Source: an uncultured Actinomycetes bacterium | GTDB taxonomy: Bacteria > Actinomycetota > UBA4738 > HRBIN12 | DNA length: 64,000 bases | NCBI GenBank assembly: GCA_964447335.1 | Contig: CAYUSA010000001.1 | Span: 63,091-127,090 of the forward strand | Direction of reading: 5' to 3' | Part shown: positions 1 to 64,000 of the stretch, piece after piece | Numbering within the stretch: the first letter of the stretch is position 1 | Layout of the letters: every line of letters begins with the position of its first letter | Translations under genes and position numbers: made by a program | Notes under the pieces: generated by a model | Seen by the model: only the letters and a program-made list of their open reading frames with translations | What the model was told of the DNA's origin: nothing | Databases searched by the model: none

Positions 1-253
1 CGACGACGATGACCTCCTTGTCGCGGAGGTACTCGTCCTGCATCTTCGCGATGACGTCGAAGTCCTCGCGGGTCATCGTCTTGCCAGAGGAGCGATCGGC
101 GACGACGTAGGTGCTGCCGGCCGAACGCGACACGACGCGCGTCTGCACGTTCACGTTGTCGAACTCGGTGAGCCGGGCCTGCGGCATCTCCTCAGTGAAG
201 CGCCGGAGGTCCTCCGGGGAGGGGTTGTCGTGCACGACCTTCGCGTCGACGGT
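1..253 (-). CDS. hypothetical protein, N-terminal part only (gene runs off the window's left edge)
   Basis: Minus-strand ORF starting at the ATG at 251-253 (MTVDAKVVHDNPSPEDLRRFTEEM...). Third-position GC bias is consistent with coding. No family recognised. Confidence 0.45.
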
Positions 254-399
254 CATCCTCGAGACTCCTTCTCCACGGCCAAGGGATGGCCTGAACGGGG
301 CGGCCTTGCTGGTGGGCGCCTAGTCTACAGAAGGAGTCGGAGCCCCTCCGCTGCGCCGCGCGCGAAGGCGGAGGCAGAGCGCTTGTACGGAACGGACAC

Positions 400-1410
400 A
401 TGGAGCTGAGCGAGGACGAGCTGATCGCGGCCATCCGCAGGGTGCTCTCCGGCGAGCAGCCGGGGGTCGTGCTCGGCATCGGCGACGACGCTGCCGTGGT
501 CGAGGCAGGCGCGGGCCAGCCCGTACTCACGACCGACATGCTCGTCGAGGGCGTGCACTTCGAGCTCGACTCGATCTCGGCGCGGGACCTCGGCGCGAAG
601 GCGATCGTCGTGAACGTCTCGGACATGGCGGCGATGGCCGCGAGCCCGCGGTACGCGTTGGCGTCGATCGGGCTCACGCGCGAGGTCGAGGCGGGTTGGG
701 TGGTCGAGCTGTACGGCGGGATGCGGGCCGCGTGCGCCGAGTACGCCCTTGCGCTCGTCGGCGGCGACACGAACCGCTCGCCCGCGATCGTCGTGTCCGT
801 CACCGTCGTGGGCGAGGTTGCGCCGGGGAGGGCCGTCACGCGCTCGGGCGCGCGACCCGGCGACCTGATCGTGGTCACGGGCTCGCTCGGCGCCGCCGCC
901 GGGGGACTGGCGCTCTCGCGGGCCGACCCGGTCCTGGCCTCGACGGCGCTGTCGGCACCGTGGGGCCGAGAGCTGATCGGCGCCCTGGCCCGGCCGGTCG
1001 CGCGGGTCGGTGAGGGCCAGACGCTCGCGCAGGCGGGGGCGACCGCGATGATGGACCTGTCCGACGGGCTGGCCAAGGATCTCGGACGCCTGTGCCGGGA
1101 GAGCGGCGCGGGCGCCCGGGTCGACCTGGAGCGCGTCCCGGTGTCTCCCGCGCTTCGCGAGGGCGCCGCGGTGCTGGGTGTGGACGCGCTGCACCTTGCG
1201 CTCGGTGGCGGGGAGGACTACGAGTTGCTCGCCACGCTGGATGCGGCCCACGTCGACCGAGCGCGGGCCGAGCTCAACGAGCGATTCGGGGTGTCGCTCA
1301 CCGAGGTCGGCGTCGTCATCGAGGGACACGACCTCGTGGGCATCGACGGGAGCGGGAGGACCTCGCCCCTCGCCCCGGCCGGATGGGACCACTTCGTCGA
1401 TGCCCGCTGA
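400..1410 (+). CDS. thiL: thiamine-monophosphate kinase
   Basis: 336-aa ORF with AIR-synthase-related fold motifs ([23 protein letters not shown]). Its stop overlaps the thiD start. Confidence 0.85.
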
Positions 1411-2212
1411 GACCCCCAGACCTCGCGCGCTCACGATCGCCGGATCGGACTCCGGCGGTGGGGCCGGCATCCAGGCCGACCTGAAGACCTTCAGCGCGCT
1501 CGGTGTGTACGGGATGACGGCGATCACGGCGGTCACCGTGCAGAACACGCTCGGCGTGAGCGGATACCAGGCGCTCTCGCCGGCGACGGTGGGAGACCAG
1601 ATCCGAGCCGTCGCCACGGACATCGGCGTGGACGCCGCGAAGACCGGCATGCTCGCCTCGCGCGAGATCGTCGACGCGGTCGCCGATGCGGTCGCGAAGA
1701 CCGAGATCCCGAACCTCGTGGTGGACCCCGTGTTCATGTCCAAGCACGGTCACGCGCTCCTGGCCGAGGACGCGGTGGACGCGCTCCGCACCCGGATCTT
1801 GCCCCTGTCGATGCTCGTCACGCCCAACCTGCCCGAGGCCGCGGGACTCGTCGGCTTCCCCGTCCGCTCGACCGACGACATGAGCCGCGCGGCCGAGGCG
1901 ATCCTGGGGTTCGGACCTCGAGCGGTGCTGGTCAAGGGGGGCCATCTCGAGGGCTCGGACCGCGCGGACGACCTCTTCTTCGACGGGGACCGGGTGGTGT
2001 GGGTCCAGGGTGTGCGCCTCGACACGCCGCACACGCACGGAACGGGGTGCACGCTCTCGGCGGCGATCGCGGCGCACCTGGCTCGCGGCGACGAGCTACT
2101 CGAGGCGGTCCGGGCCGGCAAGGCGTTCGTGACCGAGGCGATCCGTCACGCGCTCGCGATCGGGCATGGGATCGGCCCCGTCGACCAGCTCTGGTCCATC
2201 CCCGCCCGCTGA
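1400..2212 (+). CDS. thiD: hydroxymethylpyrimidine/phosphomethylpyrimidine kinase
   Basis: ATG at 1400 overlaps the thiL stop (ATGCCCGCTGA). Motifs [20 protein letters not shown] and KGGHLEG...[14 protein letters not shown] are typical of ThiD/PdxK. The ORF-track start at 1178 is an upstream in-frame artefact. Confidence 0.85.
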
Positions 2213-2296
2213 CGCCTCCACACCCGATCGCGCGCCTTGCCGCGTTGCCCCATCGCGCATGCGGGTTTCCCGCAACCGTGAGGGTGGTTCTCCCCG

Positions 2297-4000
2297 ATGG
2301 GCCGGCGTGCACGCGTGCCGAAGGTACGAACGACGATGGTGCAGGAGGGTGTGCTCGAGCTTCCCCGGGTCGACGCGCGTCGGCGTTGGCCGGCCTGGCT
2401 GTGGTTCCTCTCCGGGTCGCTTGCGGTGGCGGGCGTCCTGCCCCTGGTGCCGTGGGCCGCACGGGTGCGGCTGTACGAGGTCGTCTCCGTTGCCGGCGTC
2501 GTCGCCGCGTTCGTCGGCATCCACCGCGCGCGGCCCGAGCGGCTGCTCGCGTGGCAGGCGCTGGCCGTCGGGACCGCCTGCATCTTCGCCGGGGACGTGA
2601 TCTTCGACCTGTATCCAGCGCTCCGGCAGATCCTGGCTCCGTTCCCCTCCGCTGCCGACATCCTGTGGCTCCCCGGCTACGCGATGCTGGCCGTCGGTGG
2701 ATGGATGCTGTTCCAGATCTCGGGACCAGGCGGACGGCGAGTCGGGTGGATCGACGTCTCCATCGCCGGCGTCGCCCTGGTCGCGGCCCTGTGGGTGTTC
2801 TTCGTGGATCCGCAGCTGCGAGTGGGTCGGTTCGACGAGCTGGACATCGTGATCGCTGCGTATCCCCTGGTCGACATCTTCCTGATCTCGCTCGCGTGCC
2901 GATTCCTGTTCGTCGCCCGCCCGTGGGAGGTCGGCCTGCGGCTGTTCACGGTCGGCCTGGGCGGGCTGCTGTTCGCCGACCTGTGGTACTCGACCGCGCT
3001 CGCGAGGGGCATCACCCAGCCGGCCTGGCCGGTCAGCGTGGGGTGGCTGCTGTGGCCGATCGCCCTTGGGACGGTTGCGCTGCATCCATCCATGAAGACC
3101 CTTGGCTCCGACCTCACCGCCGAGCGAACTGGCTCGGTCCCCAGGTCACGGGTGTGGATGCTGGCCGTACTGGGGCTCGTGCCGGCGCTCGCGTGGGTGC
3201 AGGCCGAGCTCCTGGGGGTTCCGGTGGACGGCGATATGGTGCTGCTCCAGGGCATCGTGTCCGCCCTCATGCTGTTCCGCGTGGGTGGCCTTCTCCGCGA
3301 GGTCGCGGCGCACCGCGCTCGGTTGGCGGCTCGAGAGGAGGAGCGCGCGCGGCTGCTCGAGCGCCTGCACGCCGTCGCCGAGGAGGAGCGCGTGGAGCTC
3401 TCGCGGGAGTTGCACGACGGTCCGATCCAGCACCTCGCGGGGATCGAGCTCGGGCTCGAGCGAGTGCAGATGCGTCTGGCGGCAGGCGACGTCGAGCGGG
3501 CGGCCGCCATCGCCGGCCAGTTGCAGGCGCAGCTGCGCGAGGAGGTCATCGGGCTGCGGCGGCTCATGGCCGACCTGCGCCCGCCGATCCTCACCGAGCG
3601 CGGGCTCGCGGCGGCACTCAAGGATCACATCGACGCGCTCGGTCGCCGGACGGACCTTCGTGTGGCGATGCAGGCCACACTCGACCAGCGGCTGGAGCCG
3701 GACGCCGAGGCCGTCCTGTTCCGGGTCGCGCAGGAGAGCCTGTCCAACGTCGTCCGGCATGCCCGAGCGAACCACGTGTGGGTCTGGGTCCAACGCCTGG
3801 ACGGCCAGGTCGAGCTCACCGTGCGTGACGACGGGTTGGGATTCGAGCCCGAGACGGTCGCCGAGCGGACCGATCGGCTCGGCCTGGTCTTCATGAGTGA
3901 GCGCCTCGCGATGGTCGGAGGCACGCTCGAGGTGCACTCGCGGCCGGGGTCCGGCACGGTCGTGCGCGCACGACTGCCCGTCGGAACGGAGGCGGCGTGA
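2297..4000 (+). CDS. membrane sensor histidine kinase, NarL-partner type (HisKA_3 + HATPase_c)
   Basis: Polytopic N-terminal membrane domain, then the dimerisation/His box ELHDGPIQHLAGIELGLE and a C-terminal ATPase domain (RDDGLGFEPE...MSERLAMVGGTLEV). An alternative start is the Met near 2336. Confidence 0.75.
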   Translation: MGRRARVPKVRTTMVQEGVLELPRVDARRRWPAWLWFLSGSLAVAGVLPLVPWAARVRLYEVVSVAGVVAAFVGIHRARPERLLAWQALAVGTACIFAGDVIFDLYPALRQILAPFPSAADILWLPGYAMLAVGGWMLFQISGPGGRRVGWIDVSIAGVALVAALWVFFVDPQLRVGRFDELDIVIAAYPLVDIFLISLACRFLFVARPWEVGLRLFTVGLGGLLFADLWYSTALARGITQPAWPVSVGWLLWPIALGTVALHPSMKTLGSDLTAERTGSVPRSRVWMLAVLGLVPALAWVQAELLGVPVDGDMVLLQGIVSALMLFRVGGLLREVAAHRARLAAREEERARLLERLHAVAEEERVELSRELHDGPIQHLAGIELGLERVQMRLAAGDVERAAAIAGQLQAQLREEVIGLRRLMADLRPPILTERGLAAALKDHIDALGRRTDLRVAMQATLDQRLEPDAEAVLFRVAQESLSNVVRHARANHVWVWVQRLDGQVELTVRDDGLGFEPETVAERTDRLGLVFMSERLAMVGGTLEVHSRPGSGTVVRARLPVGTEAA

Positions 4001-4440
4001 GCGAGGGGCGGGTGCTCGTCGCCGACGACGACGGCCTGGTGCGCGAGGTCGTGCGCGAGCTGCTCGAGGACTATGGGTTCGACATCGTCGGCGAGGCCGA
4101 GGACGGCTCCGTCGCGGTCCGCCTCGCCGGCGAGCTGCTGCCCGACGTCGTGCTGATGGACATGCGGATGCCCGTGATGGACGGCATCGAGGCGACGGCC
4201 GAGATCCGCGGCCGGCAGCCGAACGTCCAGGTCGTGATGCTCTCGGCCTACGACGACGAGGGGTTCAAGCAGGACGCCGAGCAGGCCGGGGCCCTGTGCT
4301 ACCTCGTGAAGGGCATGGGCGGCGGGCTGATCCGGGACGTGCTCCGCTCGGCCGTGGACACGGCGCGAGGGCTGGCGCTGCGAGGGATGGCCGCGGAGGC
4401 GAGCGGGCCTAGCGGGCGCGCTGGACCTTGCCGGCCTTGA
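3997..4440 (+). CDS. single-domain response regulator (receiver only, no output domain)
   Basis: Receiver-domain motifs [25 protein letters not shown] and YLVKG. The 147-aa protein ends without a LuxR helix-turn-helix. The start overlaps the kinase stop, and the 3' end overlaps convergent rpmB by 32 bp. Confidence 0.7.
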
Positions 4441-4600
4441 TGCAGCTCGTGCACGCGTGAACGCGCTTCGGGGTTCCGTTCACCACGGCGCGGACCCGCT
4501 GGATGTTGGGGTTCCACCGGCGCGGGCTCCGGCGGTGGGAGTGGGAGACCTGCATGCCGAAGAACGGCTTCTTCCCGCAGATGTCGCAGACGGCTGCCAT
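4409..4600 (-). CDS. rpmB: 50S ribosomal protein L28
   Basis: [63 protein letters not shown]. The ORF-track N-terminal extension is rejected and the start is placed at the ATG at 4598-4600. Confidence 0.93.
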
Positions 4601-4748
4601 GGCCGAGCAAGGGTAGCAGACGACCGGAGGCGGCCAACCCACGATCCTGAGCTCGGGGCTGGGCCCGCGTGCGCGCTCGGTCGGCCCGGCGTACGTACCG
4701 CTCGACGCCTGAGCGGAACGCGGATGACCCTCGTGGTAGAACCGACCC

Positions 4749-6983
4749 ATGCTTCCACCATGTTCTTCGGAGCGCCCGGTGGCGCTGACGCTCGCCTCGC
4801 CGGTCGAGGCGATCGATCGGCAGCTCGCGAACCGCCGCACCGGGTTCCGGACCAAGGGAGACCCGGCGCACGAGGTCCTCTCAGCCTCGCTCGGCATCCA
4901 GATCGTGGGGCAGCTGTTGCACCACTACCCGCGCCGGTACATCGACCGCTCGCAGGTGGCCAGGATCCGCGACCTCAAGATCGGGCAGCAGGCGACCGTG
5001 ATCGCGACGGTGAAGCGCGCGGTCAAGCGCCAGACCCGGCGTCACCAGACGATGGTCACCGTCACGCTGTACGACGGCTCCGGGTACCTGGATCTCACGT
5101 TCTTCAACCAGCCCTGGATGGCCTCGATGTACAAGGAGGGACACGAGGTCGCGGTCTCGGGCGTCGTGCAGCTCTACAAGGGTCGGCTCCAGCTCGCGAA
5201 CCAGGAGGTCGAGCTCCTCAAGGGCGACGAGGCCGACCTGGTCCACACCGGTCGCATCACGCCGGTCCACCGCGCGACCGATGGCATCACGACGCGCACG
5301 ATCCGGGAGCTGGTGCATCGCGCGCTCGAGCAGCTCCGCACGATCGCCGACCCGATGCCGCCCGACGTCGTCGCGGCCGAGCGGCTCTCCGCGTTCGACG
5401 GCGCGATCCGCCAGGTCCACTTCCCCGCCTCGCAGGAGGAGCGCCGGGCGGCCGAGGAGCGCCTGAAGTTCGACGAGCTGTTCACGCTCGAGCTCGGCGT
5501 GGCGTTCCGCAAGCACCGCGTCGAGGCCGCCCAGACCGGCGTCCGGCACGAGCCGGACGGGGCCCTCGTCCGGCGCCTGCTCGCGACGCTGCCGTTCGAG
5601 CCGACCGGCGCGCAGACGCGCGCGATGGGCGAGATCGACACGGCGATGGCGCGCCCCCGCCCGATGAACTTGCTCCTGCAGGGCGACGTCGGCTCGGGCA
5701 AGACGCTCGTCGCGCTCCACGCCGCGCTCGTCGCGATCCAGTCCGGGCACCAGGCCGCGATCATGGCCCCGACCGAGGTCCTCGCGGGGCAGCACTTCCG
5801 GTCGATGGCGGCGCTGCTCGGCCCCTTCGGCGCGATCCCGTACCTCGAGCTCACGGGCGCGCCGGATGACGGGCCGCAGAGCTCACTGCTCGAAGGACCC
5901 GAGGACGTACCCGCCGAGGCCGGGGTCACGTACGCGCTCCTCACCGCCGGGGTCACCGGCAAGGACCGGGTGCGGATCCTCGAGGGCATCGCGGGCGGCG
6001 ACGTCGACCTGGTCGTGGGGACCCACGCGCTCGTCCAGGAAGGGGTCGCGTTCGCCGACCTCTCGCTCGCGGTGATCGACGAGCAACACCGCTTCGGCGT
6101 GCACCAGCGCATGGCACTGAAGGGGAAAGGCGGCTCGCCGGACGTCCTCATCATGACGGCGACGCCGATCCCGAGGACCCTCGCGCTCACGTACTACGGC
6201 GATCTCGACGTCGTCGTCCTCGACGAGATGCCGAAGGGCCGGCAGCCGGTCGAGACGAAGATCGCGCGCACCAAGCAGGAACGCGACGCCGCCTACGCGC
6301 TCATACGCCGCGAGGTCGAGGCCGGACGGCAGGCGTTCGTGGTCTGCGCCGCGATCGACGAGGCGAACAAGAGCGAGGTCCGCGCCGCCGAGGCGGAGGC
6401 GAAGCGGCTTGCCGAGGACGTCTTCCCCGACCTCTCGCTCCACCTGTTACACGGCCGCATGCGTCCCGCCGAGAAGGAGCGCGTGATGGAGGCGTTCCGC
6501 TCGGGCGAGCACCACCTGCTGATCTCGACCACCGTGATCGAGGTCGGTGTCGACGTGCCGAACGCGACGGTCATGCTCGTCGAGAACGCCGAGCGGTTCG
6601 GACTCGCGCAGCTCCACCAGCTCCGGGGCCGGATCGGCCGCGGCGAGCACGCCTCGTCCTGCGTGCTCTTCGACGAGTCGAAGCAGGACAACGAGGAGGC
6701 CCGCGCCCGCCTGGACGCGATGGTCCGCACGACCGACGGCTTCGAGCTCGCCGACGAGGACCTGCGGCTCAGAGGTGAGGGCACCCTCTTCGACGTGAAA
6801 CAGTCCGGCATGCCCGACCTGAAGCTTGCGCGCCTGGCCGAGGACCTCGAGCTCGTCAAGCGCGCCCGCGCCCGTGCGTTCGCCGTGATCGACGAAGACC
6901 CGTCCCTCGAACGGCACCCCGGCCTGCTCCTCGAGCTCCGCTCGCGCTTCGAGCGCTCGATCGAGTGGCTTTTCCACTCCTGA
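4749..6983 (+). CDS. recG: ATP-dependent DNA helicase RecG
   Basis: 744 aa with a wedge-domain N-terminus, helicase motifs GDVGSGKT and [10 protein letters not shown], and the C-terminal [12 protein letters not shown]. Confidence 0.92.
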
Positions 6984-7013
6984 TGCTCGCCCGGCGGATG
7001 GGCCGCGGATACC

Positions 7014-10000
7014 ATGCGCGTAGATGAGTCCGTGGAAGTGCAACACGTGACGCCCGACCCTGGCAACTCGGCCCCCGAGCCGGGGGCCGGAGCCGGGGGG
7101 TCCTCAGCGCCGCCGGCGCGTCCACCCCGCCCCGGCGTCGCGCGCGTCTGCGCGGCCGTCGCCGCCCTCCTCGGCGGCCTCGTCCTCGTCGGCTGGGCCC
7201 TCGGCATCGAGGTGCTGAGGAGCCCGCTCCCCGGCGAGGTCTCGATGAAGCCCAACACGGCCCTGTCGTTCCTGCTGCTCGGACCTGCGCTCCTCCTGCT
7301 CCTCGTCGGGAGGGCGGAACGCCGCCTTCGCGCCGCCGGAAGGCTCCTGGCCCTTGCTCCCGTGATCGTCTCCCTGCTCACGCTGGCGGAGTACGCGTTC
7401 GACCGTGACCTCGGGATCGACGAGCTGCTGTTCCGCGACACGACGGCCGCGGTTGCCACCGTCGTGCCGGGCAGGCCGGCGCCGTTGACGGCCGTCTGTT
7501 TCCTGCTGCTCGGGTCGGCGCTCCTCGTGCTCGATCGTCGACGCGGCGCAGGTCTCGCGCAGGTGCTCGGATCGGTCGCGGGCTTCGTGGGGCTCCTCGG
7601 GCTCCTGCCGTACCTCTACGGCCTGCGGTCGTCCTCGGGGCTCATCGCGCGCGAGACCCAGATGGCGATGCACACGGCGGTGGCGATGGTCCTCCTCGGA
7701 GTGGGCGTGGTGCTGGCTCGTCCGGATCGGGGGCCGATGGCCTTCGTCGGCAGCGACACGATCGGGGGGAGCCTTGCCCGGCGCCTGCTGCCCGTTGCGG
7801 TTGGCCTGCCCGTCGCCGCCGGCTGGCTGGCCGTGGGGGGCCAGCGCTTGGGGCTGTACGACCCCGGCTTCCGCGTCTCGGTCGTGGCGACCGCGAGCGC
7901 TGCCGTCCTCGCGGTGCTGACGTGGGTGGGGACTCGGTCCGCCCACCGCTCGGACCTCGCACGCAGGCAGGCGGAGCGAACGCGCGTGGACCTGTTCCGC
8001 GCCAATCCCAGCGCCGGGTGGGTCACCCGCATGTCCGATGGTCTGTTCGTCGACGTCAACGAGGCGTTCGCCCAGACCTTCGGCCGGGCCAGGGAAGACC
8101 TGATCGGCCGGACTTCCGTCGAGCTCAACATCTGGGCGGATCTGGGGGAGCGCGAGGCCGTGATGCGGATGCTTCGCGAGCAAGGGACGGTCGAGGGTAT
8201 GGAAGCGCACCTCCGCGACACCAACGGACGTTCGTTCCCCGCCCTGTTCGCGGCGAGGGTCGAGGAGATCGACGGCGAGCCGCACGTCGTGGGCTCGCTC
8301 CTGGACATATCCGAGCGGAGGCGCGCGGATGAGGAACGGGAACGGTCCGCGAGGCGTCTCGAGGGGCTGAACGCGATCGGTCGCGACATCCTGGGCGCCC
8401 GATCGACGGAAGAAGTGACTCGCGTGGGCCTCGCGCGCCTGCGCGAGCTGGTCCCCTGCATGCGGGCCTCCCTCGCCCGGTTCGACCCGGCGACGCAAGA
8501 GCTGGTGATCCTGGCTCTGGACGCGGAGGGGGAGACCGAGGTCGGGATCGGCGCGCGCTTCCCCCTCACCGCGGCCGGCCCAACGGACAGGCTCCGGCGC
8601 GGTGAGATCAACCGGATCCCCGACACGCTGGAGGTGCGGGACCCGTCACCGTCGGTGCGTCGATTGATCGAGGAGGGTGTACGGATGTACGCGAACGTAC
8701 CGATGGTGGCCGCGGGGGAGCTGATCGGCACCATCAACCTGTCGTCCGCAACGCCGGGCGGATTCGCAGAGGAGGAGCTCGATGCCACCCGGGAGGTGGC
8801 CGACCTCCTCACCGTGGCGCTGGTGGAGTCGGACCTCCGGGACGAGCTGCGACGGCACGCGGAGGACCTGGAGCAGCGGGTGGCCGAGCGGACCGCGGCT
8901 CTGTCCGAGAGCGAGACCCGCTGCCGGTCGCTCCTGGCCAACGCCCCCGACGGGGTCCTACTCGTCGACCCGGCGGGGGTGATCGCGTTGGCGAACGACA
9001 CGGCCGCGACGCTCTTCGGCTACGAGGTGATCGAGCTTCACGGGCTGCCCGTGGAGGTGCTCGTGCCCGAGTCGCTCTGGGCGACCCACGGGAGGCACCG
9101 GGAGGAGTACTCCACCGAGCACGTCGCTCGACCCATGGGAACGGGACTTGCGCTCCGCGGACGGCGCAAGGACGGGACGGAGTTCCCCGCCGACATCTCC
9201 CTGAACTCGATCCTCCCCGACAACGCCCACGGCGGGCCGAGCGCGATCGCATTCGTTCGGGACGTCACGGAGCGGGAGCGGATCGAGGAGGCGATCGTCG
9301 CGGCCAAGGAGGAGGCCGAACGGGCGAACCGGGCCAAGGACGAGTTCCTCTCGCGGATGAGCCACGAGCTCCGCACGCCGTTGAACGCGGTCCTCGGGTT
9401 CGCCCAGGTGCTCGAGATGGAGGATCTACCGCCCGAGCAGCACGACAGCGTCCGGCAGATCCGCATGGGAGGGCAACACCTGCTCGAGCTGATCAACGAG
9501 GTCCTGGACATCTCGCGGGTCGCGACCGGGGATCTCTCGCTCTCGCTCGAGCCGGTCGGGGTGAGCGAGACGCTCCGCGACGTCGTCGACCTCGCCCAGC
9601 CGCTCGCCGCCGACCGGGGCATCACGCTGCGGCTGGAGGATGCCAGCGGGCTCCACGTCCTGGCCGACCGCCAGCGGCTCAAGCAGGTCCTGTTCAATCT
9701 GCTCTCCAACGCGATCAAGTACAACCGCGAGGGGGGCAGTGTGGACGTCTCCTGGGCCGAGGCGCCGGAGGGGAAGCTCCGGATCCACGTCACCGACACG
9801 GGTCCCGGGATCCCCCCCGAGCGGATGGGGCAGGTGTTCGTCTCCTTCGACCGTCTGGGGGCCGAGGCGGGCGGCGTCGAGGGGACCGGCCTCGGGCTGT
9901 CCTTGTCGAAGGCCCTGGCCGAGGGGATGGGGGGAACGCTCGAGGTGAAGAGCGAGGTGGGGGCCGGCTCGGTCTTCACGGTCGAGCTGCCGCTCGCCGA

Positions 10001-10445
10001 GCCGCCCGACCAGCGCTACGAGCGGGAGCCCCGTGAGCACGACCGGATGGAGGAGCGCGGGCAGGCCCGGACCGTGCTGTACGTGGAGGACGACCTGTCC
10101 AACCTCCGGCTGATCGAACGGATCCTCGACCGACGGCCGGGGGTCCGCCTGCTGACCGCGATGCAGGGGCGCCTCGGGATCGAGCTCGCCCGAAAGCACA
10201 AGCCGGACCTCATCCTGCTCGACCTGCACCTGCCGGACATCGGCGGGGAGGAAGCGCTCCGCTGGCTCCGGGGAGATCCCGCCACGGCGGGCATCCCCGT
10301 CGTCGTGATCTCGGCGGATGCCACCCAAGCCCAGATCGAGACGCTGCTCGCCGCGGGGGCGCGTGAGTTCGTGACCAAGCCGATCGACGTGAAGCGGTTC
10401 CTGCAGGTCGTGGACGACGTGTTGCGAGGGCCCGAGGATGGGTGA
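7014..10445 (+). CDS. hybrid sensor histidine kinase (membrane domain, PAS/GAF/PAS, HisKA, HATPase_c, REC)
   Basis: 1143 aa. The HisKA motif is MSHELRTPLNAVLGFAQVLE; the ATPase G-boxes are DTGPGIPPE and GTGLGLSLSKALAEG; the C-terminal receiver carries TVLYVEDD, LILLDLHLPD and VTKPID. The true start may be downstream of 7014. Confidence 0.8.
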   Translation: MRVDESVEVQHVTPDPGNSAPEPGAGAGGSSAPPARPPRPGVARVCAAVAALLGGLVLVGWALGIEVLRSPLPGEVSMKPNTALSFLLLGPALLLLLVGRAERRLRAAGRLLALAPVIVSLLTLAEYAFDRDLGIDELLFRDTTAAVATVVPGRPAPLTAVCFLLLGSALLVLDRRRGAGLAQVLGSVAGFVGLLGLLPYLYGLRSSSGLIARETQMAMHTAVAMVLLGVGVVLARPDRGPMAFVGSDTIGGSLARRLLPVAVGLPVAAGWLAVGGQRLGLYDPGFRVSVVATASAAVLAVLTWVGTRSAHRSDLARRQAERTRVDLFRANPSAGWVTRMSDGLFVDVNEAFAQTFGRAREDLIGRTSVELNIWADLGEREAVMRMLREQGTVEGMEAHLRDTNGRSFPALFAARVEEIDGEPHVVGSLLDISERRRADEERERSARRLEGLNAIGRDILGARSTEEVTRVGLARLRELVPCMRASLARFDPATQELVILALDAEGETEVGIGARFPLTAAGPTDRLRRGEINRIPDTLEVRDPSPSVRRLIEEGVRMYANVPMVAAGELIGTINLSSATPGGFAEEELDATREVADLLTVALVESDLRDELRRHAEDLEQRVAERTAALSESETRCRSLLANAPDGVLLVDPAGVIALANDTAATLFGYEVIELHGLPVEVLVPESLWATHGRHREEYSTEHVARPMGTGLALRGRRKDGTEFPADISLNSILPDNAHGGPSAIAFVRDVTERERIEEAIVAAKEEAERANRAKDEFLSRMSHELRTPLNAVLGFAQVLEMEDLPPEQHDSVRQIRMGGQHLLELINEVLDISRVATGDLSLSLEPVGVSETLRDVVDLAQPLAADRGITLRLEDASGLHVLADRQRLKQVLFNLLSNAIKYNREGGSVDVSWAEAPEGKLRIHVTDTGPGIPPERMGQVFVSFDRLGAEAGGVEGTGLGLSLSKALAEGMGGTLEVKSEVGAGSVFTVELPLAEPPDQRYEREPREHDRMEERGQARTVLYVEDDLSNLRLIERILDRRPGVRLLTAMQGRLGIELARKHKPDLILLDLHLPDIGGEEALRWLRGDPATAGIPVVVISADATQAQIETLLAAGAREFVTKPIDVKRFLQVVDDVLRGPEDG

Positions 10446-12780
10446 GGCGGCAGAGCGACCGTCGACCGCGAGGGATCGCCTTTGGCGGTGGTACCTGGGA
10501 TCGGTCTTGTTCTTGGCGGTGCTCTTCGTCCCGCTGCGGGGATCCGACCGGGCGGTCGCCATCCTCAGCGTCGGAGGGATCACCTCGATGCTCGTGGCCA
10601 TCCCGGTGGGGCTCCGTCTCCACCGTCCGGCCGACGTGCGGCCCTGGTACGTGATCCTCGCCGGGATGGCGGGGTCCGTCGTCACGAACGCGATCTCGTA
10701 CTCGGCGAACACCCGGGCCGCCACGCCGGCGTACCCCTCCGTCGTGGACGTCCTCTACGTCGGAGCGTACGTCGTCGTCGTCGCGGGGTTCGCGCTGTTC
10801 GTTCGCGCGAAGATCGCACGGGGTGACCGGGACGGCTTCATCGACGCTCTGATCGTGACCGCGGGGCTGGGGGTGCTGTCCTTCGTCCTCCTGATCGATC
10901 CGTACCTGGACGACGCGAACCTTTCCGCTGTGGCCCGCGCGACGTCCATGTCCCACCCGCTCCTCGAGCTCGCGCTCCTGGGTATCGCCGCACGCCTCGT
11001 ATTCCTGCCGGGGAGGAGGCCCGTCGCGCTCTGGTTCGTCTGCCTGTACGCCGCCCTGTCGTTCGCCGGAGACGCCGTCTACGGCGTCCAGGTCCGGGCC
11101 GAGACCTTCTCGTTCGAGAGCGGGGCCAACGCGCTCTGGATCGCCTCGTTCGCTTTCTTCGGCGCCGGTGCGCTCCACCCGTCGATGCGGGAGCTGACGG
11201 AGCGCCGCAGAGGAGCCGTGTCGGGGAACGGGACGGCCCGACTGGTGGCCTTGGGGGTCATGGCGATGCTGGGCCCCGCGACGTTGGCGATCGGCTGGGG
11301 CCATGCCTCTGGGCACTTCCGTCAGGTTGGCGCGATCTCTGCGGCCGTGGTCGCCCTGGTCCTCGGCCGCATGTGGATGCTGACCGTGGGCCTCGAGACG
11401 CACCGCAGGGCCCAGCAGGCGCTCAGAGAGAGCGAGGAGCGGTCCCGGCGCCTGTCGGACGCGACCTTCGAGGGGGTCATCGTGATCGCGGACGGGAGGA
11501 TCGTCGAGGCGAACCGGGCGTTCCTCGAGATGTTGGGGCTGGAAGCCGAGCAGGTGGTGGGCCTGGCTCCGGAGGAGCTGATAGCGCCCGAGTCCGTCCC
11601 GACGATCTACGAGCACCTGCGCTCCGGGACCGAGGAGCCGTGGGAGATGGAGGTCGTTCTCCGTAACGACCGCCGGATGTGGCACGAGTCGAGGGCGAGC
11701 ACCATCCCCTATGGCGGGTCGGAGGCGCGGGTGATCTCGATCCGCGACATCACGGAGCGGAGGCGCGTGGACGCCGCGCTCCGGGAGAGCGAGCAGCGGT
11801 TCCGGACCTTGTTCGAGACGGCGCTCGACGCGATCGTGGTCATCGATGCTGAAAGCACGATCGTTCAGGCGAACCCGGCCGCTTCCGAGCTCGTCGGGGT
11901 CTCGACCGACCGGATGGTCGGACGCGGCTTCGGGGGGCTCATCGCCCCCGGCTTCGACGCCGACGCCGCACGGGAGACCGCCCACGGGATCGAGGGGTTC
12001 CGCGTGGACATCCCGATCGTGGCGGCCGATGGGACCGAGCGAAAGGTGGAGGCCACCGCCGGCCTGCTCCCCGACGGGAACCTGGTGATCGTCGCCAGGG
12101 ACGTCTCCGAGCGCCGGCGTGCCGAGGAGGAGCTCCGCCGGGCGGAGGACCGATACCGCTCGCTGGTGGAGCGGCTCCCCGGCGCCGTGTACGTGGATGT
12201 TCCCGAGGGCGGCTTGGCCGGGTACACGTCGGTCTTCATCAGCCCCCAGGCCGAGACCCTTCACGGCTACGCGCCGGAGGAGTTCCTGGCCGATCCCGAT
12301 CTCTGGCCCCGGATCCTTCATCCCGAGGACCGCGAGCGGGCCCTGGAGGCCGACGCTCGTCACTGGAAGACCGGCGAGCCCCTGGACCAGGAGTTCCGCG
12401 TGATCGCCAAGGACGGCCGGGTGGTGTGGGTCCGGGACCGGGCCGTCCTGTTGCGCGACGACCAGGGCCGGGCCCTGATGTCCCAGGGGTTCCTGACGGA
12501 CATGACGGACCAGAAGGAGGCGGAGACCCTGCGCGACGCCAGGGACGAGGCCGAGCGCGACAACCGGGTGAGAAGCGAGTTCCTGTCGCGCATGAGTCAC
12601 GAGCTCCGGACGCCGCTGAACGCCATCCTCGGGTTCGGCCAGGTGCTGGAATCATCGTCCCTCGCGCCGGAGGACCGCGACAGCGTGGAGCGGATCATGG
12701 AGGGCGGCCGCCGGCTGCTCGAGCTGGTCGACGACCTGCTCGAGATCTCGCGGACCGGCGGCGGCGCGGGGCGGGGCTAG
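10438..12780 (+). CDS. PAS-rich sensor kinase paralog lacking the ATPase domain (truncated)
   Basis: Membrane domain, three to four PAS repeats, and a HisKA box MSHELRTPLNAILGFGQVLE. It ends 20 aa after the dimerisation helix (LLELVDDLLEISRTGGGAGRG*) with no HATPase_c. The start overlaps the previous gene's stop. Confidence 0.7.
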   Translation: MGEAAERPSTARDRLWRWYLGSVLFLAVLFVPLRGSDRAVAILSVGGITSMLVAIPVGLRLHRPADVRPWYVILAGMAGSVVTNAISYSANTRAATPAYPSVVDVLYVGAYVVVVAGFALFVRAKIARGDRDGFIDALIVTAGLGVLSFVLLIDPYLDDANLSAVARATSMSHPLLELALLGIAARLVFLPGRRPVALWFVCLYAALSFAGDAVYGVQVRAETFSFESGANALWIASFAFFGAGALHPSMRELTERRRGAVSGNGTARLVALGVMAMLGPATLAIGWGHASGHFRQVGAISAAVVALVLGRMWMLTVGLETHRRAQQALRESEERSRRLSDATFEGVIVIADGRIVEANRAFLEMLGLEAEQVVGLAPEELIAPESVPTIYEHLRSGTEEPWEMEVVLRNDRRMWHESRASTIPYGGSEARVISIRDITERRRVDAALRESEQRFRTLFETALDAIVVIDAESTIVQANPAASELVGVSTDRMVGRGFGGLIAPGFDADAARETAHGIEGFRVDIPIVAADGTERKVEATAGLLPDGNLVIVARDVSERRRAEEELRRAEDRYRSLVERLPGAVYVDVPEGGLAGYTSVFISPQAETLHGYAPEEFLADPDLWPRILHPEDRERALEADARHWKTGEPLDQEFRVIAKDGRVVWVRDRAVLLRDDQGRALMSQGFLTDMTDQKEAETLRDARDEAERDNRVRSEFLSRMSHELRTPLNAILGFGQVLESSSLAPEDRDSVERIMEGGRRLLELVDDLLEISRTGGGAGRG

Positions 12781-12811
12781 CACGGCCTGTACGGACGGCG
12801 GGACGCCCGGC

Positions 12812-12883
12812 GCCTACCTCACGAAGCCGTTCGACGTGAAGCGATCCCTGGGCGTCGTCGGAGGTTCCCTCGGGGGCGCGTAG
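12812..12883 (+). pseudogene. receiver-domain C-terminal remnant (AYLTKPFDVKRSLGVVGGSLGGA*)
   Basis: A short peptide in a different frame, right after the truncated kinase. It matches the receiver tail of the 7014..10445 gene (FVTKPIDVKRFLQVV). Confidence 0.5.
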
Positions 12884-12893
12884 GGCCGAGTCC

Positions 12894-14096
12894 TCACCCG
12901 GCGCCCGGCGCTGAGCCCTCGGCGGGAGCCACGAGCCCACCGCCCGAGGTCGCGGTCGCCGGGACCCAGCACTCGACCGTCGTACCCTTCCCGGGCGCCG
13001 TGTCGACGCGCCACCAGCCCCCTGCGAGCTCGGCGCGTTCTCGCATCGCCTTGAGCCCGAGGTGGTGCGAGGTGAGCGACGGGGGTCGCTCGGGGTCGAA
13101 GCCCCTGCCGTCGTCTCGGACCGTGAGGCGGAATCCGTGGTCCGCCTCCTCCACCTCCACGGTGACGCTGGTGGCGCGTGCGTGCTTCGCCACGTTCGCG
13201 AGCGCCTCCTGCGCGATCCGGTACAAGAGCGTGCGCACCCCCAGCTCCGGTTCCTCCGTGATCCGCCGCTCGACGCGCCAGGTCCACCCGGTGTCGGGGG
13301 GCGTGCGCTCGAGGTACTCGGAGAGCGCCTCCGCCAGGCCACCCGAGTCGAGCGCGGAGGGGTGCAGCTCGAAGAGCATGCGTCGGAGCCGGTCCATGGC
13401 TTGATGCACGATCGCCTCGGTCGTCGCGAGCTCCGCGGCCTCCTCGGTCCCCTCGAGCTTGTCGCGGAGCATCTGGAGGCGCAGCACGGCCGCGACCATG
13501 GCCTGCACCGGGTCGTCGTGGATGTTGTACGCGATGCGCCGCTGCTCGTCCTCCTGCGCCGCCACGAGGCGCGCGAGGAGCAGCCGGCGCGTGTCCTGGG
13601 ACGCCCGGAGGTCCCGCAGGGCATCCGAGAGCTCGGCGGTCCGCTCCTCGACCAGCTGCTCCAGGTGCTCGGCGTGCAAGCGAACCTGGAGATGCAGGTC
13701 CCGCGTATGGAGCAGGTTCCGGATCCGAAGGACGGCCTCGACGGCATCGAACGGCTTGGTCAGGAAATCCGAGGCCCCAGCCGCGAGGGCCTTCCGCTTC
13801 GCCGCCTCCGTCACGTCCGCCGTCAGGACCAGCACCGGGAGGAAGTCCTCGGCCGGGACGACCTGGTGGAGGCCCTCGAGGATCTGGTGCCCGCTGACGT
13901 GGGGCATCAGCAGGTCGAGGAGGACGATGTCCGGCTGCCACTCGCGCACGAGCGGGATCGCCTCGCGCGCGTCGGTCGTCCCGTGCACGTGCGGGAACCC
14001 GGCTCCGTACAGCAATCGCTCGAGCAGGCGGACGTTCGGTTCCTCGTCGTCCACGATCAAGATCCGGTGGTCCGTCGGCGCGGTGGTCTCCGTCAT
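12894..14096 (-). CDS. hybrid response-regulator/histidine kinase (REC, HisKA_3, HATPase_c)
   Basis: N-terminal receiver (ILIVDDEE, DIVLLDLLMP, VLVLTAD, FLTKPFD), a coiled coil, the His box RIAYNIHDDPVQ, and an ATPase domain (ANVAKHA...TVRDDGRGFDP...GLKAMRERAELAGG). Confidence 0.8.
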   Translation of the reverse strand: MTETTAPTDHRILIVDDEEPNVRLLERLLYGAGFPHVHGTTDAREAIPLVREWQPDIVLLDLLMPHVSGHQILEGLHQVVPAEDFLPVLVLTADVTEAAKRKALAAGASDFLTKPFDAVEAVLRIRNLLHTRDLHLQVRLHAEHLEQLVEERTAELSDALRDLRASQDTRRLLLARLVAAQEDEQRRIAYNIHDDPVQAMVAAVLRLQMLRDKLEGTEEAAELATTEAIVHQAMDRLRRMLFELHPSALDSGGLAEALSEYLERTPPDTGWTWRVERRITEEPELGVRTLLYRIAQEALANVAKHARATSVTVEVEEADHGFRLTVRDDGRGFDPERPPSLTSHHLGLKAMRERAELAGGWWRVDTAPGKGTTVECWVPATATSGGGLVAPAEGSAPGAG

Positions 14097-14716
14097 GGTC
14101 GGTCCTCCTTCATCCGGCGTCGGCGAGGGTCTGGTCGAGGAGCTTGAGGAACCGCGCGACGTCGAGCGGTTTCGTCATGCATCCGCGAGCGCCCGCGGCG
14201 ACCAGCCGCTCCAGCTTGCTCCGGGTCGTGTCCGCGGTGAGCACGACCATCGAGGATGTGAGCGGTCTCCGGTTCCTCCAGCAGCTTCGAGAGCACGAGC
14301 TCTCCCGACATGTCGGGCAGGCGCAGGTCCAGGAGCACGAGGTCGGGGCGGGTCGTGCGCAGGTGTCGATGCCCAGCGCGCCCGAGGTGACGGCGAGCAG
14401 GTGGATGTGTGGGCGCCGCGTGAGGACCTTCTCGAGCAGCTTGACGTTCGTCGGGTTGTCCTCGATGTAGACGATGGTGGCCGGCCCGTCTCGGGAGCGC
14501 CTGGAACGCCTTGAGCGCCGGTGTCCTCTTGGGGGCCTCCAGGAGGTCGATGCGGAAGCTCGTCCCCCGGCCGGGCACGCTGCTGACGCGGATCGTCCCA
14601 CCTGTGGCCTCGACGAGACGCTTCGTGAGCGCGAGGCCGAGGCCAGCGCCGCGAACCGGGCCCGTCTCGGCGCCGAGCCGCTCGAAGGGGGAGACCTGAG
14701 CGACAGGTCCCGCCAT
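14093..14716 (-). pseudogene. frameshifted 3' fragment of a hybrid kinase (HATPase_c C-terminus plus REC)
   Basis: Homologous segments are split across three minus-strand frames: FERLGAETGPVRGAGLGLALTKRLVEATGGTIRVSS, TIVYIEDNPTNVKLLEKVL, PDLVLLDLRLPDMSGE and VVLTADTT...CMTKPLDVARFLKLL. There are no upstream HisKA or sensor parts. Confidence 0.65.
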
Positions 14717-14916
14717 GCGGAACGCAACTGCACACGCCCTCCTCTCTCTTCGCGGGCGCGGGATGTCGTTCCCGAGGACGCAACCCTAGCGCTTGGTTCC
14801 CCGGCTGCGAATAAGCCGAAGGTCACAGGTCTGCCGTCCCCTTTCCGGGTGATGCTCGATCCCGGGCGGGCCCCCACCGGCGTGAGCGACCCCGGGCTCC
14901 CGAGACGGCGCGGGCC

Positions 14917-16314
14917 GTGGGTGATAATGACCGTCCGGGACGGTCTCTCCAGGAGGGTCGGTTGAGGGACACGAGGCCGCACGAGCCTCGGGGAGCCATT
15001 CGTGGTCACGCCGGTAGCGGCGGTCGTGCTCTCCGGGCGGCGATCGTCTACGCGGTGCTGGGGGTCCTGTGGGTCCTGTTCTCCGACCGGCTCCTCGTGT
15101 GGCTGGTTCGCGACCCGCAGACGCGGGATGTGGTCCAGACCGCGAAGGGGTGGCTGTTCGTCTCGGTGTCTGCCGTGCTCGTGTACGGGTTCGTCCGGCT
15201 CGCCGAGCGGGCCGAGCGCCGTGCCGCTCGGGCCGAGGACTCCCTCCGGGCGAGCCAGGAGTGGCTTCGGAGCATCGCGGAGAACGTGACCGACATGATC
15301 TTCCGGTACCGGGTGGCGGAGCCGCAGGGGTACGAGTACGTGAGTCCCTCCTCGACCGAGATCACGGGTTTCACGCCGGAGGAGCACTACGCGGATCCCC
15401 GTCTGCCTTTCCAGATCGTCCACGGTGACGATCGGAGCGCGCTCGAGCGGCTGCTGTGCGGCGAGTCACGCGGCGAGCGCGTGCGCTTCCAGCGCAAGGA
15501 CGGCAGCACGATCTCGACCGAGTTCCGCGTGCGTGCGATCCTCGACGAGACGGGTCGGCCGGTCGCGGTCGAGGGGATCATTCGCGACGTCACGGCGCTC
15601 GCGCTCACCGAGCAGGAGCTGGAGGAGCGCGTTCTCGACTTCGGGAAGCTGGCCGAGGAACGGCTGGCGCTCATGCGCAAGCTCGTGCACGCGCAGGAGG
15701 AGGAGCGCCGGCGCATCGCGCTCGAGATCCACGACGGGATCGGCCAGGTGCTCACCTCGATCTCGCTCTACGCCTCGGATCTGCCGGAGGTCGTCCCCGA
15801 GGAGCACCGCGCCCGCGCCGAGAGGGTCCGCGAGCTCATCCAGCGTGCGATCGCCGACAGCCGGATGCTCGTCTGGAGCCTGCGTCCGCCGGACCTCGAG
15901 CGCCTGGGCCTGGTCCCGGCGATCCAGCACCTCGTCGAGAACCTCCTCGACCATGCGACGGAGCACCTCGACCATGCGACGGAGCACATCGATGTGCTGG
16001 ACGAGACCAAGGGCCGGCGCCTGACACCCGAGATCGAGACCGTGGTCTTCCGCATCGTGCAGGAGGCACTGAACAACGCGACGAAGTACGCGCACGCATC
16101 GTCCATCTCGGTCGTGGTGGCCATCCGGGACGGCGTGCTCTCCGCGGTGGTCGAGGACGACGGTCGTGGTTTCGACGTCGAGACCGTCGACACGTTCGGT
16201 GGCGTCGGTATGGGCGGGATGCGCGAGCGTGCGGACTTCGTGGGCGGTAGGTTGGTCGTCGAGTCGGCGAAGGACGTCGGCACCGTGGTCCGGCTGGAGG
16301 TCCCGATCCCGTGA
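14917..16314 (+). CDS. PAS sensor histidine kinase (HisKA_3 + HATPase_c)
   Basis: Two transmembrane helices, a PAS domain, the His box RRRIALEIHDGIGQ, and an ATPase domain (QEALNNATKYAHAS...VEDDGRGFD...GMGGMRERA). It contains an in-frame 21-bp tandem duplication (LDHATEH twice). The true start is probably downstream of 14917. Confidence 0.8.
   Translation: MGDNDRPGRSLQEGRLRDTRPHEPRGAIRGHAGSGGRALRAAIVYAVLGVLWVLFSDRLLVWLVRDPQTRDVVQTAKGWLFVSVSAVLVYGFVRLAERAERRAARAEDSLRASQEWLRSIAENVTDMIFRYRVAEPQGYEYVSPSSTEITGFTPEEHYADPRLPFQIVHGDDRSALERLLCGESRGERVRFQRKDGSTISTEFRVRAILDETGRPVAVEGIIRDVTALALTEQELEERVLDFGKLAEERLALMRKLVHAQEEERRRIALEIHDGIGQVLTSISLYASDLPEVVPEEHRARAERVRELIQRAIADSRMLVWSLRPPDLERLGLVPAIQHLVENLLDHATEHLDHATEHIDVLDETKGRRLTPEIETVVFRIVQEALNNATKYAHASSISVVVAIRDGVLSAVVEDDGRGFDVETVDTFGGVGMGGMRERADFVGGRLVVESAKDVGTVVRLEVPIP
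15947..15988 (+). repeat. perfect 21-bp tandem duplication (ctcgaccatgcgacggagcac twice) inside the kinase gene
   Basis: Direct reading of the sequence; it encodes LDHATEH twice. Confidence 0.85.
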
Positions 16315-16952
16315 GCGAGCGGCCCATCCAGGTGATGTTGATGGACGACCACAACGTCGTCCGCGAGGGCCTCCGGGCCCTCCTCGAGCGCCAGACCGAC
16401 ATCCGCGTCGTCGCGGAGGCCGGCACCGTCGCCGAGGCCGAGGCGGCCGAGGTCGAGCCCGACGTGGTCGTCGCCGACCTGGTGCTGCCTGACGAACGCG
16501 GCGCCGAGGTCGTCCGGCGCCTGCGCGAGCGATTCCCCCACTCGGCGATCCTGGTCCTCACGATGGTGGACAACCCGACCGACGTGCAGCTGTGCCTGGC
16601 GGCGGGTGCGAAGGGGTACCTGATGAAGGAGGCCGCGGGCGCCGAGCTGACGGACGCCGTGCGGGCGGTCGCTCAGGGACGCGAGTACCTGCAGCCGGCG
16701 CTCGGTGCGGTGCTCGCGCGGTGGCGCGAGGCACCCGGGAAGATCAGTGCGAAGGCGTCGGTCGACCTCGGCGAGCGCGAGCGCGAGGTGCTGCGCCTGA
16801 TCGCCCTCGGTCACACGAACGCCGAGATCGCGCGCCTACTGTTCCTGTCGGTCCGCACCGTCGAGAACCACCGCGCCAGCCTGATGCGCAAGCTCGGCGT
16901 GAAGACCAGGGCGGACCTGGTCCGGCACGCGACCCAGTCCGGTCTGGTCTGA
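16311..16952 (+). CDS. LuxR/NarL-family response regulator
   Basis: Receiver domain (VMLMDDH, VVVADLVLPD, ILVLTMVD, YLMK) plus a C-terminal LuxR helix-turn-helix (EREVLRLIALGHTNAEIARLLFLSVRTVENHRASLMRKL). The start overlaps the kinase stop. Confidence 0.88.
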   Translation: MSERPIQVMLMDDHNVVREGLRALLERQTDIRVVAEAGTVAEAEAAEVEPDVVVADLVLPDERGAEVVRRLRERFPHSAILVLTMVDNPTDVQLCLAAGAKGYLMKEAAGAELTDAVRAVAQGREYLQPALGAVLARWREAPGKISAKASVDLGEREREVLRLIALGHTNAEIARLLFLSVRTVENHRASLMRKLGVKTRADLVRHATQSGLV

Positions 16953-17012
16953 CGCCCCCTGCGGGACACGTGCCGTGCCTCGCCGCCGTACCCCGCCGCG
17001 TACAGTGACCGC

Positions 17013-17567
17013 GTGCGGGTCGTCGCCGGCAGCGCGAAGGGTGTCCGCCTCGGCCCGGTGCCCAAGGGCGTGAGGCCGGTCTCCGACATGGCCCGCGAGG
17101 GCCTGTTCTCCAGCCTCGGCCCCCGGGTCCCCGGCGCGCGGGTGCTCGACCTGTTCGCGGGCACGGGCGCGCTGGGCATCGAGGCCCTGTCCCGCGGGGC
17201 CGCCGAGGCCGTGTTCGTGGACCGGGCCCGTTTGGCGACGGCGGCCATCCAGGAGAACCTCGAGCGCACGCGCCTGACAGACGAGGCTGTGGTCGTCGGC
17301 GTGGATGTGCGTGCCTTTCTCACGAGAGATGACAAGAACGGGGCTCCGTTCGACCTCGTGCTGGCGGATCCGCCCTACGAGCTCCAGGGCCCCGAGCTGG
17401 ACGGCGTGCTCGCCGACCTCGCCGACGGGTGGCTGGCGGCGCCCGGGTGGACGGTGGCCCTGACCCGCAGGAAGGGGAGTTCCACGCCTGTCATTCCGGT
17501 AGACTGGCTCGCTGCCAGGCGCCTGGTGTACGGCGACACCCTGGTGGTGCTCTTGCGGGAGGCATAG
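17013..17567 (+). CDS. rsmD: 16S rRNA (guanine966-N2)-methyltransferase RsmD
   Basis: GTG start. Motifs VLDLFAGTGALGIEALSRGA and LADPPY. Confidence 0.85.
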   Translation: MRVVAGSAKGVRLGPVPKGVRPVSDMAREGLFSSLGPRVPGARVLDLFAGTGALGIEALSRGAAEAVFVDRARLATAAIQENLERTRLTDEAVVVGVDVRAFLTRDDKNGAPFDLVLADPPYELQGPELDGVLADLADGWLAAPGWTVALTRRKGSSTPVIPVDWLAARRLVYGDTLVVLLREA

Positions 17568-17569
17568 CG

Positions 17570-18055
17570 ATGGGCCTGACCGCCCTGTGTCCCGGGACGT
17601 TCGATCCCGTGACGAACGGTCATCTCGACATCATCGAACGTGCAGGTCAGCGCTTCGACGCGGTGGTCGTCGGCGTGCTCGACAACCCTGCCAAGCAGCC
17701 CTTGTTCAGCGTGGAGGAGCGCGTGCAGATGTTGAAGGAGGTCACCTCGGGGATGCCGAACGTCTCCGTGACCTCGTTCGGCGGATTGCTCGTCGAATCG
17801 GCAAAGTCGCTCGGCGCCGACGTCGTGGTGAAGGGCCTGCGGGCGGTCACCGATTTCGAGTACGAGATCCAGATGGCGCAGATGAACCACGCGCTCGCCG
17901 GCATGGAGACGCTGTTCATAACGACGAGCCCGGCCTGGTCGTTCCTGTCATCGTCCCTGGTCAAGGAGGTCGCCCGTTTCGGCGGCGACGTGAGCGGGCT
18001 CGTCCCGCCGATCGTCGCGAAGCGGCTGGCGGACAAGCTCGGAGGTGGTTCGTAG
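17570..18055 (+). CDS. coaD: phosphopantetheine adenylyltransferase
   Basis: MGLTALCPGTFDPVTNGHLDIIERA...SSSLVKEV. The start is placed at the ATG at 17570, rejecting the ORF-track 5' extension. Confidence 0.9.
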   Translation: MGLTALCPGTFDPVTNGHLDIIERAGQRFDAVVVGVLDNPAKQPLFSVEERVQMLKEVTSGMPNVSVTSFGGLLVESAKSLGADVVVKGLRAVTDFEYEIQMAQMNHALAGMETLFITTSPAWSFLSSSLVKEVARFGGDVSGLVPPIVAKRLADKLGGGS

Positions 18056-18601
18056 GTGGACCTGGCAGCCCGGCTCCAGCAGCTCGAGGACCTCGTCCGC
18101 GAGGCCAAGTCGATGCCGCTGTCATCCAGCGCCCTGCTGAACCGCGAGGAGGTGCTCGACCTCATCGGCGAGCTGAAGGTCGCCCTCCCCGAGGAGATCA
18201 AGCAGGCGCGCTGGGTCGTGAAGGACCGCGAGGAGCTCCTCGGGAAGGCCCGTCGCGACGCCGAGGCGATCGTCGAGCAGGCACGCGGCGAGCAGCTTGA
18301 GATGGCCCAGCGCGAAGCCATCGTGCAGCGCGCGGTGCAGGAGGCCGACCGGACGCGCTCGGACGCGGGCGAGGACGCCCGGCGCATGAAGCTCGAGGCC
18401 GAGGACTACGTGGACGCGAAGCTCGCGCAGTTCGAGACCGCGCTCCAGCAGATCACCGAGAAGCTTCTCGCGACCAACGACTCGGTGAGCCGGACGATCG
18501 ACCAGGTGCAGGCGGGCCGCGAGAAGCTGCGCGGCGTCGCACCGGCCACGAACGCCGACATCGGTCCCGACATCGCGTTCCCGGAGGACGAGGAGGCGTG
18601 A
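18056..18601 (+). CDS. conserved coiled-coil protein (DivIVA/ATP-synthase-b-like) between coaD and yceD
   Basis: GTG start. The whole length is predicted coiled-coil (LQQLEDLVREAK...EELLGKARRDAEAIVEQAR). This gene position is conserved in actinobacteria. Confidence 0.55.
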   Translation: MDLAARLQQLEDLVREAKSMPLSSSALLNREEVLDLIGELKVALPEEIKQARWVVKDREELLGKARRDAEAIVEQARGEQLEMAQREAIVQRAVQEADRTRSDAGEDARRMKLEAEDYVDAKLAQFETALQQITEKLLATNDSVSRTIDQVQAGREKLRGVAPATNADIGPDIAFPEDEEA

Positions 18602-19098
18602 TGCGCGCGATCGACGTCCGAGACCTGCTCGAGCGCCCGGGCTCCGCGAGGACCGTCAAGGTCCAGGAGCCGGTGCCGGGCCTGCAGACCGAGCTCGCGG
18701 AGGTCCCCGTGGACACGCCGATCGCCGGCGAGCTCACCCTCGAGAGCGTCATCGAGGGTATCTACGTGACGGGCTCGGTCTCCGGACGCATGGTGTTCCG
18801 GTGCGCCCGCTGCCTGAAGGAGTTCGACCGCGACTTCGACGTCGAGCTGCGTGAGCTGTTCGTGCGCGAGCCCGGTCCCGACGACGACTACGCGCTCGGG
18901 CCGGAGCTCGAGCTCGATCCCGAGCCGATGGTGCGCGACGCCGTCGTGCTCGACATGCCGTTCTCACCGCTCTGCACGCCGGATTGCCTCGGCCTGTGCG
19001 AGCGGTGCGGCGGCGACCGCAACCTCGGCGAGTGCTCCTGCGCCGAGCCGGTGGACCCCCGGTGGGCCGCCCTCGAGGGCTTCCGCGAGGAGCCCTGA
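18598..19098 (+). CDS. yceD: YceD/DUF177 family protein (large-subunit ribosomal accumulation protein)
   Basis: C-terminal Cys cluster (CTPDCLGLCERCGGDRNLGECSC) and its position immediately upstream of rpmF. Confidence 0.8.
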   Translation: MMRAIDVRDLLERPGSARTVKVQEPVPGLQTELAEVPVDTPIAGELTLESVIEGIYVTGSVSGRMVFRCARCLKEFDRDFDVELRELFVREPGPDDDYALGPELELDPEPMVRDAVVLDMPFSPLCTPDCLGLCERCGGDRNLGECSCAEPVDPRWAALEGFREEP

Positions 19099-19141
19099 CC
19101 CGACCCCGACCAGCGACCCACGACCCCGAAAGGAACGCACG

Positions 19142-19318
19142 ATGCCGGTTCCCAAGAGAAGGCAGAGCCACACCCGAACCGCGAAGCGCAAGGCGAACTG
19201 GAAGGCCAAGGTGCCGACGTTCTCCGAGTGCCCGCAGTGTCACCAGCCGAAGCTCCCGCACCGGGTCTGCGGCAACTGCGGCTACTACGCCGGGCGCCAG
19301 GCCGTCGAGGTCGAGTAG
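19142..19318 (+). CDS. rpmF: 50S ribosomal protein L32
   Basis: MPVPKRRQSHTRTAKRKANWK...CPQCHQPKLPHRVCGNCGYY. A small gene inside a longer ORF-track frame. Confidence 0.92.
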   Translation: MPVPKRRQSHTRTAKRKANWKAKVPTFSECPQCHQPKLPHRVCGNCGYYAGRQAVEVE

Positions 19319-19322
19319 CCGC

Positions 19323-20048
19323 GTGCCGCCGAGGGAGGTGGGGCCGGGCTCCAAGGCGCTGGACCGCGCCCTCGGGGTGCGGTTCCGCGACGCGGCCCTC
19401 CGCGAGCTCGCGGTCACGCACCGCTCGTACGCGTTCGAGCGGGAGCTCGGGTACAACAACGAGCGCCTGGAGTTCCTCGGGGACGCCGTGCTCGGCCTCG
19501 TCGTGACCGACATGGCCTTCCGCGACTTCCCCGAGCTGCCCGAGGGCGAGCTCGCGAAGCTCCGCGCGGCCATCGTGAACATGACGGCGCTCGCGGACGT
19601 GGCCCGAGACCTCGATCTCGGCGCGTTCATCTTCCTCGGCAAGGGTGAGGAGATGAGCGGCGGCCGCGACAAGGCGAGCATCCTTGCCGACGCGCTCGAG
19701 GCCACACTCGGGGCGGTCTACGTCGACCGGGGGCTCGACGTCGCGCGCAAGCTGATCGAGCGGCTCTTCCGTCCGCGCATGATCGCGTACGTGCGGGGCG
19801 AGGGCGGTCGCGACTACAAGACGATCCTGCAGGAGGTCGCGTCCTCCGAGCTGCACGCGCTCCCCGAGTACCGGATCTCCGAGCGCGGGCCCGATCACGA
19901 GAAGGAGTTCACCGCCACGGTCTTCCTCGCCGGGGAGTCGTGGGGGAGCGGTACCGGTCGCTCGAAGAAGGAGGCCGAGCAGCAGGCGGCACACGAGGCG
20001 TTCCGCAAGCTCTCCGAGCGAGCGGTCCAGGCGCGGGCGAACGGTTAG
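19323..20048 (+). CDS. rnc: ribonuclease III
   Basis: GTG start. Motifs ERLEFLGDAVL and EALLGAVY-like, plus a C-terminal dsRBD (KDYKTILQE...GSGRSKKEAEQQAA). Confidence 0.9.
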   Translation: MPPREVGPGSKALDRALGVRFRDAALRELAVTHRSYAFERELGYNNERLEFLGDAVLGLVVTDMAFRDFPELPEGELAKLRAAIVNMTALADVARDLDLGAFIFLGKGEEMSGGRDKASILADALEATLGAVYVDRGLDVARKLIERLFRPRMIAYVRGEGGRDYKTILQEVASSELHALPEYRISERGPDHEKEFTATVFLAGESWGSGTGRSKKEAEQQAAHEAFRKLSERAVQARANG

Positions 20049-20057
20049 GGGGGCGAA

Positions 20058-20900
20058 GTGGAACTGCCCGAAGTCGAAGTGATGCGCCGAGATCTCGAGA
20101 AGGACGTCGTCGGGCGCAAGGTGGTGAAGGCGGAGGTCCGCGCGTCGAAGAACGCGATGCGCATCATCCGCCGGCACGGCAAGCGCAAGGAGTTCACCGA
20201 TCGGCTCGTCGGACGCAAGGTCGCGAAGACCGAGCGACGGGGCAAGTACGTGCTGCTGCACCTGGACAACGGCGACGTGCTCGTCGCGCACTTCGGCATG
20301 AGCGGGCAGTTCATCCGGGGGAACAAGCGGCAGGCGCTGCCGCCGCACACGCATGTCGTCATCGACTTCCAGCAGGGCGGAGACCTGCGATACGTGGATC
20401 AGCGGACGTTCGGGGAGCTGTTCGTCGTGACCCCGGACGAGCTCGGCAAGGTGAAGGAGCTGCAGCACATCGCGATCGATCCGCTCGACCACGTCTTCAC
20501 GTGGCACGCGTTCGGCGCCGCGCTCGCCGAGCGGGCCTCGAAGATGAAGCCGCTCCTCATGGACCAGAAGTTCATCAGCGGCCTCGGCAACATCTACTCC
20601 GACGAGGTCCTCTTCGCGGCCGGCCTGCGCCACGACCGGATGTCGGACACGCTGTCCTCCCAGGAGGTCCGGCGCCTGTATCGGGCCCTCCAGGAGATCC
20701 TCCAGGACGCGATCCGGTTCCGCGGGACGACCCTGGACGATGAGGCCTACGTGGACCTGTTCGGCAAGCCCGGCGAGTTCCAGAGCGAGCTCAAGGTGTA
20801 CGGGCGCGCGGGACTTCCATGCCGCCGCTGCCGCACGCCGATCCAGGCCCTGAAGATCTCGGGACGCAACGCCTACTTCTGCCCCCAGTGCCAGAGCTGA
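20058..20900 (+). CDS. mutM: formamidopyrimidine-DNA glycosylase homolog (N-terminus MELPEVEV, no Pro2)
   Basis: H2TH and zinc-finger motifs (CRRCRTPIQ...CPQCQ). The only start available after the rnc stop gives M-E-L-P-E-V-E. Confidence 0.8.
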   Translation: MELPEVEVMRRDLEKDVVGRKVVKAEVRASKNAMRIIRRHGKRKEFTDRLVGRKVAKTERRGKYVLLHLDNGDVLVAHFGMSGQFIRGNKRQALPPHTHVVIDFQQGGDLRYVDQRTFGELFVVTPDELGKVKELQHIAIDPLDHVFTWHAFGAALAERASKMKPLLMDQKFISGLGNIYSDEVLFAAGLRHDRMSDTLSSQEVRRLYRALQEILQDAIRFRGTTLDDEAYVDLFGKPGEFQSELKVYGRAGLPCRRCRTPIQALKISGRNAYFCPQCQS

Positions 20901-20976
20901 AGGAGGTCACCCTCCCCGAGTCCTGAGCCCGGCTGGGCTCCGGACGCTCGGAGCCGGTCCGCTCCTCGGCGAGGTC

Positions 20977-21561
20977 TCAGGCGAGCTCGACGCCGGCCGC
21001 ACGCATGCGCTCGAGCGCGCGGTCGCCGTCGCCGGGCTCCAGGTCCACGGCGCGGACGCCCTGCAGGAGCACCGTGACGGGGAACCCCAGCCTCCGGGCG
21101 TCGAGCGCGGTCTCGACGACGCAGTAGTCGGTCGCGAGGCCGGCGATGACCACCCGCTCAACGCCGCGCTCCCGCAGGAGGAGCTCGAGCTCGGTCGCCG
21201 ACACCTCGCCGCTCTGCGGGTCGCGGACGCTGAAGCCCGAGTAGCCGTCGCCGCCGTCCACGCCCTTGCGCACGACCGGGCCCTCGACGCGAAGGTTCGG
21301 GTGGAAGGCTGCTCCCCAGGTCTCCCGCACGCAATGCACCGGCCAGATGCCGCCGTCCTGGGCGAAGTGGGGGGTGTGCTCGGGATGCCAGTCCTGCGTG
21401 GAGAGGACGGCCGCGCCCGCGGCGAGCGCGCGTTCGATCTCGGCGTTCACGAAGGCGACGGTCTCCTGTCCGCCGCGGACGTACAAGCTGCCGCTCGGGT
21501 CGGCGAAGTCGTTCTGGACGTCGACGACGACGAGCGCGGTCTTCGGGTCGTAGGTGAGCAC
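20977..21561 (-). CDS. pncA: nicotinamidase/pyrazinamidase (isochorismatase family)
   Basis: ALVVVDVQNDF, DWHPEHTPHF, and ATDYCV with the catalytic Cys. Confidence 0.75.
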   Translation of the reverse strand: MLTYDPKTALVVVDVQNDFADPSGSLYVRGGQETVAFVNAEIERALAAGAAVLSTQDWHPEHTPHFAQDGGIWPVHCVRETWGAAFHPNLRVEGPVVRKGVDGGDGYSGFSVRDPQSGEVSATELELLLRERGVERVVIAGLATDYCVVETALDARRLGFPVTVLLQGVRAVDLEPGDGDRALERMRAAGVELA

Positions 21562-21629
21562 GGCAGCTCGATGGTACTGCGGCGGAGGGCTACGGCCGCT
21601 CGCGGCCGTGCTGGTCGTAGCATCGCTTC

Positions 21630-21899
21630 GTGAAACGCGTTCGCGTCGTGGTGACGGGGCGGGTCCAGGGCGTGTTCTACCGGGCGAGCTGTGCGGCGGC
21701 CGCCCGGCGTCTCGAGCTCGGCGGGTTCGTGCGGAACCTCCCCGACGGACGCGTCGAGGCCGTCTTCGAGGGCCCCGAGCCTCGCGTCGAGGAGATGGTC
21801 GCCTGGTGCCGCCGGGGACCCGAGCTCGCGTACGTGGACGAGGTCGAGGTGTGCTCCGAACCCCTTGCCGGGGAGCGGGATTTCCTGGTCACGGGCTGA
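21630..21899 (+). CDS. acyP: acylphosphatase
   Basis: GTG start. [11 protein letters not shown] and [12 protein letters not shown] motifs; 89 aa. Confidence 0.8.
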
Positions 21900-21960
21900 A
21901 TCACAAGTTCGTGAGTCGATTCCCGGAATCCGTGCCTGGGCGCTGCTAGCATCGCCCGGA

Positions 21961-24900
21961 ATGTTCCTGCGCTCGCTTCAGATCCGAGGCTTCAAGAGCT
22001 TCGCGGACAAGACCGTCCTCGAGCTCGCTCCCGGCGTGAGCGTCATCGTCGGCCCCAACGGCAGCGGCAAGTCGAACCTCGTCGACGCCATCAGCTGGGT
22101 GCTCGGCGAGCAGGGGCCTCGCGCGCTGCGCGGCGGCCAGATGTCCGACGTGATCTTCGCCGGGAGCCCGCAGCGTCCGCAGCTCGGCATGTCCGAGGTG
22201 AAGCTGGTGATCGACAACTCCGCCGGCCTCATCCCCGTGCCGATGTCCGAGATCGAGATCAGCCGCGCGATCTTCCGCTCAGGGGAGTCCGAGTACCGGA
22301 TCGGCGGCCAGGTGGTCCGCCTGCTCGACGTGCAGGAGCTCCTGGCCGAGAGCGGCATCGGGCGCGCGCTCCACACGATCGTCTCCCAGGGCGAGCTCGA
22401 CGCGATCTTGTCGGCCCGCCCCGAGGATCGGCGCCAGTACGTCGAGGAGGCGGCGGGCGTCGCGAAGCACCGCAAGCGCAAGGAGCGCGCCGAGCGCAAG
22501 CTGGCGGGTCTCGACCAGGACCTCATGCGGCTGCAGGACGTGCTGGCGGAGCTCCGGCGCCAGCTGAAGCCGCTGAAGCAGCAGGCCGAGATGGCCAAGC
22601 GCCACGAGGAGCTCACCGCCGAGGCGGACGAGGTCTCCGTGAAGCTCGCGGCGGCGCGCCTGCGGACCCTCCTCGGCGAGCGCGAGCGCCGCCTGAGCGG
22701 CTGGGACGAAGGGCTCGACCGTCGGAAGACGGCACGCGCCCGCCTCGACGAGCTCGACGAGCGTGTGCAGGCCATCGCCGACGAACGGGCTCGCGCGATG
22801 TGGACGCTCCAGGAGGCCGAGGGCACGCTGCGCGAGGCGCACGACGCGAAGTCCGGCGCCGAGGTCTCGCTCCGTCGTGCCGTCGAGGCCGAGTCCGCGG
22901 CCCGCCAGGTCCTCGCGGCCGAGGCGACGCGCGGGGTGCGCCTGACTACGCTCGAGGACGACGCCCGGCGCATCGAGGCCCGGCTGGCCGAGGTCGCGAC
23001 GGAGCTGGAGAGCCGCGAGCGGGAGCTCGACGGGGCCGAGCGGACGTTCCGCCAGGAGCAGGAGCACCGCCGCGAGGTGGAGGAGGAGCGCCGCCGGATC
23101 TCGGAAGAGGCCGCCGCCCATCGCGCGGAGATGGAGACGCTCCGGCGCTCGGTCGCGAGCTACGAGCGAGACCGCAGCCGCTTGGACGAGCAGCTCACCG
23201 GCGCCCGCGGCAAGCGCATCGCCGCCGTCGCCGAGCGCGACCGGCTGACCTCGGAGATCGAGCGTCTCGACGCCGAGACGGCTCCGCTGTCGGAGCGGCG
23301 CGCCGAGCTCGAGCGCGAGCGGCACGGCCTCGCGGACCGCGTCGCCGAGCTCGAAGATGCGGTCCGCGGTCACGAGCGCCGCCGCGACGTGCTCGCGGCG
23401 CGCTTGCAGGACATCGAGGAGACCCCGGGATCGCGGTTCCTCGACGGGCACCGAGGCCGGTCGCTCGGGCTCCTGGGTGATCTCGTCGAGGCGCAGGACG
23501 GTTGGGAGTGGGCGCTCGCGGCCGGGCTCGGGCCGCTCGCCGACGCCGTCGTGTACCTGCAGGGCGAGGACGCGGTGGCCGACGCGCCCGAGGGCGACGG
23601 CGCCATCCTCGCGATCGCGGGCGGCGGACCCGGATCGTTCGTGCTGCAGGGCGAGCGGACCCTGCTTTCCATCGTGGCCGCCGACCCGGGCGCGCGCGGC
23701 CTCGTCTGCACGGTTCTGAAGGACATCTACCTCGCCGACAGCGTGGCCGAGGCCGCCGAGAAGCACGCGCGGCATCCGAAGGCCGCGTTCGTGACGCGCG
23801 ACGGTGTGCTCGTCGGGCCGGCGCTCATCCACACCACGCGCCGCGGCGATTCCCGCGCGGCCGAGATCCGGCGCGAGCTCGCGGTCGTGGAGCACGATCT
23901 CGCGCAGGGCCGCTCGGCGCTGCGGCCGAAGCAGGAGCGCGTCGAGCAGATCCAGCGCGAGATCGCGGACCTCGCCGGCCGCATCGACGAGTCCGACGCC
24001 GGCATCACGCGCGCGGCCGAGCGCCTCTCGCGCCTGGAGGCCGACCTCGCGTCGCTCACGAAGGAAGAGGAGATCGTCGGCGAGCGCCTCGGCGGGATGG
24101 ACGACGCCGCGGCCGCGTGGCGGGAGCGCCTCACGCAGGCCGAGCCGATCACCCACGAGCTCCCCGAGCTGCCGCGGATCGCGGAGCCGCCGATCCAGGC
24201 GCGCGTCGCGGTCGAGACCCTCCGTCGGGACCGCGCCGCGCTCGAGTCCCGGCGGTCCGGCGTCCGCGCCGAGCGCGACACCCTTGCGGCGCAGGACCCA
24301 GCGGCGCTCCAGGCCGCGGTCGACGAGTCCGAGGCCGGGCGCATCGCCGCCGAGATGACCCTCGCCGAGGCCGAGACGGCGCTCGAGGAGGCCACGGTCT
24401 TGCGCAACGCCGCGGCCGCATCCGACCGCGCCGCCGCCGAGGACGAGACCGAGGCCAACCGCGCGTGGCGCGAGTCCTCGACCGAGCTCGAGCGCCTCCG
24501 CGAGGAGTACGAGGACGAGGACCGCCTGCGCGGCGACCTCGAACGTCGGATCCGCGACGCCGAACGCCTGCTGCGCGAGGGCCACGGGCGAGAGCCGGCC
24601 GACGCGGTGGCGTTGCTGGCCGACGACGACTCCGTCGAGACACTCGAGAAGCGCGCCGAGCTCGTGCAGCGCCGCCTCGGATTGCTCGGGCGTGTGAACC
24701 TGCTCGCCGGCGGCGAGTTCGAGGCGATCCAGGAGCGACACGACTTCCTCGCGCGCGAGCTCGAGGACGTCCGCAAGGCCCGCCGTGATCTCCTCGAGGT
24801 CGTCCGCCGCGTAGAGGAGGAGATCGGCGTCACGTTCGAGGAGGCCTACCGCGACGTCGCCGCCGAGTTCGAACGCCTGTTCAAGGACCTGTTCCCCGGC

Positions 24901-25356
24901 GGAGAAGGTCGCCTGATCGCGACCGAGCCCGGCGACCTGCTCAACACCGGCATCGAGATCGAGGCCCGCCCGGGTCGCAAGCGCGTGAAGCGGATCAGCC
25001 TGCTCTCGGGCGGGGAGCGCGCGCTGACCGCGATGGCGTTCCTGTTCGCGATCTTCCGCGCCCGACCGAGCCCCTTCTACCTGATGGACGAGGTCGAGCC
25101 GGCGCTCGACGACGTGAACCTGCACCGGTTCCTCAAGCTCCTCGAGGGCTTCGCCGCGGACTCACAGGTCATCATCGTCACGCACCAGAAGCGCACGATG
25201 GAGGTCGCCGGGATGATGTACGGCGTCTCGATGAGCAAGGACGGCACCTCCAGGGTCGTCGCCCAACGCCTGGACGAGCCCGGCACGCGGGCGACGGTCG
25301 GCATCGAGCGCCTGCCCGAGCCCGTCGTGGTGCCGGAGCCCGACGCCGTTCGCTAG
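21961..25356 (+). CDS. smc: chromosome segregation protein SMC
   Basis: MFLRSLQIRGFKSFADKT...GPNGSGKSN Walker A, long coiled coils with a hinge, and a C-terminal LSGGERALTA...MDEVEPALD motif. The ORF-track start at 21691 is an upstream in-frame artefact. Confidence 0.92.
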   Translation: MFLRSLQIRGFKSFADKTVLELAPGVSVIVGPNGSGKSNLVDAISWVLGEQGPRALRGGQMSDVIFAGSPQRPQLGMSEVKLVIDNSAGLIPVPMSEIEISRAIFRSGESEYRIGGQVVRLLDVQELLAESGIGRALHTIVSQGELDAILSARPEDRRQYVEEAAGVAKHRKRKERAERKLAGLDQDLMRLQDVLAELRRQLKPLKQQAEMAKRHEELTAEADEVSVKLAAARLRTLLGERERRLSGWDEGLDRRKTARARLDELDERVQAIADERARAMWTLQEAEGTLREAHDAKSGAEVSLRRAVEAESAARQVLAAEATRGVRLTTLEDDARRIEARLAEVATELESRERELDGAERTFRQEQEHRREVEEERRRISEEAAAHRAEMETLRRSVASYERDRSRLDEQLTGARGKRIAAVAERDRLTSEIERLDAETAPLSERRAELERERHGLADRVAELEDAVRGHERRRDVLAARLQDIEETPGSRFLDGHRGRSLGLLGDLVEAQDGWEWALAAGLGPLADAVVYLQGEDAVADAPEGDGAILAIAGGGPGSFVLQGERTLLSIVAADPGARGLVCTVLKDIYLADSVAEAAEKHARHPKAAFVTRDGVLVGPALIHTTRRGDSRAAEIRRELAVVEHDLAQGRSALRPKQERVEQIQREIADLAGRIDESDAGITRAAERLSRLEADLASLTKEEEIVGERLGGMDDAAAAWRERLTQAEPITHELPELPRIAEPPIQARVAVETLRRDRAALESRRSGVRAERDTLAAQDPAALQAAVDESEAGRIAAEMTLAEAETALEEATVLRNAAAASDRAAAEDETEANRAWRESSTELERLREEYEDEDRLRGDLERRIRDAERLLREGHGREPADAVALLADDDSVETLEKRAELVQRRLGLLGRVNLLAGGEFEAIQERHDFLARELEDVRKARRDLLEVVRRVEEEIGVTFEEAYRDVAAEFERLFKDLFPGGEGRLIATEPGDLLNTGIEIEARPGRKRVKRISLLSGGERALTAMAFLFAIFRARPSPFYLMDEVEPALDDVNLHRFLKLLEGFAADSQVIIVTHQKRTMEVAGMMYGVSMSKDGTSRVVAQRLDEPGTRATVGIERLPEPVVVPEPDAVR

Positions 25357-25365
25357 CCTGAAGGC

Positions 25366-26358
25366 GTGGCGGACCTCTTCTTCGTCCTGCTGTTCATCGC
25401 CCTCGCTGCAGGCGGGCTGCTCTTCGTGCTCGCGAGGGCTCGGCGGAACCGGGAAGCCGGACGGCCCTCTACGGCGGCTCGGAAACCGCCGGCCTCGCCC
25501 GCAGCGGGTGGCCTGGGCGCCCGGGTTCGAGCCCTGTTCGCCGCCAGGCCCGCGGGCGAGGCCGAGTGGAGCGCGCTCGAGGAGCTCCTCGTCAAGGCCG
25601 ACGTCGGCCCGACGACGGCCGCGCGGATCGTGAGCGACCTGCGTCAGCGGTACGAGCCGGGCGAAGACCCCGCCGCGATGCTCGAGGCCGAGGTGGCGGA
25701 CGTCCTCTCGGGCGACGACACGGCGATGCACCTGCCCGACGACCGACTGGGTGTCGTGCTCGTGGTCGGGGTGAACGGCTCGGGCAAGACGACGACGATC
25801 GGCAAGCTCGCGGCTCGGCTCGCGAAAGATGGTCGGAAGGTGAGCCTGGCCGGCAGCGACACGTTCCGCGCGGCGGCCTCGCAGCAGCTCGAGGTGTGGG
25901 CCCAGCGGGCGGGCGCCCAGCTCGTCAGCCAGGAGCGTGGCGCCGATCCGGGAGCCGTCGCGTTCGACGCCGTGAAGGCCGCCGAGGCTCGGGGCATGGA
26001 CGTCCTCATCGTGGACACGGCGGGGCGGCTCCACACGAAGACGCCGCTGATGGACGAGCTCCAGAAGGTGCGCCGGGTGATCGAGAAGGCCTCGGGCCGG
26101 GTTCCCGACGAGACGCTGCTCGTCCTGGACGCCACGACGGGGCAGAATGGCATCGCACAGGCCCGCGCGTTCACCGACGCGGTGGAGGTCACCGGGGTGG
26201 CGCTCACGAAGCTGGACGGGACGGCGAAGGGGGGAGTCGTGCTGGCGGTCCGCGAGCAGCTCGGCGTCCCGGTCAAGCTCGTCGGCATCGGCGAGGGCAC
26301 CGACGACCTGCAGCCGTTCGACGCGCATCGGTTCGCTCGGCAGCTGCTCGAGGGGTGA
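25366..26358 (+). CDS. ftsY: signal recognition particle receptor FtsY
   Basis: NG domain with GVNGSGKTTTIGKLA, DTFRAAA and DTAGR motifs. Confidence 0.9.
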   Translation: MADLFFVLLFIALAAGGLLFVLARARRNREAGRPSTAARKPPASPAAGGLGARVRALFAARPAGEAEWSALEELLVKADVGPTTAARIVSDLRQRYEPGEDPAAMLEAEVADVLSGDDTAMHLPDDRLGVVLVVGVNGSGKTTTIGKLAARLAKDGRKVSLAGSDTFRAAASQQLEVWAQRAGAQLVSQERGADPGAVAFDAVKAAEARGMDVLIVDTAGRLHTKTPLMDELQKVRRVIEKASGRVPDETLLVLDATTGQNGIAQARAFTDAVEVTGVALTKLDGTAKGGVVLAVREQLGVPVKLVGIGEGTDDLQPFDAHRFARQLLEG

Positions 26359-26360
26359 CG

Positions 26361-26753
26361 ATGGCCAAAGCGGACATCTTGATCGTCGAGGACCATCCGA
26401 CGATGCGAGAGGCGATGCGTCTCGTGCTCGAGCACGAGGGGTTCGTGATCCGCGAAGCGGCCGACGGCCCGACCGCCCTCGCGATGGTGCGCGAGCAGCC
26501 GCCGGACCTGATGTTCCTCGACCTCAACATCCCCGGCGCGAGCGGCGCCGACGTCCTGCAGGAGCTGAAGTCCGACCCGATCACGGCGGGCGTCCGCGTG
26601 ATCATCGTGACGGCGACCGGCGAGGAGGGGCGGGACTTCGTCATCGCGCTCGGCGCCGATGAGTACTTCACGAAACCGTTCTCACCGACGGCGCTCCTCC
26701 GGACCGTGGAGCGCGTGCTCGACCTCGGTGGGGCGGCTTCCCCGACGACGTGA
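26361..26753 (+). CDS. single-domain (CheY-like) response regulator
   Basis: ILIVEDH, LMFLDLNIPG, IIVTATG and YFTKPF motifs; 130 aa. It sits inside a longer out-of-frame ORF-track entry. Confidence 0.75.
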   Translation: MAKADILIVEDHPTMREAMRLVLEHEGFVIREAADGPTALAMVREQPPDLMFLDLNIPGASGADVLQELKSDPITAGVRVIIVTATGEEGRDFVIALGADEYFTKPFSPTALLRTVERVLDLGGAASPTT

Positions 26754-26803
26754 GAACCTTGGGGCTCATGTAGCGAAGCGGTAGCCCCACAGGAGAAGGT
26801 CTC

Positions 26804-28141
26804 ATGTTCGACACGCTCACCGGCCGCCTGGACGGCATCTTCAAGAAGCTCCGCTCGCGCGGGAAGCTGCATCCCAAGCAGGTCGAGGGCGCGCTGCTCG
26901 AGATGCGCACCGCGCTCCTCGAGGCCGACGTCGCGGTCGAGGTCGCCGACGACCTGCTCGAGCGCGTCCGCACCCGCGCGCTGTCCGAGGAGGTCATGAA
27001 GAGCCTCACGCCGGCGCAGCAGGTCGTGAAGGTCGTGCGCGACGAGCTCCAGAGCACGATGGGTGGTACGCAGGCCCCGTTCCAGCTCGTCGGCGCCAAG
27101 CCGGCGGTCGTGATGATGGCCGGCGTGCAGGGCTCGGGCAAGACGACCGCGTGCGCGAAGCTCGCGGTGCAGCTGAGGTCCAAGGGCAAGCGACCGCTCC
27201 TCGTCGCCGCGGACCTGTGGCGGCCGGCGGCCGTCGAGCAGCTGATGACGCTCGGGCGCGAGATCGGCGTCGACGTCGTCTCGGACGGCAAGGACGCGGT
27301 GAAGGTCGCGAAGAGCGCGCTGAAGCACGCCGATCGCGAGGGCCACGACGTGGTCATCGTCGACACCGCCGGACGCCTGCACGTCGACGAGGAGATGATG
27401 CGCGAGGCCCGTCGCGTGAAGGACACCATCAAGCCCCACCACGTGCTCATGGCGTGCGACGCGATGACCGGTCAGGACGCCGTCGTGCAGGCCAAGGCCT
27501 TCATGCGCGAGGTCGACACGACCGGGTTCGTGCTCACCAAGCTCGACGGCGACGCGCGGGGTGGCGCCGCGCTCTCGATCACGGCGGTGACCGGTCGTCC
27601 GGTGTTCTTCGTCGGGACCGGCGAGAAGCCGCAGGATCTCGAGCCGTTCTACCCGGACCGGATGGCCTCGCGGATCATGGGCATGGGCGACGTGCTCACG
27701 CTCATCGACAAGGCGCAGGGGTCGATGGACGCGGAGACCGCCGCCGCGGCCGCCGAGAAGATGCTGAAGGCCCAGTTCACGCTCGAGGACTTCCTCGTCC
27801 AGATGCGTGAGATGAAGAAGCTCGGGCCTCTGCAGGACCTCTTGGCGATGCTTCCGGGGGTCCCCGGCGGCAAGAACGCCCTGAAGGACCTCCAGGTGGA
27901 CGAGGGCCAGATGGGCCGGGCCGAGGCCATCATCTGCTCGATGACCGGGGAGGAGCGCCGGAACCCCGCTATCATCGGTGGGTCCCGCCGCCTGCGGATC
28001 GCTCGCGGCTCCGGCGCGACGACGGCCGACGTGAACTCCCTGCTGAAGGAGTTCGAGGCCGCCAGGAAGATGATGAAGACGATGTTGGGCGGCAAGCGGA
28101 TGCCCCGGATCCCGGGGATGCCGACGATGCCGGGGATGTAG
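26804..28141 (+). CDS. ffh: signal recognition particle protein Ffh
   Basis: GVQGSGKTT, DTAGRLH, and a Met-rich M domain at the C-terminus. Confidence 0.92.
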   Translation: MFDTLTGRLDGIFKKLRSRGKLHPKQVEGALLEMRTALLEADVAVEVADDLLERVRTRALSEEVMKSLTPAQQVVKVVRDELQSTMGGTQAPFQLVGAKPAVVMMAGVQGSGKTTACAKLAVQLRSKGKRPLLVAADLWRPAAVEQLMTLGREIGVDVVSDGKDAVKVAKSALKHADREGHDVVIVDTAGRLHVDEEMMREARRVKDTIKPHHVLMACDAMTGQDAVVQAKAFMREVDTTGFVLTKLDGDARGGAALSITAVTGRPVFFVGTGEKPQDLEPFYPDRMASRIMGMGDVLTLIDKAQGSMDAETAAAAAEKMLKAQFTLEDFLVQMREMKKLGPLQDLLAMLPGVPGGKNALKDLQVDEGQMGRAEAIICSMTGEERRNPAIIGGSRRLRIARGSGATTADVNSLLKEFEAARKMMKTMLGGKRMPRIPGMPTMPGM

Positions 28142-28153
28142 GAAGGGAACCAG

Positions 28154-28444
28154 ATGTCGACGAGGATCAGGCTGAAGCGGCTGGGCGCGAAGAAGCGTCC
28201 CTTCTACCGCGTGGTGGTGGCGGACCAGCGCAGCCCGCGCGACGGCCGCTTCATCGAGAACATCGGCAAGTACCATCCGCTCGAGGACCCCTCGCTGATC
28301 GAGATCGACGAGGAGCGCGCTCTCTACTGGCTGGGCGTCGGCGCCCAGCCGAGCAACACCGTCCGCGTCCTCATGACGAAGGTCGGCATCTGGGAGAAGT
28401 TCCAGGCCGAGAAGCAGGCGAAGAAGGCCTCGACCGCATCGTGA
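28154..28444 (+). CDS. rpsP: 30S ribosomal protein S16
   Basis: [24 protein letters not shown]. Confidence 0.92.
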
Positions 28445-28671
28445 GAGACCTGCTGGAGTTCCTCGCCCGCGAGATCGTCGACGAGCCCGATGCGGTCGAG
28501 ATCGCCGAGAGCCACGACGACCGCGGCATGCTGCTCTCGCTGCACGTCGCGCCCGACGACATGGGCAAGGTCATCGGTCGGGGCGGGCGGACCGCCCGCG
28601 CCCTTCGAGCCGTGATCCGCGCGGCCGGCACGCGCACCGGCGTGCACGCCTCCGTGGAGATCGTCGACTGA
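28441..28671 (+). CDS. KH-domain RNA-binding protein (YlqC-like)
   Basis: GTG start overlapping the rpsP stop. KH motif [13 protein letters not shown]. Confidence 0.8.
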
Positions 28672-28673
28672 CC

Positions 28674-29189
28674 ATGGAGCCCGAGCCGACCGTCGTGGTC
28701 GGCCGCCTCACCCGCGTCCACGGCGTCCAGGGCGAGCTCTCCGTACTCGTGCTCTCCGAGGTACCCGGCCGGTTCGACGACGGAGCCGTCGTCTACCTCG
28801 AGGACGGGCGTGCGCTCACCGTCGAGTCCTCGCGCCCGCACAAGGATCGACTGCTCGTTCGCTTCCGCGAGGTACCCGATCGCACGGCCGCCGAGGCGCT
28901 CCGCGGCGCGCTCGTCGTCGTCCCGGCGTCCATGTCGCCGCCGCTGCCCGAGGGCTCGTGGTGGGACCACCAGCTCCTGGGCTGCGAGGTGCGCACCGAT
29001 GGCGACTTGGCTCTCGGGACGCTGACCGAGATCATCCACACCGCTGCGAACGACGTCTGGGCCGCCGTCGACGAGGCTGGGACGGAGACCCTCGTGCCCG
29101 CGCTGAAGGACGTGCTCGTCTCGGTGGACGTGGATGCGAAGCGGATCGTGGTGCGCGAGGTCCCCGGGCTCACGGTACCCGAGGACTGA
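28674..29189 (+). CDS. rimM: 16S rRNA processing protein RimM
   Basis: VGRLTRVHGVQGEL, then a PRC barrel. Confidence 0.88.
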   Translation: MEPEPTVVVGRLTRVHGVQGELSVLVLSEVPGRFDDGAVVYLEDGRALTVESSRPHKDRLLVRFREVPDRTAAEALRGALVVVPASMSPPLPEGSWWDHQLLGCEVRTDGDLALGTLTEIIHTAANDVWAAVDEAGTETLVPALKDVLVSVDVDAKRIVVREVPGLTVPED

Positions 29190-29204
29190 CGCGGGGAACC
29201 GCGT

Positions 29205-29699
29205 TCAGGACGGAGCCCGGCCGAGCGCCGCCTCGATCCGCGCGAGGCGCTCGTCGAGCCGATCGAGCCGCGTGATCGCTTGGCGGTCCACCTCGTAGTC
29301 GTGCTCGGCCTCGTCTCGGTCCATCGCCGACTGACGATTCTGGCTCATCATCACGACCGGCCCGGTGTACGCGGCCTGGAAGGACAACACGAGGTTGAGC
29401 AGGATGAACGGGTAGGGATCGAAGGGCTTGCCCCCGATCCAGTCCTTGATCAGGACGGCGTTCGCGAAGATCCACAGCCCGAGCAGCACGCTCTGCGTCG
29501 CGATGAACGGCCACGATCCGACGATGGCCGTCACACCGTCCGCGAGGCGCTCCCCGAGGGTCCGATCCTTGCCGTGGTGTCGGATGTTCACCGGATGCCG
29601 GTGAGCCTGCCGGTCCTTCGGGAACCGAAGCCGCATGTCCGCTCCTTCCGTGCGCCGCACCTTCCGGCCGAGCGGCAACGCTCGAACCGCCTTGCTCAC
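29205..29699 (-). CDS. DUF1003 family membrane protein
   Basis: Two transmembrane helices and a C-terminal coiled coil (SQNRQSAMDRDEAEHDYEVD...LDERLARIEA). The start may be the internal ATG at 29636, because only 28 bp separate 29699 from the divergent sigma gene. Confidence 0.65.
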   Translation of the reverse strand: MSKAVRALPLGRKVRRTEGADMRLRFPKDRQAHRHPVNIRHHGKDRTLGERLADGVTAIVGSWPFIATQSVLLGLWIFANAVLIKDWIGGKPFDPYPFILLNLVLSFQAAYTGPVVMMSQNRQSAMDRDEAEHDYEVDRQAITRLDRLDERLARIEAALGRAPS

Positions 29700-29727
29700 T
29701 CACCTAGTGTGACCGACCAGATGCCAC

Positions 29728-30183
29728 GTGGAGCTTGAAGATGTCTTCCGGGCCAACCAGAAGGCCGTGTTCGCCTACTTCCTGCGCGTCGTGGGGAGTC
29801 GGCAGGACGCCGAGGAGCTCACGCAGGAGACGTTCGTGCGGGCCTGCGGCGCCGCGCTCCGGTTCCGGGGCGACTCCTCGGTTCGGACCTGGCTGTTCGG
29901 CATCGCGCGACGCGTGCTGCTCGAGGCCGCGCGCGCGGGACTGTTCGAGCGGCGCCCCGAGCTCCCCGAGAACGCCGCACCGGCGGACGACCCGGACGAG
30001 CGGTTGGACCTCGAGCGCGCGTTGGGCTCGCTCGGCGTGGCCGACCGGGAGGCCCTCGTGATGGTGGACGTGCTCGGCTTCGAGCCGATCGAGGCAGCCG
30101 GACTCATCGGTGTCACGCCGGAGGCGATGCGCGTGCGGCTGCACCGCGCTCGAGCTCGGCTGCGGGAGGCGTACGGACGATGA
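29728..30183 (+). CDS. ECF-family RNA polymerase sigma factor
   Basis: GTG start. Sigma-2 region (AFAYFLRVVGSRQDAEELTQETFVRA) and sigma-4 region (DREALVMVDVLGFEPIEAAGLIGVTPEAMRVRLHRARARL). Confidence 0.85.
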   Translation: MELEDVFRANQKAVFAYFLRVVGSRQDAEELTQETFVRACGAALRFRGDSSVRTWLFGIARRVLLEAARAGLFERRPELPENAAPADDPDERLDLERALGSLGVADREALVMVDVLGFEPIEAAGLIGVTPEAMRVRLHRARARLREAYGR

Positions 30184-30713
30184 GCGACGAGACACCGCTC
30201 GACCTCCGTTCGCTCGCCGATGTCGAGTCCCCGGAAGTGGTCCGCGAGGCCTTGCGGACGTTCCGCCGCCGACTCTGGACGCGATACCTGTGGATCGGGC
30301 TCGCGATCGTGCTCGGCGCCGTGACCCTCGTCGTCGGGAACCGCCCCTCGAACTTGCGCGAGGAGATGGAACGGGCGGACGTGCGATCGGCTCCGGCAAG
30401 TCCCGTGTGGCACGTCGGCGGCCTATCGATCGCGCTCGCCGAGGTGGCCGACCTCGGTGACTCGACCGGCCTGCACTTCGTGGTGTTGCCCGATGCCGGA
30501 TCGAACGCATCGATCTGGGTCGGGGGTTCCACGTACGCGATGGCGTGGGGGGACTACGACACCTACGCGAAGGTTCCCAAGGGCACGAACGGGACCATCG
30601 AGGTGACGGTGGGACCCAGCGGGTGCGTCCCGACCTGTCCGAAGCAGGAGTCATTCGCCATCAACCTGCGAAAGCTGAGGATCCCGGCCAACGTCTGGAG
30701 GGAGGAGGGATGA
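30180..30713 (+). CDS. putative membrane-anchored anti-sigma factor (single transmembrane helix, extracytoplasmic Cys-containing domain)
   Basis: Translationally coupled to the sigma gene (ATGA overlap). A roughly 40-aa cytoplasmic N-terminus, one transmembrane helix (LWIGLAIVLGAVTLVV), and an exported domain with a CVPTC motif. No zinc-anti-sigma signature. Confidence 0.55.
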   Translation: MSDETPLDLRSLADVESPEVVREALRTFRRRLWTRYLWIGLAIVLGAVTLVVGNRPSNLREEMERADVRSAPASPVWHVGGLSIALAEVADLGDSTGLHFVVLPDAGSNASIWVGGSTYAMAWGDYDTYAKVPKGTNGTIEVTVGPSGCVPTCPKQESFAINLRKLRIPANVWREEG

Positions 30714-31147
30714 ACACCGAGGATCTGAACGCGCTCGATCGCACGACGCTGCGGGTTTGGCGGATCTGGAACCTTCTGGGCTGGGGCGCGCTGGGAGCCG
30801 TGGCCGGCATCGTGACCTTCGTGCTCTCGGCCAGGACCCTCGCCGGGGTGTTGATCGAGTTCCTCGACCTACCAGGTTTGGGGGTGGCGCTCCTCGTGTG
30901 CCTCGCGGCGGGCGCCGCGGTCGACGGCGTCATCGTCGGCAACCACGTGTACCGGTCGCCCGCATGGGTCGCGGCGATCGGCATCCTCGCGCCGGCGAGC
31001 GTGTTCGCGCTCAACACACCGATCGATGGTCCGGTCGAGAGTGCCATCGTGCTCGCCGGGCCGGTCGGCGGAGCGGTGATGGCGACGCTCGTCGCCCGAG
31101 CCCGGTTCCGTCGGCGGCCGCGCGCCCTGCGGGCCCCCGCCGCGTGA
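30710..31147 (+). CDS. small polytopic membrane protein (about four transmembrane helices)
   Basis: Strong ribosome-binding site GGAGGAGGG before the ATG at 30710. The start overlaps the previous stop. Hydrophobic helices throughout. Confidence 0.55.
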   Translation: MNTEDLNALDRTTLRVWRIWNLLGWGALGAVAGIVTFVLSARTLAGVLIEFLDLPGLGVALLVCLAAGAAVDGVIVGNHVYRSPAWVAAIGILAPASVFALNTPIDGPVESAIVLAGPVGGAVMATLVARARFRRRPRALRAPAA

Positions 31148-31170
31148 ACCCGCGCTGCTAGCCTGCGCTC

Positions 31171-31860
31171 GTGCGGATCGACGTCCTGACGATCTTCCCC
31201 GGCATCTTCGAGAGCTCGCTGCGCGAGAGCCTGCTCGGCAAGGCGATCGAGGCCGGACTCCTCGACGTCCGGCTGCACGACATCCGCGACTCGACGACCG
31301 ACAAGCACCGGCAGGTCGACGACGAGTCCTACGGCGGCGGGCCCGGCATGGTGATGAAGCCCGAGCCGGTGTTCGCGGCGGTCGACGCGCTCGGCGAGGG
31401 CTCCAAGCGCGTGCTCCTGCTCTCGCCGGCCGGTCGGCGGCTCGACCAGGCGCTCGTTCGTGAGCTCGCCGCCGAGCCGTGGCTCGTGCTGGTCTGCGGA
31501 CGCTACGAGGGCGTGGACGAGCGCGTCGTGGAGGGCCTGCCGGCCGAGGAGGTCTCGATCGGCGACTACGTGCTCTCCGGCGGCGAGGTGCCCGCGCTCG
31601 TGCTGCTCGAGGCGGTGACGCGCCTCGTGCCCGGAGTCATCGGCCGCGAGGAGTCGCACGAGCGCGATTCGTTCGGACCCGAGGGGCTCCTGGACCACCC
31701 CCACTACACGCGACCGGCCGAGTTCCGGGGGATGCGCGTGCCCGACGTGCTCCTGTCCGGCAACCACGCCGAGATAGAGCGTTGGCGCCGCGAGGCCGCC
31801 CTGGAGAAGACCCGCCGCAACCGCCCCGACCTGCTGGAAGACGGCTCCGAGCCCGGCTAG
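31171..31860 (+). CDS. trmD: tRNA (guanine37-N1)-methyltransferase
   Basis: [26 protein letters not shown] and GRYEGVDER motifs. Confidence 0.92.
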
Positions 31861-31896
31861 GCGCCGCGAGCTTCTGCTATCGTTCCTCGTCCCGCC

Positions 31897-32487
31897 ATGA
31901 AGAACACCGACCTCATCGACAAGGCGTACCTTCGCGCCGACCTGCCCGAGTTCCGACCCGGCGACACCGTCAAGGTGCACGTCCGCGTCGTCGAGGCGGG
32001 CCGCGAGCGCGTCCAGGTGTTCCAGGGCGTGGTCATCCGCCGGCAGGGTGGTGGACTCCAGGAGACCTTCACCGTCCGCAAGATCTCCTTCGGCGTCGGC
32101 GTGGAGCGCACGTTCCCGGTGCACTCGCCGTCGATCTCCAAGCTCGAGATCGTGTCCCGCGGCAAGGTCCGCCGGGCGAAGCTCTACTACCTGCGCGAGC
32201 TGCGCGGCAAGAAGGCGCGCATCAGGGAGCGCCGCATCGAGGGCGAGGACCTCGCCGCCGTGAACGCCGCCGCCATCGCCGCCGGTCTCGCCGCGGAGGA
32301 CTCGGGGACCGAGGAGCTCGAGCAGGACGCCGAGCTCGAGGCGGAGGCGATCCAGGAGCCCGTCCAGACCGAGGCTGAGGCCGAGGTCCAGGCGGCCGCC
32401 GAGGCCGACGCCGCCGAGCCCGAAGCCGCCGAGCCCGAAGCCGTCGAGGCTGACGCGCCCGCGGGCGACGCCGAGGCGCAAGCCTAG
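31897..32487 (+). CDS. rplS: 50S ribosomal protein L19 with an acidic Ala/Glu/Pro-rich C-terminal extension
   Basis: An L19 core of about 115 aa, then roughly 80 aa of AEPEA-type repeats. Confidence 0.9.
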
Positions 32488-33216
32488 GTGGACCAGCCGG
32501 CCGGCTCGGACGAGCCGGTCGAGGCCAACGCCCCGACCCCCATCGCTGCGGAGGACGGTTCCCCCGCGCCCTCCGCCGTCGACGACGCGTTCGCGGCGGG
32601 CCGCAAGGGCGACGACTCCCGCGAGCCCGACGGCAGCGCGATCGCCTTCTTCCGCGAGCTGCCGGTGCTCGTCATCATCGCGTTCGCGCTCGCGATCGTG
32701 CTGAAGACGTTCTTCGTGCAGGCCTTCTACATCCCCTCGGGCTCGATGGAGCCGACCCTCGAGCCGGGGGACCGGGTCCTCGTGATGAAGGCCTTCGACA
32801 CCCAGCGGCGCGGCGACATCGTGGTCTTCGAGGACCCCAAGCCCGGGCGCCAGCCCGATCGTGGCGTGATCGGCGGGTTCCTCCACTGGCTGTCCGAGGG
32901 CCTCGGGTTCGCGCGCCCGGCAGACGAGGATTTCATCAAGCGCGTGATCGGCCTGCCGGGGGAGACCGTCGAGCTCCGCAACGGGAAGCTGTTCGTGGAC
33001 GGCGAGCAGATCGACGAGCCCTACCTCCGAGGGCCCGTCGACACGCGCGACTACGGGCCCGTGACGGTGCCCGAGGGCAAGCTGTTCGTCCTCGGCGACA
33101 ACCGGCTGAACTCGAACGACTCGAGGTACGGGCTCGGCTTCGTCCCGCAGGGTAAGGTCATCGGCGAGGCGTTCGTCATCATCTGGCCGCCGTCTCGGAT
33201 CGGGTGGTTGCACTAA
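32488..33216 (+). CDS. lepB: signal peptidase I
   Basis: GTG start. SGSMEPTL, GDNRLNSNDSRY and GKVIG motifs. Confidence 0.88.
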   Translation: MDQPAGSDEPVEANAPTPIAAEDGSPAPSAVDDAFAAGRKGDDSREPDGSAIAFFRELPVLVIIAFALAIVLKTFFVQAFYIPSGSMEPTLEPGDRVLVMKAFDTQRRGDIVVFEDPKPGRQPDRGVIGGFLHWLSEGLGFARPADEDFIKRVIGLPGETVELRNGKLFVDGEQIDEPYLRGPVDTRDYGPVTVPEGKLFVLGDNRLNSNDSRYGLGFVPQGKVIGEAFVIIWPPSRIGWLH

Positions 33217-33839
33217 CGACGGATCTCGGGCGGTACGAGCGCACCCTGCGCGAGCAGGGCTTTGCGCGCATCGCCGGCGTCGACGAGGCCGGTCGCGGCG
33301 CCCTGGCGGGACCGATGGTCGCGGCCGCGGTCATCCTGCCCGGGGACTTCCCGCTCGAGGGCATCGCCGACTCGAAGGTGCTGACGGCGAACGCCCGCGA
33401 GGACGCGTACGCCAGGATCGTGGCGGGCGCCGTCGCGATGGCGGTGTGCCGGGCGATGCCCTCGCGGATCGATCACCGTGGGCTCCACCGTTCGAACCTG
33501 TGGCTGCTCCGTCGGGCCGTCACAGCCCTCGACGTCGAGCCCGACTACGTGCTCTCCGACGGGTTCCCCGTGCGACGGCTCCGGGTTCCGAGCCTCTCCA
33601 TCAAGAAGGGCGACGCGGTCACGGCCTCGGTCGCGGCGGCGTCGATCGTGGCGAAGGTGACGCGAGACCGCATGATGGACCGGTACCATCGGCGTTTCCC
33701 GGGCTACGGCTTCGATCGCCATCGGGGCTACGGCACGGCGGAGCACTTCGCGGCGCTCGAGCGGCTCGGGCCGTCGCCGATCCACCGGCTGTCGTTCCGG
33801 GGCGTGGGTCCGGACGGCTCGGACGAGGGGGACACATGA
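33204..33839 (+). CDS. rnhB: ribonuclease HII
   Basis: GVDEAGRGALAGPMV and DSK motifs. GTG start overlapping the lepB stop. Confidence 0.88.
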   Translation: MVALTTDLGRYERTLREQGFARIAGVDEAGRGALAGPMVAAAVILPGDFPLEGIADSKVLTANAREDAYARIVAGAVAMAVCRAMPSRIDHRGLHRSNLWLLRRAVTALDVEPDYVLSDGFPVRRLRVPSLSIKKGDAVTASVAAASIVAKVTRDRMMDRYHRRFPGYGFDRHRGYGTAEHFAALERLGPSPIHRLSFRGVGPDGSDEGDT

Positions 33840-34144
33840 ACCACCACGAGGACGATGACATCGAGCGGTTCGAGGAGGAGCGCGAGCTCGAGCTCTACCG
33901 CGAGTACCGCGACGTCGTTCCGATGTTCGGCTACGTCGTGGAGACCGAGCGCCGGTTCTACCTCGCGAACCAGGTGCAGATCCACGAGCGTCCCGACGGC
34001 TGGCTCGAGGTCGAGCTCGGCGACGCCTGGGTCTGGGACATGTTCCGCCCGGCACGCTTCGTCTCGTCCGTCCGCGTGATGACCCGTCGCGACGTGAACG
34101 TCGAGGAGCTCCGCAAGGACGACAACATCCAGCTCCCCGAGTAG
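33836..34144 (+). CDS. DUF2469 family protein
   Basis: 102 aa (MNHHEDDDIERFEEERELELYREYRDV...) in the conserved actinobacterial position after rnhB. The start was chosen inside a longer ORF-track frame. Confidence 0.7.
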   Translation: MNHHEDDDIERFEEERELELYREYRDVVPMFGYVVETERRFYLANQVQIHERPDGWLEVELGDAWVWDMFRPARFVSSVRVMTRRDVNVEELRKDDNIQLPE

Positions 34145-34185
34145 CGCTCGGCGGCGATGTCGGTGGGTCGTCCTAGGCTCGCCGG

Positions 34186-34548
34186 ATGGCCGTGGTCGAC
34201 GGGCGTCCCTCGAAGGGCAGGGCGGGCGAGGAGGCCGCCCTGCGCGTGTATGCCCGCCGTGGGTTTCGGCTCGTCGCCCGGAACTGGCGGTGCCCGCTCG
34301 GCGAGATCGATCTCGTCATCGAACGCGACGGCCTGCTGGTCTTCTGCGAGGTGAAGGCGCGCTCGGGCGCCGCGTTCGGCGGTGGGTTCGAGGCCGTCAC
34401 GTGGTCGAAGCGCCGCAAGCTGCGACAGCTCGCGGAGGCGTTCCTCGCGGCCGAGCGGCCCCGGCAGCCGGCGATCAGGTTCGACGTCGCGAGCGTGTGG
34501 CTCGGCCCTCGGGGAGCGGACGTGGAGGTCTTCGAGGACGCCTTCTGA
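34186..34548 (+). CDS. yraN: YraN-family (UPF0102) endonuclease
   Basis: GEIDLV...EVKAR motif; 120 aa. Confidence 0.75.
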   Translation: MAVVDGRPSKGRAGEEAALRVYARRGFRLVARNWRCPLGEIDLVIERDGLLVFCEVKARSGAAFGGGFEAVTWSKRRKLRQLAEAFLAAERPRQPAIRFDVASVWLGPRGADVEVFEDAF

Positions 34549-34590
34549 GGTCGGGCGGCTCCGAGGACCTATCATCCCGCGGCGGATGAG

Positions 34591-35610
34591 GTGCGCGAGG
34601 TGAACGTCGCGTTCGTGCTCGCCGTTGCGATGGCGCTCGCGTTCGCGCTCACGAACGGGTTCCACGACGCCGCGAACGCGATCGCCACCCTCGTCGCGAC
34701 CCGCGTCGCTCGCCCGCTCCCCGCGGTCGTCATGGCCTCCGTGTGCAACCTGCTCGGGCCGCTGCTCCTCGGGGCCGCGGTGGCGGACACGGTCGCGAGG
34801 ATCGTCCTGCCGCCGCCCGCCGACGTCGTGCCGGTGGTCGGAGCGGGGCTGACCGGCGCCGTGGTGTGGAACCTCGTGACGTGGCGGCGCGGGCTGCCAT
34901 CGAGCTCGAGCCACGCGCTCGTCGGCGGTCTCGTGGGAGCGGCCCTCGTCGCGGCGGGTTCCGACGCCGTGCACTGGGGCGGCCTCGAGGGCTGGCGTCC
35001 GGTCGGCGTGCTCGGCGTCCTGATCGCGCTCGCGGTGTCCCCGCTGCTCGGCTTCGGCGCGGCGGCGCTGATCGAAGCGGGGGCGCGACGCGGCGTGCGC
35101 CGCGCGTCGTCGGCCTTCGCGGTCCCGGTGCGCCGGGCGCAGTGGGTGACCTCGGCATGGCTCGCGCTCTCGCACGGCGCGAACGACGCGCAGAAGTCGG
35201 TCGGCATCGTCGCCGCGCTGCTCCTCGCGAACGGGAGCAGCCGAAGCCTCCACGCGCCAGTGTGGGTGAAGCTCGCATGCGCCGTCGCCCTCACGGCGGG
35301 CACCGCCCTCGGCGGGTGGACCATCGTGCGGACGATCGGGCGGCGGATCGTGCGGCTCCGCCCGCTCGACGGCCTCGTGAGCCAGACGAGCTCCGCGGCG
35401 CTCATCCTCGGCGCGTCGTTGCTCGGCGCGCCGGTCAGCACGACGCAGGTCGTGTCATCCTCGGTCGTGGGGGCGAGCGTCGGCCGGGGGAGAGTCCGGA
35501 GAGTCCGGTGGCAGGTGGTCCGCGGGATCGCGCTCGCGTGGGTGACGACGCTCCCCGCCGCGGGCCTGCTCGCGGCGGCGGTGCTCCCGATCTGGAGGTG
35601 GCTGGCGTGA
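34591..35610 (+). CDS. pit: inorganic phosphate transporter (PiT family)
   Basis: TNGFHDAANAIAT and GANDAQKSVGI signature repeats. Polytopic. Confidence 0.85.
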   Translation: MREVNVAFVLAVAMALAFALTNGFHDAANAIATLVATRVARPLPAVVMASVCNLLGPLLLGAAVADTVARIVLPPPADVVPVVGAGLTGAVVWNLVTWRRGLPSSSSHALVGGLVGAALVAAGSDAVHWGGLEGWRPVGVLGVLIALAVSPLLGFGAAALIEAGARRGVRRASSAFAVPVRRAQWVTSAWLALSHGANDAQKSVGIVAALLLANGSSRSLHAPVWVKLACAVALTAGTALGGWTIVRTIGRRIVRLRPLDGLVSQTSSAALILGASLLGAPVSTTQVVSSSVVGASVGRGRVRRVRWQVVRGIALAWVTTLPAAGLLAAAVLPIWRWLA

Positions 35611-36236
35611 AGAAACGATCGTGGTTCCTGCCGGAGTCGGCGGACGTGCTCGGCATGCTGCGCGAGCAGGCGCGCGTGACGATCGACGGCGTCGAGGCGC
35701 TCGTGGCCTGGGCGGCCGGCGACCCGGCCGGGGCCGACGCCGTGCGCGCGTGCGAGCATCGCGCCGACGATCGCAAGCGCGAGCTCCGACGAGCCCTCAC
35801 CGAGGCCTACACCACGCCGATCGACGCCGAGGACATCTACACGATGTCGGTGCGCCTGGACGGCGTGATGAACGGCGTGAAGGACGCCGTGCGCGAGTCC
35901 GAGGTGATGGCGATCGCGGCCGACGAGCACGTGCTCGCGATGGCCTCGCTCCTCGCGGACGGTGTTCGGCACCTCGCCGACGCGTTCGCCGGGCTCGACG
36001 GCGACGATCAACCCAACGGAGCCGGGAAGGCCGCGACCGAGGCCGCCGACGCGGCCGTCCGCAGTCAGCGACAGCTCGAGCGCGTGTACCGCAGCGCGAT
36101 GTCGGCGCTGCTCGATCTCGTCGACCTGCGCGAGGTCATGGGCAGGCGCGAGCTCTACCGCCGCTTCTCCCGCGTGAGCGAGGAGCTCGTCGAGGTCGCC
36201 GAGCGCGTCTGGTACGCCACCTTCAAAGAGGGCTAG
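35607..36236 (+). CDS. DUF47 (PhoU-like) phosphate-transport accessory protein
   Basis: GTG start overlapping the pit stop. It is all alpha-helical and pairs with PiT genes. Confidence 0.7.
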   Translation: MKKRSWFLPESADVLGMLREQARVTIDGVEALVAWAAGDPAGADAVRACEHRADDRKRELRRALTEAYTTPIDAEDIYTMSVRLDGVMNGVKDAVRESEVMAIAADEHVLAMASLLADGVRHLADAFAGLDGDDQPNGAGKAATEAADAAVRSQRQLERVYRSAMSALLDLVDLREVMGRRELYRRFSRVSEELVEVAERVWYATFKEG

Positions 36237-36284
36237 GCCGCGCCGAGCCGCCATGTCGGTACCTCGCGCTAGCGTCGCGCGATC

Positions 36285-37823
36285 GTGTACGGGCGGGTCA
36301 TCGGTGTCAGCGTGGTCGGGGTTCGCGGGCACCTCATCGTGGTCGAGGCGCACATCGGCCGCGGGCTGCCCTCGTTCATCCTGACCGGCCTCCCCGGCGC
36401 GCCGGTCCAGGACGCGCGAGACCGGATCCGGCCCGCCGTCGAGAGCGCCGGCCTCGAGTGGCCGCTCCGGCGCGTCGTCGTCAACCTGTCGCCGGGGAAC
36501 CTGCGCAAGGAGGGACCCGGCCTCGACCTGCCGGTCGCGATGGGCGTGCTCGCCGCATCCGCGCAGGTGCCGCCCAGCCGGCTGCCGCGGTACGCGTTCG
36601 CCGGCGAGCTCTCGCTGAAGGGGACGCTCGTGCCGACGCCCGGCGTGCTCTCGGTCGCGATGGCGGCCTCGCGCGAAGGCCTCGACGGTGTGGTGGTACC
36701 CGCCGAGAACGCGTCCGAGGCCGCCCTCGTCGAGGGCCTCGAGGTCGTCGGCGTGTCCTCGCTCGACGAGGCCGTCGGGTTCTTCCGCGGCTCGTGGCGC
36801 CCGGCACCGGCCGGGGTCGCCCCCCCGAGCACACCCGACGGGCGCGACGACGTGGACCTCGCGGAGGTGCGCGGGCAGGCGCAGGCCCGCCGTGCGCTCG
36901 AGATCGCCGCCGCCGGCGGTCACAACGTGCTGCTCGTCGGCTCCCCCGGCGCCGGCAAGACCATGCTCGCGCGGCGGCTCGCGACGATCCTGCCGGCCTT
37001 GTCGAGGGAGGAGGCGCTCGAGGTCACCCAGCTGCACTCGGTCGCCGGGCTCCTGGCCGAGGGCGCGTTGCTCCAGCGGCGTCCGTTCCGCTCGCCGCAT
37101 CATTCGATCTCGCTCCCGGCGCTCCTCGGTGGGGGATCGGCGTTCCTGCGGCCGGGCGAGGTCTCGCTCGCGCACCACGGCGTGCTGTTCCTGGACGAGC
37201 TGATGGAGTTCCGACGCGACGCGATCGAGGGCCTCCGCCAGCCGCTCGAGGACGGGCGGGTGGTGGTCTCGCGCATGGCCGGCTCCGTCGAGTTCCCCGC
37301 CCGGTTCACGCTGATCGCGGCGGCGAACCCCTGCCCCTGCGGTTTCCACGCCGACCCCGCTCGTCGGTGCGACTGCCCGGAGCATCGGGTGCTGGCCTAC
37401 CGGCAGAAGCTCTCGGGTCCGTTGCTCGACCGCATCGACATCCAGCTCGCCGTCCCGCGCCTGTCGAAGCAGGAGCTGCTCGGCGAGTCGCCGGGCGAGG
37501 CTTCGGCGCCGATCCGCGCGCGCGTCGAGGAGGCGCGCGCGGTCCAGCGCCGCAGGTACGCGGGACTCGGGTATCCCTGCAACGCACAGCTTCCCGGGCC
37601 GCTCGCGAGGCGGGAAGCGCGGATCACACCGAAGGCGCGCGAGCTCCTCGCGCAGGCGGTGGACCGGATGGGACTCACGGGACGTGGGTTCGACCGGGCG
37701 CTGAAGGTCGCGCGCACGATCGCCGATCTCGGCGGGGTCGAGTCCGTCGATGCCGACCATGTCGCCGAGGCGCTCGCGTACCGTATGAACGTCACCGAGA
37801 CCGGGCTCGCGCGTGTCGGGTAG
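36285..37823 (+). CDS. YifB/ComM-family Mg-chelatase-like AAA+ ATPase
   Basis: Lon-like N-terminal domain, Walker A (LLVGSPGAGKTMLARR), and GVLFLDELMEF. Confidence 0.88.
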   Translation: MYGRVIGVSVVGVRGHLIVVEAHIGRGLPSFILTGLPGAPVQDARDRIRPAVESAGLEWPLRRVVVNLSPGNLRKEGPGLDLPVAMGVLAASAQVPPSRLPRYAFAGELSLKGTLVPTPGVLSVAMAASREGLDGVVVPAENASEAALVEGLEVVGVSSLDEAVGFFRGSWRPAPAGVAPPSTPDGRDDVDLAEVRGQAQARRALEIAAAGGHNVLLVGSPGAGKTMLARRLATILPALSREEALEVTQLHSVAGLLAEGALLQRRPFRSPHHSISLPALLGGGSAFLRPGEVSLAHHGVLFLDELMEFRRDAIEGLRQPLEDGRVVVSRMAGSVEFPARFTLIAAANPCPCGFHADPARRCDCPEHRVLAYRQKLSGPLLDRIDIQLAVPRLSKQELLGESPGEASAPIRARVEEARAVQRRRYAGLGYPCNAQLPGPLARREARITPKARELLAQAVDRMGLTGRGFDRALKVARTIADLGGVESVDADHVAEALAYRMNVTETGLARVG

Positions 37824-38958
37824 GAGCGCGTTCGAACCGTGGCCCGCGTGGCCGCGGGGCTTCGCCACCGGCCGGCAGGACCGCGGCGCGGCGCTCGTCC
37901 TGTCCGCGCTCGCCGGGCTCACCCCCCGACGCCTGCTCGCGGCTGCTGTCGAGGCCGGCACGGCCGAGGCCTGCCTGGAGCTCGTGCGCGACGGCCGCCT
38001 CGGGAGCGAGGAGGACCGCCGGCTCACGGGGCTGCTCGAGCCGGAGGACCTCGCGGCGGCGGTGCAGGCCTGCGGTGCGCGGTTCGTCACCTGCGACGAG
38101 CCCGACTACCCCTCGCAGCTCGGGTCGATCCACGACCCGCCGTTCGGGCTGTTCATCCGCGGCGGCGACCTGCCCCGGGAGGTCGCGGCGGTCGCTGTGG
38201 TCGGCGCCAGGCGCTGCACGGAGCTCGGTCGCGAGATCGCCCGCGACATCGGGGGCGGCCTGGCCTGCCTCGGGGTGACGGTGGTGAGTGGCGCGGCGCG
38301 CGGCATCGATGCCGCCGCGCACGAGGGCGCCCTCAGGGCGTCGAGCGGCTCGGGCTCGGGCGTGACGGTCGCGGTGCTCGGCTGCGGGATCGACCAGGCG
38401 TACCCAGCGGGAAGCCGGGACCTCATCCGTCGCATCCTCGAGCGCGGAGCGCTCGTGAGCGAGTACCCACCGGGCGTACCGGCCAGACCGTTCCGCTTCC
38501 CGGCGCGGAACCGGATCGTCGCCGGGCTTTCCCGGGCGACCGTCGTCGTCGAGGGGGCCGACGGTAGCGGCTCGCTCATCACCGGGGAGCACGCGCTCGA
38601 GTTCGGGCGTGAGGTCTACGCGGTGCCAGGCGCCGTGAACAACGCGCTCGCGCAGGTGCCGCTCGCACTCGTCCGCGATGGCGCGACGATGATCCGCGGC
38701 GTTCAGGACCTGCTCGCCGACCTCGGGCTCGATGGCCTCGGGCCGGTGCGTCCCGCGGACCTCACGCTGGCGCAGCACGCGGCGATCGAGGCGCTGGCCG
38801 GCCCCACCCTGCCCGAGCGCGTCGCGCGCGAGGTCGGAATCCCGCTCACCGACGCGCTCACGCTGCTCATGGAGCTCGAGATGCGAGGGCTCGTGCGGGG
38901 CGTCGGCGGGCGGTTCGAGGCGACCCTCGCGGCCCACCCGGCCGGCGGGGGCGGCTGA
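37813..38958 (+). CDS. dprA: DNA processing protein DprA
   Basis: Rossmann-like DprA core (VVSGAARGIDAAAH...VVVEGADGSGSLITGEHALEFGREVYAVPG). Confidence 0.85.
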   Translation: MSGRSAFEPWPAWPRGFATGRQDRGAALVLSALAGLTPRRLLAAAVEAGTAEACLELVRDGRLGSEEDRRLTGLLEPEDLAAAVQACGARFVTCDEPDYPSQLGSIHDPPFGLFIRGGDLPREVAAVAVVGARRCTELGREIARDIGGGLACLGVTVVSGAARGIDAAAHEGALRASSGSGSGVTVAVLGCGIDQAYPAGSRDLIRRILERGALVSEYPPGVPARPFRFPARNRIVAGLSRATVVVEGADGSGSLITGEHALEFGREVYAVPGAVNNALAQVPLALVRDGATMIRGVQDLLADLGLDGLGPVRPADLTLAQHAAIEALAGPTLPERVAREVGIPLTDALTLLMELEMRGLVRGVGGRFEATLAAHPAGGGG

Positions 38959-38959
38959 C

Positions 38960-40417
38960 TCACCCCAGGCGGCGGAGCGCGGGCGGCACGCCCTCGCGCG
39001 CCACGAGGCGCACGGGGACGCCGGCCGCGTCGAGCAGGCTCGCCGCCATCGCCGAGCGATGGCCGCTCGCGCACGTCACGAGGATCTCGCCCCGGCTCGC
39101 GGTGCGCGCGAGCTCCGGGAGCCGGGCGGGCAGGTCGCCGACGAAGCAGTGCCGGCTCCCGGGCAGGTGGCCCTCCTCCCACTCCGTCGCCTCGCGGACA
39201 TCGAGGATGTGCGTGCCGCCGCGCTCGACCTCGGCGAGCAGGTCGGCGACCGTCGCGACGGGGTACGAGGCGAGCACGCGCCCGGAGGCACCCCAGGCGT
39301 CCACGCCGCCGTCGAGGAACCCGAGCAGGTGCTCGAACCCGATGCGGAAGAGCTGGACCTGCGCCTCGGCGCGCTCGGCGGCGTCCTCGGCGACGACGAC
39401 CAGCGGCGCGTCGAACGGCAGGAGCCAGCCGACATAGCTCGCGAAGGAGTCCTCGAGCCGCACGTTGAGCGAACCGGGCACGTGCGCCGCGGCGAAGGCC
39501 TCGCCGCCGCGGCCGTCCACGAGCCGCACGCCCGTCTCGAGCAGCCGAGCGACCTCGTCGGGGCCGAGCGGCGGGGCGGCCGGCGCGCCGCCGAGCACCC
39601 GAGGCCCGGCGCGGTTGATCGGCGCCATGTGCGCGTAGTACGCCGGGAAGGCACCCAGGCTCGCGAGCTGCTCGCGTACGAACGTCGCCTCGTCGGGCGA
39701 GGCGAGCGCTGGATCCGTCCTGCGCTCGCGGCCGATCGTCGAGGTCCGCTCCTCGTCCGGTGAGCCGGTCGCGCAGAAGCTCCCGGCGCCGTGGGTCGGG
39801 AGCAGGAGCGTCGCGTCGGGCATCGAGGCGAGACGCGCCATGGTGCCGTGCTGGGCCCGTGCGAGCTCCTCGGCCAGCTCGTCGCCGAGCAGGTCGGTGC
39901 GTCCGGCGCTCCCCACGATGAGGCTGCCGCCCGAGAACACCGCCACCGGCGCGTCGGCGCCGGGCGAGCGCACCACGTACGAGGTGTGCTCGGGGGTGTG
40001 CCCCGGCGTCGCGAGGGCCACGAGCCGGAGCTCACCGACCTCGAGCTCGTCGCCGTCCTCAACACCGCGGAACGCGAACGCGTAGCCGGCGCGGGCGGGG
40101 CCGACGATCTCGGCGCCGGTCACCGCGCGCACCTCGGCGGCGCCGGAGACGTAGTCGTTGTGGACGTGCGTCTCGAGCACGAACCGCACGCGGGCACCTC
40201 GTGCCTCGGCGGCGGCGAGCATCCGAGCCGCGTCGCGCTGCGGGTCGATGAGCACCGCTTCTCCTGCCGACGCGAGCAGGTAGCTGCTGTCGCCGAGCCC
40301 CGGGGTCACGAACGCCTCGAGGTCGAACCCGGGAACCATCCGCGCATGGTACGCCCCGCCGACCGGGTCCCGAGCCTGCGCGCGGGAGCTTGAACCGGAC
40401 CCGTCCGGTTGGTACAA
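38960..40417 (-). CDS. MBL-fold metallo-hydrolase fused to tandem rhodanese domains (persulfide-dioxygenase/sulfurtransferase-like)
   Basis: MBL motif region THVHNDY...TPGHTPEH, and a rhodanese active-site loop CASGHRS near the C-terminus. The likely start is the internal Met near 40342. Confidence 0.7.
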   Translation of the reverse strand: MYQPDGSGSSSRAQARDPVGGAYHARMVPGFDLEAFVTPGLGDSSYLLASAGEAVLIDPQRDAARMLAAAEARGARVRFVLETHVHNDYVSGAAEVRAVTGAEIVGPARAGYAFAFRGVEDGDELEVGELRLVALATPGHTPEHTSYVVRSPGADAPVAVFSGGSLIVGSAGRTDLLGDELAEELARAQHGTMARLASMPDATLLLPTHGAGSFCATGSPDEERTSTIGRERRTDPALASPDEATFVREQLASLGAFPAYYAHMAPINRAGPRVLGGAPAAPPLGPDEVARLLETGVRLVDGRGGEAFAAAHVPGSLNVRLEDSFASYVGWLLPFDAPLVVVAEDAAERAEAQVQLFRIGFEHLLGFLDGGVDAWGASGRVLASYPVATVADLLAEVERGGTHILDVREATEWEEGHLPGSRHCFVGDLPARLPELARTASRGEILVTCASGHRSAMAASLLDAAGVPVRLVAREGVPPALRRLG

Positions 40418-40446
40418 GGAGGCCGCCCCCCGACACCCCGAGGACG

Positions 40447-41382
40447 ATGCCGGCCCGCGAGGAACTTCCCCGAACGGATGACGAGCGGCTCATCGCCGAG
40501 TTCGCCGACCACCTGGCGTTCGAGCGCCGCCTGTCCGAGCACACGGTCGCGGCGTACCGGCGCGACCTCACGCAGCTCGCGGTGTTCCTCTCGCGGCAGC
40601 GGCGGAGCCTCGTCGCCGCGACGTACCCCGAGCTGCGGCGGTTCCTCGCGCAGCAGGCGACCCTCGGGTACGCGCGCTCCTCGATCGCGCGCCGGGTCGG
40701 GGCCATCCACACCTTCTACCGCTGGGCCACCGGACGGCGTCTCGTCCCTCGTGACCCGGCGGCGCTCCTCGGCCGGCCGAAGGTCGTGAATCGCCTGCCG
40801 ACGGTCCTTCGCGTCCGCGAGGCCGCCGAGCTCGTTGAGGCGCCGACGGCACCCGAGGACGCCGACCCGGCCGGGTCGGCGGTGGCCCTCCGCGACCGGG
40901 CGATCCTCGAGCTCATGTACGGCTCGGGGCTCCGCGTGGCCGAGGTCGCCGGCCTCACCGTCGACCGCGTCGACCTCGCCCGCGGCCGCGTCATGGTGCT
41001 CGGCAAGGGCTCCAAGGAGCGCGAGGTCCCGATGTCCGAGCCGGCGTGCGTGGCCGCGGAGGCGTACCTCGCGCTGGCTCGCGCCGAGATGTCCGAGAAG
41101 GGCTCGGTGGCGATGTTCTTCAACCGAAGGGGAAACCCCATCGGAACACGCGACATCCGCCGCCTTGTGGCACGATACGGAGCGCAGATGCCGTCGGGGC
41201 GGCACGTCACGCCGCACACGCTCCGGCACTCGTTCGCGACGCACCTGCTCGAGGGAGGAGCCGACATCAGGGCCGTCCAGGAGCTGCTCGGCCACGCGAG
41301 CGTGGCGACCACACAGCGGTACACGCACGTCTCGCGCACACGCCTGTTCGAGGCCTACAAGCAGAGCCACCCGAGGGCCTGA
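40447..41382 (+). CDS. xerC: tyrosine recombinase XerC
   Basis: Catalytic residues sit in the R...[12 protein letters not shown]...[13 protein letters not shown] context. The start was chosen at the internal ATG of the ORF-track frame. Confidence 0.85.
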
Positions 41383-42281
41383 TGCCACGCGCCGCGAAGA
41401 CGACCGAGCGCAAGCCCGCGGCGAAGGCTGCGCCGAAGGCCAAGGCGAAGCCCGAGGAGCCCGCGAAGGGCCGCAAGACCCTCAAGCCCGCGAAGCCACC
41501 GCTCACGCCCGAGGCCGAAGCCGCCGCCGCGGAGCTCGCCGAGCTGTGGGACGCCTTCAAGAGCACGGCCGACGCCGGGATGCGCGAGCGGCTGATCCTG
41601 CACTACGCGCCGCTCGTGAAGTACGTCGCGAGCCGCGTTGCCACCGGACTGCCGGCGAGCGTCGATCAGGCCGATCTCGTCTCCTACGGGATGTTCGGGC
41701 TGATCGACGCCCTCGAGAAGTTCGAGCCGGCGCGGGGCAACAAGTTCGAGACGTACGCCATCCCTCGTATCAAGGGCGCGATCATCGACGAGCTCCGCGC
41801 GATGGACTGGGTCCCGCGTTCGGTGCGCTTCAAGGCTCGCGAGATCGAGAAGGCGTACGCGGACCTGGAGGCGATGCTGAAGCGCGCGCCTAGCGAGAAG
41901 GAGGTCGCCGGCCGACTCGGCGTCTCGCTCCCCGAGCTCCACGACGTCATCAACCAGATCTCCTTCGTGTCCGTGCTCGCGCTCGACGAGCTGCTCGCGG
42001 TCGGCAGCGACCGCGGCGAGCACGTGTCGCTCATGGACACCCTGGCCGACCGGAGCGTCGATCCGACGACCGGGCTGGAGGGCCAGGAGACGAGGGGACT
42101 CCTCGCCGCCGCGATCAACTCGCTGTCCGAGCGCGAGAAGATCGTCGTCACCCTCTACTACTTCGAGGGCCTCACCCTCGCCGAGATCGGCGACATCCTG
42201 GGCGTGACGGAGTCCCGCGTCTGCCAGATCCACACGAAAGCGGTCGGCCAGCTCCGCCTCCAGCTCGTCGAGGTCGAGTGA
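41382..42281 (+). CDS. FliA/WhiG-family (group 3) RNA polymerase sigma factor with a Lys/Ala/Pro-rich N-terminal tail
   Basis: ATG overlapping the xerC stop. Sigma regions 2, 3 and 4 are present ([11 protein letters not shown], ...[37 protein letters not shown]). Confidence 0.82.
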
Positions 42282-42303
42282 CGCTCGTCGAGGTCGAGTG
42301 ACA
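42264..42303 (+). repeat. perfect 20-bp tandem duplication (gctcgtcgaggtcgagtgac twice) spanning the stop codon of the sigma gene
   Basis: Direct reading. The second copy repeats the last 17 nt plus the stop. Confidence 0.85.
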
Positions 42304-42313
42304 ACCCGTCGGG

Positions 42314-42329
42314 TGTGACCTTGTTCACA
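42314..42329. promoter_or_regulatory. CRP/FNR-type palindrome TGTGA-N6-TCACA
   Basis: Exact match to the TGTGAnnnnnnTCACA consensus, 53 bp upstream of the M23 peptidase start. Confidence 0.5.
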
Positions 42330-42381
42330 GCGCCCGGGCCTCGTCCGGCGTAGCGTCGACGCGTTCGGCCAAGGAGGTCCG

Positions 42382-42918
42382 GTGCTGCGATCGTGGAGCC
42401 TGGTCCTCCCCCTCGTGCTCGGCCTGGCGGCGCCCGGTCGCGTGTCCGCATCCGTCGGGGCACCGGTGGTGCAAGCGTGGGCGTGGCCGGTCGTCGGTCC
42501 GGTCATCCGCGACTACGACCCGCCCGAGAACCCCTACGGCTCGGGCCACCGTGGGATCGACATCGCGGCCGCTGTGGGGACCACCATCTCGGCGCCCGAG
42601 GCCGGCGAGGTGAGCTTCGCCGGCAAGGTCGGGGGGCAGCTCTTCGTCACGCTGGATCACGGGGGCGGCCTCTCGAGCACGTACTCGTGGCTCTCGGCCA
42701 TCCTGGTCCGCAAGGGCGACGTCGTCCCGCTGGGAGCGCGGATCGGGCTCACGGGTCTCGGACATCCGGGCTCGACGGCTCCCCACCTGCACTTCGGGGT
42801 GAAGCTCGACGGAGCCTACCTGGACCCGCTCGACCTGCTCGGCCCCGCGCCGGTCGCAGGCCTCATCCATCTCGCCCCGGAGCTGGCGGTTCCCGCGCCT
42901 TCGCCCGGCGGAGCCTGA
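42382..42918 (+). CDS. secreted M23-family metallopeptidase
   Basis: Signal peptide, HRGIDIAA, and HLHFGV motifs. Confidence 0.82.
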   Translation: MLRSWSLVLPLVLGLAAPGRVSASVGAPVVQAWAWPVVGPVIRDYDPPENPYGSGHRGIDIAAAVGTTISAPEAGEVSFAGKVGGQLFVTLDHGGGLSSTYSWLSAILVRKGDVVPLGARIGLTGLGHPGSTAPHLHFGVKLDGAYLDPLDLLGPAPVAGLIHLAPELAVPAPSPGGA

Positions 42919-43023
42919 CGCGCCGGGGCGCACCTCGAACCGCTGTTCCCGCGTCTCGACGCGACCCGCGGTCGCCGGTCGAGGTCGCTGCGCCGGCGCT
43001 AGGATGGGCGCCCCCGACCGAGG

Positions 43024-44529
43024 ATGGCCCGCCTGCGCTCTCACCCCGTCCGCCCGATCTGCCGCGCCGCGCTCGCGGCGCTGGTGCTCGCGTGCCTCGG
43101 GGCGTGGCCGGCGCTCGCGCAGGAGGGCGGTGATCTCGAGTGGCCGCAGTTCCAGGGCGGCCCGGGGCATGCCGGCGTGGCCGTACAGGCGCCGGTGCCC
43201 CCGTATCGCGAGCTGTGGCGGTTCACTCCCGCCGACGGTGCGCTCTCCGGGGCGGTCGTCGCTGGAGGCCTGGCGATCTCGGTCGGCATCGACGCGGTCT
43301 ACGCGCTCGACCTGCGGACCGGGGACGTCGCCTGGCAGGTGCCGAGGAACGGCGGGCTCCTCAGCATGCCGGCCGCCGGTCTCGCGGGCGAGCGGCAGGT
43401 GCTCGTCTTCATCGACGGACCCCGGGGCGCCGAGGACGACGCAGACGCCTCGTCCACCCCAAGTGCGAGCCCGACCTCGTCCCCATCGGCGAGCGTCTCG
43501 CCCAGCCCCGGTGCCGAGCCCGCCGGCGCGGCGGTTTCGGAGCTCGTCGCGATCGACCTCGCCGACCACTCGGAGCTGTGGCGCACCCCGCTCGGGGCCG
43601 TGAGCCGGAGCGGCGTCACGATCGACGGCGATCGAGCATTCGTCGCCGACGACGACGGAACGGTGTCGGCGGTGGAGCTCGGGACCGGCGCCGTGGCGTG
43701 GACGGCCGAGGCGGTCGGCCGCGTGGAGTCCCCGCCGGCGGCTGCGGACGGCCAGGTCTACGTCGTCGCGCGCGACGCCGACGGCCAGAAGGCGCAGGTC
43801 CTCGCGCTCGACGAGGCGACCGGCGGGCGCGCGTGGGAGTTCTCCCCGCAGGCCGGCGCGGTCGCCGTCTCCGCCGCCGCCGCGGGCGGCGGAGCCGTGG
43901 AGTTCGGGGCCGCGGACCGCCTGGTGCGCGGCCTGTCCGCCGGGGACGGGGAGGTCCGCTTCACCGCGCTCTCCCTCACGCTCTTCTCGCCGGTGAGCGC
44001 GCCGGCACTCGCCCCGAACGGGGTGTTCATCGCGGACGCCTCCGGCGGCGTCTACCGCATCGACCCGACCGATGGCGCGCGCACGTGGCAGCACCAGCTG
44101 AATGACCTCATCGTGCGGAGCTCGCCGGTGGTGACGGGCTCGTTCGCGCTCGTCGGGCTGAACGACGGGCGGCTGGTCGCGCTCGACGTGGAGACCGGCG
44201 ACCTGGTGTGGGAGAGCGCGGCGACACCGGGACTGATCGGCACGATCGCCCTCGCGCGCGACGTGGTCGTCGCGGTCAAGGGCGGCAAGGAGGCCGGGCT
44301 CATCGCGTTCGAGCACGACCCGGAGGGCACGCTCGTGCGCGTGCCGTCGCCCACCGTGATGGACGCCGGTCGGCTGTTCGGCAACTTCGCCATCGCCTTC
44401 GTCGTCGCCGCGGTCGCCATCTTCGTTCCGTTCCGGCTCCTGCGCGCGCGCCTCGGGCCGGCGTTCTGGCGCGAGCCCGGCGGCGACGACCTCACCGATG
44501 AGGACTCCGACGACGAGGAAGCGCCGTGA
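43024..44529 (+). CDS. secreted PQQ-repeat beta-propeller protein with a C-terminal membrane anchor and acidic tail
   Basis: Signal peptide, repeated D...TG...W motifs (LDLRTGDVAWQ, VELGTGAVAWT, LDEATGGRAWEF, LDVETGDLVWE), then a hydrophobic segment and a D/E tail. Confidence 0.7.
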   Translation: MARLRSHPVRPICRAALAALVLACLGAWPALAQEGGDLEWPQFQGGPGHAGVAVQAPVPPYRELWRFTPADGALSGAVVAGGLAISVGIDAVYALDLRTGDVAWQVPRNGGLLSMPAAGLAGERQVLVFIDGPRGAEDDADASSTPSASPTSSPSASVSPSPGAEPAGAAVSELVAIDLADHSELWRTPLGAVSRSGVTIDGDRAFVADDDGTVSAVELGTGAVAWTAEAVGRVESPPAAADGQVYVVARDADGQKAQVLALDEATGGRAWEFSPQAGAVAVSAAAAGGGAVEFGAADRLVRGLSAGDGEVRFTALSLTLFSPVSAPALAPNGVFIADASGGVYRIDPTDGARTWQHQLNDLIVRSSPVVTGSFALVGLNDGRLVALDVETGDLVWESAATPGLIGTIALARDVVVAVKGGKEAGLIAFEHDPEGTLVRVPSPTVMDAGRLFGNFAIAFVVAAVAIFVPFRLLRARLGPAFWREPGGDDLTDEDSDDEEAP

Positions 44530-45500
44530 CGAGCAAGCGCCGGAAGAAGCCGACGGGCTACCGCTCCGCCCCCGTGATGCCGGCGTCGGCCGCCGCGAGG
44601 GCGGCGAAGGCCTCGAAGACCGCCGAGGCACCGGCTCGGGCCGGGGCCCCCGGCATCCTCGGCTGGCTGTCTCGACCCACGGGGGACTCATCGTGGCCGA
44701 CGATCTGGAAGTCGCTCGGCCGCGGGTTCGCCACGGTCGGCTCCTCGGCCGTCGTGCTCCTCACCGCATCCGTCCTGCTGCTGGTGATGTGGGTGGCCCT
44801 GGTCGCTCTCGGGCTGGCGGGACCGCCCGCGCGCCTGGTGAATCTCCTCGCTCTCCCGCCGATCAGCACCTACTTCGACGCCCTGAACGGGGTGACGATG
44901 TACGGGTTCGGACCCCAGGGGTTCATCTCGGCAACCGCGTTCCTGCTCGTGCGCGCGGTCGTGCTCGCGCTGCTCACCGCGCTCGTCGTGCGCATCTACG
45001 AGGGCGAGGGCACGCTCGGCGAGGCGCTCGCGCGCGGTGTCCGAGCGATCCCCGTCGCGGTCGCGGTCAACCTGCTCACGCTCGCGATGATGGTGGGGGG
45101 CAGCATAGTCCTCCCGCTGCTGGGGGCCGGACTCGGGTTCCTGGCCTCCGTGCTCACGCTGGTGGCGGCGCTGTTCCTGTTCGTCTTCGCGCCGATCCTC
45201 GCGGTGCGGGAGCCCGAGCGACCCTTCTACGACATCGTCCGTCGGGGTGCCCGCGCGGCGATGCTGCCCGGGAGCCGGCACCTGCTCATGAGCATGCTCT
45301 ACATCTTCCTCACGCTGCCGATCCTGGTCGCACTCGCGCCCGGAGGCTCGCTCCTCGGCGTGAACCCGACGGTCGCGATGTGGATCTACGCGCTCGTGTG
45401 CACCTTCGTCCACCTCGCGTTCCTGGCCGCGTTCGCGTTCCGCGTGCTGTCGATCGAGGACGAGATCCCCGATCAGCCGGTGAAGATGCGCCGACGGTAG
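44526..45500 (+). CDS. polytopic membrane protein, function unknown
   Basis: The start overlaps the previous stop. Basic N-terminus, then about six hydrophobic helices. Confidence 0.55.
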
Positions 45501-45660
45501 GCAGGGCCGCCGTCGCATCGCCGCTGCTAGACTGCCCGCCGCCGGCGTGAGAGCGCCGAGCACACACGCCCGGGGACCGATCCAACCGGGGTCTTGGCCG
45601 CGAGGCCGAGCCGGGGACGGGACGAACCGGGCGGAGGGACAACCGGAAGGAGGAAGCACC

Positions 45661-46563
45661 GTGCCTGTCGTCACCAGGCGGGAGCTCCTCGAGGCAGGCG
45701 TCCACTTCGGGCACCAGACGAGGCGCTGGAACCCGAAGATGGGTCGGTACCTGTACGGGGAACGCTCCGGCATCTACATCATCGACCTCGAGAAGACCCT
45801 CACCGGCCTCGTGGAAGCGCACGCGTTCGCCAGGGACCTCGGCCGCCGCAACGGCATCGTCCTGTTCGTGGGCACGAAGAAGCAAGCGCAAGAGGTCATC
45901 TCGGACAACGCGATCCGCGTCGGCATGCCGTACGTCACGACGCGCTGGCTGGGCGGCATGCTCACGAACTTCCAGACGGTCTCGCGCCGGCTGATCCGCC
46001 TGCGCGAGCTCCGCGAGATGGAGCGCACGGGCGCCTTCGACTACCTGCCGAAGAAGGAGGCGATCCGCCTGCGGCACGAGGCCGACAAGCTCGACCGCAA
46101 CCTCGGCGGGATGCAGGCGCTCGAGCGGCTGCCCGATGCCATCTTCGTGATCGACACGAAGAAGGAGCACATCGCGGTCGGCGAGGCGCGCAAGCTCAAC
46201 ATGCCGGTCATCGCGATCGTGGACACGAACTGCGACCCGGACGAGGTCGACTACGTGATCCCCGGCAACGACGACGCGATCCGCTCGGTGTCGCTCGTGA
46301 CCAGGATCATCGCCGACGCGCTCGCCGAGGGCCGCCAGGAGGGCCGCGAGGCCGTGGTCACCCGGGCAACCGGCCCGGAGATCGAGCCCGAGCCCGAGCC
46401 GGCCGTCGCACCGATCCCGACGCCCGAGCCCGAGCCGGTCGTCGTGACCGCCCCCGAGCCCGAGCCGATCCCGGCCTCGGCCGCCGTCGACCCGACGCCC
46501 GAAGTCGCTCCTGAAGCGACCGTGGTCGAGCCGGCCCCCGACGCTCCGCAGGAAGAGAGCTGA
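45661..46563 (+). CDS. rpsB: 30S ribosomal protein S2 with a Pro/Glu-rich C-terminal extension
   Basis: GTG start after the ribosome-binding site [23 protein letters not shown] motif, then a C-terminal PEPEP-type tail of about 70 aa. Confidence 0.92.
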
Positions 46564-46569
46564 CGTTCC

Positions 46570-47178
46570 ATGGCCGAGATCAGCGCAGGGCAGGTCAAGG
46601 AACTTCGGGAGATGTCCGGGGTCGGGATGATGGACTGCAAGAAGGCCCTGCAGGACGCCGAGGGCGACATGGACAAGGCCTTCGAGCTCCTGCGACTGAA
46701 GGGCATCGCCTCGGCCGCCAAGCGCGCCGATCGCGCGGCCAACCAGGGCCTCATCGACTCCTACATCCACTTCAACAACACGGTCGGCGTGCTCGTCGAG
46801 GTGAACTGCGAGACGGACTTCGTCGCGAACACGCCCGAGTACCGCCAGCTCGTGAAGGACATCGCGCTGCACATCGCGAGCCCGTCGGCCCCGCGGTACG
46901 TCACGCGCGAGGAGATCCCCGCCGACGTCGTCGAGGGCGAGCGCCGCGTCTACGAGGCGCAGGCCAAGGAGATGGGCAAGCCGGACAACGTCGTCCCCAA
47001 CATCGTCGAGGGCAAGATGAAGGCCTTCTACGAGCAGACGGTCCTGCTGGACCAGAAGTATGTGAAGGACGACGAGAAGACGATCCAGCAGCTCCTCGAC
47101 GAGATGGCCGCCAAGGTCGGCGAGAAGGTTGCCGTCCGTCGGTTCGCCCGGTACAAGCTGGGCGAGGAAGTGGGCTAG
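46570..47178 (+). CDS. tsf: elongation factor Ts
   Basis: [19 protein letters not shown] motif. Confidence 0.92.
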
Positions 47179-48500
<1,322 letters not shown>

Positions 48501-50111
48501 GTGACCGAGGGCGAGGACCGCGAAGACCGCGAGGACCTGTTCGAGGACCTGGACAAGTTCTTCGCTCCCATCCAGGACGTGGACTGGGCGGAGTCCGGCG
48601 CGCCCGCGCCGACGCCGCCGACGCCCGAACCCCCGGCTGGCGAGCCCGAGCCCCCCGTGCCACCGGAGCCCTCGGAGCCCTCGGCGCCGGAGGCCGAGAC
48701 CACCGAGGTCTTCGGGGAGGACGTCTTCGCCGCGGAGGCGCCGGCGGTCTCCGAGGAGCTGTTCGAGCAGGAGCCGGCGCCGGCTGCATGGACCTCCGCG
48801 TCCGAGGAGGATGAGGAGGAGGGCGGCATCGAGGCCTTCCTGTTCGCGGAGGAGGAGGAGCAGGAGGAGGTCGTGGTGGGGGAGGCCACCCCCTCCGAGC
48901 CCTCGGCCCCGTCCGAGGCGTCCGTCGGTCTGCCTGGGCCGGACGAGATCGCCGAGGAGGGCGAGGGGGCGCTCGAGGACATCGTGGTCGCCGACGAGCC
49001 GATCGAGGAGACGCCTTCGGCCGAGGAACTCGCCGCCGCGGCGGAGCATTTCGCCGAGTCGGTGCGCGACGAGGTCCATGTCGAGCCCGAGCTCGAGGTC
49101 CCCGTGGGCGGCTTCGACACACAGCCCGACGCCGCGATCGCAGACCTCCTCGGCCCGGACGAACAGGGCGAGGACGAGCTCGCCGAGGAGCTCGGGACGC
49201 CGGTGCGCACCGTCCGGGTGGGCACGGAAGGGCTCGGCGGGCCGAGCTGGCAGGAGCCGACCACGGTCGAGGTCGGACCCGACGCCGAGCGCCGCGGCCC
49301 CGGCCGCAACGTGCAGCTCGCGTTCCTCACCGGGATCGTGCTCGCCGCGCTCGCGGTCGGCGCGATCGCGATCGGCCCCGGCCCGTTCGCCGTCCTCGCG
49401 GGGGTCGTGGTCCTCATCGCTCAGGGCGAGTTCTACTTCGCGCTCCAGAAGCGCCACTACCAGCCGGCGACGGCGCTCGGCCTCGTGTCGGGTGGACTCG
49501 TGCTCGCGGCCGGCTACTACCGGGGCGAGTCCGCGATGCTCGCGGTCACCGCCCTCGGCGTAATCGCGTCGTTCCTTTGGTACATGACCGTCCCGGCGCA
49601 GCACCGGCGCAACGTGATCTCGAACATCGGGCTCACGGTGCTCGGCATCGTCTGGATCCCGATGTTCGCCGGCTACCTGCTCACCGTGCTGCCCTTCACC
49701 GACGGCCGGGGTCTCGTCCTCGCGATCCTCGGCCTCACGGTCGCCTACGACGCCTCGGCATTCGCCGTCGGCTACTTCTGGGGGAGCCGGCCGCTGTCGC
49801 CCAACGTCTCGCCGAAGAAGTCCTGGGAAGGTGCCATCGGCGCCACGCTCGTGGTCGTGGCGGTCGCGGTCGGCGTCGTGGCGCCGAGCGTGAGCCTGCT
49901 CGACACCATCCCGAGGGCCGTCGGCCTGGCGGTCGTCGTCGCGCTGTTCGCGCCGCTCGGGGACCTCGCCGAGTCGCTCGTGAAGCGGGATCTCGGGATC
50001 AAGGACATGGGCAGCATCCTGCCGGGCCACGGCGGGGTCCTGGACCGGATCGACGCGATGCTGTTCGTCGCGCCGGCCGCGCTCCTGTACCTGCGTCTGA
50101 TCCTGTCCTGA
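48501..50111 (+). CDS. cdsA: phosphatidate cytidylyltransferase with a roughly 265-aa acidic low-complexity N-terminal extension
   Basis: C-terminal CdsA signature SPKKSWEGAIGA...GDLAESLVKRDLGIKDMGSILPGHGGVLDRIDA. The N-terminal 48501-49300 is an E/P/A-rich coding-like sequence in the same frame. Confidence 0.82.
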   Translation: MTEGEDREDREDLFEDLDKFFAPIQDVDWAESGAPAPTPPTPEPPAGEPEPPVPPEPSEPSAPEAETTEVFGEDVFAAEAPAVSEELFEQEPAPAAWTSASEEDEEEGGIEAFLFAEEEEQEEVVVGEATPSEPSAPSEASVGLPGPDEIAEEGEGALEDIVVADEPIEETPSAEELAAAAEHFAESVRDEVHVEPELEVPVGGFDTQPDAAIADLLGPDEQGEDELAEELGTPVRTVRVGTEGLGGPSWQEPTTVEVGPDAERRGPGRNVQLAFLTGIVLAALAVGAIAIGPGPFAVLAGVVVLIAQGEFYFALQKRHYQPATALGLVSGGLVLAAGYYRGESAMLAVTALGVIASFLWYMTVPAQHRRNVISNIGLTVLGIVWIPMFAGYLLTVLPFTDGRGLVLAILGLTVAYDASAFAVGYFWGSRPLSPNVSPKKSWEGAIGATLVVVAVAVGVVAPSVSLLDTIPRAVGLAVVVALFAPLGDLAESLVKRDLGIKDMGSILPGHGGVLDRIDAMLFVAPAALLYLRLILS

Positions 50112-50166
50112 GCCCTCCGCCTCGCCGTTGAGCGGTTTCCCCGAGAGCCGGGGTACTCTTCCTGGC

Positions 50167-51324
50167 ATGCGCACGCTCGTCATCCTCGGGTCGACGGGAT
50201 CGGTCGGGACGCAGGCCCTGGACGTCGTCCGGCGGAACCCGGACCGGTTCAAGGTCGTCGGGCTCTCCGCCGGAACGAACCAGGAACTGCTCATCGGCCA
50301 GATCCGGGAGTTCCTGCCGCCCTACGTCGCGATCGCGAACGAGGACGCCGCGACCGATCTGAAGGAGCGCCTCGCGGGCATCCGGGGCGTCGAGATCCTC
50401 GTCGGTCCCGAGGCCGCGGAGATGCTCGCCCGGGACACCGAGGCCGACATGGTGCTGAACGCGCTCGTCGGCTCGGCGGGCCTCGCGCCGACGCTCGCGG
50501 CCCTCCAGGCCGGCAAGACGCTCGCCCTCGCGAACAAGGAGAGCCTCGTCGTCGGCGGCGAGCTGGTGCTCGATCTCATCAAGGGCGAGCCCGAGCGACT
50601 GATCCCCGTGGACTCCGAGCACGCGGCGCTCGCGCAGTGCCTGCGCGGGGAGCGGCGCGACGACGTGAAGCGCGTCGTGCTCACCGGCTCGGGCGGTCCC
50701 TTCCGCGGGTGGACGCACGCCGAGCTCGCGAAGGCCTCCGTGAAGGAGGCGCTCGCCCACCCGGTGTGGGTCATGGGCCCGAAGATCACGATTGACTCCG
50801 CCACGCTGATGAACAAGGGCCTCGAGGTGATCGAGGCGCACTACCTGTTCGGCATCGACTACTCGCAGATCCACGTCGTGATCCATCCGGAGGGCATCGT
50901 GCACGCGATCGCCGAGTTCCGGGACGGCTCGATGACCGCACAGCTCGCGGTGCCGGACATGAAGCTCCCGATCCAACTCGCGCTCGGCTGGCCGGAGCGG
51001 CTGCCGAACGGCGTCGAGCCCGTGCCGCTCACCGAGCGCAATCTCACCTTCGAGCCGGTGGACCGCGAGGCCTTCCCGGCGATCGACCTGGCCTACCGCG
51101 TCGGCGAGCTCGGACTCACCTTCCCCGCGGTCATGAGCGCGGCCAACGAGGTCGCGGTCATGGCGTTCCTCGAGGGCAAGATCCCGCTCACGCGCATCGT
51201 CGAGGTCGTCACGGCGGTCGTCGACGAGCACGAGGTGCCCTCGTCGGTGGTCTCGGTCGTGAGCCTCGAGCGGGCGGACGCATGGGCCCGCAGGCGCGCC
51301 GCGGAGACCATCGAGGCTCGTTGA
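50167..51324 (+). CDS. dxr: 1-deoxy-D-xylulose 5-phosphate reductoisomerase
   Basis: ILGSTGSVGTQALDV, LANKESLV and MGPKITIDSATLMNKG motifs. Confidence 0.92.
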   Translation: MRTLVILGSTGSVGTQALDVVRRNPDRFKVVGLSAGTNQELLIGQIREFLPPYVAIANEDAATDLKERLAGIRGVEILVGPEAAEMLARDTEADMVLNALVGSAGLAPTLAALQAGKTLALANKESLVVGGELVLDLIKGEPERLIPVDSEHAALAQCLRGERRDDVKRVVLTGSGGPFRGWTHAELAKASVKEALAHPVWVMGPKITIDSATLMNKGLEVIEAHYLFGIDYSQIHVVIHPEGIVHAIAEFRDGSMTAQLAVPDMKLPIQLALGWPERLPNGVEPVPLTERNLTFEPVDREAFPAIDLAYRVGELGLTFPAVMSAANEVAVMAFLEGKIPLTRIVEVVTAVVDEHEVPSSVVSVVSLERADAWARRRAAETIEAR

Positions 51325-51337
51325 CCGGGACGCGCTG

Positions 51338-52459
51338 ATGGCCGGCACCGTTGGTACCGTCGGGTTCTTCGTCGCCCTCGTCGCGGTGATCGTCGTGCAC
51401 GAGCTCGCGCACTTCGGCGTGGCGAAGGCGTTCGGGATCAAGGTGACGGAGTTCTTCGTCGGCTTCGGTCCGCGCATCTGGTCCACCCGCCGCGGTGAGA
51501 CCGAGTACGGCGTGAAGTGGATCCCGGCGGGGGGCTACGTGAAGATCGCCGGGATGAACCCGTACGAGGAGGTTCCGCCCGAGGACCTGCCTCGCACCTT
51601 CGGATCCAAACCGATCTGGCAGCGCGTGCTCGTGATCGTGGCCGGCCCGAGCACCCACTTCGTGCTGGCGTTCCTGCTCTTCGCGCTGTGGCTCGGGTTC
51701 GTCGGTCAACCGGTCGCGAGCAGTCCGCTCATCGCGGACGTGGCGCCGACGCTCGGGGGCGTGGCGTCGCCCGCGGCGACCGCGGGGCTCCAAGCAGGCG
51801 ACCGCATCGTCGTCATCGGCGGCATCGAGGATCCGACGGACGCGCAGCTCGTTGCCTTCACGCGGAACCACGTCGGCGAGCCCGTGCCGTTCGTCATCGA
51901 GCGCGACGGCGAGCGGTTCGACGTGACGCTCGCCCCGGTGCTCGCGACCGTCGAGGGCAGGCAGGTCGGGCGGATCGGCGTGATCCTCGGCTGGGCTCGG
52001 GAGGAGACGAGCCCGATCGGATCCATCACCGGCGGCGCGAGGCTCGTGTGGTCCTCGCTGGGCGACACGGTCCGCAACGTCAGCCGGATCTTCGGGCCCG
52101 AGGGCATCGGCCGCGTGTTCCGGCTCCTGTTCACCGACACGCCGCGCGCGGATACGGATCCGGCGAGCGTCGTCGGCATCGGGCAGCTCGCGAGCCAGAC
52201 GGCCTCGGGCGGCGATGCCGGAGATCTCATCTACCTGTTCGCGATCGTGAACGTGTTCATCGGGTTCCTGAACCTGCTGCCGCTGCCGCCGTTCGACGGC
52301 GGCCACGTCGCCGTGCTCGCGATCGAGAAGGTCCGCGGCAAGAGCGTCGACATGCGCAAGGTGGTGCCGGTCTCGGTCGCGGTGGCCGCGTTCTTCATCG
52401 TGTTCACGGTCTCGATCATCTACCTGGACATCGTGAAGCCGATCAGCCTCACGCCGTAG
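51338..52459 (+). CDS. rseP: site-2 protease (M50 zinc metalloprotease RseP/Rip)
   Basis: HELAHF, a PDZ region, and NLLPLPPFDGGH motifs. Confidence 0.88.
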   Translation: MAGTVGTVGFFVALVAVIVVHELAHFGVAKAFGIKVTEFFVGFGPRIWSTRRGETEYGVKWIPAGGYVKIAGMNPYEEVPPEDLPRTFGSKPIWQRVLVIVAGPSTHFVLAFLLFALWLGFVGQPVASSPLIADVAPTLGGVASPAATAGLQAGDRIVVIGGIEDPTDAQLVAFTRNHVGEPVPFVIERDGERFDVTLAPVLATVEGRQVGRIGVILGWAREETSPIGSITGGARLVWSSLGDTVRNVSRIFGPEGIGRVFRLLFTDTPRADTDPASVVGIGQLASQTASGGDAGDLIYLFAIVNVFIGFLNLLPLPPFDGGHVAVLAIEKVRGKSVDMRKVVPVSVAVAAFFIVFTVSIIYLDIVKPISLTP

Positions 52460-52517
52460 CGCACCGCCACAACTTCTCAACACCCTGCCCGGAGAGGGGC
52501 AACGACCTGCGGATACG

Positions 52518-53243
52518 ATGGGGAACGTGAGCCAGCAGACCGTGCTGGTCGTGGACGACGAGGAGGCGATCGCCGAAGCCGTCCGCGCCCGACTGCAGAG
52601 CGAGGGGTACGAGGTCCTCGTGGCGGGCGACGGGCCCGAGGCGATCGCGGTCTGCGACCGAGCGCACCCAGACCTCGTCGTGCTCGACCTCATGCTGCCC
52701 GGGATGGACGGCCTGGAGGTCTGCAAGCGCATCCAGCACGACCGGTGGGTCCCGGTCCTGATGCTGACGGCGCGCACCGAGGAGGCCGACAAGGTCGCCG
52801 GGTTCGCCGTCGGTGCCGACGACTACCTCACGAAACCCTTCAGCCTGCGCGAGCTCGCGGTGCGGGTCCGCGCGATCTTGCGCCGGGTCGAGCGCGTCGC
52901 CGCGGCGGAGTCCGGTTCGCCGGAAGAGCCGCTCGAGCGTGGCGGGCTGACGATCGACGCCGGCCGGCGCCGGGTCACGGTCGACGGCGAGGAGATCCCC
53001 CTCACGCCGCTCGAGTTCGAGATCCTGCTCACCCTCGCGCGCGAGCCCGGCGTGGTGTTCACGCGCGAGCAGCTGATGGACCGCGTCTGGGGATACCGCG
53101 ACTACGCGGGCGGACGCGTGGTGGACTCGCACGTCGCGCGGATCCGGCGCAAGCTTCGGGAGGACGGCAACGAGCCGCGGTTCATCCGGACCGTGCACGG
53201 CGTCGGCTACGCGTTCCGTGAGGACGAGGCGGCCGGGCGATGA
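52518..53243 (+). CDS. OmpR-family response regulator
   Basis: Receiver domain (VLVVDDEE, LVVLDLMLPGMDG) plus a winged helix-turn-helix (LTPLEFEILLTLA...VHGVGY). Confidence 0.88.
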   Translation: MGNVSQQTVLVVDDEEAIAEAVRARLQSEGYEVLVAGDGPEAIAVCDRAHPDLVVLDLMLPGMDGLEVCKRIQHDRWVPVLMLTARTEEADKVAGFAVGADDYLTKPFSLRELAVRVRAILRRVERVAAAESGSPEEPLERGGLTIDAGRRRVTVDGEEIPLTPLEFEILLTLAREPGVVFTREQLMDRVWGYRDYAGGRVVDSHVARIRRKLREDGNEPRFIRTVHGVGYAFREDEAAGR

Positions 53244-54301
53244 AGCTGCTGCAGAAGCTGCCGACGATCCGGGCGAAGCTCGGTTCGGTGATCGTGTTCG
53301 CGGTCGGGATGACGATCCTGCTCGTCTACCTGCTCCTCGGCATCGTGTTCCATGTGTTCGCGATCCGCGAGCACTGGTGGGAGCTGCTGCTCGCGGGGGC
53401 GCTCGGCGCCGGGCTCGCGCTCCTCATCGCCCGGTGGGTCGCGCGGGGGATGACGCAGCCGCTGCGAGACATGGCACAGGCCGCCCGGCGCATGGAGCGC
53501 GGCGACTACGCCCAGCGCGTCGTCACGGCCTCGGTCGACGAGGTCGGACAGCTCGCGCAGGCCTTCAACCGCATGAGCGCCGAGCTCGACCAGCTGGAAG
53601 GCCTCCGCCGCGACCTCGTCGCGAACGTCAGCCATGAGCTGAAGACGCCGATCTCGGCGCTCCGCGCGCACCTGGAGAACCTCCTCGACGGTGTGGAGCA
53701 ACCCGACCCCGACACCCTGCAGGTCATGCTCGCGCAGTCCGAGCGGCTCGGGCGTCTCGTCGACCAGCTGCTCGAGCTCTCGCGGATCGAGTCGGGCGAC
53801 GTGCCGCTGCGGCGCGAGGAGGTCTATCTCGGTCCGCTCGTCTCGGAGGTCGTTTCGGAGATCGAGGTGGCCCGGGCCGACCGCGGTGTGGCACTCGAGC
53901 GCGCGATGCCCGCGGATCTGCCGGCCGTCTTCGCGGACCGCGAGCGGATCCACCAGGTCCTGTTCAACCTGCTCGACAACGCCGTGCGCTTCACGCCCTC
54001 TGGCGGGCGCGTGACGGTGACGGCCGACCGTCACAACGGTGCGGTCGACGTGCACGTCGCCGACACCGGCCCCGGCATCGCGGCCGAGCACCTGCCGCGG
54101 CTGTTCGAGCGCTTCTACCGTGTCGACCCCGCGCGATCGCAGAAGGACGGCGGGACCGGTATCGGCCTCGCGATCGCGCGCTCGGTCGTCGAGGCCCACG
54201 GCGGCCGCATCTGGGCGGAGAGCAGCCCGGGGGTCGGAAGCGTGTTCACGTTCGAGCTACCGGTCGCACCCGCGGCCGCAACGACAAGGAGGGAACCGTG
54301 A
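53240..54301 (+). CDS. intramembrane-type sensor histidine kinase (two transmembrane helices, HAMP, HisKA, HATPase_c)
   Basis: VSHELKTPISAL His box and G boxes DTGPGI and GTGIGLAIA. No substantial periplasmic loop. Confidence 0.85.
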   Translation: MKLLQKLPTIRAKLGSVIVFAVGMTILLVYLLLGIVFHVFAIREHWWELLLAGALGAGLALLIARWVARGMTQPLRDMAQAARRMERGDYAQRVVTASVDEVGQLAQAFNRMSAELDQLEGLRRDLVANVSHELKTPISALRAHLENLLDGVEQPDPDTLQVMLAQSERLGRLVDQLLELSRIESGDVPLRREEVYLGPLVSEVVSEIEVARADRGVALERAMPADLPAVFADRERIHQVLFNLLDNAVRFTPSGGRVTVTADRHNGAVDVHVADTGPGIAAEHLPRLFERFYRVDPARSQKDGGTGIGLAIARSVVEAHGGRIWAESSPGVGSVFTFELPVAPAAATTRREP

Positions 54302-54747
54302 GGTCGGTCACCACCACGGTCGAGGTCGCCGCGCCGCAGCGCTACGCCTACCTCGACCTCACCGAGGAGCTCCAGCGCGCGATCAAGGACTCGGGCGTCA
54401 CCGACGGAGCCGCGATCGTCTTCTGCGCGCACACGACGTGCGCCCTGCTCATCAACGAGTGGGAGGACGGCGCGATGCAGGACTTCCGGTCGCGGATGCA
54501 GCACCTCGTACCCGAGGACACCTACTACGCGCACGACGATCTCGACCGGCGGACGCAGAACCTCGAGGAATCGCACGAGCGCCGCAACGGGCACTCGCAC
54601 GTGAAGTCGATGCTGTTGTCGGCGAGCTCCCACGCGATCCCCGTGGTGGCGGGCGAGCCGGCGCTCGGCCGGTGGCAGCGACTCATCCTGTTCGAGATGG
54701 ACGAGCCGAAGGAGCGCCAGGTCCTGTTCCACGTGTTCGGCGAGTGA
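54298..54747 (+). CDS. YjbQ/UPF0047 family protein (secondary thiamine-phosphate synthase-like)
   Basis: GTG start overlapping the kinase stop. AIVFCAHTTCALLINEWEDG...GHSH motifs. Confidence 0.75.
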   Translation: MRSVTTTVEVAAPQRYAYLDLTEELQRAIKDSGVTDGAAIVFCAHTTCALLINEWEDGAMQDFRSRMQHLVPEDTYYAHDDLDRRTQNLEESHERRNGHSHVKSMLLSASSHAIPVVAGEPALGRWQRLILFEMDEPKERQVLFHVFGE

Positions 54748-54768
54748 GCCGGTAGCCTGGGAACCGAG

Positions 54769-55863
54769 ATGCTCGCGGAGCGGAGGAAGACCCGGCAGGT
54801 CACGGTCGGCGACGTCACGATCGGTGGCGACGCGCCGATCCGCCTGCAGTCGATGACGACCACGAAGACGGCCGACATCGACGCGACGCTGCAGCAGATC
54901 GCGTCGCTCGTGGCCGCGGGAGTCGACATCGTGCGCGTGGCGGTGCCGCGCTGGGAGGACGCCGAGGCGCTCCCCGAGATCGCCGCGAAGTCGACGGTTC
55001 CGGTGATCGCGGACATCCACTTCCAATGGAAGTACGCGATGGCCGCGCTCGAGGCCGGCATCCAGGGGCTGCGGATCAACCCCGGCAACATCAAGTACCA
55101 CGACAAGGTCCGGCTCATCGCGCGCGAGGCGAAGGCCCGTGGGGTGCCGATCAGGATCGGCGTGAACGCCGGCTCGCTCGAGAAGGATCTGCTCGAGCGC
55201 TACGGCTCGCCGACGCCCGAAGCGCTCGTCGAGAGCGCGCTGAACGAAGCGCGGATCCTCGAGGACGAGGACTTCTTCGACATCAAGATCAGCGTGAAGC
55301 ACTCGAGCGCCGCGACGATGATCCAGGCCTACCGGATGCTCGCCGAGAAGTGCGACTACCCGCTCCACCTCGGCGTGACGGAGGCCGGCCCGATGCCGAT
55401 GGGCGGTGTGAAGAGCGCGGTCGGCATCGGCGCGCTCCTCGCCGAGGGGATCGGCGACACGATCCGCGTCAGCCTCACCGACGACCCGGTCGAGGAGGTC
55501 AAGGTCGGCACGTGGATCCTGGGGTCGCTCGGGCTGCGCAAGCGCGGGCTGGACCTGGTCGCGTGCCCCTCGTGCGGCCGCGCCGAGGTCAACGTGCTCG
55601 AGCTCACCCGTAAGGTGAACGAGGCGATCGAACGCGAGCGGTTCACCGTGCCGATGCGCGTCGCCGTGATGGGGTGTGTCGTGAACGGCCCCGGCGAGGC
55701 GCGCGAGGCCGACGTCGGCATCGCCGCGGGCAACGGTCTCGGCTTCATCGTCCGCCAGGGCCAGGTCGTGGCGAAGGTCCCCGAGGCCGAGCTCGTGGAC
55801 GCGCTCCTCTTCGAAGCCCGCAAGGTCGCCGCCGAGAAGGCAACCGAGCCGGCCGACGCCTGA
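54769..55863 (+). CDS. ispG: 4-hydroxy-3-methylbut-2-enyl diphosphate synthase
   Basis: GcpE family, including the C-terminal Cys triad (CPSCGR...GCVVNGPGE). Confidence 0.92.
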
Positions 55864-55881
55864 TCCGTCGTCGCGCGGCGC

Positions 55882-56943
55882 TCACGGCTTCCGGAACAGG
55901 TAGTGAGCCGCCGCCGTGCGCAGGTCGGCGTCGGAGGCCGCTCGGAACGGCGCCGCGAGGCGGGCGCGGTCGATGCCCGGTTCGCCCTCCTGCGCCTCGC
56001 GCTCCGTCTCCACGTAGCGGTGAGACGGCAGCACCATGCGGCGCATCGCGATGCGCTCGAACCCAGCGCGCTCGAGCAGGTCGGCGATCTGGGAGGGCAG
56101 CAGGCGGTTGTGGTACGCGAGCGGATGCCCGAACAGCGCGTGGTAGGACGCCCGGCCAAACCGCAGGTGGTTGAGGAACGGCCACGACGGATCGGCGTGG
56201 TGGAGATGGTCGCGATGGTCCACGACGTGGGACATCACCGCACCGGGCCGCAGGATCCGGCGGCACTCCTCCAGGAGGATGCGGAGCTCGCGCGGGCGGT
56301 GGTGTTCCAGCACGCCGCCGGAATGGCACAGGTCCACGGAAGCATCCGGTAGCGGGATGCGGCCGTCGGCGGCCACCTCGACGACGCGTCCCCCGATCCT
56401 CTCGACGGCGGTGAGGGCGCTCGGCGACCCCCGGAGAGTTTCGAGCTGCGCGCGACGCGCCGGGAGATCCGGTAGGTCGGGCAAGGGGCAGGCGAGGGCC
56501 CCGTCGAGGGCCGGCACGAGATAGCGGTTCACGATCCTCGCGTCTCGGTTCGTCACCACACCGGCCTTCCCGGTGACCAGGTGGCTCGCGAAGGACGGGA
56601 ACGGGGTCCACCCGCCCTGGTAGATCCACGCGTCCGCGCCCTCCAGGTCCAGCAGTGAGCGCCAGACGTCGACGTACCCGGGCCAGACGCGGGCGAGCTT
56701 GTCGACGTGCGTGCGCTGCGTGCCCATCCACTCGCGGGTGACGATCCGGTAGGCATGAGGCCCGCCGGGCAGGCTTCCCGCGACCGTCAGGAGGGCGGCC
56801 TTGCCGACGGCTCGCCACACGACGCCTGCTCCTCGCTCGGCTCGTACAGGACCCGGCCCCGGTTGTGGGCGACCTGCTCGTCCACGAGCACGGTGCCGTC
56901 CGGCCGCGCGATCCGGCGCAGGATCCGGTTCTCGCGCATCCAC
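55882..56943 (-). CDS. putative class I SAM-dependent methyltransferase
   Basis: Methyltransferase 11-like core (VDLCHSGGVLEHH...RILRPGAVM). The ORF-track 5' end overlaps vanW by about 150 bp, so the real start is probably internal (about 56730-56823). Confidence 0.55.
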   Translation of the reverse strand: MDAREPDPAPDRAAGRHRARGRAGRPQPGPGPVRAERGAGVVWRAVGKAALLTVAGSLPGGPHAYRIVTREWMGTQRTHVDKLARVWPGYVDVWRSLLDLEGADAWIYQGGWTPFPSFASHLVTGKAGVVTNRDARIVNRYLVPALDGALACPLPDLPDLPARRAQLETLRGSPSALTAVERIGGRVVEVAADGRIPLPDASVDLCHSGGVLEHHRPRELRILLEECRRILRPGAVMSHVVDHRDHLHHADPSWPFLNHLRFGRASYHALFGHPLAYHNRLLPSQIADLLERAGFERIAMRRMVLPSHRYVETEREAQEGEPGIDRARLAAPFRAASDADLRTAAAHYLFRKP

Positions 56944-57716
56944 ACGTCACCGTCCCGGAAGAAGCGATGGCCCTCCTCTCGCACCTCGACGCGGATCCGG
57001 GGGTCGCGCGCGGTCCGCAACTCGCACACGAAGGTGCCGTCCTCGACGCGGGTGCGAAGGACCACCGGCACGACAAGCGGGTTCTGGAACCGCAGGTCGG
57101 TATGGCGCCACACGACGGTCGCGCCGCAACCGAACGGAACGGTCCGTTGGTGGTCCGGGAACAGGTCGAGGCCGTGCCGGTGGCGTTCGACGATCCGCAT
57201 CCCTGCCTGCACCGCCACCCAGTACAGCCCGTTCGACACCTGACAGAGCCCGCCGCCGACACCGCGACTCGATCGGCCGTCGTGGAGCTCGAGGCCGAGG
57301 CGGAACCCGCGGCGCAGGCTCGGCCGCCCCACCGCGTGGTGGTACGAGAACACCCGGCCGGGCTCGATGAGCGTTCCGTCGAGGATCCGGGCGCCGAGAC
57401 CAACGTTCGCCTCCTTGCCTCGTTGCAGATCGGCGGCGATGGCGCCGGGGTCCCGCTCGAGTGGCGACATGTGCGTCGCGAGCCCCCACCGGTAGCCGAC
57501 GAGCTCCGAGGGCGACAGCGAGCGCCGCGCCATCGATCTGCGCTCTGCGATCCATCGGGGAGCGAGCAGGAGGTTCACGAGCGCCAACCGGACGCGGAAC
57601 GGCACGATCCGCCGGGCGAGCGATCGGATCCGCGAGGAACCGGCGACGCGCGGTGCCTGGGCGGTTGCGGGCGTCATCACCCCACCGACCCGTCGGGAGC
57701 CGGAGCGGTTCCGCAC
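56787..57716 (-). CDS. VanW-family protein
   Basis: VanW core (GGGLCQVSNGLYWVAVQAGMRIVERHRHGLDL...GCGATVV). Confidence 0.7.
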   Translation of the reverse strand: MRNRSGSRRVGGVMTPATAQAPRVAGSSRIRSLARRIVPFRVRLALVNLLLAPRWIAERRSMARRSLSPSELVGYRWGLATHMSPLERDPGAIAADLQRGKEANVGLGARILDGTLIEPGRVFSYHHAVGRPSLRRGFRLGLELHDGRSSRGVGGGLCQVSNGLYWVAVQAGMRIVERHRHGLDLFPDHQRTVPFGCGATVVWRHTDLRFQNPLVVPVVLRTRVEDGTFVCELRTARDPRIRVEVREEGHRFFRDGDVWMRENRILRRIARPDGTVLVDEQVAHNRGRVLYEPSEEQASCGEPSARPPS

Positions 57717-57720
57717 GGCG

Positions 57721-58290
57721 TCAGCCGCGCGCGAGCGTGAGGAAGTTGCGCACGATCCTCGGGCCCTCGGGCGTGAGGATCGACTCGGGATGGAACTGCA
57801 CGCCGAACCGCGGCAGCGTGCGGTGCTGCATCGCCATCACCAGGCCCTCGTCGCTCCACGCGGTGAGCTCGAGCTCCTCGGGCAGGCCCTCGCGCAGGAC
57901 GACGAGCGAGTGGTAGCGCCCGGCCTCGAACGGGTTCGGCAGGCCGGCGAGGATCCCCTTGCCCTCGTGGAAGACCAGGCTCGCCTTGCCGTGGACCGGG
58001 GCCGCGCGGTCGACGCGGCCGCCGGCGACGAGCCCCATCGCCTGGTGGCCGAGGCAGACGCCGAGCACCGGGGTCTCGGCCGGCAGCAGCCTCAGGAGGT
58101 CGGTGAAGACGCCGGCGTCCTCGGGGCGGCCGGGTCCGGGGGACAGGATAACGGCCGCGGGATCGCGCGCGACGAGCGCCTCGGCGGGCTCGGCGTCGCT
58201 CTTCACGACCTCGGTCGCGAACCCAAGGCTCTCGACCAGCTGGACGAGGTTGTAGGTGAAGCTGTCGTAGTTGTCGACGACGAGGATCAC
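57721..58290 (-). CDS. glutamine amidotransferase subunit of anthranilate/aminodeoxychorismate synthase (TrpG/PabA)
   Basis: MILVVDNYDSFTYNL, GVCLGHQ and FHPES motifs (class I glutamine amidotransferase triad). Confidence 0.9.
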   Translation of the reverse strand: MILVVDNYDSFTYNLVQLVESLGFATEVVKSDAEPAEALVARDPAAVILSPGPGRPEDAGVFTDLLRLLPAETPVLGVCLGHQAMGLVAGGRVDRAAPVHGKASLVFHEGKGILAGLPNPFEAGRYHSLVVLREGLPEELELTAWSDEGLVMAMQHRTLPRFGVQFHPESILTPEGPRIVRNFLTLARG

Positions 58291-59753
58291 GTCGCGCCTC
58301 CCTCGAGTACCGCGGGCAGGAGCGCCGCGGCCTTGCTCTTCGTCTCCTGGAGCTCGGCGTCGGGGTCCGAGTCCGCGACGATCCCCGCACCGGTCTGGAT
58401 GTGCGCGACGCCGTCGGCTACGACCGCGGTGCGGATCGTGATGCAGAAGTCCAGATCGCCGGCGAACGTGCAGTAGCCGACGGCGCCGGCGTACGGGCCT
58501 CGAGCGGTCGGTTCGTTCGCCGCGATGATCTCCATCGCGCGGCGCTTCGGCGCGCCGGTCACCGTCCCGGCGGGGAACGTGACCGCCAGCGCATCGAGTG
58601 GGTGCATGCCCTCGGCGAGCTCACCCTCGACGGTGCTCACGATGTGCATGACCTTCGAGAAGCGCTCGACCGTCATGAGCTCGGTCGGGCGCACGGTCCC
58701 CGGCGTGCAGACGCGGCCGAGGTCGTTCCGCGCGAGGTCCACAAGCATCGCGTGCTCGGCGCGCTCCTTCGGGTCGGCGAGGAGCTCGTGCTCGTACAGG
58801 CGGTCCCGCAGCTCGGTCTCGCCGCGCGGGCGCGTGCCGGCGATCGGGCGCGTCGTCACCGTGCGGCCCTCGACCCGCACGAGCGGCTCGGGCGAGGAGC
58901 CGGCGAGCTCGAGGCCGAGCATCCGCACGAAGAACATGTACGGGGCCGGGTTCGACACGCGCAGGCGCCGGTAGATGGGGAACCCGCCGCGGCTCGCGGG
59001 GAACGACACACGGCGCGACGGCACGCCCTGGAAGATGTCTCCGGCGAGGATGTGCTCCTTCATCCCACGGACGATCTCCCGGTAGCGCTCGTCGGGCATG
59101 TTCGGCTCGCCGGTGACGTCGACGTACGCCGCCCCGCCGCCGAGCGGCTCGGGCGGAGGTGCGGTCGGTGTCGCCAGTCTCGCGGCCAGGTCCTCGAGCG
59201 CGGCGACCCCGTCGTCGTAGCCGCCTGCCGGCACGTGCGCGACGAGGAGCAGCCGTTGCCGCCAGTGGTCGAACACGACGGCGCGGTCCACCACGAGGAG
59301 CCCGATCGGCGGGCCCGTGACGTCGCCCTCGGGCGTGGGATGGCCGTCCAGGAGCCCGGCGGCCTCGTAGGAGAGGTAGCCCATCAGGCCACCCGTGAGC
59401 GAGGGGAGTCCTTCCAGGCGAGGGGAGCGCAGCCCCTCGGCGAGCGCTCGGAGATCGGCGCGGGCGTCACCCGTCGAGGCCGCGGCCGGCAGCGGCCGGG
59501 CCACGTCCCCCACGCGGAGACCATCCTCGTCCACGACGACGACCGCGGCCGGGTCGCCGGCGACGAACGAGTAGCGTCCCCAGCGTTCGGAGCGCTCCAC
59601 GCTCTCGAGCAGGATCCCGGGACCGTCGCCGGCGAGGGACGGGAACACCCCGACCGGTGTCGAGACGTCGGCGAGGAGCTCGGTCCACACGGGAACGAGC
59701 GGCCACGATGCGGCGAGCGCCTCGAACGCCGAGCGATCCGGCCGAACCAGCAC
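58287..59753 (-). CDS. anthranilate/aminodeoxychorismate synthase component I (TrpE/PabB)
   Basis: Chorismate-binding domain ([47 protein letters not shown]). GTG start at 59753 preceded by GGAGGAGG. The ORF-track 990-aa frame is an artefactual upstream extension. Confidence 0.85.
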   Translation of the reverse strand: MLVRPDRSAFEALAASWPLVPVWTELLADVSTPVGVFPSLAGDGPGILLESVERSERWGRYSFVAGDPAAVVVVDEDGLRVGDVARPLPAAASTGDARADLRALAEGLRSPRLEGLPSLTGGLMGYLSYEAAGLLDGHPTPEGDVTGPPIGLLVVDRAVVFDHWRQRLLLVAHVPAGGYDDGVAALEDLAARLATPTAPPPEPLGGGAAYVDVTGEPNMPDERYREIVRGMKEHILAGDIFQGVPSRRVSFPASRGGFPIYRRLRVSNPAPYMFFVRMLGLELAGSSPEPLVRVEGRTVTTRPIAGTRPRGETELRDRLYEHELLADPKERAEHAMLVDLARNDLGRVCTPGTVRPTELMTVERFSKVMHIVSTVEGELAEGMHPLDALAVTFPAGTVTGAPKRRAMEIIAANEPTARGPYAGAVGYCTFAGDLDFCITIRTAVVADGVAHIQTGAGIVADSDPDAELQETKSKAAALLPAVLEGGAT

Positions 59754-59891
59754 CCCGTTCCTCCTCCGCGGTAGGCGGCTCGTGGCCGAGCCCGCCCTCT
59801 CGGTCGTTCGAGGGTACCCGTCCCGCCGCGCGGCCGACGCTCGGCGGGTGCGTGCGTGACGCACCCAGCGACGTCCGCTAGGGTCGGCGAG

Positions 59892-61472
59892 ATGCGCAAC
59901 CTCGACTCGCGCCGGCTCGCGCTCCTCGCCATGTCGCTCGTGGCGGCGGTCGCACTCGCGGCGTCGCCCGCCGGGGCGTTGAGCCCGTCCGAGGCCGACG
60001 CGCGCCTGCGGACCTCGGCGCCGATGGCCCGACGGGTCGTCACGGCTCCCGGCCTGGATCGCCACGCGACGTCCCAGATCCGCCCGGCGGCCGAGGCGAG
60101 CTCCCGCACGACGTTCCGCGGCATCGACCCGACGACCGTCTTCTCGTTCGACGCGATCGGGCGGATCGGCGGCAACTGGCCGGCCGATCCGACTGGCGCC
60201 GTCAGCGACACCTGGTACTTCACCGCCGTGAACACGCACTACGCCCTCTACGACCTCACGGGAGCGGAGACCCTCGGGCCGACGTCGTTCGCCGGAGTGT
60301 TCGACCTGCCTGCCGGCACGCAGGTGTTCGATCCCAAGGTCGTGTACGACCCGTACGGCGACACGTTCGTCCTCGCGTTCCTCGGCGTGAACGACGCGCA
60401 GCAGCGGTCGTGGATCCTCGTGGTCACGATCCCCGACGCGACCGCGGACCAGCGCTCGACGTGGTGCGGGACCAGGATCGGCGGCGACCGCACGAGCGGC
60501 GACGGCAAGCAGTGGCCCGACTACCCCGGCCTCGGGTTCAGCGGGGATCGCGTCACGATCTCGACGAACCAGTTCGACTTCTCCGGCGGGGCTTTCGCCT
60601 CGGCCCAGATCCTGTCCTTCCCGAAGGACAACCTGTACGACTGCTCCCGGGAGGTCTCGTTCGACACCTTCGCCGGCTCCGACACGCGGAACCCGAGCGG
60701 CACGCAGGCCTTCACGATCCTGCCGGCGATCTCCGCGGGCTCCCCGCCCGGGTCGCAGTTCCTCGTCTCGCTCTACGAGGGCAAGCCGGCGAGCCTTGTG
60801 GTGTGGCGCATCAAGCCCTCGGCGGACGGCGCGTCGCTGAAGCGCGCGGCGCTCCCGCTCGGCGGGAAGGTGTCGATCGCGCCGTACGGCACCCAGTGCG
60901 ACGGCAGCCTCCAGCGCTCGGACACGTGGTGGGACCCTGGCGACCTGCGGTTCGTGACCGCGTTCTACGACGCCGATCGTGAGCGGCTGTTCGCCGCCCA
61001 CCCGATCGCGAAGGACATCGGGCCGGACCCGCAGACCGGTGGGTACGTCGAATCCGTGATCCGGTGGTACGACGTGCGGCTGGCCACGAAGCTGGCCGGC
61101 TCGGACATCATGCGGCGCGGGGTCATCGGCGAGCCCGAGTCCGACGTCGGGTGGCCGGCACTCGCGACGGACGTCGACGGGAACCTCATCGTCGCGTACA
61201 GCCAGGCGAGCGCGCCGAACGACGAGTGCCTCTCGGCGCGAGCGGCGCAGGTCCTGCACGAGCGGACCGCCGCCTCGACGGTGCTGCTCGTCCCGGGGGA
61301 GGCGCGGACGGAGGCCATCAAGGGTCCCGAACGCTGGGGCGACTACGCTGCGGCGGTGCGAGACCCCGTCGACGGCACCCGCGTGGTGCTGATCGATCAG
61401 TACGCGGCGGCCGACGGCGGGCAGACCACGATCGACTGGCAGCAGGTCGTGTACGTGCTCACCGCCGGCTGA
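59892..61472 (+). CDS. secreted hypothetical protein (signal peptide, beta-rich)
   Basis: ATG at 59892, a signal peptide (LALLAMSLVAAVALAASPAGA), and 527 aa with no recognised catalytic motif. Confidence 0.6.
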   Translation: MRNLDSRRLALLAMSLVAAVALAASPAGALSPSEADARLRTSAPMARRVVTAPGLDRHATSQIRPAAEASSRTTFRGIDPTTVFSFDAIGRIGGNWPADPTGAVSDTWYFTAVNTHYALYDLTGAETLGPTSFAGVFDLPAGTQVFDPKVVYDPYGDTFVLAFLGVNDAQQRSWILVVTIPDATADQRSTWCGTRIGGDRTSGDGKQWPDYPGLGFSGDRVTISTNQFDFSGGAFASAQILSFPKDNLYDCSREVSFDTFAGSDTRNPSGTQAFTILPAISAGSPPGSQFLVSLYEGKPASLVVWRIKPSADGASLKRAALPLGGKVSIAPYGTQCDGSLQRSDTWWDPGDLRFVTAFYDADRERLFAAHPIAKDIGPDPQTGGYVESVIRWYDVRLATKLAGSDIMRRGVIGEPESDVGWPALATDVDGNLIVAYSQASAPNDECLSARAAQVLHERTAASTVLLVPGEARTEAIKGPERWGDYAAAVRDPVDGTRVVLIDQYAAADGGQTTIDWQQVVYVLTAG

Positions 61473-61507
61473 CGGACGCCCGGCGGCGACGGGTATCCTT
61501 CCAGCCC

Positions 61508-63217
61508 ATGCGACTGTCCGAACTGTTCGTCCCCACGCTCCGCGAAGATCCGGCCGAGGCCGAAGCCGTAAGTCACCGGCTGCTGCTCCGCGGGGGATTC
61601 GTCCGGCAGCTGGCGTCGGGGATCTACACGACGCTGCCGCTCGGCGTCCGCACGATGCGCAAGATCGAGACCATCGTGCGCGAGGAGATGGACGCCTCGG
61701 GCGCGCAGGAGATCCGCATGCCCATCACGCTCCCCGCCGAGGCGTGGAAGGCCTCGGGCCGCTGGGACCTCTACGGCGACCTGCTGTTCCGCTTCACCGA
61801 CCGTCACGGCCGCGAGATGCTCCTCGGCCCGACGCAGGAAGAGGTCGTGACACCGCTCGTCGCGGGGGACCTGCCCTCGTACCGCGACCTTCCCGTCAAC
61901 CTGTACCAGGTCGAGTGGAAGTACCGGGACGAGTTCCGCCCACGGTTCGGCCTGCTCCGCGTCCGCGAGTTCCTGATGAAGGACGCGTACTCGTTCGATC
62001 GCGACGAGCCCGGCATGGCGCGCTCGTACGACGTGATGTACGGCGCGTACCAGCGCATCTTCGATCGGTGCGGCCTCCGGTACGTGATCGTCGAGGCCGA
62101 CCCGGGTCAGATCGGGGGCGGGATCAACCACGAGTTCATGGCGCCGGCCGAGATCGGGGAGGACCTGTTCGTCGAGTGCGAGAACGGCGACTACCTCGCC
62201 GACACCGAGGCCGCCCGTCCCGCGGCCCCCGAGCCGGCCGACCCGACCGACCTCGCGCCCCTCGAGATGCTCGACACGCCCGACACGCCGGCGATCGAGT
62301 CGCTCGCGGCGCTCCTGGACGTCCCCGCGTCACGGACGCTGAAGTGCATCCTGTTCGACGCCGGCGGGCAGACGCTCGCCGTGCTCGTCCCCGGCGACCG
62401 CGAGGTGAACGAGCCGAAGCTCGAGCGCCTGTTCTTCCCGACGCCGGTGCGGGCGTTCGAGGACGCGGACTTCGCCGCTCGGGGCTTCGTGAAGGGCTAC
62501 GTCGGGCCGCAGGCCATGTCCGCCGACGCCGTGGTCCTCGCCGACCACTCGGTGCTCGGCGGCCGGGACTGGGTGACCGGGGCGAACGAGGTCGACCACC
62601 ACGTGTGCGGCGCGAACACGCCGCGCGATTTCCGCGTCGACCGATACGAGGACCTCGTGCAGATCCGCGAGGGTGACCGCTGCCCGAACGACAGCGGCGA
62701 GCTCCGCGTCGGGCGCTCGATCGTGGTCGGGCACATCTACCAGCTCCACACGAAGTACTCGGAGCCGCTGCAGGCGCGCTTCGTTGACGAGGACGGCACC
62801 GAGCGCCTGTACCAGATGGGCTCCTACGGCATCGGTATCTCGCGCATCATGGCCGCCGCCGCCGAGCAGTTCCACGACGACGCCGGCCTCGCGTGGCCGA
62901 AAGCCCTCGCCCCCTTCGAGGTGGTCGTGGTCGTCGCGACCCGGGACCACGAGCGGGCGGTCGCCGAGGCCGAGCGCATCTACAAGGAGCTCCGCGAGCG
63001 CGGCGTCGCCGCGGTGATCGACGACCGCGAGCAGACGGCCGGCGTGAAGTTCGCCGATGCCGACCTCGTCGGGTACCCGGTGCAGGTCGTGATCGGCAAG
63101 CGCGGCATCGAGGCCGGCACCGCCGACCTGAAGCTCCGCGCGACCGGGGAGCGCTCGCAGGTGCCGCTCGCTGTGGCCACCGATGCCGCGCTGGACCTCC
63201 TCGCGTCCGCGCCGTAG
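61508..63217 (+). CDS. proS: prolyl-tRNA synthetase
   Basis: Class II aminoacyl-tRNA synthetase motifs with a bacterial-type insertion domain. The start was chosen at the internal ATG of the ORF-track frame. Confidence 0.9.
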   Translation: MRLSELFVPTLREDPAEAEAVSHRLLLRGGFVRQLASGIYTTLPLGVRTMRKIETIVREEMDASGAQEIRMPITLPAEAWKASGRWDLYGDLLFRFTDRHGREMLLGPTQEEVVTPLVAGDLPSYRDLPVNLYQVEWKYRDEFRPRFGLLRVREFLMKDAYSFDRDEPGMARSYDVMYGAYQRIFDRCGLRYVIVEADPGQIGGGINHEFMAPAEIGEDLFVECENGDYLADTEAARPAAPEPADPTDLAPLEMLDTPDTPAIESLAALLDVPASRTLKCILFDAGGQTLAVLVPGDREVNEPKLERLFFPTPVRAFEDADFAARGFVKGYVGPQAMSADAVVLADHSVLGGRDWVTGANEVDHHVCGANTPRDFRVDRYEDLVQIREGDRCPNDSGELRVGRSIVVGHIYQLHTKYSEPLQARFVDEDGTERLYQMGSYGIGISRIMAAAAEQFHDDAGLAWPKALAPFEVVVVVATRDHERAVAEAERIYKELRERGVAAVIDDREQTAGVKFADADLVGYPVQVVIGKRGIEAGTADLKLRATGERSQVPLAVATDAALDLLASAP

Positions 63218-63226
63218 TCTCCGGCC

Positions 63227-63508
63227 GTGATCGCGCGCCCCCCCGGTCGACTCCAGGACTTCGTGAAGCTCCGCCCCGAGGTCGAGGCCGTCCTGCAGCA
63301 CGTCGGACGCGAGACCTGGGACCTCGTCCTCATCGACCTCGACGGCACCTGGATCCGCGAGGAGTTCCCCTCGAGCGAGACCGCCGAGGCCGCCTGCGGG
63401 GTGCTCGGCGTGCGTCTGCACGCCGGGTGGGACGATCCGAGGATGGCCCGGCGCATGAACGCCCGCGACCATTGGAGCACTCCGGGTGGCCAGCGTCGGG
63501 CCCTCTGA
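63227..63508 (+). CDS. small hypothetical protein
   Basis: 93-aa ORF with a GTG start and third-position GC bias. No homolog recognised. Confidence 0.4.
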   Translation: MIARPPGRLQDFVKLRPEVEAVLQHVGRETWDLVLIDLDGTWIREEFPSSETAEAACGVLGVRLHAGWDDPRMARRMNARDHWSTPGGQRRAL

Positions 63509-63580
63509 GCAGCGGTTCCACTCCCGATCGGGCGCCGCTCCGCTATACTGAACACGTCAACGGAGCGGTTTCACCCCCGG

Positions 63581-63607
63581 AAGTGGGCTCGCGCCCACTT
63601 TCTTTTT
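63581..63607 (+). terminator. intrinsic terminator / leader attenuator hairpin (AAGTGGGC-TCGC-GCCCACTT + TCTTTTT)
   Basis: A perfect 8-bp GC-rich stem with a 4-nt loop and a T-tract, which is rare in this GC-rich sequence. It lies 13 bp upstream of rimP. Confidence 0.6.
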
Positions 63608-63620
63608 CGAGGGACGGAGC

Positions 63621-64000
63621 ATGGACGTCGAGGCACTGGTCGGGCCGGTGGTCGAGGCGTCCGGGCTGGAGCTGTGGCAGGTCTCGTTCCGCGGGGAGGG
63701 CGGACGGAGCGTCCTGCGGGTCTCGGTCGACCGCGAGGGCGGCGTCGACATCGACGCGATCGCGGAGGTCTCCGAGCGCCTGTCCAGGCGCCTCGACCTC
63801 GAGGACTTCGGGCCTCGCGGCTACACGCTCGAGGTGAGCTCCCCGGGGCTCGAGCGGCCGCTCCGGACGCCGCGCCACTTCGAGCGCAGCGTCGGGCAGC
63901 AGGTGAAGGTGAAGACGGTGGAGCCGATCGACGGCTCCAAGGTGCACGAGGGCGCGCTGGTCTCGGCCGATGCGGAGGCGATCGTGGTCGCATCCGCCGG
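63621..64000 (+). CDS. rimP: ribosome maturation factor RimP (5' part; runs off the window's right edge)
   Basis: MDVEALVGPVVEASGLELWQV...YTLEVSSPGLERPL. Confidence 0.85.
   Translation, partial: MDVEALVGPVVEASGLELWQVSFRGEGGRSVLRVSVDREGGVDIDAIAEVSERLSRRLDLEDFGPRGYTLEVSSPGLERPLRTPRHFERSVGQQVKVKTVEPIDGSKVHEGALVSADAEAIVVASA

What the first reader, a model, noticed from the sequence alone, without database searches (positions are those of the whole stretch)
20058..20900. MutM/Fpg homolog missing the catalytic N-terminal proline
Fpg/Nei enzymes use the Pro2 secondary amine (after Met removal) as the Schiff-base nucleophile, and canonical N-termini read MPELPEVE. The only possible start here, a GTG 9 nt after the rnc stop, gives M-E-L-P-E-V-E. 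That is the canonical sequence with the Pro2 codon deleted. The rest of the protein, including the zinc finger, looks intact. It may be a catalytically inactive lesion-binding paralog, it may use a different nucleophile, or this may be a single-codon assembly error.
Basis: partly seen in the sequence, partly recalled or inferred. Interest (0 to 1): 0.55.

Follow-up and report, generated by a model that had tools for sequence, protein, structure and literature searches.

The report
Fpg glycosylase lacking its catalytic proline
This is the normal 8-oxoguanine repair gene (fpg/mutM) of an uncultured soil actinobacterium, but in this whole lineage the start methionine sits where the usual catalytic N-terminal proline should be, so it is a natural test of whether that proline is really needed.

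Summary
ORF 20058-20900 (+) starts at a GTG 9 nt after the rnc stop and reads M-E-L-P-E-V-E. Its Glu2 aligns with Glu3 of solved MutM structures.

It is not an assembly error. In 80 species-level genomes of uncultured Actinomycetota the ortholog is an intact 280-aa ORF beginning GTG (75) or TTG (5) followed by GAR-CTN-CCN-GAR. In 38 of them the rnc stop codon directly abuts the start.

It is the positional ortholog of canonical fpg (yceD-rpmF-rnc-fpg...acyP-smc), not a decayed paralog. E3, E6, K57, H71, M74, R109, N169, R259 and the four zinc cysteines (E. coli numbering) are invariant in all 81 sequences. Median dN/dS is about 0.16.

MetAP does not cleave Met-Glu, so the mature chain should keep Met1. 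Its free alpha-amine then lies at the backbone position of Pro1. In effect this is a Pro-to-Met substitution of the nucleophile.

A 2026 preprint on NEIL3 shows that an engineered GTG-initiated Met-Glu N-terminus forms the Schiff base and has weaker lyase activity.

Most likely this is an active Fpg that uses Met1's amine, probably with attenuated lyase. This is unproven without biochemistry. It is a new variant of a known kind, of moderate interest.

The parts
20058..20900 (+). fpg/mutM ortholog, 280 aa plus stop, lacking the Pro2 codon
   Evidence: ORF list. Pfam PF01149, PF06831 and PF06827. NCBIfam fpg equivalogs above cut-off. E = 3e-54 to solved MutM over the full length.
20058..20060 (+). 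GTG start codon. Initiator Met1 occupies the alignment and chain position of the canonical nucleophile Pro.
   Evidence: It is the only start after the in-frame TAG. It is GTG in 75 and TTG in 5 of 80 orthologous loci, never ATG and never a non-start codon.
20061..20081 (+). Codons 2-8, E-L-P-E-V-E-V, including catalytic Glu2 (Eco E3) and Glu5 (Eco E6)
   Evidence: 100% conserved at the amino-acid level in 81 sequences, with 2-4 synonymous codons per position.
20046..20057 (+). rnc stop codon (TAG, 20046-48) and the G-rich Shine-Dalgarno-like spacer before the fpg start
   Evidence: Sequence. In the related loci the rnc stop abuts the start (0 nt, 38 loci) or overlaps it by 1 nt (12 loci).
19329..20048 (+). 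rnc (RNase III), 3' portion. The true start was not determined.
   Evidence: Pfam Ribonucleas_3_3, Ribonuclease_3 and dsrm.
20244..20246 (+). Lys63 (E. coli K57), catalytic lysine in the RRGKY motif
   Evidence: Invariant in 81 of 81.
20289..20306 (+). H78-F-G-M81-S-G motif (Eco H71 and M74, the intercalating Met). It carries the clade-specific L72F change.
   Evidence: H and M are invariant. L72F is clade-specific against 99 canonical Fpg sequences.
20403..20411 (+). R116-T-F118 (Eco R109 and F111), void-filling Arg and wedge Phe
   Evidence: R in 81 of 81, F in 79 of 81.
20589..20597 (+). N178-I-Y180 (Eco N169, Y171) in the H2TH GNIY motif
   Evidence: Invariant in 81 of 81.
20820..20891 (+). 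Zinc finger C255-x2-C258 ... R270 ... C275-x2-C278
   Evidence: PF06827 hit at residues 252-280. The four Cys and R270 (Eco R259) are invariant in 81 of 81.
20151..20159 (+). Clade-specific three-residue insertion N32-A33-M34 relative to canonical Fpg
   Evidence: Present in at least 99% of clade members and gapped in about 95 of 99 canonical representatives.

Best explanation
This is the functional fpg/mutM ortholog of a lineage of uncultured soil Actinomycetota. A one-codon loss removed the catalytic Pro. Glu is a bulky, charged second residue, so the initiator Met should not be removed. After deformylation, the mature protein would begin Met1-Glu2-Leu-Pro-Glu. That is the same length as mature canonical Fpg (Pro1-Glu2-Leu-Pro-Glu).

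The free alpha-amino group of Met1, a primary amine, would then attack C1' of the flipped-out lesion nucleotide and form the Schiff base. Glu2, Lys63, the Met81/Arg116/Phe118 intercalation triad, Asn178, Arg270 and the zinc finger would act as in canonical Fpg. By analogy with NEIL3, the primary-amine nucleophile probably gives an enzyme with normal lesion engagement and glycosylase chemistry but slower beta/delta-elimination (attenuated lyase).

Shown here: the gene structure, the start codon, clade-wide conservation, purifying selection and the intact catalytic constellation.

Inferred: Met retention, use of the Met1 amine as nucleophile, and the lyase attenuation.
For: (1) The start is unambiguous and clade-wide. 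It is GTG or TTG followed directly by GAR-CTN-CCN-GAR in 80 of 80 species-level genomes. The rnc stop abuts or overlaps it in 50 of 80. 75 of 80 have no alternative upstream start.

(2) All 81 CDS are intact at 280 codons. Eco-numbered E3, E6, K57, H71, M74, R109, N169, Y171, R259 and the four Zn-Cys are invariant, and F111 is present in 79 of 81. Codons 2-8 show only synonymous change, and median pairwise dN/dS is 0.16.

(3) The position is orthologous: yceD-rpmF-rnc-fpg-(isochorismatase)-acyP-smc. The NJ sister group is canonical MPELPEVEV Fpg at 57-58% identity.

(4) There is a contrast with genuine decay. A neighbouring Fpg-like clade in the same rnc-X-smc slot has lost K57, H71, M74, R109, F111 and N169. 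The window clade has lost none of them.

(6) There is a direct experimental analogue. The mouse NEIL3 NEI-domain 'V2M' construct is initiated at GTG followed by GAA, giving N-terminal Met-Glu. [quoted passage not shown]

(7) Natural NEIL3 uses an N-terminal Val amine (PMC11323726).
Against: There are no biochemical data for this protein.

In a canonical scaffold, engineered deltaP1 and P1G versions of L. lactis Fpg are significantly impaired in the P1-dependent trapping reaction (PMC3152353). The deltaP1 version would be expected to carry the same M-E-L-P-E-V-E N-terminus.

M. smegmatis Nei2 P2A and P2C lose AP-lyase activity.

The NEIL3 precedent is a preprint, and it concerns an active site already adapted to a primary amine.

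Met retention, deformylation and absence of N-terminal acetylation are assumed, not shown.

E3 and E6 are also conserved in the decayed clade. Their conservation alone therefore does not prove catalysis.

The AlphaFold model was too poor (pLDDT 56) to examine the pocket.
Confidence: 0.5

Rival explanations
1. It is a monofunctional glycosylase. The protein still flips out and excises oxidised purines, but a Glu2-activated water is the nucleophile. No Schiff base forms and there is no AP-lyase step. AP endonucleases finish the repair.
For: M. smegmatis Nei2 P2A keeps 5-hydroxyuracil glycosylase activity while losing AP lyase. That glycosylase activity depends on Glu3 and Lys51, both of which are conserved here (PMC11323726). 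Engineered deltaP1/P1G LlFpg is impaired in N-terminal-amine chemistry. This reading explains the retention of all lesion-recognition residues.
Against: The N-terminal chain length is conserved exactly in all 80 related loci, with no extensions or truncations and with Met always directly before Glu. That suggests the position of the alpha-amine still matters. NEIL3 V2M shows that a Met amine does form the Schiff base.
Confidence: 0.2
2. It is a catalytically dead lesion- or AP-site-binding protein (a pseudo-glycosylase). It has been retained for damage sensing, for shielding, or for a role coupled to rnc or smc.
For: Loss of the canonical nucleophile. Engineered P1 mutants bind DNA but are defective. 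A related Fpg-like clade shows that non-catalytic descendants of Fpg can persist in this genomic slot.
Against: In that decayed clade the catalytic Lys, the intercalation triad and Asn169 are lost. Here all are invariant across 81 species-level sequences with dN/dS of 0.16. Nothing except the Pro has changed in the active-site signature. The only other clade-specific changes are L72F, L78F, G130A and a 3-residue insertion.
Confidence: 0.15
3. It is an artefact: a single-codon assembly or sequencing error, or a mis-called start, with the real protein starting MPELPEVE.
For: None found. The only support is the prior expectation that Pro2 is invariant.
Against: The architecture is identical in 80 independent species-level assemblies from many projects, including long-read MAGs and one complete 3.45-Mb chromosome. 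In-frame stops directly precede the start in 38 loci. No CCN codon directly precedes Glu2 in any locus. In two loci a CCN precedes the GTG itself (P-V-E, not P-E).
Confidence: 0.01
4. There is unconventional N-terminal maturation. For example, the GTG/TTG start might be decoded or processed so that the mature N-terminus is not Met (a Val-like NEIL3 N-terminus), or another aminopeptidase might expose Glu2.
For: The start codon is GTG (76) or TTG (5) and never ATG in 81 sequences. Neighbouring GTG-start genes switch to ATG in about 11-25% of the same loci.
Against: No bacterial mechanism is known that inserts Val or Leu at GUG or UUG initiation codons (established knowledge). The ATG-free pattern may simply reflect phylogenetic inertia or selection for weak, rnc-coupled initiation.
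Confidence: 0.03

Closest known systems
Canonical bacterial Fpg/MutM (for example Geobacillus stearothermophilus MutM PDB 1L1T, E. coli Fpg 1K82, L. lactis Fpg 1PJI). By synteny, also actinobacterial Fpg1 next to rnc.
   Same: Full-length homology (E = 3e-54; 40% identity to E. coli Fpg). The same three domains. The same catalytic Glu, Lys, intercalation triad, GNIY motif, Arg and Cys4 zinc finger. The same rnc-adjacent genomic position.
   Different: It lacks the N-terminal Pro, whose secondary amine is the Schiff-base nucleophile. The initiator Met, which is expected to be retained, takes its place. There are also clade-specific L72F, L78F and G130A changes and a 3-residue insertion.
Mammalian NEIL3 (N-terminal Val nucleophile) and its engineered V2M form (GTG-initiated Met-Glu N-terminus)
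   Same: An Fpg/Nei-fold enzyme whose nucleophile is a primary alpha-amine directly followed by the catalytic Glu. The V2M construct has the same GTG-GAA start and Met-Glu N-terminus, and it is catalytically competent with reduced lyase.
   Different: NEIL3 is only a distant relative (E about 7e-5 against 3e-54 for MutM). It prefers single-stranded or fork DNA, and its natural N-terminus is Val after Met removal. V2M is a laboratory construct, whereas this is a natural, lineage-wide state in a bacterial Fpg.
Engineered deltaP1 and P1G mutants of Lactococcus lactis Fpg
   Same: deltaP1 deletes exactly the residue missing here, and it would be expected to give the same M-E-L-P-E-V-E N-terminus.
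   Different: The laboratory mutants are reported as impaired in P1-dependent chemistry. The natural protein has been kept under purifying selection across at least 80 species and carries a few clade-specific substitutions that may or may not compensate.
Mycobacterium smegmatis Nei2 P2A mutant
   Same: It shows that an Fpg/Nei enzyme without the Pro can keep Glu- and Lys-dependent glycosylase activity while losing AP lyase.
   Different: It belongs to a different subfamily (the Nei2 equivalog scores only 77 bits here against a cut-off of 400). It is a single-strand-specific enzyme. After Met removal the mutant exposes Ala rather than a retained Met.

Membership tests
Fpg/MutM (formamidopyrimidine-DNA glycosylase; H2TH superfamily) | Three-domain architecture: N-terminal Fapy_DNA_glyco beta-sandwich, H2TH domain and C-terminal zinc finger | tested here: met
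   PF01149 (115 bits), PF06831 (84.6 bits) and PF06827 (41.8 bits), all above the gathering cut-offs.
Fpg/MutM (formamidopyrimidine-DNA glycosylase; H2TH superfamily) | Scores as Fpg rather than Nei/Nei2 in curated equivalog models | tested here: met
   NF002211 scores 289.4 bits (cut-off 212). TIGR00577 scores 281.1 bits (cut-off 203.3). Nei scores 94.8 bits (cut-off 252) and Nei2 scores 77.5 bits (cut-off 400), both below cut-off.
Fpg/MutM (formamidopyrimidine-DNA glycosylase; H2TH superfamily) | N-terminal Pro (Pro2 of the ORF, Pro1 of the mature protein) as Schiff-base nucleophile | tested here: not met
   There is no Pro codon. Met1 aligns with the Pro2 column. The Pro is absent in 81 of 81 clade sequences. 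The protein is therefore filed as an Fpg ortholog by descent but as a variant of the catalytic type.
Fpg/MutM (formamidopyrimidine-DNA glycosylase; H2TH superfamily) | Catalytic Glu directly after the N-terminal nucleophile, second Glu (E6), and Lys57 | tested here: met
   E2, E5 and K63 (Eco E3, E6, K57) are invariant in 81 of 81.
Fpg/MutM (formamidopyrimidine-DNA glycosylase; H2TH superfamily) | Intercalation/void-filling triad Met74-Arg109-Phe111, plus Asn169 and Arg259 DNA contacts | tested here: met
   M81, R116, N178 and R270 are invariant. F118 is present in 79 of 81.
Fpg/MutM (formamidopyrimidine-DNA glycosylase; H2TH superfamily) | Cys4 zinc finger | tested here: met
   C255, C258, C275 and C278 are invariant in 81 of 81.
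Fpg/MutM (formamidopyrimidine-DNA glycosylase; H2TH superfamily) | Three-dimensional fold matching solved Fpg | tested here: inconclusive
   AlphaFold2 with a shallow alignment gave pLDDT 56 and pTM 0.42, which is unusable. The fold is inferred from end-to-end sequence alignment to solved MutM.
Fpg/MutM (formamidopyrimidine-DNA glycosylase; H2TH superfamily) | 8-oxoG/Fapy glycosylase and beta,delta AP-lyase activity | not testable with these tools
   Requires a biochemical assay.
NEIL3-type Fpg/Nei enzymes (primary-amine N-terminal nucleophile) | Non-Pro N-terminal residue whose alpha-amine directly precedes the catalytic Glu | tested here: met
   Met1-Glu2. Retention of Met is inferred from MetAP specificity.
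NEIL3-type Fpg/Nei enzymes (primary-amine N-terminal nucleophile) | Sequence membership of the NEIL3 clade | tested here: not met
   NEIL3 chains match only at E = 6.7e-5 to 6e-4 and over part of the protein, against 3e-54 for MutM. The resemblance is functional analogy and convergence, not membership.

The most novel reading that the evidence does not exclude
A whole bacterial lineage has replaced the supposedly indispensable N-terminal proline of Fpg with its own retained initiator methionine and uses that Met's alpha-amine as the Schiff-base nucleophile. The result would be a naturally lyase-attenuated, near-monofunctional 8-oxoG glycosylase. To my knowledge this would be the first natural enzyme of the family, and one of very few enzymes at all, in which the initiator Met is the catalytic residue. 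A less likely extension is that the strict GTG/TTG start reflects a constraint on how this N-terminus is made.
Probability: 0.4. Interest if true: 0.65.

Novelty: new variant of a known kind. Interest (0 to 1): 0.5.

Why it matters
The N-terminal proline is treated as the hallmark of Fpg/Nei catalysis, with NEIL3 as the lone natural exception.

A bacterial Fpg ortholog has done without it across at least 80 species while keeping every other catalytic residue. That makes it a ready-made natural experiment on three questions:
- whether a secondary amine is needed for 8-oxoG excision;
- how the identity of the nucleophile sets the balance between glycosylase and lyase activity, which is the question now being argued for NEIL3;
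- whether cells benefit from avoiding the blocked 3' ends and DNA-protein crosslinks that Pro1 chemistry can create.

It is cheap to test, needing one recombinant protein and standard oligonucleotide assays.

There is also a practical point. Automatic annotation labels these proteins 'bifunctional glycosylase/AP lyase', which may be wrong for this lineage.

Tried and rejected
- Assembly error or mis-called start: rejected after comparing 80 loci at the DNA level.
- Alternative start at ATG codon 9: rejected. ELPEVEV upstream of it is conserved at the protein level with synonymous variation, and codon 9 is not a start codon in 3 of 81 sequences.
- Second Fpg/Nei gene: none in the 64-kb window (tblastn with the window protein and with E. 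coli Fpg and Nei), and none in the 3-kb flanks of the 80 loci.
- AlphaFold2 model: only close homologs (at least 85% identity) were allowed as the alignment. The result (pLDDT 56) was unusable, and no fold search was run.
- Promoter and terminator scan of 18000-22000: no hits. This is uninformative in a 71% GC genome.
- Literature: searches for natural bacterial Fpg lacking the proline, and for activity data on deltaP1 Fpg, found no description of the former. For the latter they found only the trapping result. The library lacks most subscription-journal papers. My memory of Sidorkina and Laval (2000) on E. coli Fpg P2G/P2E could not be checked and is not used as evidence.
- Pro loss as part of general decay shared with the variable Fpg-like clade: considered and rejected, because the window clade keeps all residues that clade has lost.

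Full report
**1. The observation**

The + strand ORF 20058-20900 begins with GTG. The in-frame TAG at 20046-48 is the stop codon of the upstream RNase III gene. The three codons between them (GGG GGC GAA) cannot initiate translation. The sequence then reads GTG GAA CTG CCC GAA GTC GAA, which is M-E-L-P-E-V-E. A G-rich Shine-Dalgarno-like run precedes the GTG.

The 280-aa product has the three Fpg domains. It passes both NCBIfam fpg equivalog cut-offs by a wide margin and fails those for Nei and Nei2. In phmmer alignments to solved MutM/Fpg structures (best E = 3e-54), query residues 2-279 pair with residues 3-273 of chains that start MPELPEVE. Glu2 is therefore the catalytic Glu3, and Met1 stands in the Pro2 column.

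**2. Not an artefact: it is a lineage-wide state**

A scan of one genome per GTDB species returned 241 relatives. The best 80 share 78-92% identity and are nearly all labelled uncultured Actinomycetota or Actinomycetes MAGs. They include long-read assemblies and one complete 3.45-Mb chromosome.

- In all 80 the codon aligned with the window's start is GTG (75) or TTG (5). It is followed by GAR CTN CCN GAR GTN GAR.
- In 38 loci the rnc stop codon directly abuts the start, and in 12 it overlaps the start by one base (TAGTG).
- 75 of 80 have no alternative in-frame start upstream.
- No locus has a Pro codon directly before Glu2.
- The 120 closest protein clusters in the 5.8-billion-protein collection are nearly all 280 aa and begin M/VELPEVEV. 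A few begin at codon 9 or nearby because a gene caller preferred the ATG.

**3. Selection**

All 81 coding sequences are intact at 280 codons. Codons 2-8 never change the amino acid but use 2-4 synonymous codons each. The median pairwise dN/dS over the gene is 0.16, with dS about 0.66. The heptapeptide is therefore translated and constrained.

In E. coli numbering, E3, E6, K57, H71, M74, R109, N169, Y171, R259 and the four zinc-finger cysteines are invariant in 81 of 81. F111 is present in 79 of 81.

Compared with 99 canonical representatives, the only clade-specific differences are a three-residue insertion (N32-A33-M34) and the substitutions L72F, L78F and G130A.

**4. Orthology and relatives**

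The gene lies in the order yceD, rpmF (L32), rnc, fpg, an isochorismatase-family gene on the other strand, acylphosphatase, smc. In an exhaustive HMMER search of 1.84 billion cluster representatives, the nearest full-length canonical proteins (P0121 and P0122, 57-58% identity) begin MPELPEVEV. They group as sister to the window clade in a neighbour-joining tree. The DNA of one of them reads ATG CCT GAA CTG CCC. The simplest history is loss of the single CCN codon in the ancestor of this clade. This is the positional ortholog of fpg, not an extra paralog.

**5. A useful negative control**

The same search uncovered a neighbouring Fpg-like clade. Position 2 there is Ala, Leu, Ile, Arg, Ser or Pro, and K57, H71, M74, R109, F111 and N169 have all been lost. 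One member (P0136, MAELPELE) sits in the same rnc-X-smc slot. This is what real catalytic decay of Fpg looks like, and the window clade shows none of it.

**6. Mechanism**

Canonical Fpg loses Met1, because Pro is a permissive second residue, and it uses the secondary amine of the exposed Pro as the nucleophile.

[quoted passage not shown] Met-Glu should therefore keep its Met. The mature protein would be M-E-L-P-E-V-E, against P-E-L-P-E-V-E in canonical Fpg. The chain length is the same, the position of the free alpha-amine is the same, and the same Glu follows. In functional terms this is a Pro1-to-Met1 substitution that turns the nucleophile into a primary amine.

Primary-amine N-termini are known to work in this fold. 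NEIL3 uses Val. A 2026 preprint made a mouse NEIL3 NEI domain that initiates at GTG directly followed by GAA, giving N-terminal Met-Glu, which is the arrangement found here. That protein formed the cyanoborohydride-trappable covalent intermediate 'rapidly and avidly'. It cleaved AP sites about three-fold more slowly than the M1 form, and it unhooked AP crosslinks without strand cleavage.

I therefore think the most likely reading (about 0.5) is an active Fpg that uses the Met1 amine and probably has attenuated lyase activity.

**7. Evidence against, and rival readings**

Engineered deltaP1 and P1G L. lactis Fpg are impaired in P1-dependent trapping. The deltaP1 form should have this same N-terminus. 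Nei2 P2A and P2C lose AP lyase, although P2A keeps Glu- and Lys-dependent glycosylase activity.

- A monofunctional, water-mediated glycosylase (about 0.2) is a serious rival.
- A catalytically dead lesion binder (about 0.15) is also possible. It is disfavoured by the complete retention of the catalytic set, in contrast with the decayed clade.
- E3 and E6 are also kept in that decayed clade, so their conservation alone is weak evidence.
- Met retention, deformylation and absence of N-acetylation are assumptions.
- The AlphaFold model was unusable.

**8. What could not be done**

It is unknown whether these genomes carry a second, Pro-containing Fpg/Nei or another 8-oxoG glycosylase. None lies in the 64-kb window or in the locus flanks. 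The complete chromosome OY969934.1 is the obvious place to look.

**9. Novelty**

Public annotation calls these proteins ordinary bifunctional Fpg. Full-text searches found no description of a natural bacterial Fpg without the proline, within the limits of that library. I rate it a new variant of a known kind. It is clearly an Fpg by descent and in every feature but one, and the exception is the residue usually taken as the family's catalytic hallmark.

Interest is moderate (0.5). A base-excision-repair specialist would be surprised and could test it in a few weeks. However, NEIL3 and its V2M form already show that the chemistry is feasible.

Noticed in passing
Proteins P0136, P0150, P0163, P0191, P0224, P0234, P0145 and others; locus L082 4001-4837 (also L083, L084, L085): A separate Fpg-like clade occupies the same rnc-X-smc slot. 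It keeps E3, E6 and most of the zinc finger but has lost K57, H71, M74, R109, F111 and N169 (often changed to Pro or Asp). Position 2 is Ala, Leu, Ile, Arg, Ser or Pro. The DNA confirms ATG GCT GAG (M-A-E) and GTG CTC GAG (M-L-E) starts. It looks like a conserved pseudo-glycosylase of unknown role.
   Followed up: partly
window 20058-20060 and the same codon in L001-L080: The fpg start codon is GTG (76) or TTG (5) and never ATG in 81 sequences. In the same loci the neighbouring GTG-start genes acyP, yceD and the isochorismatase gene are ATG in about 11-25% of cases, and rpmF and smc are almost always ATG. This may reflect selection for weak initiation coupled to rnc, or phylogenetic inertia. 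The cause is unexplained.
   Followed up: partly
L001-L080, rnc/fpg junction (window 20046-20060): The rnc stop codon abuts the fpg start (0 nt) in 38 loci and overlaps it by 1 nt (TAGTG) in 12 of 80. This suggests translational coupling of fpg to RNase III. The window itself has a 9-nt spacer.
   Followed up: partly
Protein P0194; loci L086 596-1420 and L087 69-893: An unrelated canonical Fpg representative begins MAELPEVETL and has all catalytic, intercalation and zinc residues intact. It was found on two contigs from different samples. This is another natural non-Pro N-terminus, with Ala expected to be exposed after Met removal.
   Followed up: partly
window 20151-20159, 20292-20294, 20310-20312, 20472-20474: There are clade-specific changes that accompany the Pro loss: an N32-A33-M34 insertion, and F79 (Eco L72F, next to the intercalating Met motif), F85 (Eco L78F) and A139 (Eco G130A). 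Whether any of them compensates for the new N-terminus is unknown.
   Followed up: no
Proteins P0123, P0127, P0174, P0217: Several 50%-identity cluster representatives that belong to the Pro-less clade are frameshifted translations whose C-terminal halves are out of frame. They are probably assembly errors in low-coverage contigs. They inflate the apparent diversity of the clade in clustered databases.
   Followed up: no
L040, L062 (record titles): Two loci with 80-84% identical orthologs come from MAGs labelled 'Candidatus Velamenicoccus archaeovorus' and 'Planctomycetaceae bacterium'. All the others are Actinomycetota. This is probably bin contamination or mislabelling.
   Followed up: no

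Follow-up and report, generated by a model that had tools for sequence, protein, structure and literature searches.

Extracytoplasmic function (ECF) sigma factors with a membrane-bound anti-sigma factor are a major bacterial signalling device. To our knowledge, only a few structural classes of the anti-sigma domain have been defined. The class I domain is N-terminal, helical and about 70–90 aa long, with an HxxxCxxC motif in the ZAS type. In the sigM-yhdL-yhdK operon of B. subtilis the sigma factor gene is followed by genes for a single-pass anti-sigma factor and a small multi-pass partner; the operon is autoregulated, and both membrane proteins probably take part in holding the sigma factor. 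The three genes described here (the trio: an ECF sigma factor, protein B and protein C) follow the same order of sigma factor, single-pass protein and small polytopic protein. However, the N-terminal anti-sigma domain of YhdL is canonical and longer than the cytoplasmic part of B, which is limited to about 35 residues, and the phylum differs. No sequence relationship was detected between the trio and any named family.

The CnrH-CnrY-CnrX system and NepR-type class II anti-sigma factors share with the trio a very short cytoplasmic anti-sigma segment of a few tens of residues (here putative), a small membrane protein and the use of three components. The gene order differs from that of Cnr, in which the third component is a periplasmic sensor and not a four-helix membrane protein as here, and B has a 110-aa beta-sandwich ectodomain, unlike the CnrY/NepR type. 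A further comparison is with the actinobacterial ECF40 group (SigD of M. tuberculosis and C. glutamicum, ShbA of Streptomyces), whose promoters have a −35 GTAAC element and a spacer of about 16–18 nt (PMC12019637), close to the GGTAAC-N17-CACTCA found at the trio, whereas the ECF40 −10 element is CGAT/CGATGA and not CACTCA. ShbA resembles the sigma factor of the trio in being highly conserved; it has a tiny regulon and works without an anti-sigma factor, and RsdA of SigD differs from B and C.

The ribosomal cluster in which the trio lies, rpsP-(KH)-rimM-trmD-rplS, has the usual genes in the usual order, followed by lepB, rnhB, DUF2469, UPF0102, Mg-chelatase-like and dprA genes as in other Actinomycetota. 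In contrast to the usual cluster, rimM and trmD are uncoupled in this clade and the cargo of their junction is variable. In M. tuberculosis, the lppW lipoprotein gene interrupts trmD-rplS on the opposite strand. A literature search found no paper describing an ECF sigma factor gene between rimM and trmD.

The genes between rimM and trmD

The stretch of DNA that was analysed, 64 kb in length, is referred to as the window. Within it, rimM and trmD are 1,981 nt apart, and the junction and its flanks carry the following features.

28674..29189, plus strand: rimM, last gene of rpsP-KH-rimM and left flank of the junction (Pfam RimM, 8.4e-19, and PRC_RimM)
29205..29636, minus strand: DUF1003 membrane protein gene, 143 aa from the corrected, almost certain start ATG 29636 (PF06210, 3.5e-32)
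29674..29702, plus strand: ECF-type promoter-like motif (−35-like element 29674-29682, −10-like element 29697-29702)
29709..29716, plus strand: conserved box GTGACCGA, consensus GTGAACGA in the alignment of trio loci
29728..30183, plus strand: minimal ECF (group IV) sigma factor, 151 aa (Sigma70_r2, 8.1e-15; Sigma70_r4_2, 1.8e-9)
30180..30713, plus strand: protein B, 177 aa, single-pass putative anti-sigma factor with a cytoplasmic N-terminus, one TM helix and a beta-sandwich
30710..31147, plus strand: protein C, 145 aa, four-helix membrane protein, putative co-anti-sigma or stabilising partner
31156..31164, plus strand: extended −10-like element TGCTAGCCT, putative promoter of a leaderless trmD transcript
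31171..31860, plus strand: trmD, first gene of trmD-rplS-lepB-rnhB and right flank of the junction (PF01746, 1.7e-64)

The genes that an earlier note had read from this DNA were all recovered at the same positions. The sigma-B and B-C junctions are both ATGA stop/start overlaps, and GGAGGGAGGAGGG stands directly upstream of the C gene. The GC content across the locus (0.65–0.73) is like that of the flanks, and the ftsY-RR-ffh-rpsP-KH-rimM synteny is kept in relatives. Insertion of a mobile element or genomic island was considered and rejected, with no integrase at the window locus, no shift in composition, and no direct repeats, target-site duplications or terminal inverted repeats beyond chance around the insert. 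Neither Rfam nor tRNA models matched anywhere in the window, consensus scans of positions 28000–32600 found neither a sigma-70 promoter nor an intrinsic terminator, and folding of the convergent gap between rimM and the DUF1003 gene, of the gap between C and trmD, and of the sigma 5' region gave nothing above shuffled controls.

The DUF1003 protein matched its Pfam family with 111.1 bits against a gathering threshold of 27.4. Its gene almost certainly starts at ATG 29636 and not at GTG 29699; an AAGGAG Shine-Dalgarno sequence lies 5 nt before this ATG, an independent gene call picks the same 143-aa frame, and the longer reading frame would overrun the conserved promoter-like motif of the sigma gene. 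The earlier note had presented this gene together with the trio, but apart from the window it was seen in a single contig, L001 from Logan, which is nearly identical to the window where the two overlap; no other trio locus has it. It is an independent, lineage-specific cargo on the opposite strand beside the trio and not a member of it. A search with PADLOC defence models returned no matches for the sigma factor, B or C, and chance-level matches only for the DUF1003 protein.

The sigma factor, its upstream motif and proteins B and C

The sigma factor carries regions 2 and 4 only, with neither region 3 nor region 1.1, as is the rule for group IV, and it scored 71.8 bits against TIGR02937 (cutoff 42.9). 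Its start position is conserved among loci, the codon being GTG, ATG or TTG. Assignment to a named ECF equivalog was rejected, the best NCBIfam scores falling below their cutoffs (PRK08241, 88.8 against 240; SigM PRK09643, 71.6 against 190). Sequences in the PDB matched by the protein include M. tuberculosis SigE (1.6e-13, 54 bits) and CnrH (4cxf, 5e-9). Membership of ECF40, prompted by the GTAAC −35 element, was likewise rejected, with 24.9 bits and E=1.7e-4 for ShbA (9ISN) and E=0.004 for the sigma-4 domain of SigD (3VEP). With the window as reference, the sigma factor is 77–93% identical to its homologues, compared with 74–91% for Ffh, 77–90% for TrmD, 52–76% for RimM, 31–61% for B and 32–53% for C. 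By this measure of sequence identity, the sigma factor is conserved to a degree similar to Ffh and TrmD.

Upstream of the sigma gene lies a promoter-like motif with the consensus GGTAACGCT-N13-TCACTCA. In the window it consists of the −35-like GGCAAC(GCT), reading GGCAAC where the consensus has GGTAAC, a 17-nt spacer and the −10-like CACTCA. The columns of the motif are invariant in 10 loci of differing genomic context. Of the 16 fetched loci containing the start of the trio, 15 have the exact pattern AACGCT-N14-CACT once each (the exception is the distant L098), and none of the 82 loci without a trio start has it. The 14 copies whose position was computed, all but the one in L001, are placed about 50 nt upstream of the sigma gene. 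At one mismatch or fewer, the sole placed match in the window is the copy upstream of the sigma gene, and a search of the window and about 500 kb of related loci turned up no second copy; no regulon beyond the trio operon is therefore visible. In the loci compared, this promoter-like motif travels with the module. ECF promoters typically have an AAC-containing −35 element, and ECF40 sigma factors use GTAAC (PMC12019637). The −10-like CACTCA lacks the CGT core that is common in ECF promoters. The conserved box GTGACCGA, which follows the −10-like element and precedes the start codon, is probably part of the 5' UTR or start-site region. An inverted repeat, TCAC-N5-GTGA, partly coincides with the −10 region; its arms seem to have changed in a compensatory way, but at 4 bp they are too short for any conclusion.

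The AlphaFold2 model of B (pLDDT 88.6) has a long helix at residues 18–53 and a beta-sandwich at about 70–177, while the confidence for residues 1–20 was low, in keeping with a binding peptide. The invariant part of the protein, PLDLRSLADVxSPEVVRxALRxFRRR, falls within residues 1–38, and even distant members of the family retain the conserved N-terminus. Protein C was modelled as four long helices (pLDDT 88.4). Its conserved motifs, an N-terminal DLxxLDRTTLRxWRxxNLxGW, a loop GxHVYRxP and a tail RRRPRALR, are all predicted to be cytoplasmic when the positive-inside rule is applied to the modelled helices. Homology between the N-terminal DLxxL motifs of B and C was considered and rejected, an hhalign comparison of the two being not significant.

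Both models agree with the single-pass and four-helix topologies that the earlier note had assigned, and its view that B resembles no recognised anti-sigma class also stands. The cytoplasmic segment of about 35 aa contains no His and no Cys and therefore no HxxxCxxC motif; none of the Pfam anti-sigma families matched B or 43 of its relatives, and a search of PDB sequences with a profile of the B family gave nothing. A class I domain (ZAS, RskA, ChrR, FecR) was thus rejected for B, which has only some 35 residues before its TM helix, neither the motif nor a Pfam match. The length and position of this segment fit class II (CnrY/NepR), in which some 30–45 aa bind across sigma-2 and sigma-4; to this class there is no sequence match. 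The ectodomain contains cysteines as had been noted, but its CxxxC is conserved in the closer half of the family only. B and C had been taken for uncharacterised partners, and indeed neither had a Pfam, NCBIfam, PDB-sequence or specific fold match. Anti-sigma factors are usually recognised as proteins with a TM helix whose gene is at position +1 relative to an ECF gene, and the majority of these proteins are without a Pfam match (PMC7826278).

The trio and the junction in related genomes

Genes for the sigma factor, B and C were found in the same order, overlapping or abutting, in at least 12 independent loci. At the rimM-trmD junction the trio recurs in at least eight other lineages, and at least four have it at a different genomic site. 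Outside the ribosomal cluster (L004, L009, L006 and L016) the genes downstream of it are CMD or luciferase-like genes, or there are none; L006 and L016 have a divergently placed paralogous trio, with a sigma factor 50–56% identical and B-like and C-like N-termini. The distant trio of L098 has 54% identity in the sigma factor and 26% in B. On one distant trio contig a phage integrase is encoded about 7 kb away. The trio is a genuine ECF sigma factor cassette whose B and C come from uncharacterised families, and it is an evolutionary unit in a group of uncultured Actinomycetota. The earlier note had read the arrangement as an insertion between rimM and trmD; that it is a one-off is not borne out, given its recurrence and the unrelated cargo, or none, at the same junction elsewhere. 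As for a conserved, annotated locus, which that note had thought would speak against its reading, the arrangement is conserved in these eight or more lineages, but no source gives it a functional annotation.

For the junction itself, loci were divided into a close clade (TrmD identity of at least 74%) and more distant relatives (at most 65%). Among the matches listed, rimM and trmD are contiguous in nine close-clade loci, separated by the trio in eight or nine and by other cargo in six, counts that are not those of an unbiased sample, since the trio loci were found by a trio search and the TrmD loci came from the matches listed. Contiguity in related genomes, which the earlier note had proposed to check, is seen in part of the close clade. 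In the distant relatives with both genes visible, again among the matches listed, the gap is −13 to +125 nt in every case, which bears out the statement that the two genes are almost always adjacent. Other cargo at the junction comprises a gene for a secreted 190-aa protein, a TsaA/YaeB-like gene, ACR3 with ArsC, and Crp with a large membrane protease; L018 has a 392-nt gap without explanation. The contiguous, trio and other-cargo states are interspersed on the TrmD tree.

Where no cargo is present, the close-clade spacer is 11–50 nt long and bears a −10-like element, except in L027, where the genes overlap and the element is missing. The pattern TGnTAGCCT-N6-8-GTG/ATG, with no Shine-Dalgarno sequence, precedes trmD in 30 of the 32 close-clade loci whatever lies upstream, the exceptions being L027 and L036 (41-nt gap). 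The TAGCCT element is absent in the distant relatives. In the window, the last T of TGCTAGCCT stands 6 nt before the trmD GTG. The element fits the mycobacterial TANNNT −10 and the leaderless rule (PMC6448022) and looks like a leaderless promoter, from which we infer a leaderless start of trmD. An interruption of trmD and rplS expression by the insert, as once suggested, is hard to reconcile with an element that abuts the trmD start in this way. On balance, the rimM-trmD junction probably marks the boundary between two transcription units and is, in this clade, a hot spot for insertions. The trio would then lie between rimM and trmD because the junction accepts many different inserted genes, and not because of a tie to the ribosome genes.

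A possible mechanism and its alternatives

The reading that we favour, with some confidence, is that the trio forms an ECF sigma factor module which is self-contained and autoregulated, the sigma factor being held at the membrane by an anti-sigma complex of B and C. The sigma factor would be transcribed from its own conserved promoter, and through the overlapping stop and start codons B and C would be translated in fixed proportion with it. B would be anchored with its N-terminus in the cytoplasm, where the nearly invariant 35-residue segment would most likely bind and sequester the sigma factor, and C, with its conserved motifs facing the cytoplasm, would most likely complete or stabilise the complex. 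The variable beta-sandwich ectodomain of B would receive the signal or be sensitive to proteases, and the sigma factor would be released once B is lost. Transcription of trmD would proceed from its own −10-like element as a leaderless mRNA. The gene content, the pattern of conservation, the promoter-like motifs and the variable junction are seen in the sequences themselves; both the binding of the sigma factor by B and C and the activity of the promoter are what we infer.

The roles of the two membrane proteins could also be reversed, with the polytopic C as the anti-sigma factor and B as an extracytoplasmic sensor or accessory protein modulating C, much as CnrX acts on CnrY. The cytoplasmic placement of all conserved C motifs, the invariant basic tail and the larger ectodomain of B would suit such an arrangement, and putative anti-sigma factors with four or six TM helices occur in several ECF groups (PMC7826278). 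However, it is the B gene that overlaps the sigma gene by ATGA and stands at the canonical +1 position, and the cytoplasmic N-terminus of B, which the most distant members keep, is no less conserved than the C motifs; we consider the reversal unlikely. Less likely still is that B and C are the main co-transcribed targets, envelope effectors rather than regulators, of a sigma factor that is under transcriptional control only, like ShbA. Neither protein has a recognisable anti-sigma domain, and the high conservation of the sigma factor does resemble that of housekeeping-like ECF factors such as ShbA (PMC12019637), but the strict linkage and translational coupling of the three genes across contexts, paralogues and distant members, and the concentration of conservation in cytoplasmic segments and not in the ectodomain or TM parts, a pattern to be expected if they contact a partner in the cytoplasm, argue for a regulatory role.

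It is similarly improbable that the position is functional, either by read-through from the sigma promoter into trmD-rplS-lepB that would couple them to envelope stress, or by insulation of these genes from the rpsP promoter. The trio and trmD have the same orientation, and neither consensus scan nor folding found a terminator-like structure in the 23-nt gap between C and trmD, so read-through could occur; the arrangement is kept in at least eight diverged lineages, and lepB, an envelope gene, lies downstream. Yet the trio with the same promoter-like motif is also found away from the cluster with other genes behind it, in close relatives the junction is contiguous or contains unrelated and opposite-strand cargo, L011 has an opposite-strand lipoprotein gene between C and trmD, and trmD keeps its own conserved promoter-like element. 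These same observations weigh against the coupling of an envelope-stress regulon to ribosome biogenesis that the earlier note had put forward. Returning to the module held at the membrane by B and C, a more specific form of it is possible, though doubtful, namely that B and C form an undescribed, split class of anti-sigma factor, in which each protein would supply one short conserved cytoplasmic element, B its N-terminal peptide and helix and C its N-terminal helix and basic tail, to clamp sigma-2 and sigma-4 of an unusually slowly evolving, possibly essential and clade-defining sigma factor.

In summary, the trio is a compact candidate for another anti-sigma class, one with a 35-residue cytoplasmic segment and an obligatory four-helix partner. 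In this clade the textbook linkage of rimM and trmD is broken at a probable leaderless trmD promoter, and the junction has become a landing site for diverse envelope-related genes; its variability is a caution against inferring function from position alone. That the sigma factor evolves as slowly as core genes of translation and secretion is a hint that its role in this uncultured lineage of soil Actinomycetota is central.

Gene layout and recurrence of the trio

Between rimM and trmD lie a DUF1003 gene and a trio of genes encoding an ECF sigma factor (151 aa), a single-pass membrane protein, B (177 aa), and a four-helix membrane protein, C (145 aa). Upstream of rimM are ftsY, a receiver-only response regulator gene, ffh, rpsP and a KhpA-type KH gene, in this order. 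The gene content and layout described in the earlier note were confirmed, with two adjustments that concern the start of the DUF1003 gene and the reach of CxxxC conservation in B. The features of the locus are as follows.

about 26360-26753, plus strand: receiver-domain-only response regulator gene, between ftsY and ffh
28674-29189: rimM, left flank of the insert
between rimM and the sigma gene, minus strand: DUF1003 gene
29728-30183: ECF sigma factor
30180-30713: B
30710-31147: C
31171-31860: trmD, followed by rplS, lepB and rnhB
31897-32487, plus strand: ribosomal protein L19, 196 aa

The GC content of the window is about 70%, and its composition shows no break along the locus. ATGA overlaps join sigma to B and B to C, and the GGAGG-rich ribosome-binding site belongs to C. 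The DUF1003 gene most likely starts at ATG 29636 (143 aa), because an AAGGAG Shine-Dalgarno sequence precedes this codon, an independent gene call uses it, and the longer reading frame would overlap a conserved promoter motif. Among trio loci, DUF1003 is confined to the window and L001, a Logan contig that over the overlap is about 99-100% identical to the window for most genes and 91% for TrmD. The receiver-only regulator gene keeps its position in relatives, and in L003 and L017 it is followed by an opposite-strand histidine kinase gene that is missing in the window. L19 has an acidic, Ala/Glu-rich, low-complexity C-terminal tail of about 80 aa past the 111-position Pfam domain; among relatives the protein is 150-195 aa and its tail varies in length.

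Judged from its recurrence, the trio is a conserved module and not a one-off insertion. Eight further lineages have the same three genes at the rimM-trmD junction (L003, L008, L010, where a contig end cuts the trio, L011, L012/L013, L014, L015 and L017), and L004, L009, L006/L007 and L016 have them away from it. In L006/L007 and L016 a second, paralogous trio is divergently adjacent to the first (L006 3757-5397 and L016 3270-4865, both minus strand), with a sigma factor 50-56% identical, the same B-like N-terminal motif and a C-like protein carrying the DKLDRATMTTWR motif; the module has thus been duplicated. L098, a distant member, keeps the three-gene arrangement (sigma 54% and B 26% identical) and the N-terminal motif of C. 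On one contig, that of P0020, a phage-type integrase gene is found about 7 kb from the trio, together with an HTH_17 (excisionase-like) gene and a number of small genes of unknown function, a hint that integrative elements can carry the module. Opposite-strand lipoprotein genes with a signal peptide and lipobox Cys are found in L012 (3016-3525, minus strand, between rimM and sigma, where the window has DUF1003; unrelated to DUF1003) and in L011 (1762-2259, minus strand, between C and trmD). They recall lppW, which lies between trmD and rplS in M. tuberculosis.

The sigma factor and its membrane partners

The sigma factor consists of regions 2 and 4 alone and passes the ECF superfamily model, with no equivalog cutoff reached among the NCBIfam models. 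More than 120 sigma clusters were found at identities of at least 74%, all from uncultured Actinomycetota. With the window proteins as reference, the sigma factors of seven other complete embedded loci (trio at the junction) are 81-93% identical, alongside 81-91% for Ffh, 77-90% for TrmD, 59-75% for RimM, 39-61% for B and 38-53% for C; in trios elsewhere, where available, the values are 77-82% for sigma, 31-50% for B and 32-44% for C. For an ECF sigma, this protein evolves unusually slowly. Its match to M. tuberculosis SigE (E = 1.6e-13) is stronger than those to the ECF40 sigmas ShbA (9ISN, E = 1.7e-4) and SigD (sigma-4, E = 0.004), so that kinship with ECF40 is not close.

Neither B nor C matches Pfam or NCBIfam. 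A word-indexed search gave 34 clusters of the B family, and 129 came from an exhaustive HMMER search over 1.84 billion representatives; all are unnamed proteins from metagenomes or MAGs. Of 185,579 species genomes, just three, Actinomycetota MAGs, encode B. Residues 1-38 of B are almost invariant (PLDLRSLADVxSPEVVRxALRxFRRR), while its ectodomain is variable, with insertions and a CxxxC conserved in closer relatives only. In the AlphaFold2 model of B (pLDDT 88.6), confidence is low for residues 1-20; residues 18-53 form a helix that comprises the cytoplasmic part and the transmembrane helix, and residues from about 70 to 177 form a beta-sandwich. C was modeled as four long helices (pLDDT 88.4), and conserved in it are the N-terminal helix (DLxxLDRTTLRxWRxxNLxGW), a loop (GxHVYRxP) and the tail (RRRPRALR). 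By the positive-inside rule, the conserved motifs of B and C are all predicted to face the cytoplasm. A class I anti-sigma domain was rejected for B because its cytoplasmic segment is too short and contains neither His nor Cys, and because B matches no such family; class II domains (CnrY, NepR) resemble B in size only.

Promoter-like motif and a proposed mechanism

The alignable parts of ten regions upstream of sigma, drawn from loci in different contexts, are limited to GGTAACGCTCG-N11-TCACTCA, the GTGAACGA box and the start codon, which is GTG, ATG or TTG at the same aligned position. Of the 16 fetched loci with the start of the trio, 15 contain the exact pattern AACGCT-N14-CACT once each, about 50 nt upstream of sigma in the 14 for which this position was computed (all but L001); the distant L098 has a diverged version only. 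In 82 loci without a trio start, which add up to about 400 kb, the pattern is absent. Across the 64-kb window there is a single other match at one mismatch, an unplaced one, and the four matches at up to two mismatches lie within the range given by shuffles. The -35 part resembles GTAAC, the -35 used by SigD and ShbA (PMC12019637). On the simplest reading, this motif would be the promoter by which the module regulates itself.

The -35-like element of the window (29674-29679) is GGCAAC, compared with GTAAC in the nine other aligned loci (GGTAAC in eight); the GGCAAC lineage has also gained the divergent DUF1003 gene, which lies 91 bp from the start of sigma. A short inverted repeat in the stretch 29695-29716, TCAC-N5-GTGA, overlaps the -10-like element and reads TCAT-N5-ATGA in L003, L008 and L011 (alignment A6). 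The paired changes look compensatory, and the repeat, too short to judge, might serve as an operator or form a hairpin at the 5' end.

The best-supported reading is that an autoregulated sigma factor would be made in fixed proportion with B and C, which together would sequester it. The sigma factor would be bound by the conserved cytoplasmic segments of B, perhaps also by those of C, and the variable ectodomain of B would provide the input. This agrees with the general rule that the membrane protein encoded next to an ECF gene (+1) is its anti-sigma factor, most such proteins matching no Pfam family (PMC7826278). Multi-pass and dual anti-sigma arrangements are known as well (PMC7826278). As rival readings, the true anti-sigma factor may be C, or the two membrane proteins may simply be targets of the sigma factor.

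The rimM-trmD junction

The junction was surveyed by a TrmD-based scan of metagenome contigs, and the counts hold among the matches listed. As the earlier note expected, distant relatives (TrmD at most 65% identical) have abutting or overlapping rimM and trmD genes wherever both are visible. Within the close clade (TrmD at least 74%) this contiguity holds in nine loci, with spacers of 11-50 nt in eight and a rimM/trmD overlap in L027, but cargo varies elsewhere: eight to nine loci carry the trio and six carry other genes. The latter comprise a secreted, membrane-anchored 190-aa protein (L025, L026), a minus-strand TsaA/YaeB-like gene (L037), ACR3 with ArsC (L029), and a Crp/Fnr regulator with a large membrane protease of about 780 aa with cNMP domains (L033, L035); in L018 a gap of 392 nt contains no confident gene. 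With such varied contents, this junction is a hot spot for insertions. A TrmD neighbour-joining tree, a single-gene tree of weak resolution, shows the states interspersed.

In 30 of 32 close-clade loci TAGCCT stands 6-8 nt before the trmD start, independent of the upstream content (window 31156-31173; same position in L003, L008 and L011-L039); it mostly has TGn ahead, and a Shine-Dalgarno sequence is absent. Two loci depart from this: L027, whose rimM and trmD genes overlap, and L036, with a 41-nt gap; the distant relatives checked lack the element before trmD. TGnTAGCCT looks like the extended -10 element of a leaderless trmD mRNA, in agreement with the mycobacterial SigA -10 (TANNNT at -12 to -7) and with leaderless translation, for which an ATG or GTG at the transcript 5' end suffices (PMC6448022). 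Given this fit, the junction is probably a transcription-unit boundary within the classical rimM-trmD pair, which would explain its tolerance of insertions, including opposite-strand ones. A terminator-like hairpin was sought after C and not found; some transcripts from the sigma promoter may therefore continue into trmD.

The earlier interpretation is thus supported in part: an ECF sigma with membrane partners stands, but a dedicated coupling of envelope stress to ribosome biogenesis finds no support in these data. Cassettes of this kind are already known. What distinguishes this one is a sigma factor that evolves very slowly, two partners whose conserved parts are short, predicted cytoplasmic segments, and an insertion hot spot beside a probable leaderless trmD promoter.

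Follow-up and report, generated by a model that had tools for sequence, protein, structure and literature searches.

A CRP-type palindrome at a fixed promoter position upstream of a secreted M23 peptidase gene in uncultured Actinomycetota

A perfect CRP-type palindrome lies between a sigma factor gene and the gene for a secreted M23 peptidase in an uncultured member of the Actinomycetota (71% G+C, represented by metagenome assemblies only). Judged by comparison of related genomes, the palindrome is a functional regulator-binding site, and it keeps its exact promoter position in about 40 species of uncultured actinobacteria. Its binding protein quite probably belongs to the CRP family. In the mechanism proposed here, a helix-turn-helix regulator would bind the palindrome as a dimer; the CRP-family protein of this organism is the most likely candidate. 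The operator would overlap the -35 region of a SigA-type M23 promoter, with its centre about 41.5 bp upstream of the transcription start, and from there the dimer would touch RNA polymerase and turn on transcription of the gene, which encodes a secreted peptidoglycan endopeptidase. The same combination of operator and promoter would drive comM-dprA, comEA-comEC and the gene for a SAF/RcpC protein, making up a small regulon of DNA uptake and envelope remodelling. Taken as a whole, this explanation, in which a CRP-family protein activates the M23 gene from a class II position and M23 is one member of a small regulon, seems on balance to be right.

The palindrome was found in a 64-kb stretch of DNA, referred to below as the window. 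Its gene order comM-dprA-xerC-whiG-M23-(PQQ protein)-(unknown protein)-rpsB-tsf-pyrH-frr is a conserved actinobacterial block. A sigma factor gene of the whiG/fliA type (41382-42281, + strand, 299 aa, stop codon TGA at 42279-42281), whose homologues are named WhiG or FliA, is followed by a gap of 100 nt and then by the gene for the secreted, LytM-type M23 peptidase (42382-42918, + strand, 178 aa; Pfam PF01551, E = 2.3e-22). The peptidase translation has a signal-like N-terminal segment and intact zinc-binding motifs (HRGID and HLH), and the gene call is identical on three independent contigs. A ribosome-binding site, AAGGAGG, can be read in the sequence at 42371-42377 (+ strand), 4 nt before the GTG start codon. 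Within the whiG-M23 gap lies the operator, the 16-bp palindrome TGTGAccttgtTCACA (42314-42329, assigned to neither strand), which starts 33 nt past the whiG stop and ends 52 nt before the M23 GTG at 42382. The original prediction had placed a perfect TGTGA-N6-TCACA here, upstream of the M23 gene and downstream of the sigma gene, and the sequence confirms it.

Other features of the window may be recorded alongside. The whiG stop codon is spanned by a perfect 2 x 20-bp tandem duplication, GCTCGTCGAGGTCGAGTGAC (42263-42302), which accounts for the distance of 33 nt between the whiG stop and the operator. In most relatives that distance is about 5-30 nt, and the intergenic flanks inspected from the other species show no such duplication. 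A gene for a metallo-beta-lactamase plus rhodanese protein (38960-40417, - strand) sits between dprA and xerC and looks like a species-specific insertion, because these two genes are adjacent in nearly all relatives. Between the PQQ gene and rpsB is the gene for a 324-aa protein (44526-45500) that has no Pfam match and whose orthologues across the lineage (L005-L053) are 27-66% identical. Two-component and PAS/GAF sensor kinase genes are densely clustered around recG (2282-16952) and include one for a 1153-aa hybrid kinase. No Rfam family was found in the window, and therefore no riboswitch (e.g., ydaO) upstream of the hydrolase gene.

The exact motif TGTGA-N6-TCACA occurs once in the window (TGTGACCTTGTTCACA, 42314-42329). 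Dinucleotide-preserving shuffles of the window gave a mean of 0.02 matches, with one or more matches in 2 of 100 shuffles, and the earlier statement that a full-consensus site would be rare by chance is upheld by the one found against 0.02 expected. The core GTGA-N6-TCAC was seen twice against 0.8 expected, and the motif with up to two mismatches is not enriched in the window (5 seen, 8.7 expected). With a position weight matrix trained on relatives, the focal site scores 31.8 bits against a shuffled-window maximum of 16.6 bits, and the same scan found no second significant operator site in the 64 kb. A core match at 54298-54311, GTGAGGTCGGTCAC, overlaps the GTG start of a UPF0047 gene directly past an AAGGAGG ribosome-binding site; it lacks promoter geometry and is probably due to chance. 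Another candidate, at 21909-21960, consists of CGTGAgtcgatTCCCG followed by 21 nt, TAGCAT, 8 nt and the ATG of smc, which is the geometry of a leaderless promoter. It was rejected as an operator, its 11.3 bits being within the chance range (mean shuffle maximum 10.7). The strongest argument against chance is the comparison across species rather than the statistics within the window.

For that comparison, 80 loci from species-representative genomes were fetched with the WhiG protein as query. The synteny dprA-xerC-whiG-M23-PQQ-unknown-rpsB is complete in about 44 of the 80 (WhiG identity of about 62% or more). When at most one mismatch is allowed, the whiG-M23 intergenic DNA (9.4 kb in total) contains 25 matches to the palindrome and the remainder of these loci (353 kb) contains 4, a 235-fold enrichment of the operator in the orthologous intergenic region; two of the four matches elsewhere mark a second real promoter, that of comM. 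Alignment of the best site per locus brought together 42 loci of species-level relatives without gaps, and the consensus operator of the lineage is [T/C]GTGA-N6-TCAC[G/A/T], followed by G. Positions G2, T3, G4, T12, C13 and A14 are each present in 42/42 loci, and A5 and C15 in 38/42 each; position 1 is T or C, and position 16 is G, T or A. In these 42 loci the six spacer bases and both flanks are near background, and information content is limited to positions 1-5 and 12-17. The half-sites have thus been held by purifying selection while the spacer was free to change across species. Since both arms are kept in sequence and the spacer is free, the pattern is the signature of a dimeric DNA-binding protein and not of a hairpin.

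The promoter itself is as constant as the operator. A -10 hexamer of the actinobacterial TANNNT type, TAGCGT, lies 21 nt past the operator in the window (42351-42356, + strand). The gap from operator to TANNNT is exactly 21 nt in all 42 loci, and the hexamer, which played no part in picking the 42 sites, is usually TAGCGT, with alignment columns T38, A39 and T43 invariant. In 30 of the 42 loci an in-frame M23 start codon (ATG, GTG or TTG) follows 6-9 nt past the hexamer, which points to leaderless mRNA, marks the hexamer as the -10 box and fixes the transcription start. Leaderless mRNAs are common in Actinobacteria. From the distance between -10 box and leaderless start in relatives, transcription in the window is predicted to begin at 42362-42364, near 42363 (+ strand), which would leave a leader of ~19 nt containing the Shine-Dalgarno sequence. 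Counted from the predicted starts, the operator centre in most leaderless loci lies at -41.5 (6-nt gap) or -42.5 (7-nt gap). A centre near -41.5 is that of a class II activator, with CRP lying over the -35 region and in contact with RNA polymerase (PMC2844151). With the transcription start as inferred, the operator has this geometry, overlap with the -35 region included.

No -35 hexamer is recognisable in the window promoter, and alignment columns 18-37 are variable in the 42 loci. A -35 consensus is often missing from actinobacterial promoters, which is the reason that an operator placed over this region could also repress. The right half-site was considered as the -35 element of a sigma factor and rejected; conservation of the left half-site is just as strong, and about 20 nt is too long a spacing. 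No intrinsic terminator was found between whiG and the operator. The M23 promoter would be activated rather than repressed by the bound protein, although a CRP(Mt) site at -37.5 of whiB1 is a repressing one (PMC2844151).

The identity of the binding protein can be approached through the well-studied CRP of Mycobacterium tuberculosis, CRP(Mt) (Rv3676). Its motif is (C/T)GT(G/C)(A/G)-N6-(T/C)(C/G)AC(G/A), in which the bases G4 and C13 discriminate CRP from its paralogue Cmr (PMC5758884). Both the window site and the 42-locus consensus have the symmetric form (C/T)GTGA-N6-TCAC(G/A) of a CRP-family operator, both discriminating bases are those of CRP (G4 in 42/42, C13 in 42/42), and all ten half-site positions, the degenerate outer ones included, fit the CRP(Mt) motif. 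The CRP(Mt) sites thus share with the present ones the phylum, the 16-bp motif, the degenerate outer bases and G4/C13 (PMC5758884). The prediction of a CRP-type operator at the promoter that serves the secreted M23 peptidase is borne out by conservation in 42 species and a CRP(Mt)-like consensus.

Additional evidence for a CRP-family protein comes from public metagenome contigs, which were scanned with a 15-base pattern of the composite site and gave at least 120 matches. At positions left free by the pattern, T or C was present at position 1 in 92/120 and A or G at position 16 in 83/120 of the matches listed. Among the matches listed from other lineages, genes of the CRP/FNR family (25-35% identity to M. 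tuberculosis CRP) are found near the composite site: within about 50 nt in L094 (gene at 1365-2041), L107 (323-976) and L179 (1184-1900), and about 2.6 kb away in L116. A CRP-family binder is the simplest account of the data because the half-sites match, the geometry is that of class II, and CRP genes stand beside the same pattern elsewhere. That the operator depends on cAMP would be pure conjecture, and CRP(Mt) has appreciable DNA binding without cAMP and only a weak cAMP dependence (PMC2844151).

Several observations count against the CRP reading. No CRP-family, adenylate cyclase or other candidate regulator gene is present in the window or in the relatives' loci: tblastn with an M. tuberculosis CRP sequence as probe gave no match in the window or the 80 loci, and Pfam scans of about 50 window ORFs contained no CRP, Rex or adenylate cyclase. 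The comM site is present in only 9 of 31 readable relatives, and comM of the window is without it. Finally, TGTGACCTTGTTCACA closely resembles TTGTGACCTGCTTCACAT, the footprinted Rex operator of Streptomyces avermitilis nuoA1.

An M23 gene under CRP has a direct actinobacterial precedent, because CRP(Mt) binds upstream of Rv0950c, in the Rv0950c-sucC intergenic region. This gene encodes an M23-domain protein (PMC8594824) and is a strong target, with the fourth-strongest CRP ChIP-seq peak in M. tuberculosis (PMC4117774). The arrangement differs, CRP(Mt) site centres being at -69.5 and -106.5 for Rv0950c and at -58.5 and -37.5 for whiB1, whereas here the centre is at -41.5 and the phasing is invariant. 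The M23 gene described here is also linked to whiG and rpsB and is the positional counterpart of Rv2891, not of Rv0950c. Control of wall hydrolases by CRP in M. tuberculosis is exemplified by rpfA. Another actinobacterial CRP homologue, GlxR of Corynebacterium glutamicum, uses the same half-sites (TGTGA-N2-TA-N2-TCACA), but the central TA preference is not shared, the present spacer being near background. With class II CRP-dependent promoters of E. coli (centre -41.5, e.g., galP1) there is a common overlap of the -35 region, lack of a recognisable -35 hexamer and strict helical phasing. The promoters described here differ in being served by an actinobacterial polymerase, with a TANNNT -10 box and many leaderless orthologous promoters, and in having C and G as spacer-proximal bases where E. 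coli has T and A.

The original prediction also extended control by the operator to the downstream gene for a secreted PQQ-repeat protein, and this part does not stand. The PQQ/BamB-like gene (43024-44529) has its own -10 box, TAGGAT (43000-43005, + strand), separate from the operator promoter. In the M23-PQQ intergenic regions of L007-L053, a box of the form TAGGAT, TAGAAT or TACAAT is kept in most relatives, with the TTG or GTG of a leaderless reading frame 7-9 nt past it in most of them. No CRP-like palindrome was found before the gene in the M23-PQQ intergenic regions of the relatives or the window. Given this separate conserved promoter, control of the gene by the operator is unsupported; transcription reading through from the M23 gene may occur but need not be invoked.

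The operator is not confined to the M23 promoter. Relatives' loci were scanned by regular expression for the composite of operator, 21 nt and -10 box, and in 9 relatives comM, the first gene of comM-dprA, has GTGA-N6-TCAC, a 21-nt gap, TAGCGT and a leaderless start (L013:174, L014:196, L015:190, L017:134, L026:216, L030:119, L031:86, L040:218 and L053:131). Of the 31 lineage loci in which the comM start could be read, the other 22 have no operator there, and neither has the window: its comM promoter consists of a -10 box (TAGCGT, 36270-36275) ahead of a GTG start codon (36285) and is abutted by a phosphate transporter gene (pit) plus an unannotated ORF (34549-36237). Relatives without the comM operator (L012, L016, L018, L022, L023, L034 and others) share another conserved element instead, TGTCGGTGG or TGTCACTGC, which falls between positions -35 and -10, some 12-20 nt ahead of the -10 box of comM; in the window this element is at about 36253-36262.

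Among the matches listed from the metagenome scan, high-G+C contigs with leaderless promoters have as downstream gene M23 on at least 5 contigs, ComEA on at least 4 and a SAF/RcpC protein ('CpaB'), which is membrane-anchored, on at least 6. Independent comEA and SAF/RcpC loci were then retrieved through protein similarity and not through the motif. In six distinct comEA-comEC-holA loci, NGTGA-N6-TCAC-N-G is separated by 21 nt from TA[GA]CGT, and an ATG lies 6-7 nt further on; in a seventh comEA locus the gap is 24 nt. A SAF/RcpC homologue 38% identical to the query is preceded by TGTGAgctccgTCACA, the 21-nt gap and TAGCGT. By their G+C content, promoter style and 'Actinomycetota bacterium' labels, the comEA and SAF/RcpC contigs would belong to the same clade as the whiG loci. 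The SAF/RcpC gene has as neighbours moaC, moeA, galU, an FmdB zinc-ribbon gene, a nucleosidase gene and uppP, and a 'CpaB' role in a Tad pilus was rejected, since this neighbourhood is not a tad operon. Just upstream of SAF/RcpC is a conserved small ORF (57-65 aa, MA..LV..EL.F..EEDP...; L222 9759-9956 and L223 9752-9925) that is not pilin-like and whose 3' end overlaps the operator.

The matches listed also include two other recurrent promoter families, from organisms of lower G+C. In one, CGTGATCTTTCTCACA... precedes the gene of a secreted Gly-rich protein (L087, L113, L119, L122, L127, L130, L139 and L157); in the other, whose sequence is TGTGAATGTCATCACG in most members, the promoter precedes the gene of a DUF2799 lipoprotein (L099, L104, L123, L141, L198 and L203). 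Both families probably represent class II promoters of the CRP type from other phyla.

Among the alternatives to a CRP-family protein, the one that survives best is a lineage-specific dimeric regulator of DNA-uptake and envelope genes from outside the CRP/FNR family, with GTGA/TCAC half-sites in common with CRP. The circuit does appear to be lineage-specific, because loci of Acidimicrobiia and Streptomyces with whiG-M23 synteny lack the M23 site. In the portion of the M. tuberculosis ChIP data that could be consulted there is no CRP peak at comEA, comM, dprA or Rv2891, and the competence regulators of Actinomycetota have not yet been identified (PMC12849477). Such a regulator is nevertheless unlikely in view of the fit of the ten half-site positions to the CRP(Mt) motif, a class II geometry that suits CRP, and the CRP-family genes that adjoin the same composite pattern in other lineages.

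A second alternative is that the palindrome is an operator for Rex, the NADH/NAD+-sensing repressor, which would overlap the -35 region and hold the M23 promoter repressed until the redox balance shifts. The Rex operator (ROP) of Streptomyces and other Gram-positive bacteria, TTGTGAA-N4-TTCACAA, contains TGTGA-N6-TCACA, is found in Actinobacteria and is often placed over the -35 region (PMC5355995). Footprinted S. avermitilis operators overlap the -35 region in this way, and that of nuoA1, TTGTGACCTGCTTCACAT, is nearly identical to the window site (PMC5355995), whose right half reads TTCACA. The outer and inner bases specific to Rex are, however, not kept across the 42 species (A6 in 1/42, T11 in 5/42, T0 in 3/42, A17 in 3/42 with G17 in 37/42), and the window copy has T11 only of these. 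Nor are the genes of the module (M23, comM-dprA, comEA-comEC and SAF/RcpC) respiratory, fermentative or otherwise redox genes, and no rex gene is present in the window or the relatives' loci. An invariant 21-nt phasing is expected of an activator that touches polymerase and is unnecessary for a repressor. Taken together, these points make Rex control quite improbable.

That the palindrome is a whiG terminator or mRNA hairpin, or else a functionless chance repeat, is very improbable indeed: it is a perfect inverted repeat in the 3' region of whiG, and an exact match arose in 2 of 100 shuffles, but the stem has just 5 base pairs with neither a U-tract nor a terminator-like site, the RNA of the 100-nt gap is no more stably folded than shuffled sequences (z = -1.03), there is no pairing between the two arms in its minimum-energy structure, the arms are kept across species as sequence and not through compensatory changes, and chance is excluded by the 42-species conservation together with the fixed phasing to the -10 box. 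A BldD box and direct repeats of the MtrA, AfsQ1 and PhoP kinds, also weighed as alternative sites, do not fit in orientation, spacing or two-fold symmetry, and the central bases differ (G versus C) in the way that a palindrome predicts.

With a CRP-family protein as the preferred binder, the gene content of the module invites comparison with Gammaproteobacteria, where CRP controls competence regulons (PMC10187061). In the CRP-S/Sxy (TfoX) regulons of that class a CRP-type palindrome likewise precedes homologues of comEA, comM and dprA. The CRP-S sites have a TGCGA core (TGCGA-N6-TCGCA) and need Sxy, whereas the sites described here, in the phylum Actinomycetota, have the canonical GTGA core in 42/42 loci, with T3 and A14 also in 42/42.

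We tentatively propose, as a possibility well short of an established regulon, that CRP-type control joins comEA-comEC and comM-dprA with the M23 peptidase and the SAF/RcpC envelope protein. The link of the module to transformation is one that we infer from gene content only. Operators of the CRP type and class II promoters are established, as is the control of wall hydrolases by CRP; what appears to be undescribed is that comEA-comEC and comM-dprA of Actinomycetota share this operator. A literature search on comEA with cAMP receptor protein sites in Actinobacteria found none, and the one paper that came up mentions CRP for Gram-negative bacteria. According to a 2026 study, the competence regulatory cascade of Actinomycetota is still to be identified (PMC12849477).

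If the proposal is true, Actinomycetota would have their first candidate circuit for the transcriptional control of natural competence, with wiring like that of the gammaproteobacterial CRP competence regulons, but with canonical class II sites on leaderless promoters. The M23 site itself offers a clean, phylogenetically footprinted class II promoter in a phylum whose promoter architecture is poorly defined. The shared operator would provide a handle on the control of competence genes in Actinomycetota, for which cAMP would be the obvious candidate signal.

Follow-up and report, generated by a model that had tools for sequence, protein, structure and literature searches.

A rimP-leader-type hairpin as a probable transcription attenuator before the rimP-nusA-infB operon of an uncultured high-G+C Actinomycetota lineage

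The rimP-leader family and the locus in the window

In a survey of 302 genomes, the rimP-leader was reported as the most ubiquitous attenuator (Naville & Gautheret 2010, Genome Biol 11:R97; PMC2965389). It stands before the rimP-nusA-infB operon in most bacteria and amounts to the terminator itself, a short motif with an unusually conserved GGGc(...)gCCC stem seen in no other 5′ or 3′ terminator (PMC2965389). The stem is accompanied by a U-stretch, the motif lies 4-130 nt before rimP, an antiterminator is not visible, and NusA was proposed as the likeliest effector (PMC2965389). The 2010 list contains one actinobacterial rimP-leader, that of Rubrobacter xylanophilus, located 13 nt before the gene.

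Regulation in the leader of this operon has been described in several species. In Bacillus subtilis, NusA-stimulated leader termination autoregulates NusA, according to the summaries of Mondal 2016 given in PMC12288461 and PMC6200986. The 5′ UTR of the Streptococcus agalactiae rimP operon gives rise to short and long RNAs from one start, with termination 31 nt downstream (PMC4448216). In Escherichia coli, feedback by NusA on metY-nusA-infB (Bylund 2011, as cited in PMC4448216) and repression by NusA of its own operon (Plumbridge 1985, as cited in PMC2965389) have been reported. The B. subtilis ylxS(rimP)-nusA and S. agalactiae gbs0413 leaders resemble the element described below in that an intrinsic terminator occupies the 5′ leader of the same operon. 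Those two cases are experimentally supported, whereas our element is known from sequence alone; the B. subtilis leader is also longer, at 180 nt (PMC2965389). In E. coli the tRNA gene metY precedes the leader, which carries two tandem terminators, whereas here proS and a small ORF precede a single one.

We analyzed a 64-kb stretch of DNA (hereafter the window; 71.4% G+C) that ends inside rimP. The features of the intergenic region and its borders are as follows.

63263-63508, + strand: small ORF in the proS-rimP gap, 81 aa according to the gene call for contig L070 of the same genome
63535-63568, + strand: hairpin 1, arms 63535-63542 and 63561-63568, spanning the predicted −10
63539-63549, + strand: predicted promoter −10 region, TCCGC then TATACT (63544-63549)
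63556-63578, + strand: predicted start (about G63556) and unstructured 5′ leader (alignment A2)
63579-63602, + strand: terminator hairpin GGAAGUGGGC-UCGC-GCCCACUUUC, with the invariant core GUGGGC (63583-63588) and GCCCAC (63593-63598)
63599-63607, + strand: U-tract UUUCUUUUU, whose first three U overlap the stem base and which is interrupted by one C
63611-63619, + strand: Shine-Dalgarno-like GGGACGGAG, inside the 13 nt between U-tract and ATG
63621-64000, + strand: rimP, running past the window end, with Pfam RimP_N and RimP_C and an ATG at 63621

Upstream of the small ORF and rimP, proS ends at 63217. The longest version of the small ORF starts with a GTG at 63227 and ends at 63508, which leaves 71 nt between its stop and the terminator hairpin; a Pfam search of the ORF at 63263-63508 matched no family. 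The first gene of the rimP-nusA-(ylxR)-infB operon is rimP. Two Logan contigs from the same genome (L070 and L071) carry exact copies of the last 600 nt of the window, and on both rimP and the following gene share 4 nt; this second gene is nusA (matches to NusA_N, S1 and KH_5). At the related locus L004 the gene order is rimP, nusA, ylxR (DUF448), infB.

The small ORF and its surroundings show two further regularities. Most related loci have its C-terminal end, ...DHW(N/S)TP.GQRRAL, ahead of the rimP-leader, and some lack it, e.g. L048, L055 and L062-L064. A motif, CTGASCWGCGG(n)TTCSGG, located at 63505-63515 in the window, overlaps or just follows the small-ORF stop and is conserved in many of the 68 related loci described below, at a variable distance of 0-35 nt from the TATACT hexamer. 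We rejected CTGASCWGCGG as a repeated promoter or operator element, as the window contains 6 one-mismatch matches against 10.9 expected.

Comparison with the published family places the element within it. The window locus has the operon-head position, a GGGc(...)gCCC hairpin, a U-stretch and a gap of 13 nt to rimP, and it shares with the published leaders the absence of an antiterminator or larger sensor structure and the rimP-specific stem signature. As in the rimP-leaders of Naville & Gautheret 2010, the 5′ arm of a single terminator hairpin is rich in G and the 3′ arm rich in C. The stems published for deltaproteobacterial, cyanobacterial and clostridial rimP-leaders are nearly identical to that of the window: those of Anaeromyxobacter (GAAAGTGGGCCGCGGTCGCCCACTTTTTC; fuller, GAAAGTGGGCCGCGGTCGCCCACTTTTTCTTTTTT), Nostoc (GGAAGTGGGTTAATGCCCACTTTTTTT) and Syntrophomonas (AAAGTGGGTACCTGCCCACTTTTTC) are almost the same, and 40 published leaders from outside the Actinobacteria have the consensus AGAGTGGGC-n5-GCCCACTTTTTT. 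We built a covariance model, R1, on these 40 leaders, which come from Chlorobi, Proteobacteria, Cyanobacteria, Clostridia and Bacilli. Its best match in the window is the leader (63572-63609, + strand) with 17.6 bits and a rough E of 0.15, a value that is not significant alone, since the model is short and has AT-rich flanks. With filters off and E ≤ 10 over the whole window, R1 matched the leader and its reverse complement only. On this sequence comparison, the element appears to be the actinobacterial form of the rimP-leader, a family already described and not a new one; what is new here is the copy in an uncultured high-G+C Actinomycetota lineage. Compared with the general rimP-leader, its core is extended to GUGGGC/GCCCAC, its U-tract is interrupted by a C, and its hairpin is preceded by an additional 5′ segment, ACGGAGCGGUUUCACCC, whose conservation is specific to the lineage.

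Searches against Rfam gave no match, either for the whole window at the gathering threshold or for 600 nt at E ≤ 10, and thus no riboswitch, T-box or leader family was matched at the locus. This silence is explained by the scope of RF01770, which models solely the gammaproteobacterial two-hairpin version. The operon concerned is the same, and the second of the RF01770 hairpins, CUGGGCU...GCCCUUUUUUU, shows the same general motif. The model differs in spanning 102 nt and including a further terminator upstream, CCCCG...CGGGG, as well as conserved flanking sequence, whereas the window has one terminator. As a control, the E. coli leader scored 102 bits against RF01770 (gathering score 47). The general single-hairpin rimP-leader is without an Rfam model and hence goes unannotated in most phyla.

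Terminator, predicted promoter and 5′ segment among related loci

The initial annotation of this region had described two consecutive hairpins upstream of rimP, and both are present, each folding beyond its dinucleotide shuffles. The second one reads in DNA GGAAGTGGGC-TCGC-GCCCACTTTC (63579-63602) followed by the tail TTTCTTTTT, with T5 at 63603-63607; its folding energy is −15.9 kcal/mol (z = −4.9). Several points made about it were borne out. Between the last T of the tract (63607) and the rimP ATG (63621) there are 13 nt, as had been noted, which leaves no room for a promoter downstream of the terminator. The U-tract had been called exceptional at about 70% G+C, and it is indeed the only run of T5/A5 or longer on either strand of the window. 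A simple consensus scanner found a single terminator-like site in 60000-64000, namely hairpin 2 with its U-tract. Similarly, 378 kb of related loci contain 54 T5/A5 runs, 53 of which are the U-tract of the rimP-leader. This near-absence of A/T homopolymer runs suggests that the lineage hardly uses canonical intrinsic terminators elsewhere.

We then compared the locus with its relatives. Homologues of the partial RimP number in the thousands, and those nearest to it come from uncultured Actinomycetota MAGs. Retaining one genome per species yielded 68 loci (L001-L068) with RimP 40-88% identical, 63 of which had enough upstream sequence; together with the window they make 64 sequences. Each of the 63 loci carries exactly one copy of the leader, immediately ahead of rimP and on its strand, in the shared order TATA[CG]T, 21-32 nt, NNNGTGGGC, a 3-6-nt loop, GCCCACNNN and a T-rich tail. 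The core GTGGGC-N3-6-GCCCAC is present in all 63, as is the tail, with variants such as CTTTTT, TTCTTT, TGTTTT and similar. This constancy, together with the match to the published rimP-leader, favors the proposal already made from the window that a terminator at the head of the rimP-nusA operon, crossed by read-through, would act as an attenuator.

The alignment of the 63 sequences supports an RNA helix. The stem is paired in 96.8% of its cells. Six pairs, GUGGGC/GCCCAC, are invariant, the pair next to this core covaries (AU 55, CG 5, GC 2), and two pairs further down the stem include G-U wobbles (GU 56 and GU 10). Because of these wobbles at the stem base, the pairing is kept solely in RNA of the rimP strand. 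The RNAalifold consensus structure of the same alignment consists of the terminator helix alone.

The other hairpin fared differently. Hairpin 1 is formed in the window by CCGCTCCG (63535-63542) pairing with CGGAGCGG (63561-63568), with TATACT (63544-63549) in the loop, and has a folding energy of −15.5 kcal/mol (z = −3.2 against dinucleotide shuffles). Across the 64 loci its 5′ arm is not conserved, the longest stem at the equivalent position averages 5.5 bp against 5.3 bp in shuffled sequences, and a 9-bp stem occurs only in the window and its closest relative (L006). Hairpin 1 was therefore rejected as a conserved RNA structure, and the idea of a structured leader with two hairpins in succession is not supported, the hexamer in its loop being better read as a putative −10 element.

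The hexamer itself is nearly invariant: 63 of the 64 sequences read TATACT and one reads TATAGT. A G at −2 before it is found in 63 of 64, with T-C-S-G-S as the pre-hexamer consensus, and no conserved −35 element was detected among the 64 aligned sequences. The window contains a single GSTATACT, where 0.09 would be expected. Its distance to the hairpin ranges from 21 to 32 nt in the 63 related loci and is mostly 26-31 nt, whereas the end of the scored 9-nt tail is separated from the provisional rimP start, which in relatives is taken from the tblastn match, by 8-87 nt. Such near-fixed spacing on one side and variable distance on the other indicate that the hairpin is coupled to the upstream hexamer and not to the ribosome-binding site. 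At the Shine-Dalgarno position of GGGACGGAG, relatives have GAGGGG or GAAGGGG. Many published rimP-leaders have a −10-like TATAAT or TATACT similarly far upstream, for instance those of Syntrophomonas, Enterococcus, Streptococcus pneumoniae, Staphylococcus and Rubrobacter. Given the conservation of the hexamer, its fixed spacing to the terminator and the mere 13 nt from terminator to start codon, TATACT is best read as the putative −10 of the operon promoter. The transcript would then start at about G63556, the seventh nucleotide after the −10. Hairpin 1 straddles the hexamer and is probably outside the leader RNA made from the TATACT promoter; it is a local feature overlying the predicted promoter and not a conserved leader structure.

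Between the predicted start and the terminator lies a lineage-conserved sequence, ACGGAGCGGTTTCACCC, at 63560-63576. This segment (ACGGAGCGGUUUCACCC) is retained where the flanking intergenic DNA diverges (alignment A2), and RNAalifold found no conserved pairing in this 5′ segment in the 63-sequence alignment. Distant members (L037, L052-L055, L058, L062-L064) and the metagenome matches lack the segment and have the hairpin and its link to rimP. The segment could be a protein-binding site. Its resemblance to BoxA-like or BoxC-like Nus-factor sites, as defined by the E. coli and M. tuberculosis consensus sequences, is weak, and part of it would fall upstream of the predicted start. At the position equivalent to 63560-63576, the published Rubrobacter rimP-leader also has ACGGAGC.

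Two other roles for the 5′ part of the leader were tried and rejected. Antiterminator pairing of UUCAC in the 5′ segment with GUGGG in the terminator arm, or of GAGC with the GCUC loop, was no better than in shuffled sequences, native 5′ segments pairing with this arm a little less well than their shuffled versions (mean z = +0.84). For nascent leaders folded up to the loop the mean energy was −7.7 kcal/mol, whereas the full terminator reached about −19 kcal/mol. The GTG in the stem was also considered as the start of a leader peptide or of an N-terminal RimP extension, and this was discarded because the frame relative to the rimP start differs among loci and the leader has 1-2-nt indels.

Proposed attenuation mechanism and candidate effectors

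We consider it very likely that this promoter-proximal intrinsic terminator is a transcription attenuator of the rimP-nusA-(ylxR)-infB operon. Within this model we infer the promoter, the start site, termination in vivo and its efficiency, and the identity of the effector. RNA polymerase would initiate a few bases past the TATACT −10, at about G63556, and transcribe an unstructured leader of some 22 nt, followed by the GGAAGUGGGC-UCGC-GCCCACUUUC hairpin and the C-interrupted U-tract. At about 63603-63607, either an RNA of about 50 nt would be released or the polymerase would read through into rimP-nusA-infB, the rimP ribosome-binding site and ATG coming 13 nt after the U-tract. Since no alternative antiterminator pairing was found, the ratio of termination to read-through would depend on a protein that acts either on the elongation complex or on the conserved stem. 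Judging from B. subtilis and E. coli, this protein would most likely be NusA itself, encoded by the second gene: a rise in NusA would increase termination and lower the operon mRNA, closing a negative feedback loop. Transcripts coming from proS or the small ORF would be stopped at this terminator as well.

NusA-dependent terminators in B. subtilis tend to be weak. With mycobacterial RNA polymerase, the sole actinobacterial RNA polymerase tested in vitro, NusG and not NusA stimulated termination at imperfect terminators (PMC3993855). The strength of the hairpin (−15.9 kcal/mol) and this mycobacterial result make it possible that termination here is largely factor-independent, or that NusG plays a role. 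Furthermore, the invariant sequence of the stem is not accounted for by the known general mode of action of NusA. One explanation would be that the stem and the 5′ segment ACGGAGCGGUUUCACCC form a joint sequence-specific site for NusA S1/KH or for another operon product (RimP, IF2). We regard such a site as unlikely; if it existed, the element would act as a dedicated riboregulator and not as a generic terminator stimulated by a factor, and the freezing of the stem across phyla would be explained.

A lineage of 71% G+C that is nearly without canonical terminators and still keeps one before its NusA operon implies that its RNA polymerase would recognize hairpin-plus-U-tract signals, and that dosage control of NusA and IF2 through premature termination may be under strong selection. 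The finding opens no new kind of biology.

Occurrence in metagenomes and rival explanations

Scanning metagenome contigs for AGTGGGC-N4-GCCCACTTTNTTTT returned at least 120 stretches, on contigs of 33-73% G+C. Among the 120 matches listed, a frame-independent search detected RimP within 800 nt downstream at 111 sites, and two of the nine sites without RimP have less than 131 nt of downstream sequence. The first downstream ORFs of the listed matches were RimP_N in 103 of 117 cases and NusA in 2. Since RimP lies downstream at so many of the listed sites, the hairpin sequence appears to be near-diagnostic for the rimP operon across bacteria. This has a practical value for annotation: RF01770 covers the gammaproteobacterial form alone, so that pipelines miss the attenuator in most phyla, and the 63-sequence alignment together with the metagenome matches, at least 120 in number, could seed a general rimP-leader model.

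The same observations bear on explanations other than attenuation. The hairpin and U-tract could be a plain 3′ terminator of the proS/small-ORF unit, without any regulation of rimP. They lie just 71 nt past the small-ORF stop and would end any upstream transcript, and with canonical terminators so rare in the lineage, one might persist at an operon boundary. A terminator serving only the upstream unit is nevertheless highly improbable, given the near-invariant −10-like hexamer that stands between the ORF stop and the hairpin, 26-31 nt from the latter, and given that no promoter room is left past the terminator, so that rimP transcripts must cross the hairpin. The hairpin moreover tracks rimP and not its upstream neighbor: several loci without the small-ORF end retain the leader, the upstream gene in E. 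coli is a tRNA, and RimP is downstream at 111 of the 120 listed metagenome sites. We also find it very unlikely, if somewhat less so, that the promoter, the transcript of about 50 nt and the terminator form an independent small RNA gene in which ACGGAGCGGUUUCACCC acts in trans and rimP expression is leakage. Distant members lack the 5′ segment and have the hairpin and the rimP link, and a second copy or a target is not evident, even though the segment is conserved, unlike the flanking intergenic DNA, and predicted to be unstructured, and although S. agalactiae accumulates a short non-coding form of the equivalent leader (PMC4448216). A small RNA would in any case be compatible with a function in cis, rimP having no other promoter within reach.

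A protein recognizing the DNA was weighed as well. The 16-bp core is a perfect palindrome of invariant sequence, which is unusual for a mere terminator, and on that account GTGGGC-N4-GCCCAC might not be an RNA hairpin but the operator of a dimeric transcription factor that works as a roadblock or repressor. The G-U wobbles and the AU/CG/GC compensatory changes, however, preserve pairing in RNA and on one strand only; a strand-specific U-tract always follows the hairpin in the 63 relatives; and the core is shared across phyla from 33% to 73% G+C, a distribution more in keeping with a universal partner, for instance RNA polymerase or NusA, than with a repressor confined to one lineage. We therefore attach hardly any credence to an operator, and a transcription attenuator remains our preferred reading.

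A few metagenome matches have particular arrangements. One contig (L141) has the hairpin twice, at a spacing of about 700 nt (1479-1503 and 2174-2198), with the second copy at the contig end, and may contain an assembly repeat. On a contig of 33% G+C (L106, 5229-5260), RimP was not detected downstream, and the palindrome is flanked by A- and T-tracts, so that both strands match. On two others (L128 and L162), the first long ORF past the hairpin and U-tract is NusA (499 and 422 aa), with no rimP in between, which indicates that the leader can directly precede nusA; these two loci were assigned by ORF length.
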